From assembly GCA_027340875.1 (NCBI GenBank), contig DAIENX010000062.1:1-24553 (forward strand): 24,553 bases of DNA, given 5' to 3'. The notes under the pieces were generated by a model. The model was given only the letters and a program-made list of their open reading frames with translations. It was not told where the DNA came from and made no database searches. The stretch comes from Elusimicrobiota bacterium (lineage in GTDB: Bacteria; Elusimicrobiota; Elusimicrobia; Elusimicrobiales; UBA9959). The position numbers and the translations under genes are program-made. This document shows, piece by piece, positions 1-24,553 of the stretch. Within the stretch, counting starts at the first letter, position 1. Every line of letters begins with the position of its first letter.

Positions 1-870
1 CATAGACACCGTAAAGCAGGCCGAGCTCTTCGCCGCCATCCGCGAGCATTACGACATACCCCGCAAGGATAACGTCTCCCTTAAGGATTACCCGACGATA
101 CGCCACTGCATCAGGTTCGTCATTGAGTCCAAGGCCGGAACCGCCACGGCTACCGCGGCCCATGCCCCGGCACAGACAGCAGCGATGTCCGTTGTCCAGG
201 CTGTCCCGGCACCCGTTGCAGCGCCCGCAGCCGGCGGGGTCGCCGAGGACGCCGTGCGCGAGACAATACTGAACATGATCGCTGAGAAGACCGGCTATCC
301 CAAGGACATGCTCGAGCTCGACCTCGACATGGAGGCCGACCTCGGCATAGACACCGTAAAGCAGGCCGAGCTCTTCGCCGCCATCCGCGAGCATTACGAC
401 ATACCCCGCAAGGATAACGTCTCCCTTAAGGATTACCCGACGATACGCCACTGCATCAAGTTCGTCCTTGAGTCCAAAGGAGGCGCCGTTGCTGCCCCGC
501 AGAAAGTGGCCGCGGAGGCCGCTACCGCACCGGTGCAGGCCTCGCCCGCTCCGAAAGCGGCTCCGCAGCCAGCTCCGGCGCAGAAAGTGGCCGCAGCGGC
601 CACCCCCGCCGCGGCCCCGGCCGCCGGCGGAGTTTCCGAGGACGCGGTGCGCGAGAACATCCTGAACATGATAGCCGATAAGACCGGCTATCCCAAGGAC
701 ATGCTCGAGCTCGACCTCGACATGGAGGCCGACCTCGGCATAGACACCGTAAAGCAGGCCGAGCTCTTCGCGGCGATGCGCGAGCACTACTCGATAGCCC
801 GCCGCGACGACCTCTCGCTTAAGGACTACCCGACGATACGGCACTGCATAAAGTTCGTGCTCGACGCCAA
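1..870 (+). repeat. Tandem ACP-domain repeats (partial copy 1-~130; copies ~240-478 and ~630-870)
   Basis: Positions 1-113 are identical to 346-458, and 287-378 are identical to 680-771. Offsets are 345 and 393 nt. A 15-nt repeat gcagaaagtggccgc occurs in the linker at 499-513 and 580-594. Confidence 0.95.
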
Positions 871-3499
871 GAGCGGAGCCGCGCCGGCCCAGACAGCCGC
901 GGCCGCAGTCCCCGCTCCGGCCAAGCGCCGGCAGAAGCCAGAGCAGCCGGAGCTGCTGGACCTCACCGCGGAGGAAGAACCCCCGGTCGCCGCCGAGCCT
1001 AAGCCGGCAAAGCAGGAATACCCCAAGCGTCATATACGGCATGTGCCCGTCATAGTCCCGGCGCCGGTGGAACAGGAAGTCATAAAGAAGCTGGCACCCA
1101 AGAGACCGGTGGCGATCTTCTCGGAGGACCTTGACCTGGCCAAGGCCTTCCGCGCCGAGCTCAATAAGCACCGCGCGGATTCCTATATCTTCACCCCGGC
1201 CAAGACCAAGCTGAAGGACTCCATAACGGTGGACTTCAAGGACATACCGGCCATGGAAAAGGCGCTGCAGGACTTCTCCGCCGAGCATCCCGACACGCAG
1301 GGCGTGGTCTACCTGACCGGCTGCATGGTCAAGTCCCTTTCCAAGGATACCGACGCCTTCGGAGACCTGAAGCGCTACGCGCTGCCGCTGTTCCTGGCGA
1401 CCAAGTACCTGTCCGCCGGGCTCAACAAGGCCGACGCCGGGCACACCACGTTCATGGCGGTGGTCACCACCCTGGACGGCGGCTTCGGCTACCGCACCAA
1501 GGACGCCTACGACCCGATCTACGGCGCCATCCACGGCCCCACGCTGTGCATCCGCAAGGAGTTGGAGAACAGCGCCGTGAAGATGCTGGACTTCGAGCCC
1601 AGCTCCTCCAACCAGCTCATAGTGCAGAAGACCTTCTACGAGATACTATACTCGGACAAGCGGCTGGCGATAGGCTACGCCGATGGCAAGCGCTGGACGC
1701 TGGTGGGCAAGCCGCAGGCGCTGGACATGTCCAAGCCCACGACCCAACTGGAAGGAAAGAACGTCCTCGTGACCGGCGCGGGCCGCGGCCTGGGAGCCAT
1801 GTTCTCCAGGATGCTGGCGGAGCAGCATAAGGCCAACATCCTGATCATAGACCTGATGGAGATAGGCGACAAGGCCAAGCGCCTGACCAAGATGAGCGAG
1901 TCCGAGCTGAAGGCCTGGAAAATGGGCGAACTCTGGAACGAGCTGAAGAACGGCCCGGAGAAGGCCACCCCCGCGCTGCTCGAAAAGGAATATACGCGCC
2001 TCAAGGACGCAGCCGACATGCACAGGAACATGGAGGCGATACGCGCCCTCGGCGTGAACGTGACCTATTACCGCTGCAACCTGACCGACCAGACCGCCTT
2101 CGACAGGACGATGGAGAGCATCAAGTCCGACTTCGGGCAGATAGACGGCGTGGTCCATTTCGCCGGCCTCGAGCGCTCCAAGCTCGTGGTGGACAAGGCG
2201 GTGGAGGAGTTCAACCTGATCTTCAACGTGAAGGCGGACTCCGCCATCAGGCTCTGGAAGTCCGGCATCGTCAAGGAGAAGGGCTTCTGGGCCATGGCCT
2301 CGTCGATAGCCGGTAAGTTCGGGAACCTGGGCCAGAGCGACTACGCGGCCGCCAACGACTACGTGGCCAAGTTCTGCGTCAGCCAGCAGAACCGCGGCGT
2401 GCGCGCCGTCAGCATAGACATGACCGGCTACGCGCAGATAGGCATGGGCGCCCGCCCCGGCGTCGAGGCGTTCCTGAAGTCTCAGGAGATGGAGTTCCTG
2501 TACCCCGAGGAGGGCATGCAGGCCTTCGTGGACGAGATAGCCTACGGCAAGGTGCCGGAGATCATACTTTCCGGCAGCCTGGGCAAGCTCGACTGGGACA
2601 AGCAGCTGCAGTACGAGCCCAACTTCTCCCCGTCGGCCTCCACCGGCTTCCACTTCGTGCCGAAGCTGGTCGACCTGCTGAAGGGGGAGATGCTGGCAGG
2701 GGTGAAGGACTTCACGCTGGCCGCGGACCCGTACCTGGCCGACCACTCCATAAACGGCACCCCGTACGTGCCGGGCGTGATGGGTCTCGAGACCTTCGCC
2801 GAGGCCGCGGCCCTGGTGACCGGCAAGCCTCCGAAGGCCCTCACCGGAGTGCGCTTCGCGGTGCCGATAAAGCTGCTGCGCAACCGCGACGCCGAGGTCC
2901 GGATAAAGGCGGAGGCCTCGGGCGGGGCAGTGGACATGCGCCTAGAGTCAGACTTCATCAGCCCCAAGGGACAGAGGCTCGGACAGACCCGCACCCACTT
3001 CAAGGCAGTTTCAGCGGAGGATGCCCCTTCGGCCTGGAACACCGGCATGCGCCCGCGCCTGCCCAAGTCCGCCAAGTACAAGACGGAAGCGCCGGTGATC
3101 TACAAGACCTACTTCCACGGTCCCAGTTTCCAGGTCCTCGACGGGATACTGTCGCTGGACAAGGGCTCGGTGCTGGCCGTCTTCAAGCGTCCGCAGGCGC
3201 CGCTCTGGAAGCAGGGCGCCCAGAAACTGGTCTTCCATCCGCTGGTGTTCGAGGCGCTCTTCCAGGCCTGCGGCTGGAGGGACATACAGTTCGACAGGAC
3301 CATGGCCCTGCCGGACGCTATAGGCGCCGCCATCGCCTACGACCACGAGCCGCTGGACCCCGAGACGCTGTTCCTCTACGGCGTGTTCAAGGGCAGGACG
3401 GAGGACAACAGGAGCCTCTACGACGCGTGGGCTTTCGACGGCGACTACAACCTGTTCGCCGAGCTGAGGGACTACGCGATGATCCCGACGCCCATCTGA
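2..3499 (+). CDS. PfaA-like iterative type I polyketide/fatty-acid synthase, C-terminal part (tandem ACP x>=3 - KR - double-hotdog DH); 5' end lies upstream of window
   Basis: The frame is open from position 2 (IDTVKQAELF...), so the ORF-track Met at 185 is internal. ACP motif LELDLDMEADLGIDTVKQAELF is repeated with Ala/Pro linkers. KR motifs: VLVTGAGRGLG, VVHFAG, SSIAGKFGNLGQSDYAAAN. DH motifs: YLADHSINGTPYVPG, FHGPSFQVL, HPLVFEALFQ. Stop TGA at 3497-3499. Confidence 0.92.
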   Translation: MDTVKQAELFAAIREHYDIPRKDNVSLKDYPTIRHCIRFVIESKAGTATATAAHAPAQTAAMSVVQAVPAPVAAPAAGGVAEDAVRETILNMIAEKTGYPKDMLELDLDMEADLGIDTVKQAELFAAIREHYDIPRKDNVSLKDYPTIRHCIKFVLESKGGAVAAPQKVAAEAATAPVQASPAPKAAPQPAPAQKVAAAATPAAAPAAGGVSEDAVRENILNMIADKTGYPKDMLELDLDMEADLGIDTVKQAELFAAMREHYSIARRDDLSLKDYPTIRHCIKFVLDAKSGAAPAQTAAAAVPAPAKRRQKPEQPELLDLTAEEEPPVAAEPKPAKQEYPKRHIRHVPVIVPAPVEQEVIKKLAPKRPVAIFSEDLDLAKAFRAELNKHRADSYIFTPAKTKLKDSITVDFKDIPAMEKALQDFSAEHPDTQGVVYLTGCMVKSLSKDTDAFGDLKRYALPLFLATKYLSAGLNKADAGHTTFMAVVTTLDGGFGYRTKDAYDPIYGAIHGPTLCIRKELENSAVKMLDFEPSSSNQLIVQKTFYEILYSDKRLAIGYADGKRWTLVGKPQALDMSKPTTQLEGKNVLVTGAGRGLGAMFSRMLAEQHKANILIIDLMEIGDKAKRLTKMSESELKAWKMGELWNELKNGPEKATPALLEKEYTRLKDAADMHRNMEAIRALGVNVTYYRCNLTDQTAFDRTMESIKSDFGQIDGVVHFAGLERSKLVVDKAVEEFNLIFNVKADSAIRLWKSGIVKEKGFWAMASSIAGKFGNLGQSDYAAANDYVAKFCVSQQNRGVRAVSIDMTGYAQIGMGARPGVEAFLKSQEMEFLYPEEGMQAFVDEIAYGKVPEIILSGSLGKLDWDKQLQYEPNFSPSASTGFHFVPKLVDLLKGEMLAGVKDFTLAADPYLADHSINGTPYVPGVMGLETFAEAAALVTGKPPKALTGVRFAVPIKLLRNRDAEVRIKAEASGGAVDMRLESDFISPKGQRLGQTRTHFKAVSAEDAPSAWNTGMRPRLPKSAKYKTEAPVIYKTYFHGPSFQVLDGILSLDKGSVLAVFKRPQAPLWKQGAQKLVFHPLVFEALFQACGWRDIQFDRTMALPDAIGAAIAYDHEPLDPETLFLYGVFKGRTEDNRSLYDAWAFDGDYNLFAELRDYAMIPTPI

Positions 3500-4128
3500 T
3501 GACGGCGGCGATGCGCGAGCTCCGGGAGGTCTGGCCTGGCACGGGCGCCAGCGTTATTTACCTGCCCGTGGAGGGCCAGGTGCCCGGCGGCTTCCTCTCG
3601 GCACGGGAAAACGCTGTCTACTCTGCGTTCCAACTGGAGAAGCGGCGCCGCGAATGGCTGGCCGGCCGGCTGGCGGCAAAAACGCTTCTCTCCGCCGGGG
3701 GTCTCGCCCCATCCGCCTGCGAGATAGGCATGGACAAGTTCGGCCGCCCCTGCTGCGGGCAGTCGCTGGTATCCATATCCCATTCCAACGGTTGGGCCAT
3801 GGCGGCCATAAAACCTGGCTCCACCTTCCTCGGCGCCGACCTGGAGAGGATAGAGGAGCGCCACCCGGCCTGGTACAGCGACTATTTCCATCCGGCGGAA
3901 CTCGCCTCCCGCGACCCTTCCGAAGCCACCAGGATCTGGACCATGAAAGAAGCCCTGCTCAAGGCGCTGGGACTGGGTTTGATGGCCGACCCGCTGGACA
4001 TCAGGACCGGGGAGAGGATAATGCTTTCCGGGAAAGCGCTGGAACGCCACCGCGAGATGGGCGGCCCCCATTATTCCGTTGAGACAAGGAGCTATCCAGA
4101 AGGTTTCTGGGCCGCGGTAGCCGCATAA
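3499..4128 (+). CDS. Sfp/PfaE-type 4'-phosphopantetheinyl transferase
   Basis: Motifs RRREWLAGR, GRP, SISHS, GADLE and WTMKEALLKALGLG. The ATG at 3499 overlaps the PKS stop (TGATG) and is preferred over the ORF-track start at 3427. Confidence 0.92.
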   Translation: MTAAMRELREVWPGTGASVIYLPVEGQVPGGFLSARENAVYSAFQLEKRRREWLAGRLAAKTLLSAGGLAPSACEIGMDKFGRPCCGQSLVSISHSNGWAMAAIKPGSTFLGADLERIEERHPAWYSDYFHPAELASRDPSEATRIWTMKEALLKALGLGLMADPLDIRTGERIMLSGKALERHREMGGPHYSVETRSYPEGFWAAVAA

Positions 4129-4159
4129 TCCAGCGGTAGAAAATCTCGGTCCAGGCGCC

Positions 4160-4227
4160 TCTTATTATAAGGTTCGGACCCCCATCTAAAAAGGTAAAAT
4201 ATCAGTTAAAGAGAGGTTACCCCGCCC
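4160..4227 (+). promoter_or_regulatory. Putative sigma70-type promoter region and RBS of the carboxyltransferase gene
   Basis: AT-rich intergenic island with TAAAAT at 4195-4200, TATTAT/TTATAA near 4163-4170, and GAGAGG upstream of ATG 4228. Confidence 0.45.
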
Positions 4228-5859
4228 ATGTCAGATCTAATGGAAGATCCCATAGCCGGAGCGTCCCAGCAGGGCGCCAAGAAGCCCCATCCCAAGAAGG
4301 TAAGGGTGGTCCCGGAATCGCTGAAACGCTTCCGCGAGATACACGCGGCGGCCGAGGCGGGAGGGCCGCCGGACAAGGTGGAGGCCCAGCGGAAGAAGGG
4401 CAAGCTGACGGCCAGGGAGCGCATCGCCTACCTGGTGGACGAGGATTCCTTCCAGGAATTCGGGCTGCTGATGGAGTCCCGCTGCACCGATTTCGGCATC
4501 AAGGACAAGCACATAAAGGGCGACGGCGTCATAACCGGCTTCGGCAAGGTCAACGGCCGCCTGGCCGCCATCTTCTCGGAGGATTTCACTCAGCTGGGCG
4601 GCTCGCTCGGCCGCACGCACGCCGACAAGATCGCCAAGCTGATGGACATGGCCGCTGACGCCAGGATACCCGTGATAGGCATCCTGGACTCCGGCGGCGC
4701 CCGCATCCAGGAGGGCGTGGACTCGCTGGACGGCTACGGCGAGATCTTCTACCGCAACACCAAGTATTCCGGGGTGGTCCCGCAGATCTCCATCATAGTC
4801 GGGCCCTGCGCCGGCGGCGCGGTCTATTCCCCGGCGTTGACCGACTTCGTCTTCATGGTCAAGGGCATGAGCAACATGTTCGTGACCGGCCCCGAGGTGG
4901 TGAAGGCGGCCACCGGAGAGACCGTGGACTTCGAGACCCTCGGCGGCGCCTCCACGCACGCCTCCAAGTCGGGCGTCTGCCATTTCGTGGCCAACTCCGA
5001 ACCGGACTGCTACCGCCAGGTGAAGGAGCTGATGAGCTTCCTGCCGCAGAACCGGTTCGAGGCGCCCCCGTCGCACGAGACCAAGGACCCGTCAGACCGC
5101 CGCGTGTCCCTTATGGAGAAGCTCTGCGAGGTGGACCCCCGCAAGCCCTACCGCGTCAACCACATAGTCTGGTGGCTGGCAGACGACCACAAGTTCCTCG
5201 AAGTGCACCACGACTACGCCAAGAACATCGTGATCGGCTTCATACGCCTGGGCGGACAGGTGGTGGGCGTGATAGCCAACAACCCGGCCCACATGGCCGG
5301 CGCGCTGGACATCAACGCCTCCGACAAGGCGGCGCGCTTCATCCGCTTCCTCAACAACTTCAACATCCCGATACTGACGCTGGTGGACGTGCCCGGCTAC
5401 TGGCCCGGCGTGGCGCAGGAGCACGGCGGCATCATCCGCCACGGCGCCAAGCTGCTGTACGCCTACTCGGAGGCCAGCGTGCCGAAGATAACGCTGGTGC
5501 TGCGCAAAGCTTACGGCGGGGCCTACATCGCGATGAGCTCCAAGCTGATGGGCGGCGACATCAACTTCTCCCTGCCGTCCGCGGAATTCGCCGTGATGGG
5601 CCCGCGCGGAGCCATAGAGATCCTCTACTCGCGCCAGATCAAGGAGGCCAAGGAAGAGGAAAGGGAGGCTCTGAGGGCGAAGCTCGCCAAGGAGTACTCG
5701 GATAAGTTCGCCTCGCCTTACCAGACCGCTTCCACCGGCTCCATCGACGAAGTGATAGAGCCCGTACAGGCCCGCGCCAGGCTGATCTCCGCCTTCCGCC
5801 TGCTCGCGGATAAGCGCAAACCGGGGGAGAACGAACGCACGGGCAACATACCGCTGTAG
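4228..5859 (+). CDS. Acyl-CoA carboxylase carboxyltransferase subunit (PccB/MmdA-like, fused beta+alpha CT domains)
   Basis: Motifs GKLTARERI, GDGVITGFG, DSGGARIQEG, GPCAGGAVYSPALTDF, MFVTGP, DVPGYWPG, GIIRHGAKLLYAY, RKAYGGAY and C-terminal GNIPL. Confidence 0.95.
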   Translation: MSDLMEDPIAGASQQGAKKPHPKKVRVVPESLKRFREIHAAAEAGGPPDKVEAQRKKGKLTARERIAYLVDEDSFQEFGLLMESRCTDFGIKDKHIKGDGVITGFGKVNGRLAAIFSEDFTQLGGSLGRTHADKIAKLMDMAADARIPVIGILDSGGARIQEGVDSLDGYGEIFYRNTKYSGVVPQISIIVGPCAGGAVYSPALTDFVFMVKGMSNMFVTGPEVVKAATGETVDFETLGGASTHASKSGVCHFVANSEPDCYRQVKELMSFLPQNRFEAPPSHETKDPSDRRVSLMEKLCEVDPRKPYRVNHIVWWLADDHKFLEVHHDYAKNIVIGFIRLGGQVVGVIANNPAHMAGALDINASDKAARFIRFLNNFNIPILTLVDVPGYWPGVAQEHGGIIRHGAKLLYAYSEASVPKITLVLRKAYGGAYIAMSSKLMGGDINFSLPSAEFAVMGPRGAIEILYSRQIKEAKEEEREALRAKLAKEYSDKFASPYQTASTGSIDEVIEPVQARARLISAFRLLADKRKPGENERTGNIPL

Positions 5860-5867
5860 CTCCGGGA

Positions 5868-5899
5868 AGGGCCGGCCGCGAGGCCGGCCCTCTTCTTCC
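5868..5899 (+). terminator. Probable intrinsic terminator after the carboxyltransferase
   Basis: 10-bp stem AGGGCCGGCC / GGCCGGCCCT with a GCGA (GNRA) loop, followed by pyrimidine-rich CTTCTTCC, 8 nt after the stop. Confidence 0.7.
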
Positions 5900-5937
5900 G
5901 GGGCAGGCGCCCGTTCCTAACAGCGCAGAAAATCTTT

Positions 5938-5950
5938 TATAATGGGACTT
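5938..5950 (+). promoter_or_regulatory. -10 box (TATAAT) positioned for a leaderless mscS transcript
   Basis: Perfect TATAAT at 5938-5943, then 7 nt, then ATG at 5951. No Shine-Dalgarno is visible. Confidence 0.55.
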
Positions 5951-7015
5951 ATGGACAGGATAAGAACTTGGTTCGATTACGGACTGGTCATGGGCAACAC
6001 GCCGGTGGCCTACCTCTATGCGGCCGCAGCCTTCGCCGCGGCCCTGGCGCTGCTGTACCTGGTCAAGAACGTCGTGGTGGCCCGCCTGAGGGCGATGGCC
6101 GAGAAGACCGCCACGGACCTGGACGACCTGGCCGTGGACCTGCTGGACAAGTTCAAGTGGCCGGATTACCAACTGCTGGCCTTTTACATAGCGACCCGCT
6201 ACCTGGAGCGCAGCGCGGCCTTCGACAAGGCCCTTCTGGTGGTGCTGCTGCTCGTGTTCACCTATCGGGCCATAACGATGGCCCAGGCGCTGATAACATA
6301 CTGGCTGCACAAGATAGCGGCCCAGCGCCAGCTTTCCGACGCGGCCAAGGCCTCCGTCGTCAACAGCACGCAGGTCATCATGCGCACGCTGGTCTGGGTG
6401 GCCGCGGCGCTCTTCGTGCTGGACAACATGGGGGTAAACATCTCCTCCGTCCTGGCCGGCTTGGGCATCGGCGGCGTAGCCGTGGCCCTGGCTTCGCAGG
6501 CCATCCTCGGCGATCTGTTCAACTTCTTCGTCATCCTGCTGGACAAGCCTTTCACGGTGGGGGACTTCATAATAACGGACACCGCCGTCTGCGGCACGGT
6601 GGAGAAGCTGGGCCTGAAATCCGTCCACATACGCAATCTTTCCGGGGAAATACTGGTGGTATCGAATTCCAAGCTGCTAGCGATGGAGGTGAAGAACTAC
6701 CAGCACATGCAGCGGCGCAGGGTGGTGATAAAGACCTCGGTGGTCTATCGGACGCCGCTGGAAAAGCTGAAGCGCGTCCCGGCCATGATAAAAGAGGCCG
6801 TGGAGGCGATCGGCGACACGACCTTCGACCGCTGCAACCTCTCCGCTCTTGGCAGTTTCTCCGTGGACTTCGAGACCGTCTACTACCTGGAGAAGCCGGA
6901 CTACGCCCTGCATATGGCGGTCCAGGAGAAGCTCCTGCAGTCCGTGATAGAACGCTTCGGCCGGGAGGGCATCGAATTCGCCTACCCGACCCAGACGCTT
7001 TACGTTCAGAAATGA
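5951..7015 (+). CDS. mscS: Small-conductance mechanosensitive channel (MscS family)
   Basis: Motifs VLAGLGIGGVAVALASQAILGDLF, DKPFTVGDFI, GTVEKLGLKS, VVSNS and GIEFAYPTQTL, with N-terminal TM helices. Start is either 5942 or 5951; 5951 is favoured by the -10 spacing. Confidence 0.93.
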   Translation: MDRIRTWFDYGLVMGNTPVAYLYAAAAFAAALALLYLVKNVVVARLRAMAEKTATDLDDLAVDLLDKFKWPDYQLLAFYIATRYLERSAAFDKALLVVLLLVFTYRAITMAQALITYWLHKIAAQRQLSDAAKASVVNSTQVIMRTLVWVAAALFVLDNMGVNISSVLAGLGIGGVAVALASQAILGDLFNFFVILLDKPFTVGDFIITDTAVCGTVEKLGLKSVHIRNLSGEILVVSNSKLLAMEVKNYQHMQRRRVVIKTSVVYRTPLEKLKRVPAMIKEAVEAIGDTTFDRCNLSALGSFSVDFETVYYLEKPDYALHMAVQEKLLQSVIERFGREGIEFAYPTQTLYVQK

Positions 7016-7032
7016 ACAGGAGGAGAACGGAT

Positions 7033-7896
7033 ATGAAGAAGCAGCTTATTGCCGCCCTGGCCCTGGTCGCCGTGTTCGCCGGCGGGGCACAGGCGGCGCA
7101 GAAGAACGTGGCGACAGTGAACGGAGAGAAGATCACTGCGGACGACCTGACCAAGAAGCTCTGGTGGCAGCACGCCGCCAAGGACCTCTCGGACCTTATA
7201 GACGAGCGCCTGCTGCTCGAGGAGGGTGCCAGGCTGGGCGTGAAAGCGGACAAGACGGAAGTGGATTCCCGCTTCGCGGCGCTGCAGGCCAACTACCCCG
7301 ACAAAGCCGCCTTCGACAAGAACCTGAAGTCGGTGGGCTGGTCGGAAAAGGACCTGCGCAACCTGATCGCCGACCAGCTGGTAATGCGCGGCACCGTCGT
7401 AGCCGCCAAGAATATCGCCTTCACCGATGACGACGTCAAGGCCTTCTTCGACGCCAACAAGGACAAGCTCGGCAGCCCCGAGGCCGTGAAGCTGAGCCAG
7501 ATATTCGTTCCCTCCAAGGCGGAAGCTGATGACGCATACGAACTGCTCTCCACCGTGGGCGCGGATTTCGCCAAGCTCTCGAGCCTCAAATCGTCCGACG
7601 CCGCCCTCCGCAAGAACGCCGGCGCCCTGGGCTTCATAGCCCGCGGCATGCTGCAGCCAGACCTGGAGAAGGAGATCTTCGCGTTGAAGCCGGGGGAATA
7701 CACAAAGCCGATACAGACCGGCGCCGGCTATAGCATCTTCAAGGCCGAGGAGATAAGGCCCCGCCAGGAGGCCTCCTTCGACTCCGTCAAGGCGGACCTC
7801 AAGGCGGCCATGATCAACCAGGCCATCAGCCAGCAGTTGCCGGTCCTCGTCTCCGAGCTGCGCAAGAAGGCCAAGATAGAGATAAGCCAGCAGTAG
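7033..7896 (+). CDS. PrsA/SurA-like exported foldase (SurA_N-like domain + parvulin/rotamase domain)
   Basis: AGGAG RBS before ATG 7033, signal peptide MKKQLIAALALVAVFAGGAQA, VATVNGEKIT, LIDERLL, DFAKL, GALGF, FALKPGEYTKPIQTGAGY and KKAKIEI. The 642-aa ORF from 5968 is this gene plus a spurious 5' extension. Confidence 0.88.
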   Translation: MKKQLIAALALVAVFAGGAQAAQKNVATVNGEKITADDLTKKLWWQHAAKDLSDLIDERLLLEEGARLGVKADKTEVDSRFAALQANYPDKAAFDKNLKSVGWSEKDLRNLIADQLVMRGTVVAAKNIAFTDDDVKAFFDANKDKLGSPEAVKLSQIFVPSKAEADDAYELLSTVGADFAKLSSLKSSDAALRKNAGALGFIARGMLQPDLEKEIFALKPGEYTKPIQTGAGYSIFKAEEIRPRQEASFDSVKADLKAAMINQAISQQLPVLVSELRKKAKIEISQQ

Positions 7897-7914
7897 CCAG
7901 CGCGGTTGAAGGAA

Positions 7915-7955
7915 AAAGAAGAAGGGCCCGGTATTCAGCCGGGCCCTTCTTCTTT
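7915..7955. terminator. Bidirectional intrinsic terminator between convergent genes
   Basis: Perfect 17-bp inverted repeat AAAGAAGAAGGGCCCGG / CCGGGCCCTTCTTCTTT with a 7-nt loop, between the + stop at 7896 and the - stop at 7972. Confidence 0.9.
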
Positions 7956-7971
7956 GTGGACGCAGAGAAGC

Positions 7972-8703
7972 CTAGTGCGCTTCCTCCGCGGAGGGCTTCT
8001 TCCCGATCATGTCGTGCACCAGGAAGTAGAGCACCATCGCGGCCAGTATTATCTGCGTGGCGTAGAAGTTATGCGCGCTGGCCGCGGCGTTCAGCTCGTC
8101 GAAGCGGCCGTACAGCAGCGAGAAGCGGGCCATCACGGTGTTGCCGAAGGCGGCGCCGAAGTAGACCATCAGGAAGTAGATACCGAAGTTGGAGACCTTC
8201 TTTACCGCGCCCTTGTGCTCCACCGAGAAGAAGAAATAGAAGAGCACGCTGATGACGCCGACCGCTATCAGCAGCGCGTTAAAGATGCTGAAGGCCGACA
8301 TGGAGCCCAGCGCGGAGAACGGCTTTATCGTGCCGACTATCTGGCTCATGAAGTCGGTGGCCAGGCTGGCGGGCACCACCAGGCCGGCGCCGTAACCCAT
8401 CAGGAACGTGAAGCCGTACCTGGAGACCCAGGAGATCTTGGGGATGAACTGCGTCACCAGGGAGAGCCCGAGCACCGCCGGGATCAGGACGCCCCAGTCA
8501 TGCGGCGCGTGCGCGAGCGGGTCCCAGACCTTGGGGATCCAGATGTTGTACAGGTAGACCTGGAACCACCAGCCCATTCCGGCGCCGAGGTAGAGGTGCT
8601 CGGCTATCTTGAAGAACGGGTTGTCCTTATAGAGGAAGCTGAAGAGGAATATAGTAAGCCCGGCCGCTATCCAGACGCCGGCGATCATCCATGTTTCTGA
8701 CAT
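7972..8703 (-). CDS. Uncharacterised polytopic membrane protein (4th gene of the DUF6754-like operon)
   Basis: About 243 aa with roughly 7 hydrophobic segments. Motifs FSFLYKDNPFFKIAEHLYLG and FGAAFGNTVMARFSLL. GAGGTG RBS precedes ATG 8703. Confidence 0.85.
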   Translation of the reverse strand: MSETWMIAGVWIAAGLTIFLFSFLYKDNPFFKIAEHLYLGAGMGWWFQVYLYNIWIPKVWDPLAHAPHDWGVLIPAVLGLSLVTQFIPKISWVSRYGFTFLMGYGAGLVVPASLATDFMSQIVGTIKPFSALGSMSAFSIFNALLIAVGVISVLFYFFFSVEHKGAVKKVSNFGIYFLMVYFGAAFGNTVMARFSLLYGRFDELNAAASAHNFYATQIILAAMVLYFLVHDMIGKKPSAEEAH

Positions 8704-8712
8704 AGTCACCTC

Positions 8713-9534
8713 TTAGAGATACCTGATAACGAGAAGTATGATATTCGACGTCAATATCAGGGCCAGCACCAGCAGGTGGCCGAGGTTAAGCGAGTCTATG
8801 CCGGAAGTGCCCTTGCCCGGCTCTTGTATCAGCGACTCGTACTCCGCCGCGCCCTTCATGCCGCCGATCAGCCCCTTGAGTTGGCCGGTCTGCAGGTAGG
8901 GACCGTAACCGGGCTGGCTGATGGCGGTCACTCCGGCCACCAGCGGCACGTTGTATTTGTCTCCCACCAGCGCCACCCAGCTGTCCAGGATGCTGGTGCC
9001 GGTGATGTTGACGACCATCGCCATGTCCTTATAGCTCTTGATACCCTTCATTACCGGCAGCGAGCGGGCGTCCTTGCCGTCCTGGTCCTTGTCGTAGATG
9101 CCGTAGAAGTCGGAAGCCATCTGCGTCATCACGGCGGTAGGATTGGCCATGTAGGGGAAGATCGCGTAGTCGGTGCCGTTCACCTTCTTGAACTCTCCGG
9201 GCACCTTCTCGAAGATCTGCTGTATCAGGCCGGTGGAGCCTGCTATATAGGTCACCACGCCTACGCGCAGGTCCCTGCGGAAAGCGTGCCGGATGACGGC
9301 CGTCGCCTGGGGCTGCAGTTCCGGACGGGTGGACGGGTCGTAGTCGAGAGAGAACAGCACGAACGAGCCCTTAGGCAGCTTGTCCAGCGCCTCGTAGGCG
9401 TTGCGCGTGTCCCTGGCTATCGTCTTGTTCGGCAGCCCTATCGGCCTGATGATAGGAGTAAAAAGCACTATAGCCAGCAACAGGAAGATCCAGCGGCGGT
9501 CTATCTTGAAGAATTTCTGAAGTATTTCCTTCAT
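8713..9534 (-). CDS. Uncharacterised membrane-anchored protein with soluble alpha/beta domain (3rd gene of operon)
   Basis: 273 aa with N- and C-terminal TM helices flanking a soluble domain (DYDPSTRPELQP, PYLQTGQLKGLIGGMKGAAEYE). Intergenic spacing to neighbours is 4 and 9 nt. Confidence 0.85.
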   Translation of the reverse strand: MKEILQKFFKIDRRWIFLLLAIVLFTPIIRPIGLPNKTIARDTRNAYEALDKLPKGSFVLFSLDYDPSTRPELQPQATAVIRHAFRRDLRVGVVTYIAGSTGLIQQIFEKVPGEFKKVNGTDYAIFPYMANPTAVMTQMASDFYGIYDKDQDGKDARSLPVMKGIKSYKDMAMVVNITGTSILDSWVALVGDKYNVPLVAGVTAISQPGYGPYLQTGQLKGLIGGMKGAAEYESLIQEPGKGTSGIDSLNLGHLLVLALILTSNIILLVIRYL

Positions 9535-9538
9535 GAAC

Positions 9539-10207
9539 TCAATCCTTACCCATGTACTGTCTTTCGATGCCGAAGATGATCTTCAGCGAGGTGACCACGG
9601 TGCCTATAGAGATGCCTATCATGATGCCCCGCTTGCCGGCCACCGCGGGCACGCTCATGATCCACTCTATGACCTGGTCCACGCCGTAGTGGGTCCAGCC
9701 CAGCGCCTTGTCCCAGACGATCTGGCCCAGCGGCACCTTGCCGAGTATCAGGATGAAGGCCGCCACGAAAAGGACCAGGGCCTGGCCCGACTTGATCCTG
9801 AAAGAGCGGTAAGCGGTGGAGACGATGTAGAACGCGAGCACCGCGAACATCGTGGCGCTGAGGGGGTTGTAGATGGAGCGGAAGGCCCAGCCGAGGGAAG
9901 TGACCTGACCCGCCTCCATCTGCTTGCCGTGCATGAGCACCGCCGGGACCACCATCGCCGCGAAGCCGATGAAGACGAACAGGCTGTATCCCCAGCCGTC
10001 GGTCCGGCGGCTGATCTTGCTGAAGTGGGAGTAGAACAGGCTTATCAGGCCCAGCAGGAAGGCGAAGGCCGACACGATGTTCTCCCACTTGTTTATCATC
10101 TCCAGATAATCGACCGAGGTCTTGTTAGGTATATAGTAGGAGGCGACGGTGAACAGGCCCGTCACCACCACTATAGCCAGGGGAATATGTTTTTTGATCA
10201 GTTTCAT
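9539..10207 (-). CDS. Uncharacterised polytopic membrane protein (2nd gene of operon)
   Basis: 222 aa with about 6 TM segments. Motifs IYNPLSATMFAVLAFYIVSTAYRSFRIKS and AGKRGIMIG...GIER. 1-nt gap to the upstream gene. Confidence 0.85.
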   Translation of the reverse strand: MKLIKKHIPLAIVVVTGLFTVASYYIPNKTSVDYLEMINKWENIVSAFAFLLGLISLFYSHFSKISRRTDGWGYSLFVFIGFAAMVVPAVLMHGKQMEAGQVTSLGWAFRSIYNPLSATMFAVLAFYIVSTAYRSFRIKSGQALVLFVAAFILILGKVPLGQIVWDKALGWTHYGVDQVIEWIMSVPAVAGKRGIMIGISIGTVVTSLKIIFGIERQYMGKD

Positions 10208-10208
10208 A

Positions 10209-11462
10209 TCAGTAGGCCTTGAAGAGGTTGAGGATGACCTGCACGAAGGAATCCCAGTGCAGCCAGGTGCCGGCGGCCAGCACGATGGCGCCGAAGAACA
10301 CTGCGAGCATCACCACCAGCTTGCCGAAGTCCTGCACCTTGAGGGCGCTCATCAGCATCGGCTCCTTCGACAGGTAGGCGCCGGCGGCGTAAAGCTCCTC
10401 TCCGATCAGCGTGTAGTCGCAGGCGGTGAAGAAGAACGGCAGCTGGTGCTCGATGTCCGTGCCGGCTATCTGGATGGCGCCGGTGGTGGCGCCGACCTCG
10501 GCCAGCAGCAGGGACTCGGCCATGAAGTAGCCCATGAAGAAGCAGGCCGCGGGTTTCTCACGGGAGATCATGCCGTCCACGGAGGCGGCATAGGAGAACT
10601 GGTCGGCGCTGACGAAGTAGTTCAGGTCCTCGCGGTAGGAGTCCGGCCGGCCGGCTTCGAGGTAGGACTGCTTGACCACCTCTTTGCAGACGGTCATCAC
10701 GATGGGGTCGTAATGCGGCACCTTGATGTAGCTGTCGTACTGCGCCACCTTCTTGGAGACCTCGCCCAGGATGAACGTGGAGGCGATGGTGGAGATGGTG
10801 CTCATAGTGCCTATGCCGGGGCAGTAATAGATGGGTTTGCCCATCTCGGTGGCGCGGCCTATGGCCTCGTCGATGGCGTCGAGGCCGGCGATGCGGCGGA
10901 TGAACAGGCCCTTGCGCTTGGCGTGCGAAACGGCCATGAAGAACACCACAACAATGACGATGAGCAGCAGCAGGTTGTTGAGACGGTCCAGGCGGAACCA
11001 GTTGCCGCGCGGCGAAGCTTTGAGCGGCTCGGACTCCGCGTACTGCTTGCCTTTCCTGAGAGCGGCCACTTTCAACCCGAAGACGGTCCCGGGCTTGAAT
11101 TCCCCGAAGAAATCGGCCAGCTCCACCTTGACGGCGTGCTCGGCGGCGCCGCCGTTCCAGGCCCAGAAGGGCAGATCGATATCCTTGCCCTTATTAGCGG
11201 AAGCCGCGAAATCCGCGGCCTTGATCCAGCCGCCGTTCTCCTGCGAGGAGACGAACACCTGGTAGGAAGCGTCGGCGTCGTCGGCGGGATTGACGGGCCA
11301 GCGCAGCAGCAGCGCGTTGCCTACGTCGTACGGCATATCAGCGGCGGTAACGCCCAGCAGCGGCGCGTCCGGAGCTTTCGGAGCGGCCGGCTTGGCCGCG
11401 TTCAGCGGGGCCGCCGCCAGCAGCAGCGGCAGCAGCATGAAGATGGATCGGTTATATTTCAT
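10209..11462 (-). CDS. DUF6754-like membrane protein with signal peptide and N-terminal fibronectin-III-like extracytoplasmic domain
   Basis: Signal peptide, then a beta-rich FnIII-like region (AADMPYDVGNALLLRW...YQVF), a TM helix, then IRRIAGLDAIDEAIGRATEMGKP, AESLLLAEVG, IQIAGT, QLPFF, DYTLIGEELYAAGAYL and a C-terminal TM. The family name is from recollection of these motifs. Confidence 0.75.
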   Translation of the reverse strand: MKYNRSIFMLLPLLLAAAPLNAAKPAAPKAPDAPLLGVTAADMPYDVGNALLLRWPVNPADDADASYQVFVSSQENGGWIKAADFAASANKGKDIDLPFWAWNGGAAEHAVKVELADFFGEFKPGTVFGLKVAALRKGKQYAESEPLKASPRGNWFRLDRLNNLLLLIVIVVVFFMAVSHAKRKGLFIRRIAGLDAIDEAIGRATEMGKPIYYCPGIGTMSTISTIASTFILGEVSKKVAQYDSYIKVPHYDPIVMTVCKEVVKQSYLEAGRPDSYREDLNYFVSADQFSYAASVDGMISREKPAACFFMGYFMAESLLLAEVGATTGAIQIAGTDIEHQLPFFFTACDYTLIGEELYAAGAYLSKEPMLMSALKVQDFGKLVVMLAVFFGAIVLAAGTWLHWDSFVQVILNLFKAY

Positions 11463-11503
11463 AGACTGCCCTTATAATATAAATTAACTATAAGCGCAGG
11501 CAA
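11463..11503 (-). promoter_or_regulatory. sigma70-type promoter of the four-gene membrane operon, with overlapping inverted repeat
   Basis: On the - strand: TTGCCT, 16-18 nt spacer, then TATATT/TATTAT. Imperfect palindrome CTGCCCTTATA-N12-TATAAGCGCAG at 11466-11499 (10 of 11 pairs). Confidence 0.65.
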
Positions 11504-11550
11504 GGAAAATCGCCGCTCTTTACGGCGGGACAGGGACTTGGCGGGCGGGT

Positions 11551-12552
11551 TTAAACGTAGGGGCAGGCGGCGAAGTGACCCGGGGACTTCTCCTGAAGCT
11601 CGGGGACATGGTCCGCGCATTCCGGGCACGCTATCGGGCAGCGCGTCCTGAAGCCGCAGCCGGAAGGCTTGTTCAGCGGGCTGGGGACATCTCCCTTAAG
11701 GATGATGCGCTCGCCCCTGCGCTTGTACGGATCGGGCTGGGGGGCGGCGGAAAGCAGGGCCTTGGTATACGGATGGACAGGGTTCTTATTTACGTCATGG
11801 CTGCTGCCTATCTCCACCATGTTGCCCAGGTACATTACGGCTATCCGGTCGCTGATATGCTCTACCACGGCCAGGTCGTGCGCCACGAAAAGGTAGGTAA
11901 GGCCGAACTCATCCTGCAGGTCCTGGAGCAGGTTGATGATCTGGGCCTGTATAGAGACGTCGAGGGCGGAAACGGGCTCGTCGGCTATTATGAAGGCCGG
12001 GTTTGTGGCCAGCGCCCGGGCCAGGCCGATACGCTGGCGCTGCCCGCCCGAGAACTCATGGGGATAGCGGGAGGCGTAGGCGGCCTGCAGGCCCACCTTC
12101 TCCAGCAGCCAGGCCACCTTCGCCTTCTTCTCCCTGCGCTTCATCTCCGGCTTGTGGATATCTAGAGGCTCCTCTATGATGGCCTCCACGGACATGCGCG
12201 GGTTGAGGGAGGAATAAGGGTCCTGGAAGACCATCTGCATGCGCGAACGGAACGGGCGCATGGCGGCGCGGCCGAGGTTGGCGATATCGACCATTTTGCC
12301 GGCGGCGTCCGGGAACATTATGCTGCCGGAGCTTACCGGGGCGAGACTGATGAGGGCTTTGCCCACCGTGGTCTTGCCGCAGCCCGACTCGCCCACCAGG
12401 CCCAGCGTCTCGCCGGTCTTCAGGGAGAAGGAGACGCCGTCCACGGCCTTAACCTCGCCCACCTTCTTCATGAAAAGGCCGCCATGTATAGGGAAATGGA
12501 CCTTGAGGTCCTTCACGTCGAGCAGATCGCCGCCGGACCGGGACTTCGTCAT
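11551..12552 (-). CDS. oppF: Oligopeptide/dipeptide ABC transporter ATP-binding subunit (OppF/DppF-like)
   Basis: Walker A GESGCGKTT, FQDPYSSLNPR, signature FSGGQRQR, Walker B IIADEPVSALD, HPYT, and C-terminal GCGFRTRC...C...AC. Confidence 0.93.
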   Translation of the reverse strand: MTKSRSGGDLLDVKDLKVHFPIHGGLFMKKVGEVKAVDGVSFSLKTGETLGLVGESGCGKTTVGKALISLAPVSSGSIMFPDAAGKMVDIANLGRAAMRPFRSRMQMVFQDPYSSLNPRMSVEAIIEEPLDIHKPEMKRREKKAKVAWLLEKVGLQAAYASRYPHEFSGGQRQRIGLARALATNPAFIIADEPVSALDVSIQAQIINLLQDLQDEFGLTYLFVAHDLAVVEHISDRIAVMYLGNMVEIGSSHDVNKNPVHPYTKALLSAAPQPDPYKRRGERIILKGDVPSPLNKPSGCGFRTRCPIACPECADHVPELQEKSPGHFAACPYV

Positions 12553-13553
12553 GACCTGTCCTCCCCGCGCGCCTTGCAGAGATGGCAGCGCACCTGCCTT
12601 CCGGGGGAGACCTCTACGAGCTCCGGCTCCTCCTGGCGGCAGATGTTCATGACCTCCGGACAGCGGTTATTGAACTTGCAGCCCCTGGGGAAACTGAAAA
12701 TGTCCGGTACCATGCCCTCTATGACAGGCAGGCGCTTGCCTGGTTCGTTCTTGAAGCCGGGCAGCGAGCGCAGCAGGCCCTTGGTATAGGGGTGCAGCGG
12801 TTCATCGAAGAGCGGCTTGACGTCGGAGACCTCCTGGATCTTGCCTCCGTACATCACGGCGACCCGCTGGCAAGTCTCGGCCACTACGGCCATGTCGTGG
12901 GTTATAAGCAGTATCGCCGCGTCATGAGTCTTCTTCTTTACGTCCAGCATCAGGTCGAGTATCTGGGCCTGTATCGTCACGTCCAGGGCGGTGGTGGGCT
13001 CGTCGGCTATCAGCAGCGCGGGGTCCGAGGCCAGCGCCATGGCTATCATCACTCGCTGGCGCATACCGCCGGAGAACTGGTGCGGGTAATCATTCAGGCG
13101 GGCCTTCGGGGAAGGGATGCCTACCAGCCCCAGCATCTCCACGGCCCGCTCCTCCACCTGCTTCTCGGTCAGGTCCTGGTGGAAGCGGATGGCCTCCTTG
13201 AGCTGCCAGCCTATCGAGAAGACCGGGTTCAGCGAGGTCATCGGCTCCTGGAAGATCATCGAGATGTCCTTGCCTCTTACCTTGCGCATCTCCGGGTAGG
13301 AGAGCTTCAGCAGGTCCCTGCCGCGGAAGTTTATCTCGCCGTGCGTGATCTCGCCCGGCGGATTAGGGATAAGGCGCAGTATGCTCAGGGCGGTCACGGA
13401 TTTCCCGCAGCCGGACTCCCCGACTAGGCCCAGCACCTCGTTCTCGAATATATGGAAGTCCACGCCGTCCACCGCGCGCGCGGTCCTGTCCTCCACGCGG
13501 AAGGCCGTCTTCAGGCCCTTCACTTCCAGCAGCTTCTTCTTTTCAGCCGTCAT
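12549..13553 (-). CDS. oppD: Oligopeptide/dipeptide ABC transporter ATP-binding subunit (OppD/DppD-like)
   Basis: [44 protein letters not shown] and GCKFNNRC. 4-nt overlap with the next gene. Confidence 0.93.
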
Positions 13554-14935
13554 CAGCGCAACCTCGAGAAGACCTTGGGATCGAAAGCCTCGCGCACGGC
13601 TTCGCCTATCTGCACCACAAGGAACAGCGTGGCGGCCAGCGCTATCGACGGCGTAAGTATAAGATTGGGGTAATACTTCAGGTACTGCATGCCCTGGCTC
13701 ATCAGCGTGCCCCAGCTGGGCGTGCCGACCGGCAGGCCGAAGCCGAGGTAGTCCAGCGAGACCAGCGAGCCGATGAAGGCGACTATGGAGAAAGGCGCGA
13801 AAGTGACCACCGGCACCAGCGAGTTGGGCAGGATATGCTTCATCATCACGGACCAGTCCGTGGCACCCATCGCCTCGGCGGCGTGCACGTAGTCCCTGGC
13901 CTTCTCGCGGTAGAACTCGCCGCGCATGTAGTAGGTCATGCCCAGCCAGGCCTGCAGCGCCACCAGCAGGGCGGCCAGCATCCAGAAGCCGGGCTGCACT
14001 ATGGAGGCGATGATCATTATCATGAACAGGAACGGGATGGAGCCCCAGATCTCGATGAAGCGCTGTATCAGGATGTCCGTCCAGCCTCCGAAATAGCCCA
14101 TGACGCCGCCTACGATAATGCCAATGACGTATCCGATAAAAGCCACCATCAGCGCGAAGGAGAGGGAGATACGGAACCCGTAGACCAGCTGCGCGAAGAC
14201 GTCGGCGCCGGAATCGTCCACCCCCAGTATGTGCTGGCGGCCGGGGGGATAGGGCGGACTGCCGTCCCGGTCGAGCAGATGCTCGCTCGGCGAATAAGGG
14301 TAGAGCGGCATCAATATGAACGCCTTGCCGGCGGCGAAAGCCTCCCTGGTCTTATTTACCAGAGCGATGTCGGTCTCTACGGCCGGGACTATCTCCTTCA
14401 GGTCGGCATAGTCCTGCTTCTCGTCCGCCGTGGAGCCTGGCCGGGCGCCGTACCCGGCTACCTGCCTCCTGAAACCGTCCAGCTCCTCGTTGAGCTCAGC
14501 TATCCGCCGGTCAAAAACGGAAGGGTCCTTCAATTCCGCAGCGAAAAGCCGGTAATCCACCTGGCCGTCGCCCACCTGGCCGAAATCGGACTCCACGTCT
14601 ATATGGCTGAAATCCCTGAAAGGCAGCATCGTGTTGGCCCAGTCGCGAAAAGCGGGGAAGGCTATATGCCCCTCGTAGCGTATCGCCAGCGGCTTGTTGT
14701 TGACCAGGAACTCGAGGAAGAACGACGTAACGAACAGCGTGGTGATGATAAGGAAGGAATAGTGGCCGCGCTTCATCGTCCTGAAGCGCTTGAAACGCTT
14801 CTGCCAGTGCGGGGAGGGCTTCATGTCGAAGCCCAGCTTCTTCCCGGCCTCAACGAACAGGAAGGGGAGCGCCCTGTGCGTCAACAGGTGGCCGGCGGCG
14901 AGGACAAGAGCTGCGCCCAGAACTTTTAATATCAT
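13553..14935 (-). CDS. Peptide ABC transporter permease (YejE/OppC-like) with extra N-terminal helix and periplasmic insertion
   Basis: KRFKRFRTMKRGHYSF, EFLVNNKPL, HILGVDDSGADVFAQLVYGFRISL, EAA loop DYVHAAEAMGA, LDYLGFGLP..PSWG and GEAVREAFDP. ATG 14935 overlaps the upstream stop (ATGA). The ORF-track start at 15580 is spurious. Confidence 0.9.
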   Translation of the reverse strand: MILKVLGAALVLAAGHLLTHRALPFLFVEAGKKLGFDMKPSPHWQKRFKRFRTMKRGHYSFLIITTLFVTSFFLEFLVNNKPLAIRYEGHIAFPAFRDWANTMLPFRDFSHIDVESDFGQVGDGQVDYRLFAAELKDPSVFDRRIAELNEELDGFRRQVAGYGARPGSTADEKQDYADLKEIVPAVETDIALVNKTREAFAAGKAFILMPLYPYSPSEHLLDRDGSPPYPPGRQHILGVDDSGADVFAQLVYGFRISLSFALMVAFIGYVIGIIVGGVMGYFGGWTDILIQRFIEIWGSIPFLFMIMIIASIVQPGFWMLAALLVALQAWLGMTYYMRGEFYREKARDYVHAAEAMGATDWSVMMKHILPNSLVPVVTFAPFSIVAFIGSLVSLDYLGFGLPVGTPSWGTLMSQGMQYLKYYPNLILTPSIALAATLFLVVQIGEAVREAFDPKVFSRLR

Positions 14936-15978
14936 TTGCCGAACCTTATCCGCGGGTCTATCATCGCCCAGATAACGTCGGAGAAGATATTGCCGGTCAG
15001 GCGTATCAGCACCCCGAAGACCATGATCCCCAGAAGGACGGGGTAATCGCGCTGGATGATGGACATGTAGCCCAGCAGGCCCATGCCGGGGATATTGCAG
15101 ATCTTCTCGATAAGGAAGGACCCGGCGAACAGGACGCCCAGCGCCTGGCCTATACCCACGGTAAGAGGTATCAGGGAGTTGCGCATCGCGTGCACGAAGA
15201 TGACGCGCTTCTCGGAAAGGCCTTTCGCGAAGGCGGTGCGCACGTAGTCCGCGCCCAGGTTGTCCAGCAGGGAGTTCTTCATCAGTATCGTCATCGACGC
15301 GAAGCTGCCTATCAGATAGCCGATGATGGGAACTATGGTGTGGTGCAACTGGTCCAGCACCTTGCCCGCCAGGCTCAGCTGGGCCCAGTCGGCGGACCTG
15401 AAGCCGCCCAGAGGCACGAGGTTCCAGAAGCTGCCGCCGCCGAACAGCACCAGCAGCAGCAGGCAGGCCACAAAGCCGGGGATGGAATAGCCCATGAACA
15501 CCAGCACCGACGTAGCGGTGTCGTAGCCCGTCTTGTGCTTGATCGCCTTGCTTACGCCCAGCGGCACGCAGACCAGCCACGAGGCGAAATAGCCGATGAG
15601 ACCGAAATAGACGGAAATGGGGAACTTGGAAATTATCACGTCCAGCACAGGCTCGCCGTGCACGTAGGAGCGGCCGAAGTCCAGGCGCATTATTCCCCAG
15701 AGCCAGCCGGCGTAGCCCACCGGGATGCTCTTGTCCAGGTGGTAATACTCCTTCAGTTCCTTCATGGCCTCCTCGGGGATCTGCTGCTCGGACTCCTCGC
15801 TGGCCATGCCCGCCGCGCCGCCCTCTCCCATCATCTGCATCTTGATCTGCAGCTGGGCCTGTTCGATAGGACCACCGGGAACGACGCGGAACACGGCGTA
15901 GACCATGAAGGTTATGGCTATGAAAGTCACCGGTATCAGCAGCACCCGGCGGATGAAATAAGTCGTCATTCCGTGCAT
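14932..15978 (-). CDS. Peptide ABC transporter permease (YejB/OppB-like)
   Basis: YFIRRVLL, VPGGPIEQ, LDFGRSY, KFPIS, YSIPGF, DYVRTAFAKGL, HAMRNSLIP, RDYP and DPRIRF. Start is 15978 or 15969. Confidence 0.92.
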   Translation of the reverse strand: MHGMTTYFIRRVLLIPVTFIAITFMVYAVFRVVPGGPIEQAQLQIKMQMMGEGGAAGMASEESEQQIPEEAMKELKEYYHLDKSIPVGYAGWLWGIMRLDFGRSYVHGEPVLDVIISKFPISVYFGLIGYFASWLVCVPLGVSKAIKHKTGYDTATSVLVFMGYSIPGFVACLLLLVLFGGGSFWNLVPLGGFRSADWAQLSLAGKVLDQLHHTIVPIIGYLIGSFASMTILMKNSLLDNLGADYVRTAFAKGLSEKRVIFVHAMRNSLIPLTVGIGQALGVLFAGSFLIEKICNIPGMGLLGYMSIIQRDYPVLLGIMVFGVLIRLTGNIFSDVIWAMIDPRIRFGK

Positions 15979-15983
15979 AGGTC

Positions 15984-17774
15984 TTATTTACCTTCCGCCC
16001 ACGGGTCCTGGTCCGTGACCCCTACCGGCAGCTTGGCGCCTTTCTCCATCGCCTCGTCCAGGGCCTTTTCCTTCCGGGGATCCAGCCACCACATCGTGGT
16101 TATATCCGAAGCGTCCCCTATCTTGGAGAAATACCGCTCCGGGTGGCCGAACCTGTCGTAGTACATCACCCGGCTGAAATTGGAGGTCCAGGCCAGGGCG
16201 TAGGGATAGGCCCTGAAGATCAGACCGTCTATCTTGTGAACGAGCTTTATCTGCGTCTTCCTGTCCGTGGCCAGGTCGTATTCGCTGCAGAGTTCGTCGA
16301 CCTCCTTGTTCTTGAAGCCGGGGGTATTGTTGTTGTTCAGGGTATCGGCCAGGTCCGAACCCCAGGAGCTGATCGGGTTGGGGAACAGTATCGCGCCCCA
16401 GGGCTGGAACGCTATGGTGAAGTTGCGCTCCCCTATCTTCTTCATCAGCGTGGCCGGGTCGATGAGCTTCAGGTTGAACTTTATTCCGGCGCGCTGGTAG
16501 TCCTCCTGGATCACCTTGAAGATCCGGTCCCAGCTGGGCCAGCCGTACTCCAGCGTGACCTCGAAGATCTCGCCCTTGTCGTTGACCAGCCAGCCGTCCT
16601 TGTTGCGCTTCTTCCAGCCGGCCCTGGCCAGCAGCAGGCGGGCCATGCGCGGGTTATAGCGCACCTTCGGGTTGTCCGGGTTCGCCCAGATGCTGCCGGG
16701 GAAATAGCTGTCTATCGGAGTGTACTGGTTGAAGAAAAGCTTCTCATTGAGGCGCTTGCGGTTGAGCAGGTAGGCGAAGGCCTTGCGGACGTTGCGGTCG
16801 TTGAACGGGGGCTTGCGCATGTTGAACGCGAAGCCGGTGGCGCCCTGCGGGGCGCCGGTGATTATCTTGCGCTTCTGTATCCAGCCGTCCTTGACCTTGT
16901 CGAAGTCGCATTCCTGCGCCCAGCGCTGCGCCTTGCTTACCACGTAGTAATCCAGCTCGCCCTTCTTGAACTTCTCCCAGGCCAACTCCTCGTCCAGGAT
17001 CACCTGCCAGGTGATCCTGTCGAAATTATAGAGGCCGGTATTGTGACGCTCGCCCCAGCCCCAGTAATCCTTCCTGCGGGTGAGGGTCACGGATTCCTGG
17101 TTCTTGATGTCCTCAGGCTTCAGTTCGTAGGGCCCGGAACCCATCTGCATCTTCCAGTTGTAGTCCGAAAGGTATTTCTCGCCGGTCAGCTTCCCCATTT
17201 CCTTTGCCGGATAGATGGCCATGCCGCCGAAATAAAGGAAAAGGCGCCAGTGGACCTTCTTCGTGTGCACGGTGACGACACTGGGGCTCACCACCACAGG
17301 CTTGTCGTAGCTGCCGCCCCACATCATCAGGGAATAAGGATCCTTGATGTCCTTGCGGGTACGGAATTCCCACGTAGCCACAACGTCTTCTGCGGTGACA
17401 GGACTGCCGTCCGCCCAGCGCGCCTTCGGGTTTATATGGAAATAGAACGTGCGCTTGTCAGGGGAGATCTTCCAGTAGTCCGCCAGACCCGGCATGTATT
17501 CCAGAGTTTCAGGATGCAGCCCGACCAGCGCTTCGTAGACAAGACCCTGCATCTGGCTGAGCGTGGAAAGGTTGGAGTTCGGGCCCTCGGTGCGCAGCGT
17601 AGGGGGGAAGGAGGTCCAGAAGAAACGAAGCGTGCCGCCCTTCACGGCTTGGGGTGAACCTATCAGCGGGAAATCCCTGCTGGTCTCCCAGCCGGCGGGG
17701 TTGAAGTCATCGGCCGCGGCGAAAGCGGCACTGAAGAAAAGCAGGGCGGAGAGAATTATCCTGGTTCTCGGCAT
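15984..17774 (-). CDS. Peptide ABC transporter substrate-binding protein (family 5, YejA-like)
   Basis: Signal peptide MPRTRIILSALLFFSAAFAAA, PQAVKGGTLR, ARWADGSPVTAEDV, MGSGPY, DYWG, GLYNFDRI and FNMRKPPFNDRNVRKA. ATG 17774 is preferred to the TTG at 17828, which overlaps the upstream gene. Confidence 0.9.
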   Translation of the reverse strand: MPRTRIILSALLFFSAAFAAADDFNPAGWETSRDFPLIGSPQAVKGGTLRFFWTSFPPTLRTEGPNSNLSTLSQMQGLVYEALVGLHPETLEYMPGLADYWKISPDKRTFYFHINPKARWADGSPVTAEDVVATWEFRTRKDIKDPYSLMMWGGSYDKPVVVSPSVVTVHTKKVHWRLFLYFGGMAIYPAKEMGKLTGEKYLSDYNWKMQMGSGPYELKPEDIKNQESVTLTRRKDYWGWGERHNTGLYNFDRITWQVILDEELAWEKFKKGELDYYVVSKAQRWAQECDFDKVKDGWIQKRKIITGAPQGATGFAFNMRKPPFNDRNVRKAFAYLLNRKRLNEKLFFNQYTPIDSYFPGSIWANPDNPKVRYNPRMARLLLARAGWKKRNKDGWLVNDKGEIFEVTLEYGWPSWDRIFKVIQEDYQRAGIKFNLKLIDPATLMKKIGERNFTIAFQPWGAILFPNPISSWGSDLADTLNNNNTPGFKNKEVDELCSEYDLATDRKTQIKLVHKIDGLIFRAYPYALAWTSNFSRVMYYDRFGHPERYFSKIGDASDITTMWWLDPRKEKALDEAMEKGAKLPVGVTDQDPWAEGK

Positions 17775-17785
17775 TTGTCCCGTAT

Positions 17786-17794
17786 AAAATAGCA
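17786..17794 (-). promoter_or_regulatory. Extended -10 promoter candidate for the ABC operon
   Basis: The - strand reads TG-C-TATTTT, 11 nt before ATG 17774, in an AT-rich 37-nt gap. Confidence 0.45.
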
Positions 17795-17811
17795 AATATC
17801 CCGGAGGTCTC

Positions 17812-19992
17812 CTAGGGTCTGGCGTCAATATTCTTCATTATTATCTCCTTCATGACGTCGAAAGCCGGCGCGGTCCCGGGAGGCAGCTTGTCGGCCAGCT
17901 CGTACACCTCTATCCGGTTGAAGACGCGCCCGCCCTCGGTCTCGCTGAAGGAGAAGACGCCGCGCACGTGCCTGGCCCAGAAGTCGGAGAAGACGGCGCG
18001 GGCCCTGGCATCCCAGTAGAACATACGGTAATCGCGGCCCAGCCGGATCGAGTCCGCGGGATTGAGCAGTATGTGGGTCACGCCGTCCCTGCGCAGGCTG
18101 GCGTAAAGGTCGTCGCCGCTTACGGCGGCAGAGGAATACTCCACTATCGCCGTCCGGTCGTAGACGGAACTGACGATGAAGTCGCGCTTCAGGTAAAAGC
18201 TCTTCTCATCGCCTATCATCAGGACCTTTGAACCGGGCGGCGTATGCTCGTTGATGAACTTTATCCCGGAATAGCAACTGTAAGGATAGGTCGGCTGGCT
18301 GTGGGAGAGATAATCCTCGGCGGATACCGCCCCGGTCAGCGGCCGCCAGCGGCCCTGAGTGTAGAAGATGTAGGCCGCCCAGTAGAGCGCCGCCAGACAG
18401 GAGGCTATGACCGCCCCTTTGAGCAGGTTTTTCAGCGCCCTATGGCCGCCGGAGAACAAGTAGACGGCCAGCAGCAGACCCGCGGCCGGGTAGGCAGGCA
18501 TCATGAAGCGCACCATAGTGGTGGATACCGACCAACCGGCCCAGACGGTCAGAAAGAAGGTCCAGAGGGAGGCGACGGCCGCGCCGGCAGGAGCGCCCAG
18601 CAGGAACAGCAGCGGCAGGAAGGCCAGAAAGAGGGGGGTAAAGAACTCCGAATTCGGGACCTGACCCATCGTCACTTTCCACGGGGTCAGCAGCCAGCTC
18701 GAAGGGGTCAGGTGCCCCATCTGGGCCGCTTGACTTATGAAATCCTTCAGCTTCTGCGGATCGGCGCTCGACCCGGTGCCGAACAGGCCCGAGCCGAAAG
18801 GGAACACCGGGTTGCCGGTATAGAGCCAGTTCTTGACCAGCCAGGGCCCTGTGAAGACCGTGGCGATAAAAGTGAAGAGCGCCAGGTTGCGGAAAGCCGT
18901 ACCGGGCCTGGAACGGTCGGACCAGGCGTAGGCCAGCATGACTCCTGCGGTCGGGAAAAAACCCGTATATTTGACGCCCATGGCCAGGCCGCAGAACACG
19001 GCGGCCAGCCAGAGCGGCCTGTCGTCACCGGCCGCGCGCAAGAGCGCCGCGTACAGGCCCAGCGTCGAGAACAGCATCAGCAGCGACTCGGTGCCGGACG
19101 ACCAGGAAGCGAACATCGCGTGGCATACCGTATAGGATATCAGCGCGCCCCAGAGGCCGGCCCGCAGCGACAGGAAGCGGACGCCGAAAGCCAGGGCCGC
19201 GGCGGCCGTAAGGACGCCGGCGGAATAGTTGACGAACTTCGCGAGCGGCGCGCCCTTCAGCAGCAGGGCCGCGGCATAGATCATGCCGTGCGTGAACGGC
19301 AGGTCGGAATAGAAATTGTACGGCATCGGCGCGAAGCCGTGCATTATCACGAAGAAGTTTGGGACGGCCAGATGATAGACCAGCGCGTCGTAGAAGATCT
19401 CCGGGGCCAGCGCGCCGGCCAGGTTGAGCAGCATGGCCAGCAGCAGGACTCCCAGCGCCGCGAGGTCCCACGGGCCGAGCTCGCCCGGCGCCGCCTCCAC
19501 CGGCGGCAGCGGGCTGCCGCGCAGCTGCCAGGCCCCCAAGGCCAGGGCGGCCAGCATCAGGAGCGCCACAGGCCAGAGATACAGGACCTTGAGCGTCGCC
19601 AGGACGAAGACATAAGCGGCCAGCAGGCCCAACCCGGCCCCGCAGGAGAAAACCGACTCTTCCAGCGCCCCGCGGAAGGAAAGGCCGGCGGCCCTGAGCG
19701 CGGCGCGGCCCAGCGAGAAGCAGGAAAAAAGGAACGCGGCCGCGGCCAGCAGGTTGAGCAGATGCCCGGGCAGTACGGAGACCAGCCCGGCGGTGTACTG
19801 CTCCGGCGCCAGCATGGCCGACAGCGCGTCCAGCCGGGGCATGAACTTCGAATAGTAGGACTTCAGGACGAAGGCGGCCCAGCCGCCCGCGACAGGCCAG
19901 ACCAGCCAGGAGGGGAAACGGGGCTTTTCCTCCGCCGGCCGCGCGGAAGGCTGAGGGACGGGCTGCCGTTCTTTCCTGTGTCTTTTGGCCAT
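17812..19992 (-). CDS. Large polytopic membrane protein, probable GT-C fold glycosyltransferase (ArnT/PMT-like)
   Basis: 726 aa with many TM segments. Loop motif PEIFYDALVYHLAVP, plus GLAMGVKYTG, PWLVKNWLYTGNPVFPF and RFMMP, and a C-terminal soluble domain (FINEHTPPGSKVL...GVTHIL). Confidence 0.7.
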   Translation of the reverse strand: MAKRHRKERQPVPQPSARPAEEKPRFPSWLVWPVAGGWAAFVLKSYYSKFMPRLDALSAMLAPEQYTAGLVSVLPGHLLNLLAAAAFLFSCFSLGRAALRAAGLSFRGALEESVFSCGAGLGLLAAYVFVLATLKVLYLWPVALLMLAALALGAWQLRGSPLPPVEAAPGELGPWDLAALGVLLLAMLLNLAGALAPEIFYDALVYHLAVPNFFVIMHGFAPMPYNFYSDLPFTHGMIYAAALLLKGAPLAKFVNYSAGVLTAAAALAFGVRFLSLRAGLWGALISYTVCHAMFASWSSGTESLLMLFSTLGLYAALLRAAGDDRPLWLAAVFCGLAMGVKYTGFFPTAGVMLAYAWSDRSRPGTAFRNLALFTFIATVFTGPWLVKNWLYTGNPVFPFGSGLFGTGSSADPQKLKDFISQAAQMGHLTPSSWLLTPWKVTMGQVPNSEFFTPLFLAFLPLLFLLGAPAGAAVASLWTFFLTVWAGWSVSTTMVRFMMPAYPAAGLLLAVYLFSGGHRALKNLLKGAVIASCLAALYWAAYIFYTQGRWRPLTGAVSAEDYLSHSQPTYPYSCYSGIKFINEHTPPGSKVLMIGDEKSFYLKRDFIVSSVYDRTAIVEYSSAAVSGDDLYASLRRDGVTHILLNPADSIRLGRDYRMFYWDARARAVFSDFWARHVRGVFSFSETEGGRVFNRIEVYELADKLPPGTAPAFDVMKEIIMKNIDARP

Positions 19993-19995
19993 ATC

Positions 19996-20054
19996 AAAAA
20001 GATGACCGGCGGGCCGGCGGAGGTAAGCCCCTCCCGTCCGTCCGCCGGTCGCCT
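19996..20054 (-). terminator. Intrinsic terminator after the 374-aa gene
   Basis: On the - strand, GACCGGCGG...GGAGG-loop-CCTCC...CCGCCGGTC forms a hairpin followed by ATCTTTTT. Confidence 0.65.
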
Positions 20055-20061
20055 GGCGTGG

Positions 20062-21186
20062 TTATTTCTCGAGCACCTCTATGTTGGCGCGGGGGACCAC
20101 TATGACCTCGCCGCCGTCCAACTTCACCTCGAGCACGCGGGCGTGCGATTCGCTGCCGATGACCGTGAGCTCCGGAGGCAGCGACTTCACGGTGCCGATC
20201 ACGCCGAAATGCGGCTCCCGGATGATCCGTATAGGGTCGCCGGGCTCTATCCACCCGCGCCCCTGGTCCCGCTTCACCTCGCTGACGCCTTTCGGCATGC
20301 CCGGGACGATGATCTCGGGGCGCATGACTCCCGCGCGTATCTGCGTGGCGCCGGACACGGAAGCATGCTCGCCGTTGCGGGAGCTGAGCAGCTTGAAGGT
20401 GTACTCGGCCATCGGGATCATGCCGAAGCCCTCTGTCACGACCAGCGTGGTGCCGATCTTCTCGGAGCCCGTGACGGCTACCCCTATATCGTAGCCGAGC
20501 AGCTGGCGCAGGTCGCGGTCGTATATGCCGCCGACGACTATCGCGTTGACGCCCAGCTCGATGGCCCGCTGTATGGTGGCCAGGCTGGCGTGCTTGCCGC
20601 CCACCACGATCTTCCCGCGGTGGTGCTCCTTGATGGCCTCCGCCTCGAGTTCCTCGTCGGGGCTTTCAACAGCCACGCAGATCTCGCCGTTGGTCTCGCC
20701 GCCGATGCCGAAGATCCCCTGTATGAAGGTGCCTTCGGCCTCCACAGTCACTCCGAAGCCGGGAGTGATCTCGACGATCTTGCCCTTCACGTAGGCCTTC
20801 ACAGGCAGGACCTTCGGTGGCTCGCGCAGCAGGACCTGGCCCGTCACCGGTGAGATGGATTCCACCGTGCCGGCGACCGGCGACTCTATGGAGGTCTTGA
20901 ACCATTTCAGGAAAGGCTTGTTCTCGGCGATCACCTCTCCGGCGGCGACCGTATCTCCTTCCCTCTTCAGCATGAAGCCCGGGATCTCCTCGGGCGACAC
21001 GGCGAGCCGGTTGGCGACGTTGACCGAGAACACCTTGCCGGGCAGCTCGGTCTGGGCCACCACGTCCAGCGCGTCCACGCAGGCGCCCATCTCGGCCATC
21101 ACCTTTCCCGGGATAGGCAGCAGGCGCTTCTTGTGCAGCATCGTGCTGGGCATTCCCTTGAGTCCTGGAGTATACGCATGAGCCAT
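20062..21186 (-). CDS. Uncharacterised soluble protein with barrel-sandwich-hybrid-like N-terminus and KOW/SH3-like C-terminus (partner of the GlmL-like ATPase)
   Basis: 374 aa with an AGGAGA RBS. Hybrid-motif-like segments GKVMAEMGACVDALDVVA and KREGDTVAAGEVIAE...SPVAGTVESI. Gly-rich middle region (IQGIFGIGGE, VVTEGFG, GATQIRAGVMRPEI). C-terminus GDPIRIIREPHFGVIGTV...VPRANIE. Confidence 0.8.
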   Translation of the reverse strand: MAHAYTPGLKGMPSTMLHKKRLLPIPGKVMAEMGACVDALDVVAQTELPGKVFSVNVANRLAVSPEEIPGFMLKREGDTVAAGEVIAENKPFLKWFKTSIESPVAGTVESISPVTGQVLLREPPKVLPVKAYVKGKIVEITPGFGVTVEAEGTFIQGIFGIGGETNGEICVAVESPDEELEAEAIKEHHRGKIVVGGKHASLATIQRAIELGVNAIVVGGIYDRDLRQLLGYDIGVAVTGSEKIGTTLVVTEGFGMIPMAEYTFKLLSSRNGEHASVSGATQIRAGVMRPEIIVPGMPKGVSEVKRDQGRGWIEPGDPIRIIREPHFGVIGTVKSLPPELTVIGSESHARVLEVKLDGGEVIVVPRANIEVLEK

Positions 21187-21215
21187 AGTTTATCTCCTAG
21201 TAGAAGTTCTGCGCG

Positions 21216-23009
21216 TCAGACGGGGTACATCCCCATTGCCTTGTACCATTTGGCCAGGTCGGCCCGGCGCTTCGCGGGCTCCTTGGACAGGTTGAACGGC
21301 CGGCCGCGGCCGTCGAGCACCAGGCCCACGACCCCGCCCTCTATCTCCGCCTCCAGCTTGTTGCCGGGGCCGGCGCCCATGTCGAAGCCCTTGGCGGGCC
21401 TGGCCACCAGCTTGGCCTTCGGAGCGGCCAGCGGGACATGCTGCATATCGCCGAAGCGGAGCTGCCCGTTCTCACGGCTGCCGTCGGGACAGGTGATCTC
21501 CCACTCCATTATCACCTGGCCTTCCTTGGCCAGGCCCTTCGGGGCCAGGCAGGTGCCGAGCCGCACGAGGCAGTCGTGGTAGAACACGTCGAGCGCCGCC
21601 TTCTCGCTGATCTGGGCGAGCACGCCGAGGTGCGGCATCATGAAGATGGAGTCCACGGCCATGCGCGTGACGCCCTCGGGCTGGTAGGCGTCTATCATCA
21701 GCATCATAGACTGTGTGCGGCGGGGGGAATGGGCGAGGATTCCGCCCGAGCCTATCACGTAGTCCAGCCGCATCACGTTGATCAGGCTCTGGCCGGAGGA
21801 GGTCTGCTCGAACGCGTCGGAGATCGAGCGCTCCTGCTGCACGCCCTTCAGGCCCACGGCGAGGGCCTTGTGTTGCTCGAAGGCCAGCCGCAGCGCCTCG
21901 CGGGCCGCGGAGTGCTCAATCTGCAGGTCTTCCACCGTCTGCGGTATCGTGGTGGGTCGGATCATCTTGTTCTTCAGGCGGTCGCGCAGGTCCTGCTCGT
22001 CTATATCGAACGGCAGCCAGCGCAGGATGTTCGGCAGGCCGGCCTCGGCCATCACGTTGGAGATGGAATAGCTCATGCCCAGGTTGGCGCTGACGGTGCG
22101 GTTGAACACCTCGTCGAAGACGCTGAACACGTCGGTGGTCGCGCCGCCGATATCTACGGCCAGCACGTTGAACTTATTGGCCTTCGCGAACTTCTCGGTC
22201 ATCGTGCCGACGGCTGCCGGCGTGGGCATGATCGGGGCGCCTACCATTTTCATCAGCCTGGGGTAGCCGGGCGCCTGCTGCATCACGTGCTCGAGGAAGA
22301 TGTCGTGGATCTTGTGGCGCGCCGGCATCAGGTTCTCTCGCTCCAGCGTGGGCCGCAGGTTTTCGGTCAGGATCAGAGCGGTGCCCTCGCCCAGGATGTC
22401 CTTTATCTGCTGGTGGGCCTTATTGTTGCCGGCGTAGATGACCGGGAGCTTGTAGGAGGCGCCCAGGCGCGGCTTCGGGTCCGCGGCCTTCAGGAACTGC
22501 GCCAGCTCCACCACGTGCGTCACGGTGCCGCCGTCGGTGCCGCCTGAAAGCAGCATCATGTCGGGGCGCAGCTGGCGGATGCGTTCGATCTTCTCGTGGT
22601 CGGCGCGGCCGTCGTTGGAGGCCAGCACGTCCATCACTATCGCGCCGGCGCCGAGCGCGCAGCGCTGGGCCGACTCGCCGGTCATCGCCTTCACCGCTCC
22701 GGCCACCATCATCTGCAGGCCGCCCCCGGCGGAGGAAGTGGAAACGTAGATATCGGCGCCGGTCAGGCCGACGTTGGGAGTGATGATCTTCTCGCCGTCG
22801 AGCAGCTTGCGCCCGGAGAGCTCCTCCACCTCGGTTATCGCGTTAAGGACGCCTTTGGTCACGTCCTCGAACGGGGCTTCCACCGTGGTGGGGGCCTCGC
22901 CGCGGAAGGTCTGGCGGTAGGTGTCGCCCTTCTTCTCGATCAGGATGGCCTTGGTGGTCGTGCTGCCGCAGTCGGTGGCTATTATGGTTTCAAGGTCTTT
23001 CTTTGACAT
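21216..23009 (-). CDS. GlmL/MutL (glutamate-mutase-L) family ASKHA-fold ATPase, long form
   Basis: Phosphate-1 motif ATDCGSTTTK, TSSAGGGL, AQRCALGAGA, LLSGGTDGG, PVIYAGN, IMPTPAAV, phosphate-2 motif VDIGGATTDVFS and adenosine motif IGSGG. 597 aa. Confidence 0.85.
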   Translation of the reverse strand: MSKKDLETIIATDCGSTTTKAILIEKKGDTYRQTFRGEAPTTVEAPFEDVTKGVLNAITEVEELSGRKLLDGEKIITPNVGLTGADIYVSTSSAGGGLQMMVAGAVKAMTGESAQRCALGAGAIVMDVLASNDGRADHEKIERIRQLRPDMMLLSGGTDGGTVTHVVELAQFLKAADPKPRLGASYKLPVIYAGNNKAHQQIKDILGEGTALILTENLRPTLERENLMPARHKIHDIFLEHVMQQAPGYPRLMKMVGAPIMPTPAAVGTMTEKFAKANKFNVLAVDIGGATTDVFSVFDEVFNRTVSANLGMSYSISNVMAEAGLPNILRWLPFDIDEQDLRDRLKNKMIRPTTIPQTVEDLQIEHSAAREALRLAFEQHKALAVGLKGVQQERSISDAFEQTSSGQSLINVMRLDYVIGSGGILAHSPRRTQSMMLMIDAYQPEGVTRMAVDSIFMMPHLGVLAQISEKAALDVFYHDCLVRLGTCLAPKGLAKEGQVIMEWEITCPDGSRENGQLRFGDMQHVPLAAPKAKLVARPAKGFDMGAGPGNKLEAEIEGGVVGLVLDGRGRPFNLSKEPAKRRADLAKWYKAMGMYPV

Positions 23010-23322
23010 TTGTATCGTCCTTTTCGGGTGGTTCGGCGCCGAGCCTCTCTACGAAGTAGTCTACCGCTTTCCTGTTCTCGAGGAGCGTCCTGTACTTCTC
23101 GACCTCCTCCTTCCTGAAAGCCATCGCGAGCAGGGGCTCCAGGAACGTCACCCCCTGCGCTCCGAGCCCGTGCATGGGGCGGGTGCCCTCCAGGGCGAAG
23201 ACCGCCACGTCGCCCATGCCCCGTTCCCGGACCTTCTGCGCCAGCGCGTCCAGCAGCTTTTTCTCCTCCGGAGTCGGCTCGGGCGGCTCGGGGATCTTGA
23301 AAGCGTTGTCCCAGATACCCAT
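22990..23322 (-). CDS. Small uncharacterised protein, first gene of the glmL-like operon
   Basis: About 110 aa (EEKKLLDALAQKVRERGM...ALEGTRPM...GAQ...FLEP...LLENR). It overlaps the glmL-like start by 20 nt. Start is 23328 or 23322. Confidence 0.75.
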   Translation of the reverse strand: MGIWDNAFKIPEPPEPTPEEKKLLDALAQKVRERGMGDVAVFALEGTRPMHGLGAQGVTFLEPLLAMAFRKEEVEKYRTLLENRKAVDYFVERLGAEPPEKDDTNVKERP

Positions 23323-23330
23323 CGCCATTC

Positions 23331-23339
23331 ATTTTAACA
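23331..23339 (-). promoter_or_regulatory. Extended -10 promoter (TG-T-TAAAAT) of the glmL-like operon
   Basis: The - strand reads TGTTAAAAT, 8 nt before ATG 23322. No SD is visible. Confidence 0.55.
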
Positions 23340-23375
23340 TAAAAATAAATGCGCGTCCCTGACATAAGGACGCGC
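23340..23375 (-). terminator. Intrinsic terminator after the DUF192 gene
   Basis: 8-bp stem GCGCGTCC / GGACGCGC with a 9-nt loop, followed on the - strand by ATTTATTTTT. Confidence 0.75.
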
Positions 23376-23407
23376 GGCGCCGGCCTCGGGAGGGCGCGAT
23401 GAGCCGG

Positions 23408-23977
23408 CTATTCGCCCCGTTTCTTCGGGCCGTCTTCCGGCCGGGCGAACGGCGGGGATGGGCTCTTGCCGGCCGCGGGCCGGCTGCTCACGGCGACGGC
23501 CTTTTTCTCAGGCCCGGCGAACGATACGGCCAGCCTGGAGCCGGGCCTGAGCTTGTGGGACCTGGCGGCGCCGGACGCCAGCTCCAGCACGTACCACGCC
23601 GGAGAAGAGGCCCTCGCGACCTCGCTCTCGGGCTGGTCCCCGTAGGAGCGGGGGACGCGGTGGAAAACCCGCTCCACCTTCATCTCCCCGTCCAGGAAGA
23701 CCATGTCGAGGTCGATCAGCGTGTTCTTCATCCAGAAAGTCTTCAGGCCCCCGTCCTCGAAGACGAACAGCATGCCGCGGTCTTCCGCCAGCGACTTGCG
23801 GAACATCAGGCCCCGCTCCCTTTCTTCCGGGGTGAGCGCGAGCTCGGCGGCGACCTTGAAGCCGTCCGGCAGCGTTAGCACGGCCGAGGCGGCGTCCTTA
23901 GGGACCCGGAGGCCCCGGCCGGACGCGCCGCACAGCAGGGCAGGCAGCAGCAGAACCACGGAGAGCCTAGTTCTCAT
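23408..23977 (-). CDS. DUF192 family exported protein
   Basis: AELALTPEERERGLMFR, GMLFVF, FWMKNTLIDLDMVF and YVLELASG, with an N-terminal signal and a low-complexity C-terminal tail. Confidence 0.9.
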   Translation of the reverse strand: MRTRLSVVLLLPALLCGASGRGLRVPKDAASAVLTLPDGFKVAAELALTPEERERGLMFRKSLAEDRGMLFVFEDGGLKTFWMKNTLIDLDMVFLDGEMKVERVFHRVPRSYGDQPESEVARASSPAWYVLELASGAARSHKLRPGSRLAVSFAGPEKKAVAVSSRPAAGKSPSPPFARPEDGPKKRGE

Positions 23978-24482
23978 CTTCTTCCTTTACGGCCGACGAG
24001 GAGATTCCCACCGCGGTGGAACTGGAAGAGGCGGGGGGAGGCAGGAAAAGGGGCATCCTCGAGTCCGCCGCGGCTTTCAGCCGGCCGGCCTCCTCGAAGA
24101 GTGCCATCGCGTCAGCGCCGTGCGCCCTGGCCAGCCCCCGAAGACCGCCGGCCTTCGGAAGCTCCGCGGCCAGCTTCTTGAAAGTCGCTCCTGACCTTTC
24201 GGAGAGCAGCAGGATGAACGCCAGTTCCTGGCGGTAGATCCCGCCGCGCAGATAGGAGAGCATCTCGCGCTCCGGAGTGGTGGATTCGAAGACGGCGTAC
24301 AGCGTGGAGCTGCTCACCTCGGCGCTGAGCGCCCAGGAATAGGCGTCCTCGCCGGAGGTGTCTATGCGTCCGGGCTCGTTCTTGCTGAAGGAATCGGGAC
24401 CCACCTCCGCGCCCAGGAAGACCTGCGCGGAAGCGGGGACCGCCACCGCCAGCAGGCAGAGCAGCAGCGCCGCGCGTTTCAT
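23967..24482 (-). CDS. Hypothetical exported protein
   Basis: 171 aa with signal peptide MKRAALLLCLLAVAVPASA. It overlaps the DUF192 start by 11 nt. Confidence 0.7.
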   Translation of the reverse strand: MKRAALLLCLLAVAVPASAQVFLGAEVGPDSFSKNEPGRIDTSGEDAYSWALSAEVSSSTLYAVFESTTPEREMLSYLRGGIYRQELAFILLLSERSGATFKKLAAELPKAGGLRGLARAHGADAMALFEEAGRLKAAADSRMPLFLPPPASSSSTAVGISSSAVKEEDEN

Positions 24483-24490
24483 GGCGGGCC

Positions 24491-24553
24491 TTAAAGCGAA
24501 GTGGTCACCAGCGTCTCGGTGGAAAGGACGCCGGGGATGCCGCGTATCTCCTG
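24491..24553 (-). CDS. C-terminal fragment of an Lrp/AsnC ligand-binding (RAM) domain protein
   Basis: The - strand reads QEIRGIPGVLSTETLVTTSL*, matching the typical IRxIPGVxSTET end of AsnC/RAM domains. It is truncated by the window edge. Confidence 0.65.
   Translation of the reverse strand, partial: QEIRGIPGVLSTETLVTTSL

Follow-up and report, generated by a model that had tools for sequence, protein, structure and literature searches.

The window, by which we mean the whole 24,553-nt stretch of Elusimicrobiota DNA analysed here, opens with the C-terminal part of a PfaA-like synthase, followed by a gene for a 4'-phosphopantetheinyl transferase (PPTase) and by a third gene for a carboxyltransferase, which likely serves malonyl-CoA supply. 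The stop codon of the synthase (TGA, 3497-3499) and the ATG of the PPTase (3499-3501) overlap by 1 nt, and the PPTase reading frame closes at a TAA at 4126-4128. An alternative in-frame ATG lies at 3511, where a database copy of the protein (P0001, 100% identical, 205 aa) begins, so that the PPTase start either overlaps the synthase stop (-1) or lies 11 nt past it. Either start would allow translational coupling. In a consensus scan, no terminator-like site was found between the synthase and PPTase genes, and one was found at 5874-5889, 3' of the carboxyltransferase gene. In most of 79 related loci, a long ORF lies upstream and the PPTase frame begins where it ends or close by; 16 of the 79 have a possible start whose overlap with the stop is 1 or 4 nt, and in 66 a carboxyltransferase homologue is encoded no more than 1.5 kb 3' of the PPTase. 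Across these 79 loci, the arrangement of synthase and PPTase genes is more than chance.

Table 1 Features of the synthase-PPTase-carboxyltransferase locus in the window
Feature	Position	Strand	Evidence
C-terminal part of Type R (PfaA-like) synthase: three tandem ACPs, KR, PS-DH	2..3499	+	Pfam, contig mapping
Thr codon, attachment position of first ACP (ACP cut by contig start)	8..10	+	translation
Thr codon, attachment position of second ACP (DLGIDTVKQ)	353..355	+	alignment, model
Thr codon, attachment position of third ACP	746..748	+	translation
TGATG stop/start overlap, synthase-PPTase	3497..3501	+	sequence; similar junctions in related loci
Sfp-type 4'-phosphopantetheinyl transferase (PPTase), 209 aa	3499..4128	+	Pfam, AF2 model, Foldseek, homologues
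Acyl-CoA carboxylase carboxyltransferase subunit, third gene of conserved module	4228..5859	+	PF01039 6.3e-177

In group II PPTases, a single chain of about 210-240 aa holds two ACPS-like halves. The product of the second gene has this layout, with Pfam matches above cut-off to PF17837 4PPT_N (1.5e-08, 35 bits, cut-off 27) and PF01648 ACPS (5.6e-11, 42.9 bits, cut-off 25). Its GADLE (residues 112-116, nt 3832-3846) and WTMKEA (residues 147-152, nt 3937-3954; extended to WTMKEALLK, 147-155) agree with the metal-binding and catalytic motifs GxDxE and (W/F)xxKE(A/S)xxK; the first-pass annotation had called these two motifs intact and had placed a TGATG overlap at the junction, and both are seen in the window. 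FGRP occupies residues 81-84 and VSISH residues 91-95. The catalytic positions D114, E116, K150, E151 and K155 are conserved, and D114, E151 and K155 are kept in at least 99% of 80 relatives linked to threonine-type ACPs (Thr-linked). The AF2 model (pLDDT 93.9) finds Sfp as its best Foldseek match (4mrt_A, E 5e-13, TMq 0.69) and also matches the group II PPTases AASDHPPT, PptT and PcpS. We collected 155 homologues, and those with names come from Elusimicrobia MAGs. Judged by its sequence and modelled fold, the ORF encodes an Sfp-type PPTase. The HetI and AcpT equivalogs of NCBIfam score 28.9 and 20.9 bits, far below their curated cut-offs of 370 and 174, so the PPTase is a member of neither, and no curated NCBIfam equivalog was found to fit it.

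The synthase is split by a contig break. The window holds its KR (about nt 1763-2425), its PS-DH (about nt 2705-3484) and the tandem ACPs, one of which covers nt 233-484, and its N-terminal KS-AT-KS2-ACPs part forms the end of contig C103 (L001:11781-17714). The catalytic motifs are all present, including KS Cys212 (DAACASS), AT GHSLG, DH HxxxGxxxxP and SAACSS of the second KS, and the match to NCBIfam TIGR02813 PfaA is below cut-off. To our knowledge, every carrier studied in fatty-acid, polyketide and non-ribosomal peptide synthesis bears its phosphopantetheine arm on serine. The ACPs of this synthase have the helical carrier fold, as seen from a PF00550 match, an AF2 model (pLDDT 90, helices 5-20, 41-55 and 71-82) and best Foldseek matches that are holo-ACPs (TM about 0.8), with Thr (T41 of the model) in place of Ser at the start of helix II. 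All seven ACP motifs visible in the genome read DLGIDTVKQAELF, with Thr at the serine attachment site, which bears out the first-pass annotation in its premise of a Thr-ACP synthase, and HMMER aligns the Thr of the second ACP to the Ser of the PigH and S. coelicolor ACPs.

This threonine is found at the attachment site in 290 of 290 ACP domains from 111 loci. It is encoded by all four codons (ACG 138, ACC 133, ACA 10, ACT 9), and synonymous changes leave both Thr and the DLGxD before it untouched; no alignment column among the 290 domains reaches 30% Ser. We reject an assembly or translation artefact as the origin of the Thr, as the same residue recurs in hundreds of independent assemblies. 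We take the Thr to be under selection and not an accident. A single nucleotide change would give Ser, which nevertheless occurs in none of the 290 domains; this argues that something in the system discriminates Thr from Ser. Among the best 150 representative proteins, 108 have a Thr-type ACP: 107 are Thr-only, 42 are Ser-only, and a single mixed chain (P0240) carries one Ser-type ACP followed by two Thr-type ACPs. Clades with DSIKRVEIL and with DSIKKAQLF are seen among the Ser-type tandem-ACP synthases. On a tree of 152 ACP domains, the Ser/Thr state switches 4 times, against a shuffled mean of about 37.6.

The PPTase follows these carriers closely. Thr-ACPs lie upstream on the same strand in 62 of the 79 related loci and Ser-type ACPs in none; in the other 17 the contig ends before the ACP region. 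The same order, with a PPTase downstream of Thr-ACP synthases, is found in Elusimicrobiota, Chloroflexota and Myxococcota, and in 14 loci PPTase and Thr-ACPs are fused in one reading frame. Thr-ACPs occur in 58 of 151 sampled Elusimicrobiota genomes, all 58 of which have the PPTase, and the Thr-ACP synthase is found in 52/52 sampled genomes of the Elusimicrobiota families f1 and f2. Of 121 Myxococcota genomes sampled, at least 50 have the Thr-type system, and among the 59 best-scoring contexts classified in this phylum, 46 are Thr-linked. Linked PPTases are also found beside Ser-type clusters (for example, L161 and L170).

We searched the genome for other loaders and carriers. Besides the window PPTase, only an AcpS-type gene (C46) matched as a PPTase, and besides the synthase ACPs, only AcpP, which has the normal DSL motif, matched as a carrier. 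By this elimination, the window PPTase is the best candidate loader of the Thr-ACPs. In this genome, no FabF-like KS or FabD-like AT was found outside the synthase, and across G000, G191 and G136 the outcome is the same; several near-complete genomes yielded no elongating KS besides that of the synthase. In Elusimicrobia, the Thr-based system appears to be the only fatty-acid synthase of the cell, not a 'secondary' one. With its motifs intact, with no other FabF-like KS or FabD-like AT found and with its presence in every sampled f1 and f2 genome, the synthase must work.

Comparison of 80 Thr-linked with 34 unlinked or Ser-linked PPTases, with five rows labelled 'none' that fall inside Thr clades or on long branches set aside, revealed no Thr-specific catalytic residue and no residue conserved in the Thr-linked enzymes and missing from the unlinked ones; the largest contrasts, at K61, T144 and K150, are partial only. 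On a FastTree phylogeny of 136 rows (every third Elusimicrobia locus of L004-L071 kept), Thr-linked PPTases cluster without being monophyletic, with 17 changes on a backbone that lacks resolution. An IQ-TREE quick tree of 62 rows, with eight long-branch rows dropped and every third Thr row kept, requires 4 changes, and the AU test on it speaks against a single clade of Thr-linked PPTases (p = 0.021). The linkage labels carry some noise, since an enzyme scored as 'unlinked' may act on Thr-ACPs encoded far away. In G215 (98% complete) and G275, a PPTase that belongs to the clade adjoins a carboxyltransferase gene, and the tandem ACPs found there are of the Ser type (DSIKRVEIL) only; G215 has a further Sfp-size PPTase (C33). 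The first-pass annotation argued from a coupled, dedicated PPTase, but such an enzyme does not by itself mark a Thr problem, since most Ser-type Pfa-like clusters are reported to have linked PPTases too (Shulse & Allen 2011, PMC3098273, main text). Of the annotation's proposal of a Thr-competent PPTase, the coupling and dedication to a Thr-ACP synthase stand as observed, and pantetheinylation of Thr is a reasonable inference. Exclusivity for Thr, or orthogonality, is not supported by the sequences, and we consider a Thr-selective PPTase rather doubtful. The 'orthogonal pair' is hypothetical because neither a Thr-specific catalytic residue nor a single clade was found, and because of G215, G275 and the Ser-type clusters with dedicated PPTases.

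We infer that the Thr is pantetheinylated and that the window PPTase is the enzyme that does so; its transfer of phosphopantetheine onto the Thr of the synthase ACPs is, in our judgement, probable. We read the PPTase as the PfaE equivalent in an operon for a PfaA-like lipid synthase of 'Type R', made up of the synthase, PPTase and carboxyltransferase genes, and as co-produced with the synthase through translational coupling here and through outright fusion in other phyla. Using CoA and Mg2+, it would place 4'-phosphopantetheine on the Thr hydroxyl at the start of helix II of each tandem ACP (the T of DLGIDTVKQAE). Loading would yield the holo-ACPs on which the KS, AT, KR and DH domains depend.

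The enzyme might instead be an ordinary promiscuous Sfp-type PPTase that takes Ser and Thr alike, in which case Thr would be kept for some other reason, such as insulation from AcpS and ACP phosphodiesterase or linkage stability, and there would be no orthogonal pair. The missing Thr-specific catalytic residue, the scatter of Thr-linked PPTases beyond one clade, the clade members in G215 and G275 and the combination of Ser and Thr ACPs in the P0240 chain all fit such an enzyme. However, it leaves the absence of Ser from 290 domains, one nucleotide change away, to be accounted for; among 50 Myxococcota genomes with a Thr-linked PPTase whose contexts were fetched, 16 also keep an unlinked Sfp-type PPTase, and the C33 enzyme of G215 could serve its Ser-type synthase. 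We regard simple promiscuity as possible, if unlikely.

Far less credible is the idea that the Thr domains are pseudo-carriers, structural or regulatory repeats that never receive the arm, with the PPTase serving another protein. The S36T variant of E. coli ACP, in which a Ser-to-Thr change serves as a dead control, is unable to receive 4'-phosphopantetheine according to the part of PMC3340395 that bears on it, and our literature search found no precedent for Thr pantetheinylation; both would agree with pseudo-carriers. But the synthase would then have no carrier, with only AcpP otherwise in the genome, although its KS, AT, KR and DH motifs are intact and no other elongating KS was found in several near-complete genomes. 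The invariance of Thr and DLGxD under synonymous change and the fusion of the PPTase to the same polypeptide in 14 loci also speak against it. Still more improbable is loading of the Thr-ACPs by the AcpS-type enzyme of the genome, with the window PPTase redundant or aimed at another target. An AcpS-like gene is indeed present, but the co-occurrence in 58 of 58 genomes, the adjacency and the fusions would be left without explanation, and enzymes of the AcpS type usually act on type II ACPs only. The housekeeping AcpS is a poor candidate also because the S36T protein is not accepted by E. coli AcpS (PMC3340395, same part). We give the least credence to a different prosthetic group on Thr, or to acyl groups tethered directly as oxoesters: nothing except the unusual residue favours either, and the enzyme linked to these carriers is a canonical PPTase that keeps the conserved catalytic motifs.

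Loading of Thr by the window PPTase would have wider meaning. A natural family with invariant Thr and with its own PPTase always at its side would mean that PPTase chemistry reaches a secondary alcohol. Our literature search found no relevant report on threonine pantetheinylation or a GIDT motif and no paper on a PPTase that uses Thr, nor any printed description of this threonine. Carriers with Thr at the Ser site suggest a protein modification not described before. Only if selectivity were shown could the system also supply a carrier and a loader that host AcpS and Sfp leave alone. In several Elusimicrobia, elongating KS and malonyl transferase activity seem to come from this synthase alone, so the system bears on how the phylum makes its membrane lipids. 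We lean, by a modest measure, toward the broad picture of a very large, multi-phylum family of carriers in which Thr is the phosphopantetheine attachment residue, linked or fused PPTases pantetheinylate it, and the system is the sole fatty-acid synthase in Elusimicrobia.

Sfp of Bacillus subtilis (PDB 4MRT, 1QR0) shares the two-lobed group II fold and the catalytic motifs with the window PPTase, at an identity of about 21%. The known substrates of Sfp carry Ser, whereas the only plausible substrates of the window PPTase carry Thr. The gene pair itself has been catalogued as a 'Type R secondary lipid synthase' cluster (Shulse & Allen 2011, PLoS One 6:e20146, PMC3098273), which means that neither the PPTase nor its linkage is new. 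As laid out in the main text of that study, Type R clusters have a pfaA homologue of KS-MAT-CLF/KS-ACP(3-6)-KR followed by a PPTase gene, and we find the same here, with KS-AT-KS2-ACPs on C103, ACPs-KR-DH in the window, at least six ACP copies across the contig break and a second KS that retains its Cys. The clusters were described from Elusimicrobia, Acidobacteria and Chloroflexi with a linked acetyl-CoA carboxylase gene, matched here by the carboxyltransferase gene. Their PPTases lack P0 and have P1a x(G/D)xP and P1b' hShxH (PMC3098273, main text); the window PPTase, encoded directly downstream, has FGRP and VSISH and no hRxhLS, with PGGFLS in its place. The product of the Type R cluster was not known in 2011 according to the same text, our literature search found no later characterisation, and the word threonine has 0 occurrences in that main text. 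PfaE of the omega-3 PUFA synthases is alike in being a dedicated PPTase encoded with a PfaA-type tandem-ACP synthase. PfaE-type enzymes differ in having P0 (hRxhLS) and P1b (F/S)NxSH (PMC3098273, main text), neither of which is present in the window PPTase, and PfaA ACPs read LGIDSIKRVEI, with Ser where the ACPs of the window carry Thr.

Positions 1-24,553 of contig C8 make up the window; the genome (G000) spans 2.8 Mb in 112 contigs and is 92% complete, and named homologues point to a MAG from Elusimicrobiota. We confirmed the TGATG stop/start overlap described in the first-pass annotation, in which the synthase TGA (3497-3499) runs into the PPTase ATG at 3499, and the catalytic motifs GADLE (aa 112-116) and WTMKEA (aa 147-152) are intact as reported there. 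A second ATG at 3511 is used by one database copy, P0001 (205 aa), so translation may begin at either of two nearby sites, of which the overlapping ATG is one. The AF2 model of the PPTase (pLDDT 93.9) has Sfp with CoA and carrier protein as its top structural match (4mrt_A, E 5e-13, TMq 0.69). A consensus scan found no terminator-like sites between synthase and PPTase or between PPTase and the next gene, and placed one at 5874-5889, 3' of the carboxyltransferase gene. Of the 79 PPTase loci from species genomes that most resemble this one (L004-L082, the related loci), 66 carry a PF01039 carboxyltransferase gene within 1.5 kb downstream of the PPTase; synthase, PPTase and carboxyltransferase form a conserved unit. 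The carboxyltransferase gene also adjoins the PPTase in the Elusimicrobiota genome G215, though no synthase neighbours them there. Between the ABC transporter operon and the PF13941 gene, in the region 17812-23009, lie two large minus-strand ORFs (726 and 374 aa) without Pfam match.

Features of the window from the PPTase gene onward
Feature	Position	Strand	Description
PPTase	3499-4128	+	209 aa; PF01648 and PF17837, each above cut-off
Carboxyltransferase gene	4228-5859		PF01039, 6.3e-177; gene after PPTase
Four consecutive ORFs	7972-11462	-	245, 273, 222 and 417 aa; last alone with Pfam match (DUF6754, 3.2e-111)
Opp/Dpp-type ABC transporter operon	11551-17828		
'MutL protein' gene	21216-23009	-	PF13941

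The contig start truncates the synthase ORF within a repeat, and the N-terminal portion is found at the end of contig C103 (L001:11781-17714). The gene falls on two contigs because the assembly breaks in near-identical tandem ACP repeats, of which at least six copies are visible; contigs of many related MAGs are interrupted there too. Combined, the two pieces give the Pfam architecture KS-AT-KS2-ACPn-KR-DH, with PfaA as the closest curated match, under its cut-off. Motifs of the KS (DAACASS and HGT), AT (GHSLG), DH (HxxxGxxxxP) and second KS (SAACSS) are present. The domain named "CLF" in the 2011 paper on such synthases (residues about 1000-1560 of the C103 piece) keeps an active-site-like Cys in SAACSS, and thus resembles a second KS.

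All seven ACP motifs visible in G000 read DLGIDTVKQAELF, and the only remaining PP-binding match is AcpP, with the motif DLGADSLD. In the HMMER alignment the Thr falls where solved ACPs, the PigH doublet ACP and the S. coelicolor FAS ACP, have their attachment Ser. In the AF2 model of the ACP domain (pLDDT 90), helix II begins exactly at this Thr, and the structures most similar to the model are apo and holo acyl carrier proteins (TM about 0.8). Across all loci fetched, Thr occupies the position in 290 of 290 domains of the window ACP type (111 loci), encoded by all four codons (ACG 138, ACC 133, ACA 10, ACT 9). A single substitution would turn any Thr codon into a Ser codon; that Ser is nonetheless absent speaks for a system able to tell the two residues apart. 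No other position of the domain offers a conserved serine, because every column of the alignment holds less than 30% Ser. Using one ACP as query against 1.84 billion representative proteins, we obtained 6,148 matches at E ≤ 1e-3 and 880 at E ≤ 1e-30. The best 150 representatives comprise 107 proteins with Thr-type carriers alone, 42 with Ser-type alone, in two clades (DSIKRVEIL and DSIKKAQLF), and a single mixed protein, P0240, a 534-aa fragment in which a divergent Ser-type ACP, DLGVDSIKQAEAF, precedes two Thr-type ACPs on the same chain. On a 152-domain ACP tree made without the S/T column, the S/T state needs only 4 changes, compared with about 37.6 on average after shuffling.

Thr-ACPs lie upstream on the same strand in 62 of the 79 related PPTase loci and Ser-type tandem ACPs in none; in the other 17 the contig runs out on reaching the expected ACP region or earlier. 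Breaks within tandem ACP repeats are frequent in assemblies, the window's own included. The related loci span Elusimicrobiota, Chloroflexota (Anaerolineae), Bdellovibrionota and Myxococcota. Within Myxococcota, 94 of 121 sampled genomes have a PPTase-profile match, and contexts were fetched for 100 of about 152 matches. Of the top-scoring 60, 59 were classified (one duplicated a locus already in the set), giving 46 Thr-linked, 5 cut and 8 without a carrier in the fetched stretch; the next 40 gave 3 Thr-linked, 2 Ser-linked (L161, L170), 6 cut and 29 unlinked. At least 50 of the 74 Myxococcota genomes examined hold a Thr-linked PPTase, and for 16 of these 50 the fetched contexts also include an unlinked Sfp-type PPTase. 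At 14 distinct loci, 13 from Myxococcota and one from Bdellovibrionota, the PPTase domain is fused to the synthase C-terminus and read in frame with the Thr-ACPs (L073, L076, L096-L098, L100, L101, L103, L105-L107, L111, L114, L116), with uninterrupted frames of up to about 3,180 aa, several cut by contig ends. Among 151 sampled Elusimicrobiota genomes, 60 contain the PPTase and 58 contain Thr-ACPs, and all 58 also have the PPTase; in families f1 and f2, every one of the 52 genomes sampled has both, among them gut genomes of 1.2-1.9 Mb.

We interrogated the gene content of G000 and its relatives for the role of the synthase and the enzymes that could load its carriers. A tblastn search of G000 revealed no further homologues of the synthase KS, AT or KS2 at E ≤ 1e-5. 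In G000, G191 (one contig, 97% complete) and G136 (four contigs, 99% complete), all PF00109 matches above about 25 bits and the sole PF00698 match lie inside the synthase, and FabF/FabB-like KS and FabD-like AT are found solely there. AcpP, AcpS and one FabZ-like gene are also present; FabZ-like genes occur in all five genomes searched (these three, G195 and G239), and a FabH-like gene in G000 and G239 only. Because no other such KS or AT was found in these three genomes, the 'secondary' synthase may serve these bacteria as their main fatty-acid synthase, a role that would require working carriers. Two PPTase matches were found in G000, the window PPTase and an AcpS-type gene of roughly 120-137 aa on contig C46. 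E. coli ACP(S36T) is described as not modifiable by 4'-PP and non-functional (PMC3340395), making the housekeeping AcpS an unlikely loader of Thr-ACPs. Elimination of other loaders leaves the coupled PPTase as the best candidate, which would then be Thr-competent. We predict on this basis that the window PPTase probably pantetheinylates the Thr of the upstream ACPs.

That the enzyme is also Thr-selective seems doubtful, and several results fail to support an orthogonal PPTase/carrier pair. The first-pass annotation took a dedicated, coupled PPTase as what one would expect if housekeeping enzymes could not modify a Thr hydroxyl; dedicated PPTases are the rule for Ser-type Pfa-like clusters too (PMC3098273), so that coupling alone is uninformative about Thr. 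We found no Thr-diagnostic residue: in a set of 34 unlinked or Ser-linked PPTases, each residue at least 80% conserved among 80 Thr-linked ones is common as well. The widest differences are at K61 (95% vs 29%), T144 (81% vs 24%) and K150 (99% vs 56%). The Thr label is strongly clustered on a 136-row PPTase tree (17 changes vs 43.3 shuffled) and changes 4 times vs 20.4 on a 62-row tree. A single clade of Thr-linked PPTases was nevertheless rejected by the AU test (p = 0.021), where, as in the trees, the labels are noisy because Thr-ACPs encoded far away may be clients of an unlinked PPTase. In Elusimicrobiota, the genomes G215 (98% complete) and G275 have a PPTase of the window clade followed by a carboxyltransferase gene, and their tandem ACPs, on contigs other than that of the PPTase, are Ser-type, DLGIDSIKRVEILSA (loci L201 in G215 and L202 in G275, with L196-L198); G215 holds a further Sfp-size PPTase, so the observation is not decisive. 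The mixed array of P0240, with both carrier types in one protein, likewise gives the stronger reading no support. At the two Ser-linked Myxococcota loci, the PPTase lies about 3.7 kb 3' of the ACP motif of a roughly 2,320-aa synthase with a single Ser-type motif, NLGFDSLM, and the two PPTases form a group on the tree that falls outside the Thr-linked clades.

The synthase is the one that Shulse & Allen 2011 (PMC3098273) catalogued as 'Type R secondary lipid synthase', and the synthase/PPTase gene pair was therefore already known. The full-text literature within reach, which leaves out most subscription journals, held nothing relevant on Thr pantetheinylation, on Thr replacing the carrier Ser or on the motif itself, and no later characterisation of Type R was found. 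The main text of the Type R paper does not use the word threonine. That paper describes Type R as a pfaA homologue, KS-MAT-CLF-ACP(3-6)-KR, with a PPTase gene downstream, in Koribacter, Solibacter, Elusimicrobium minutum and Roseiflexus, with an acetyl-CoA carboxylase gene linked to the cluster in Koribacter and a product not identified at that time (PMC3098273). Its PPTases lack P0 and have P1a x(G/D)xP and P1b' hShxH (PMC3098273), a set that the window PPTase fits with PGGFLS, FGRP and VSISH. The PPTase gene is thus of a known kind, from a catalogued cluster; its predicted Thr substrate residue is apparently undescribed.

Follow-up and report, generated by a model that had tools for sequence, protein, structure and literature searches.

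Group II ECF transporters combine one shared energising module with many substrate-specific membrane components, and actin-fold proteins are coupled to bitopic and polytopic membrane partners in the MreB system, with MreC, MreD and RodZ, and in the PilM system, with PilN and PilO. GlmL/MutL proteins (Pfam PF13941; NCBIfam NF040745 and TIGR01319) are accessories of the coenzyme-B12-dependent glutamate mutase, DUF6754 (Pfam PF20539) is an uncharacterised family, and Opp/Dpp-type ABC importers form group 3.A.1.5 in the TC system. Our literature search found no paper mentioning DUF6754, PF20539 or PF13941. We analysed a locus of an Elusimicrobiota bacterium in which a DUF6754 gene (g1) and a GlmL/MutL-family gene (c6) lie on the same strand as an Opp-type ABC operon (Table 1); the window, throughout, is the whole 24,553-nt stretch of DNA. 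We conclude that the four genes g1-g4 are very probably the membrane unit of a seven-gene system that also includes c7, c6 and c5. The system is widespread and strongly conserved, and may represent a new kind of membrane transport machine.

Table 1. Features of the window in array order (feature, position, strand, basis)
c7 (112 aa), small conserved protein heading the array	22990-23328	(-)	
c6 (597 aa), GlmL/MutL-family actin-fold (ASKHA) ATPase-like protein	21216-23009	(-)	Pfam PF13941
c5 (374 aa), conserved ATPase partner	20062-21186	(-)	weak barrel-sandwich hybrid signal
Polytopic membrane protein (726 aa)	17812-19992	(-)	weak LIC_10190 family match
Family-5 solute-binding protein	15984-17828	(-)	
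BPD_transp_1 permease	14932-15978	(-)	
BPD_transp_1 permease	13553-14929, start uncertain	(-)	
OppD-like ABC ATPase	12549-13553	(-)	oligo_HPY tail
OppF-like ABC ATPase, directly upstream of g1	11551-12552	(-)	oligo_HPY tail
oppF-g1 intergenic element	11474-11527	(-)	weak hairpin 11527-11511, then TTGCCT-16/18-TATATT/TATTAT
g1 (subunit A, 417 aa)	10209-11462	(-)	ORF call; Pfam PF20539, AlphaFold2 model, K+R counts
g2 (subunit B, 222 aa)	9539-10207	(-)	ORF call, hydropathy, K+R counts
g3 (subunit C, 273 aa)	8713-9534	(-)	ORF call, hydropathy, K+R counts
g4 (subunit D, 243 aa from ATG)	7972-8703 (ATG) or 7972-8709 (GTG)	(-)	ORF call, junction reading
Intrinsic terminator hairpin after g4	7915-7955	(-)	perfect 17-bp stem at 7955-7915 plus T run

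As an earlier note on this DNA had described, g1-g4 are tightly packed: ORFs and junction sequences give gaps of 1 nt (g1/g2), 4 nt (g2/g3) and 9 nt (g3/g4), the last with the ATG of g4 at 8703, which has GAGGTG just 5' of it; a start at the GTG at 8709 would reduce the gap to 3 nt. The note had also given the unit its own terminator and its own promoter. The terminator stood (dG -32.2 kcal/mol, z -7.3; none of 200 shuffles folds equally well), and it sits between g4 and a convergent PpiC-type gene ending at 7896, so placed that both genes share it. The promoter is only plausible, because the hairpin upstream of g1 is weak (dG -11.2, z -1.2) and no more than 11 nt separate the -10-like box from the ATG. 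The predicted element is a sigma-70-like TTGCCT-16-TATATT at 11503-11476 (regional count of such sites 4, against 1.1 expected), and 3 other Elusimicrobia loci (4 in total) show the same succession of a hairpin, a T run, TTGCCT and TATATTAT in the space from oppF to g1; read-through from the Opp genes is a possible alternative.

All four genes are present in the same order in 69 of 78 related loci, and a sequence end cuts 8 of the remaining 9, which bears out their co-occurrence. The loci come from about ten phyla, with carriers in Elusimicrobiota, Nitrospirota, Methylomirabilis, anammox Planctomycetota, WOR-3, Latescibacterota, Binatia, Poribacteria, Gemmatimonadota and Sumerlaeota, and the DUF6754 family holds 2146 clusters at 50% identity. 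Nitrospira supplies the majority of loci, so that the range given in the earlier note, anaerobic bacteria and archaea, was too narrow. Nor is the unit the self-contained four-gene system that the note described; it appears instead as the membrane half of a larger set with c5, c6 and c7. The array reads c7-c6-c5-g1-g2-g3-g4, with c5 upstream of g1 in 51 of the 78 loci, and c6 keeps 57-73% identity in loci outside Elusimicrobiota. In the window, c7-c6-c5 (20062-23328) are on the same strand as g1-g4; the Opp-type operon and the 726-aa protein gene are inserted between c5 and g1 in this lineage. DUF6754 and c6 each occur in 24/24 genomes of the genus and 0/14 of the sister family, and in a phylum sample of 151 genomes the identical 8 hold both, related genomes not being independent in these counts. 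Where modules stand alone (5 genomes), c6 is encoded elsewhere in 4. A DUF6754 gene is present with no c6 match in one genome that is 83% complete (G028), and a module with no c6 match in another (G185).

g1 matches PF20539 at E 3.2e-111 (371 bits against a gathering cut-off of 27, residues 152-398); the earlier note had named this family correctly, and the genome has one copy. A signal peptide is followed by an FnIII-like ectodomain (39-149), a TM segment (158-184), a Rossmann-like domain (192-365) and a second TM segment (368-400), and hydropathy and K+R counts on the family alignment place the ~190 aa between the TM segments in the cytoplasm. In the AlphaFold2 model (pLDDT 92.4, pTM 0.78) a beta-sandwich resembling FnIII occupies 39-149 and a six-stranded alpha/beta domain 192-365. 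Residues ~30-158 of the model align with FnIII domains at Z 9.0-9.9 (rmsd 1.9-3.5 A, 85-101 residues aligned), and Foldseek gives the ectodomain TM scores of 0.53-0.59 by target against single FnIII domains, in keeping with the FnIII-like extracytoplasmic module proposed earlier; Pfam fn3 (PF00041) has no match in this g1 at E <= 1. Among 57 long DUF6754 representatives, fn3 was found in 3, a PQQ_2 propeller in 3, and DUF6754 alone or with sub-threshold noise in 51, with no enzyme or known binding family in the ectodomains; fn3 was also detected in locus L077. Ectodomain length ranges in the family from ~20 to >1000 aa, and the cytoplasmic Rossmann-like domain is very conserved.

A fold search with the Rossmann-like domain returned a flat list of unrelated, generic Rossmann proteins (Z 9.0-10.4), RCK/KTN regulatory domains (Z 9.2-9.5) and transhydrogenase domain III (Z 9.3-9.6) among them. 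The family alignment has no conserved nucleotide-binding motif here: GxGxxG is not conserved, and only G216 is invariant after strand 1. The invariant polar residues of g1 (R189, E316, E322, Q331, T335, Q340, C348, D349, E355, E356 and D378), mapped onto the secondary structure of the model and not onto its coordinates, lie for the most part in or beside the strands and helices that build the domain's C-terminal half, or where the chain meets the membrane.

Hydropathy and K+R counts identify the two polytopic subunits of the earlier note as g4 and g2, the latter with about six TM segments and, on its family alignment, the N-terminus inside; both have invariant polar residues in their family alignments. 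The same evidence gives g3 a ~217-aa extracytoplasmic domain between two TM segments. TM-flanked soluble domains, as described in the note, are thus found in g1 and g3, and their proposed alpha/beta fold is borne out by the model for g1. The ESM Atlas model of g3 is confident (pTM 0.87), its look-alike clusters are all unnamed, and no PDB sequence relative was found. The monomer model of g4 is poor (pLDDT 68.5, pTM 0.37); Foldseek found no match to it at E <= 0.001. No translocation path was seen. Three of 36 long g4 homologues are g3-g4 fusion proteins. No Pfam or NCBIfam family covers g2-g4, and the HMM searches assigned no subunit to a characterised transporter family. In both collections, g1-g4 have no match to ABC, TRAP, MFS or redox families at E <= 1, in agreement with the note, which had recognised no such motifs. 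ABC_tran and BPD_transp_1 domains are absent from g1-g4 and from 33 g4 and 37 g2 family members, and Pfam transporter families (TRAP, TTT, MFS and others) gave only scattered sub-threshold matches to the g2 and g4 families, none common to most members.

Of the partner genes, c6 matches PF13941 at E 1.2e-126 (424 bits against a cut-off of 27, residues 9-479) and carries the actin/Hsp70-type fold signature. It scores below the NCBIfam cut-offs (231 against 475 for NF040745, 162 against 204 for TIGR01319) and has ~120 extra residues at its C-terminus; no mutase domain is found in the window. c5 gave weak matches to RnfC_N and NQRA_N, the N-terminal barrel-sandwich domains of RnfC and NqrA (19.7 and 19.1 bits, below cut-offs of 25.6 and 25; E 9e-4 and 1.6e-3). 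Together with the transhydrogenase domain III among the fold matches of g1, these could point to an ion-translocating or redox-coupled complex. However, HMM searches found no other Rnf or Nqr subunit and no Rnf/Nqr match in g1-g4, Pfam and NCBIfam searches with all seven proteins gave neither a cofactor-binding family nor a cofactor motif, and the fold matches are tied with those of many unrelated Rossmann proteins. We regard such a complex as very improbable; ion translocation, one of the functions suggested in the earlier note, found no support.

The layout of g1, with an FnIII ectodomain, a single TM segment and a cytoplasmic Rossmann-like domain, is also receptor-like. The unit might then be a transmembrane signalling or regulatory anchor whose outside domains sense a ligand and whose DUF6754 domain controls c6 and c5, the GlmL-like chaperone or kinase-like task of these being cytoplasmic. 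The RCK/KTN domains among the fold matches would fit this, as would the GlmL relatives that, by their NCBIfam names, act on soluble enzymes. We nevertheless consider it improbable: a sensor would not need as many as four conserved membrane subunits, including two polytopic ones that carry invariant polar residues, and the locus neighbourhoods contain no conserved output domain or regulator.

Whole g1-g4 modules have been duplicated as units, two or three standing in tandem in 4 loci, and there are genomes with several diverged modules and a single c6 encoded elsewhere. Paralogous copies share 31-53% identity in the g1 ectodomain and 41-76% in g3, compared with 58-79% in the DUF6754 part, 46-80% in g2 and 49-77% in g4; the outside-facing parts diverge fastest. 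Duplication as units and the g3-g4 fusions fit a hetero-oligomeric complex.

Such a complex could be a machine for envelope biogenesis, export or maintenance, in which g1-g4, powered by c6, would move a lipid, glycan, lipoprotein or surface protein outwards or insert it, by analogy with the MreB and PilM systems. That an actin-fold protein is paired here with membrane partners of both the bitopic and the polytopic kind is consistent with this, and the c5/g1 junction in the genus receives envelope-type inserts such as the 726-aa LIC_10190-like protein (an insert specific to this lineage, found in Elusimicrobia loci L012-L016 only). In single loci, genes for Wzi-like proteins, TonB/ExbB and TonB-dependent receptors also lie nearby. 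Yet the carrier lineages differ greatly in their envelopes, tandem diverged modules sharing one ATPase are more in keeping with recognition of particular substrates than with a housekeeping assembly line, and an importer is the only neighbour seen repeatedly in different phyla. We therefore hold an envelope machine to be unlikely.

The importer genes are of the Opp type. They lie beside or inside the system in 11 of the 78 loci. Records that show this fall into at least five phylum-level groups: besides the present lineage, such genes, chiefly those of the OppD/F ATPase pair, adjoin or interleave with it in Latescibacterota, Binatia, anammox and Gemmatimonadota records. Two Latescibacterota loci (L062 and L083) read c7-c6-SBP-permease-permease-c5-g1-g2-g3-g4-OppD-OppF. 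In a 61-genome sample of that phylum, DUF6754 and oligo_HPY matches occur together in 29 genomes, and in 19 of these an oligo_HPY ATPase pair lies 3.2-4.0 kb downstream of the DUF6754 match on the same strand. The pair at 11551-13553 is the only one found in its genome, and the linked pair is the only Opp-type ATPase pair in genomes G000, G042, G044 and G045. In most loci, and particularly in those of Nitrospira, no ABC gene is present within 8 kb; in other loci, too, many of the neighbours are housekeeping genes unrelated to the system. An OppF tree did not resolve the linked copies as one clade. The link is not obligatory, because 13 of 42 DUF6754-positive Latescibacterota genomes lack any oligo_HPY match. 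Peptidase genes occur at two loci, an M16 member after g4 (L023) and an S9 member upstream (L066).

The link could also mean that g1-g4 are an accessory or alternative membrane partner of OppD/F-type ATPases, working physically with the ATPase pair or with the Opp importer; they might, for example, regulate it, deliver substrate to it or be a second membrane unit that the same ATPases serve. The ABC part that adjoins the module is the ATPase pair: it immediately precedes g1 here and in Binatia (L081), and immediately follows g4 in six loci (L053, L062, L072, L079, L083 and L087), of which L053, L072, L079 and L087 have no Opp-type permease in the available flank. Permeases stand apart in G043, where a pair without adjoining ATPases is 2.3 Mb away, and in G045, where they are encoded on a different contig. 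G042 has two Opp-type permease pairs, and its single ATPase pair is the linked one. That permease sets share OppD/F is, however, a known and ordinary explanation for orphan pairs. The missing BPD_transp_1 domain in g1-g4, the lack of linked ABC genes in most carriers (and, in some Latescibacterota, of any oligo_HPY match) and the almost constant co-occurrence of c6 also argue against this partnership, to which we give little credence.

Our favoured reading, which we put forward tentatively, is that the seven genes encode an ATP-driven uptake module linked to peptide acquisition. g2 and g4 would form the membrane core, and a substrate outside the cytoplasm would be captured or gated by the g3 domain and g1 ectodomain. 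On the cytoplasmic side, the DUF6754 domain of g1 would dock c6, with c5 and c7, and the ATP cycle of c6 would drive the g1-g4 module, so that a peptide-like nutrient could be taken up or processed beside the Opp-type importer. The pairing with an actin-fold ATPase and the peptide-type ABC importer genes interleaved with the system in several phyla are why it may be a new transport machine. A bolder version, possible but doubtful, is a new class of primary active machine in which a GlmL-like actin-fold ATPase drives a four-subunit module with exchangeable outside recognition domains, in physical cooperation with OppD/F-type ABC ATPases or the Opp importer during peptide or protein acquisition. 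Its energiser would be an actin-fold ATPase and not one of the ABC, P-, F- or V-type.

Set against described systems, g1 is a clear member of DUF6754, a domain composed of a TM segment, a Rossmann-like domain and a TM segment, but the Pfam entry covers subunit A only; its obligate neighbours g2-g4 have no family, and c5-c7 none of their own. c6 resembles GlmL/MutL in its PF13941 match and fold signature and differs in its NCBIfam scores, its longer C-terminus, the lack of a nearby mutase and its membrane-protein neighbours. The genes directly upstream of g1 make up a complete Opp-type set, yet g1-g4 have no domain in common with ABC permeases, binding proteins or ATPases. The MreB and PilM systems offer an analogy, an ASKHA-fold cytoplasmic protein genetically tied to membrane proteins with periplasmic domains; homology was not detected, c6 belongs to the GlmL and not the MreB/FtsA/PilM type, and the Rossmann-like domain of g1 has no counterpart there. 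Group II ECF transporters have no sequence or fold relation to the present system, which would have an actin-fold energiser in place of an ABC ATPase and has four subunits per module, but its logic may be similar, with diverged g1-g4 modules and a single c6 encoded elsewhere.

The four membrane-protein genes under study, g1–g4 (subunits A–D), lie head to tail on an Elusimicrobia metagenome-assembled genome whose best protein matches carry the Elusimicrobia name. The earlier note had described four tightly packed genes with a promoter and a terminator of their own. The packing and the terminator were borne out by four minus-strand open reading frames, by spacings of 1, 4 and 9 nt at the junctions, and by a perfect 17-bp stem with a T run 3′ of g4 (ΔG −32.2 kcal/mol, z −7.3). 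Shine-Dalgarno-like purine runs precede g3 and g4. The 88-nt spacer 5′ of g1 holds a weak hairpin (z −1.2) and a sigma-70-like TTGCCT-16-TATATT, a layout also found before g1 in three other Elusimicrobia loci; because just 11 nt separate the -10-like box from the g1 start codon, a promoter of their own is at most plausible for these genes. The terminator of g4 is common to g4 and a convergent gene for a secreted SurA/PpiC-type prolyl isomerase, which together with an MscS-type mechanosensitive channel gene occupies 5942–7896 of the plus strand. Before these, a polyketide or polyunsaturated fatty acid (PUFA) synthase-like protein, a 4′-phosphopantetheinyl transferase and a carboxyltransferase follow in a row on the plus strand (2–5859).

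Features of the window, in order of position
Feature	Position	Strand	Remark
Polyketide or PUFA-synthase-like protein	185-3499	+	PP-binding, KR and PKS dehydratase domains
4′-phosphopantetheinyl transferase	3427-4128	+	
Carboxyltransferase	4228-5859	+	
MscS-type mechanosensitive channel	5942-7015	+	
SurA/PpiC-type prolyl isomerase	to 7896	+	
Hairpin 3′ of g4	7955-7915		
g4	7972-8703	minus	ORF, 243 aa from ATG; 245 aa from GTG two codons upstream
g3	8713-9534	minus	ORF, 273 aa
g2	9539-10207	minus	ORF, 222 aa
g1	10209-11462	minus	ORF, 417 aa
Second Opp permease	13553-14929	minus	
726-aa polytopic protein	17812-19992	minus	
c5	20062-21186	minus	conserved ORF
c6	21216-23009	minus	PF13941
c7	22990-23328	minus	conserved ORF
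DUF192 protein	23408-23977	minus	

A scan with the DUF6754 alignment, taking one genome per species, yielded 78 loci from Elusimicrobiota, Nitrospirota (the majority), Methylomirabilis, anammox Planctomycetota, WOR-3, Latescibacterota, Binatia, Poribacteria, Gemmatimonadota, Sumerlaeota and others; the family comprises 2146 clusters at 50% identity. All four genes were detected by tblastn in 69 of the 78 loci. In eight of the nine loci without the full set the available sequence ends inside the module, and locus L076 has 1.5 kb beyond g1 with no g2 match. With tandem copies told apart, the genes always stand in the order g1-g2-g3-g4. Downstream of g4, at about 50–700 nt on the same strand, 23 loci (L020–L063, mostly labelled Nitrospira or Nitrospirota) carry a Memo-like protein of the AmmeMemoRadiSam system protein B family (~420 aa).

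Clustering of all ORFs in the 78 loci revealed three further conserved, co-directional genes upstream of g1, which we call c7 (~120 aa across its family), c6 (~610 aa) and c5 (~376 aa). The c6 product belongs to Pfam MutL/GlmL (PF13941), a family of actin-fold (ASKHA) ATPases; its scores fall short of the NCBIfam thresholds for genuine GlmL proteins, and the window has no mutase gene near c6. PDB sequence profiles gave nothing for c6, and c5 showed a weak barrel-sandwich signal with weak profile matches to RraA (E = 0.019) and Spt5-KOW (E = 0.013). In loci outside Elusimicrobiota, identity is 57–73% for c6 (65–69% in most Nitrospira loci) and 48–61% for c5, and c5 lies upstream of g1 in 51/78 loci. 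Two more genes precede c7 on its strand (23408–24482) and encode a DUF192 protein and a secreted protein of 171 aa that has no family assignment.

The distribution of c6 follows that of DUF6754 closely. Both occur in all 24 genomes of the window's genus and in none of 14 from the sister family, and in a phylum sample of 151 genomes DUF6754 was found in 8 and c6 in the same 8. Of two genomes from the third family of the order, one (G028, 83% complete) has DUF6754 and neither has c6. Of five genomes with free-standing membrane modules (WOR-3, Poribacteria), four encode a c6 orthologue (61–64% identity) at another place. Together, these patterns of sequence and gene content indicate that g1–g4 are half of a larger, ATPase-coupled system. 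The window's own assembly has a second c6 copy, 98% identical to that of the window (contig C77:10298–12088), and a single DUF6754 gene; as the assembly is rated 5.5% contaminated, this copy probably comes from a second strain in the bin and not from a true paralogue.

DUF6754 is a family without known function, and g1 is a clear member (E = 3.2e-111); g2, g3 and g4 have no match in Pfam or NCBIfam. An AlphaFold2 model of g1, built from a 50-sequence alignment, was confident (pLDDT 92.4, pTM 0.78) and comprises a signal-peptide helix, a beta-sandwich (residues 39–149), transmembrane (TM) helices (158–184 and 368–400) and a six-stranded alpha/beta domain (192–365). The sandwich resembles FnIII domains (Z 9.0–9.9, rmsd 1.9–3.5 Å), as also found by Foldseek. 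K+R counts on the family alignments assign the g1 alpha/beta domain to the cytoplasm (4.2 following TM1 versus 2.2 preceding it), give g2 six TM segments with its N-terminus inside, and locate the two g3 termini in the cytoplasm, which leaves the 217-aa g3 domain facing outside. Across 50 diverse sequences, 21 positions of the DUF6754 part never change, and many of these are polar residues (R189, E316, E322, Q331, T335, Q340, C348, D349, E355, E356 and D378).

The g1 alpha/beta domain matched many unrelated Rossmann-like proteins at Z 9–10.4, among them phosphoglycerate kinase, LpxB, sirtuins, transhydrogenase dIII, RCK/KTN domains and MT0777, with none standing out. An ion or redox complex is highly improbable. 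None of the seven proteins fell into a characterised transport, secretion or respiratory family in the Pfam/NCBIfam, PDB profile and fold tests. Profiles from the PDB gave nothing for g1 (best E = 0.82) or g3 (best E = 1.3), and hhalign detected no relation between g1 and g3 (probability 0.4) or between g2 and g4 (probability 0.3). In the ESM Atlas, g3 has a confident model whose look-alikes are all unnamed, and g4 likewise has unnamed look-alike clusters only. Foldseek returned no PDB match for g4 at E ≤ 0.001, but the query was a poor monomer model (pTM 0.37) and the search is uninformative on fold. A member-by-member Pfam scan of the g2 and g4 families gave no consistent family; DUF3704, seen in 15 of 33 g4 members with a best E of 0.041, was taken as noise. 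GlmL and membrane-anchored Rossmann domains such as MtrA had prompted the idea of a cobalamin-related role, which we dropped, as the g1 alignment has no invariant His and the best 50 fold matches include no B12-binding domain.

Within the family, the parts of the module vary to different degrees. The DUF6754 part is ~50% identical between phyla, and the g1 ectodomain ranges from ~20 to >1000 residues. Whole modules occur in two or three tandem copies in four loci, and between these paralogues the g1 ectodomain (31–53% identity) and g3 (41–76%) diverge more than the DUF6754 part (58–79%), g2 (46–80%) and g4 (49–77%). Ectodomain content was abandoned as a clue to substrate, since 57 long g1 representatives contain only fn3 (3) and PQQ_2 propeller (3) as recognisable domains. 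Among 36 long g4 homologues (P0274–P0283, P0305–P0309; P0284–P0304), 13 carry an insert of 250–490 aa near residue 137 and 20 an N-terminal extension of 190–270 aa; in the members tested, these regions matched no Pfam family and neither g2 nor g3. Three of the 36 are g3-g4 fusions, each a single record in which a lost stop codon is possible. Three long g3 homologues (P0271–P0273, 830–964 aa) have zinc ribbons (DZR, Zn_ribbon) at the N-terminus and the g3-like domain C-terminal; Chloroflexota clusters in the ESM Atlas are similar to these forms.

Between c5 and g1, the window encodes a complete Opp-type (oligopeptide ABC) importer, with a family-5 binding protein, two permeases, and OppD- and OppF-like ATPases that form the only such pair found in the genome. 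The binding protein (614 aa) and the second permease (~458 aa if its start directly follows the first permease, as in L011) exceed typical Opp parts in length. The same interval holds a 726-aa polytopic protein with a weak LIC_10190 match (E = 2.4e-5, below cut-off), found next to c5 in Elusimicrobia loci L012–L016 only. Since the distance from c6 to DUF6754 varies from 1.7 to 16.8 kb within the genus, the c5/g1 junction evidently accepts inserts.

Opp-type genes lie beside or inside the system in 11/78 loci, in several arrangements. Two Latescibacterota loci (L062, L083) have the order c7-c6-SBP-permease-permease-c5-g1-g2-g3-g4-OppD-OppF (SBP, binding protein), Binatia locus L081 has a full Opp set directly 5′ of g1, and in L072, L079, L087 and the anammox locus L053 the ATPase pair directly follows g4, with no Opp permease in the available flank. 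In a sample of 61 Latescibacterota genomes, DUF6754 was found in 42, oligo_HPY (the tail of OppD/OppF) in 46 and both in 29, and in at least 19 of these 29 the DUF6754 match is followed on its own strand, 3.2–4.0 kb further downstream, by an oligo_HPY pair; these counts come from related genomes and are not independent. Peptide-related neighbours occurred at one locus each: an M16 peptidase after g4 (L023), an S9 peptidase (L066) and a PD40 protein (L087).

The linked pair is the sole Opp-type ATPase pair in three genomes (G042, G044, G045), one of which (G042) has two permease pairs, and in two others (G041, G043), which have three or four pairs, it gives the best match; G043 also has a permease pair without ATPases 2.3 Mb away. 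Several observations speak against an Opp link. In most carriers (Nitrospira) no ABC gene lies within 8 kb of the module, and 13 of the 42 Latescibacterota carriers of DUF6754 have no oligo_HPY match at all. In an OppF tree of linked and unlinked copies (19 rows, none omitted) the backbone is unresolved, the linked copies do not form one resolved clade, and three of the four unlinked copies group in a supported clade of their own. That the module is itself a partner of OppD/F we consider quite unlikely.

Structurally, g1–g4 very probably form one membrane unit of the seven-gene system. The observed set comprises g1 domains on both sides of the membrane, a g3 domain outside, two polytopic subunits and an apparently obligate actin-fold ATPase partner. 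The outward-facing parts change faster, and the set is repeatedly linked to peptide-type importers. With domains on both faces the unit might serve as a signalling anchor, which we rate as very unlikely; an export or envelope machine would also accommodate two polytopic subunits and an ATPase, and is unlikely. Tentatively, we favour a system that uses ATP to take up or process a substrate from outside, probably a peptide-like one, alongside the Opp importer. Following this logic, g2 and g4 would form the membrane core, the extracytoplasmic domains of g1 and g3 would recognize the substrate or gate its passage, and the DUF6754 domain would link the module to c6, c5 and c7, with c6 turning over ATP to power uptake or processing in step with the Opp importer. 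The earlier note had seen in this operon of uncharacterised membrane proteins a candidate multi-subunit transporter or membrane machine; its observation was confirmed and its interpretation was partly right, but it missed the ABC linkage and the ATPase partner c6, which this window also encodes.

Among the carriers of the system are groups of central ecological importance that are hard to work with, for example Nitrospira nitrite oxidisers, anammox bacteria and Methylomirabilis. The Opp-type linkage gives experiments a first concrete handle, in the uptake of peptides or proteins and in contacts with OppD/F, and if the actin-fold ATPase truly powers the membrane module, this would be a new energising principle for membrane transport or envelope biology. 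Our literature search found no paper naming DUF6754, PF20539 or PF13941 and nothing joining GlmL with Nitrospira; the papers listed for GlmL alone were unrelated, and those listed for a broader search dealt with general ecology. Judged against the libraries and literature searched, this ordinary-looking operon encodes the membrane module of an ATPase-coupled system that has not been described; the module is very widespread and strongly conserved and, with ~50% identity between phyla for the DUF6754 domain and 57–73% for c6 in loci outside Elusimicrobiota, it is more conserved than most transport proteins.

Follow-up and report, generated by a model that had tools for sequence, protein, structure and literature searches.

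Seven genes of an Elusimicrobiota bacterium form a conserved system that is arranged elsewhere as one contiguous operon and whose members co-occur genome by genome even when they are unlinked. Three of them encode soluble proteins: a small protein, a long-form PF13941 ATPase of the ASKHA fold, and a 374-aa partner. It is probable, at roughly 60%, that this trio is the soluble half of the system, docking on a four-gene membrane module that begins with a DUF6754 protein and powering or gating it. The travel of the trio with the four membrane proteins across several phyla points to an undescribed membrane machine. No paper was found on DUF6754 or PF13941, and none of the papers listed for GlmL or for ASKHA proteins and reactivases, as judged by titles and abstract openings, describes the seven-gene system. 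The genes were analyzed in a stretch of 24,553 nucleotides, referred to below as the window.

Gene layout of the soluble trio

The original prediction of a three-gene set proved to be real, with all three open reading frames found on the minus strand. The small 112-aa protein (22990..23328) is encoded by the first gene; the 597-aa ATPase (21216..23009), also recognized by Pfam, starts within it, the two genes overlapping by 20 nt; and the 374-aa partner (20062..21186), for which an AF2 model was obtained, follows after a gap of 29 nt. The same prediction had described the trio as a promoter-to-terminator unit. Terminator-like hairpins of the minus strand do lie on either side, one with a 10-bp stem and a T-rich tail (23351..23375) that closes the DUF192 gene upstream of the trio, and a weak one with a 5-bp stem (20005..20018) in the 69-nt gap 3' of the partner gene, but no sigma-70-like site was found in the gap upstream of the trio. 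All 13 genes running from that of the small protein through the final membrane gene share one direction, with gaps of no more than 88 nt, so that a single long transcript may cover them; none of the listed sequencing runs containing the stretch is recorded as RNA. Searches against the anti-phage defence families of PADLOC-DB gave no matches for any of the eight proteins (E<=0.01).

A long-form ATPase distinct from GlmL

The ATPase matches the Pfam family PF13941 (MutL) with an E-value of 1.2e-126 and 423.6 bits (cut-off 27), and no sequence relative was found in the PDB (E<=1). Its motifs lie at positions 13 (DCGSTTTK), 156 (GGTDGG), 286 (DIGGATTD), 420 (GSGG), and 559 (GVVGLVLDGRGRPF), and include what we take to be the phosphate-1, phosphate-2, and adenosine motifs of the ASKHA nomenclature. 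Across 20 long-form sequences, whose mean column identity is 73%, these stretches show little or no variation; the ASKHA motifs first reported as intact in this one protein are therefore present and conserved in its orthologues as well. Likewise, the C-terminal region that had been singled out as distinct corresponds to a conserved extension of about 120 aa, closing with an invariant GG..G...D.RGRP block. Identity to the long-form orthologues of Binatia and Nitrospirota is 65-67%. A copy of the ATPase on contig C77 was considered as a paralogue and rejected, being 98% identical with the same neighbours and thus a strain-variant duplicate.

An ATPase of the actin-fold superfamily with very high sequence conservation, constant small partners, and a membrane module would also suit a membrane-anchored scaffold, in which the ASKHA protein would polymerise, as do the actin-like MreB, FtsA, and MamK, while the membrane proteins would anchor or position the filament. 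This appears improbable, since NCBIfam describes the nearest relatives of the ATPase, GlmL and Or-4, as accessory proteins of enzymes, and no known filament family was matched in Pfam.

The relationship to GlmL itself is distant. Against the GlmL equivalog model NF040745 the ATPase scores 231.3 bits, below the cut-off of 475, and the long forms of four other lineages score 222-243 bits, in comparison to 597 for a 464-aa short form. The Or-4 model NF040744 (211.3 bits, cut-off 600) and the GlmL subfamily model TIGR01319 (161.6 bits, cut-off 204.05) are likewise missed. The true 464-aa short-form GlmL passes the NCBIfam cut-offs that the ATPase fails, and the two are 30% identical in an alignment over residues 10-476. 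Judged by sequence, then, the ATPase is neither GlmL nor a reactivase orthologue and the B12-helper label appears wrong, in keeping with the original inference of a different function. One paper, PMC4682846, names GlmL together with glutamate mutase.

Independence from B12-dependent mutases

No B12 mutase gene was found in the window, and the only DxHxxG motif in its plausible genes is a chance match in a carboxyltransferase. The absence of such mutases thus held for the window but not for the genome as a whole, where contigs C83 and C6 carry Lys-AminoMut_A and a B12-binding gene and contig C13 carries a gene of the methylmalonyl-CoA-mutase type; Met_asp_mut_E had no match in this genome, which is 92% complete. 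It could be argued from this that the ATPase reactivates or chaperones a B12-dependent mutase, namely the genome's own enzyme of the lysine 5,6-aminomutase type, and that the link to DUF6754 is incidental. Besides the aminomutase genes, the reading can draw on the ATPase being the only PF13941 gene of the genome other than its strain-variant copy, and on the presence of an aminomutase in 8 of the 12 Elusimicrobiota carriers. The remaining 4 carriers (96-98% complete) lack an aminomutase, however, and 3 Elusimicrobiota genomes have an aminomutase but not the ATPase. The long-form system is present in 18 of 151 Nitrospirota genomes, yet none of the 151 contains PF09043 or an over-cut-off match to PF06368, and a lysine 5,6-aminomutase is absent from every Nitrospirota carrier. 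The aminomutase genes also lie on other contigs than the ATPase, which itself falls below both the GlmL and the Or-4 equivalog cut-offs. A reactivase role of this kind is accordingly extremely unlikely. Neither glutamate mutase nor lysine/ornithine aminomutase tracks the long form, and the system is independent of both, as had been anticipated for glmE/glmS.

The partner and the small protein

The AF2 model of the partner (pLDDT 92.3, pTM 0.83) comprises a barrel-sandwich hybrid at about residues 16-150, a swivelling beta/beta/alpha domain at 152-296, and a KOW/SH3-like barrel at 313-374. The family is large (2415 clusters at E<=1e-3) and includes fusions with the ATPase (P0022, 995 aa; P0100, 1003 aa). 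Across 94 sequences, R21, R284, R289, and E370 are invariant together with glycine loops, and one conserved loop reads GATQIRAG; no conserved histidine, cysteine, or lysine was found in either the invariant or the 90% columns. The best fold match of the middle domain is the PTS enzyme I structure 2wqd (Z 9.6, rmsd 2.6, 105 aa), and rifampin phosphotransferase 5hv1 gives Z 8.6. The domain thus resembles in fold the swivelling phospho-histidine domain of PEP-utilising proteins but differs from it in having no conserved histidine in the 94 sequences. A phospho-histidine relay through the GGKHAS stretch was rejected, as H199 is not conserved. A biotinyl or lipoyl carrier was rejected as well: K90 is not conserved, no lysine reaches 90%, and Pfam Biotin_lipoyl scores 16.2, short of its cut-off of 22.1. 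Over residues 49-123 the partner can be superposed on NqrA 4u9o (Z 7.9, rmsd 2.0, 64 aa) and on RnfC 8ahx_C (Z 7.7); its scores to RnfC_N (PF13375, 19.7 of 25.6 bits) and NqrA_N (PF05896, 19.1 of 25) are below the cut-offs, and the similarity is confined to the fold. All of these matches are to common domains and name no function. Two Armatimonadota paralogues of the partner (L060, L063) stand alone beside unrelated genes.

The small protein matched no Pfam, NCBIfam, or PADLOC family. It has a conserved hydrophobic hairpin (FLES..P..FLGSQ..FL.P), and its homologues can be aligned across phyla; at one locus (L086) the small protein and the ATPase share one frame.

The membrane module and the genes inserted before it

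The DUF6754 gene starts exactly 8600 nt downstream of the trio and, like the three further membrane-protein genes behind it, shares the trio's minus strand. The DUF6754 protein (10209..11462, 417 aa; PF20539, 371 bits, cut-off 27), with an AF2 model of pLDDT 86.8, is predicted to consist, in order, of a signal peptide, a periplasmic FN3-like domain, a TM helix, a Rossmann-like core on the cytoplasmic side, and a second TM helix. Conservation within the membrane module is highest in this core, with 39 invariant columns in 52 sequences. Fold matches were to generic FN3 and, among the core matches listed, to tied generic Rossmann folds, and name no function. The second gene encodes a 222-aa membrane protein (9539..10207) with about six TM helices predicted from hydropathy; it always comes after DUF6754, it has no relative in the PDB, and among 34 family members no Pfam family recurred consistently. 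The third, in every complete locus, encodes a 273-aa bitopic protein (8713..9534) with a TM helix at each end and between them a soluble domain of about 220 aa that is predicted by the positive-inside rule to be periplasmic. The fourth encodes a 245-aa polytopic membrane protein (7972..8709) whose neighbours in the ESM Atlas, drawn from Planctomycetota, Nitrospirota, and Armatimonadota, are clusters without a name. Pfam searches with 30, 34, and 31 members of the three unnamed families gave scattered single matches only, PDB sequence searches with the membrane proteins gave only weak FN3-type matches, and matches in the ESM Atlas were confined to DUF6754 and to clusters without a name. The idea that the four membrane proteins are paralogues of one another was rejected (hhalign probabilities <= 0.6%).

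Two inserts separate the halves in the window. One is the gene of a 726-aa polytopic membrane protein (17812..19992, minus strand), which has no Pfam family and a weak, sub-cut-off match to NCBIfam LIC_10190. The other is an Opp/Dpp-type ABC importer operon (11551..17828, minus strand), identified by Pfam as an SBP_bac_5 binding protein, two permeases, and two ATPases. Among the 47 related loci holding both partner and DUF6754, the 726-aa gene lies between them in 33, and is absent in the Binatia and Nitrospirota loci; the Opp operon does so in only 7 (4 with the 726-aa gene and 3 without). The 8.6-kb separation is thus a lineage-specific insertion, in this Elusimicrobia lineage, of a membrane-protein gene and an Opp operon.

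Conservation of the seven genes across phyla

In related genome loci, the ATPase lies directly upstream of the partner in 54 of the 56 with room, and DUF6754 lies downstream of the partner on the same strand in 47 of 61, with direct adjacency in 9 of these 47, including all four Binatia and Nitrospirota loci. The order in Binatia and Nitrospirota is contiguous: GlmL-like ATPase, partner, DUF6754, and three further membrane genes. In metagenomes, where the loci compared were the best 80 of 603 and lean towards relatives of this Elusimicrobia lineage, the gene immediately before the ATPase encodes a small-protein homologue at 26 of 26 loci with room, the four-gene module is complete at 46 of 46 with room, and ATPase and partner are present at 16 of the 23 DUF6754 loci flanked on each side by 3.5 kb or more.

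Whole genomes tell the same story. Partner, DUF6754, and PF13941 occur in the same 12 of 201 Elusimicrobiota genomes, all carriers belonging to one family, so that this count and others among related genomes of a phylum represent few independent events. ATPase, partner, and DUF6754 likewise occur in the same 18 Nitrospirota genomes. A survey of 141 Armatimonadota genomes for PF13941 and DUF6754 found both in 123, PF13941 only in 2, DUF6754 only in none, and neither in 16; in at least 12 of these genomes the two genes share a contig at a distance of over 100 kb. Judged by these two families, the system is nearly universal in Armatimonadota; it also occurs in Nitrospira, Binatia, Elusimicrobia, and other phyla. 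The original suggestion that the trio's families co-cluster with DUF6754 elsewhere was correct, as seen in contiguous operons in other phyla and genome-level co-occurrence in three phyla. As a correction to the original reading, the membrane module also stands without an ATPase nearby in 7 of the 23 well-flanked metagenome loci. This, together with its tandem copies in five metagenome loci, suggests that the module may work alone or with a distant ATPase gene.

The solitary and tandem modules, the frequent lack of linkage between the halves in Armatimonadota, and the position of insertions always between the halves, suggestive of two separable units, could be accommodated by a looser, metabolic connection. 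The module would then be a self-sufficient transporter or sensor, and the ATPase and partner a cytoplasmic enzyme acting on the transported compound with no contact to the membrane proteins, perhaps a kinase or an ATP-dependent modifying enzyme of the sugar-kinase/acetate-kinase branch of the ASKHA superfamily; the recurrence of the partner's barrel-sandwich and swivel folds in phosphotransfer proteins fits as well. This reading is unlikely, however, as the partner has no conserved residue of the kind needed to carry a phosphoryl, biotinyl, or lipoyl group, the cross-phylum identity of the ATPase is more typical of a machine part with many contacts than of a small-molecule kinase, and no metabolic enzyme gene was found to recur beside the cluster.

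Proposed function and significance

Under the preferred reading, that of a soluble half docking on the membrane module, the long-form ASKHA protein would bind and hydrolyse ATP and so undergo a nucleotide-driven conformational switch, by analogy with Hsp70 and the reactivases of B12 enzymes. The partner would act with it, its swivel domain and pair of small barrels being suited to a mobile adaptor. The pair might dock on the cytoplasmic face, most plausibly at the conserved Rossmann-like core of DUF6754, with the small protein as a tether, and would thereby drive or gate a step of transport or assembly across the inner membrane. Contact between the trio and the membrane proteins, and its coupling to ATP, are inferred; complex prediction of the partner and small protein with the DUF6754 core (residues 182-370), with the ATPase left out, gave ipSAE values of 0.01 and 0.00 (mark 0.32), which speak neither for nor against contact. 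The periplasmic FN3 domain and the Wzi-like and polytopic membrane-protein neighbours are weak hints of a role in the cell envelope. A bolder and more doubtful proposal is that the seven proteins make up an ATP-driven machine of a new class, serving translocation or assembly at the inner membrane, with an actin/Hsp70-fold ATPase as the motor in place of an ABC, P-type, rotary, or AAA+ one. In that case the swivel-domain adaptor would transmit force to the cytoplasmic Rossmann-like domain held between a pair of membrane helices.

Should this reading be correct, a membrane system of wide distribution in bacteria has been overlooked because its best-conserved protein is automatically annotated as "glutamate mutase L", and an ASKHA-fold ATPase with a dedicated membrane complex would be a new energy-coupling module in bacterial envelope biology. 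A systematic annotation error would be corrected as well; the long form is separable from true GlmL by an NF040745 score below 475, a length of about 600 aa, the GG..G...D.RGRP tail, and an adjoining gene for the 374-aa partner. The co-occurrence data also define a seven-gene set for expression and purification.

Comparison with known systems

Several known systems share features with the one described here. The partner resembles NqrA and RnfC, the peripheral subunits of Na+-NQR and Rnf, in its barrel-sandwich fold and in being a soluble protein encoded beside membrane subunits, but domains for flavin, NADH, or Fe-S are absent from it, and the membrane proteins show no relationship to the subunits of Nqr or Rnf. 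The ATPase shares with GlmL/MutL and Or-4 the PF13941 family, the ASKHA fold, and the nucleotide-binding motifs; it differs from GlmL/MutL in its C-terminal extension, its fixed partner and small protein, and its linkage to a membrane module rather than to a mutase.

The diol/glycerol dehydratase reactivases (DdrAB/GdrAB) and EutA are ATPases of the ASKHA type that release damaged cofactor from B12 enzymes; in the large reactivase subunit, an Hsp70-like ATPase domain is joined to a "swivelling" one. No B12 reactivase chain was among the 50 partner fold matches listed, though a similarity may still exist. The pairing of an ATPase with a swivel-domain partner, whether separate or fused, recalls DdrA, GdrA, and EutA, to which the partner adds barrel-sandwich and KOW domains. 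These reactivases serve as the model for the proposed nucleotide-driven conformational switch, with the difference that the client here is not a B12 enzyme but likely a membrane complex.

Gene organization of the locus

The window is contig C8 of a metagenome-assembled genome of 2.8 Mb (92% complete, 5.5% contaminated), and its minus strand carries 13 co-directional genes with intergenic gaps of no more than 88 nt. On this strand, ORFs for a small protein of 112 aa (22990-23328), a 597-aa ATPase assigned by Pfam to PF13941 (21216-23009), and a 374-aa partner (20062-21186) form a trio. After it come a polytopic membrane protein of 726 aa (ORF at 17812-19992), five genes of an Opp/Dpp-type ABC importer (Pfam, 11551-17828), and a four-gene membrane module, composed of a 417-aa DUF6754 protein (Pfam, 10209-11462) and three membrane proteins of 222, 273, and 245 aa recognized as ORFs and by hydropathy (7972-10207). 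The gap from the partner to the 726-aa gene measures 69 nt, and that from Opp to DUF6754 88 nt. The trio, its motifs, its 8.6-kb spacing to DUF6754, and the C-terminal GVVGLVLDGRGRPF of the ATPase, all described in the original prediction, were found again in the window sequence. The trio had also been called a promoter-to-terminator unit; a strong terminator-like hairpin does precede it and a weak one follows, but no sigma-70-like promoter was found in the gap upstream.

A soluble domain forms the C-terminal part of the 726-aa membrane protein, which matches the LIC_10190 membrane-protein family only below the cut-off; its gene overlaps the OppA start by 17 nt and is the most frequent insert between the two halves of the seven-gene system in Elusimicrobia. 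The second Opp permease is listed as a 675-aa ORF (13553-15580, minus strand) that shares 649 nt with the first permease gene and whose Pfam domain begins only at residue 487; its true start codon is probably not the first in frame but one far downstream. The plus strand (185-5859) encodes a multidomain protein of 1104 aa, which combines ACP, ketoreductase, and PKS-type dehydratase domains, and after it a 4'-phosphopantetheinyl transferase and a carboxyltransferase; this looks like a piece of a polyketide or PUFA-type synthase locus truncated by the contig start.

The same genome holds a second DUF192 gene, small protein, ATPase, and partner (C77:8822-12758, locus L001), with 78-98% protein identity to those of the window. 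Because the two ATPases are 98% identical and have the same neighbors, this copy probably represents strain heterogeneity or bin contamination rather than a paralogue.

Relationship of the ATPase to GlmL

The window ATPase scores 423.6 bits against the broad Pfam model PF13941, the only model that it passes. It falls below the cut-offs of NF040745 (231 vs 475 bits), NF040744 (211 vs 600 bits), and TIGR01319 (162 vs 204 bits). As a control, a short-form family member of 464 aa from an Armatimonadota genome scores 597 bits with NF040745 and 451 bits with TIGR01319 and so passes both. Long forms from that genome, from Binatia and Nitrospirota, and from a metagenome contig fail NF040745 with 222-243 bits. 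Identity of the window ATPase is 30% to the 464-aa short form and 65-67% to the long forms of Binatia and Nitrospirota. Across 20 aligned long forms, column identity averages 73%, and both the nucleotide-binding motifs and a C-terminal GG..G...D.RGRP block are invariant. Judged by these model scores, the ATPase is not GlmL, in agreement with the original prediction. A PDB sequence search with the window ATPase gave no match at E<=1. That such a protein might serve as an actin-like scaffold, rather than as a nucleotide-driven switch, seems to us improbable.

One long-form gene, from an Acidimicrobiia MAG (L059; G203:C9:4912-6326), is split in two; it contains a frame break and a single in-frame TGA, and the match to the partner there ends at residue 254. 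Either the copy is decaying or the assembly is at fault. A 464-aa protein above the NCBIfam GlmL equivalog cut-off (L144:4191-5585; genome G449, contig C620) has URO-D-like, octopine-dehydrogenase-like, and GalT-like genes upstream, with no mutase among them, and the sole Met_asp_mut_E match in that genome is marginal (29.8 bits) and on a different contig; thus, even a "true" short form is not always beside a glutamate mutase.

B12 mutases and the distribution of the ATPase

The absence of a B12 mutase, as first described, is correct within the window but does not extend to the genome. A Lys-AminoMut_A gene (lysine 5,6-aminomutase-type alpha subunit) is split over two contig ends (C83:9650-11008 and C6:29884-30865), with a B12-binding domain gene adjoining the C6 piece, and a fused methylmalonyl-CoA-mutase-type gene is present at C13:29131-32313, so the organism uses adenosylcobalamin enzymes. 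No Met_asp_mut_E was found in this 92% complete genome. Lys-AminoMut_A occurs in 11 of 201 Elusimicrobiota genomes, including eight of the 12 that carry the ATPase; the four carriers lacking it are 96-98% complete, and three genomes have Lys-AminoMut_A and no ATPase. Among 151 Nitrospirota genomes, neither Lys-AminoMut_A nor Met_asp_mut_E (above cut-off) was found, yet 18 carry the ATPase, bearing out the predicted independence from glutamate mutase. By these gene counts, B12 mutases do not explain the ATPase distribution. An aminomutase reactivase, a role to which the eight shared Elusimicrobiota genomes might point, is therefore a very improbable identity for the ATPase.

Synteny and co-occurrence of the two halves

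When species genomes were searched with the partner protein, 61 loci were fetched. Of the 56 loci with room, 54 have the ATPase immediately upstream of the partner, and the other two contain lone Armatimonadota partner paralogues. Two members of the partner family (P0022 and P0100) are fusions in which the ATPase is N-terminal. DUF6754 follows the partner on the same strand in 47 of the 61 loci, and only three of the remaining 14 (L012, L060, and L063) have a full 10-kb flank. Wherever DUF6754 is present, the 222-, 273-, and 245-aa genes succeed it in that order, contig permitting. Among the 47, partner and DUF6754 are directly adjacent in nine, including all four Binatia and Nitrospirota loci, so the co-clustering named in the original prediction does exist. 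Just the 726-aa gene separates them in 29, this gene and Opp in four (the arrangement of the window), Opp without the 726-aa gene in three, and another insert in two. This insertion map indicates that the 8.6-kb separation in the window reflects an insertion specific to this lineage, in a seven-gene cluster that is otherwise contiguous. The two solitary Armatimonadota paralogues (L060:10001-11119 and L063:10001-11128) are 45-46% identical and adjoin a gene for a methyltransferase or for a DUF4153 protein; in both cases the genome encodes the ATPase at another site.

Metagenome contigs were scanned from the DUF6754 side, using the best 80 of 603 confirmed stretches, a sample that leans to relatives. 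In this sample the membrane module is complete in 46/46 loci with room, and the small protein precedes the ATPase in 26/26. Of 40 loci with 3.5 kb or more upstream, 26 contain the ATPase and partner; requiring that length on both sides leaves 23 loci, of which 16 contain the pair. Seven well-flanked loci have the module without the ATPase. The module is thus the more widely distributed unit, and it can be encoded away from the ATPase. In five metagenome loci (L107, L119, L131, L134, and L137) two module copies stand head to tail and the locus has neither ATPase nor partner; in L107 they are followed by the truncated beginning of a third DUF6754 gene. Contigs with stand-alone modules include some of the FCB group, such as L113, L128, and L141. 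The surroundings of stand-alone modules include type-IX-secretion sorting domains and, in one locus, a preceding MazG gene. Directly behind two of them, on the same strand, is a gene for a Wzi-like (capsule assembly) outer-membrane protein (L113:11932-13494 and L121:10726-12303), with type-IX-secretion sorting domains in genes nearby, a weak hint of an envelope or polysaccharide role.

At the genome level, ATPase and DUF6754 share carriers in all three phyla sampled, 493 genomes in total, and the partner does so in the two where it was counted, in line with the expected co-occurrence. Of 201 Elusimicrobiota genomes, the same 12 have partner, DUF6754, and PF13941, all in one family (11/11 plus the source genome). 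Of 151 Nitrospirota genomes, the same 18 have all three, with the genes within about 4 kb in 18/18; a 19th PF13941 match is a contig-end fragment. Of 141 Armatimonadota genomes, 123 have DUF6754 and 125 PF13941 (both in 123, PF13941 only in two, DUF6754 only in none, neither in 16). Here the two genes adjoin each other in at least 18 genomes, and in at least 12 they are on one contig but separated by over 100 kb. That they occur together even when unlinked speaks for a functional tie rather than mere hitch-hiking. As genomes within a phylum are related, however, the counts for the three phyla represent few independent events. Such a tie could consist merely of a substrate that a cytoplasmic enzyme shares with the membrane module, which we regard as unlikely. 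The seven genes very probably form one functional system rather than a mutase helper.

Predicted structures of the components

The partner family is large, with 470 clusters at E<=1e-30 and, at the looser E<=1e-3, 2415. The AF2 model of the partner (pLDDT 92.3, pTM 0.83) has three predicted domains: a barrel-sandwich hybrid (NqrA 4u9o, Z 7.9; RnfC 8ahx_C, Z 7.7), a swivelling beta/beta/alpha domain (best match PTS enzyme I 2wqd, Z 9.6, rmsd 2.6 over 105 aa; also rifampin phosphotransferase 5hv1 and RraA 3c8o, both Z 8.6), and a KOW/SH3-like barrel (NusG and Spt5, Z 8.8). No chain in the fold search covers the whole protein. Invariant residues in 94 sequences are arginines, one glutamate, and the glycine loops QGIFGxGGE, TEGFG, and GATQIRAGVxRPE. 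Conserved His, Cys, or Lys residues are absent from these sequences, so the partner is not a phospho-His, biotin, or lipoyl carrier.

In DUF6754 (model pLDDT 86.8), a predicted signal peptide and an FN3-like domain (39-149) are followed by two TM helices with a Rossmann-like core (192-366) between them. The core, which has 39 invariant columns in 52 sequences, is cytoplasmic according to the positive-inside rule. Its fold matches are tied and of generic Rossmann type (PGK C-domain, Z 10.3; LpxB, Z 10.1; KtrC and Sir2, both Z 9.9). The 222-, 273-, and 245-aa proteins lack a Pfam family and a PDB relative and show no detectable similarity among themselves. The small protein has a conserved hydrophobic hairpin; it adjoins a stand-alone module in L117 and is in one frame with the ATPase in L086.

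A proposed mechanism and comparison with known systems

We propose that the ATPase, like Hsp70 or the reactivases, works as a nucleotide-driven switch and that it would act together with its swivel-domain partner. Both may bind the membrane complex from the cytoplasmic side, with the DUF6754 core as the most plausible docking site; the small protein, which has the hydrophobic hairpin, would help to tether them. There they would power or gate the transport or assembly of a cargo, possibly envelope-related. We assign this reading as a whole a probability of about 0.6; for a physically coupled, ATP-driven machine, the odds are about even. PADLOC defense models match no component, and no publication naming DUF6754 or PF13941, or describing the system, was found among search listings. 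The seven-gene system, whose function is a proposal here, matches no known system as a whole.
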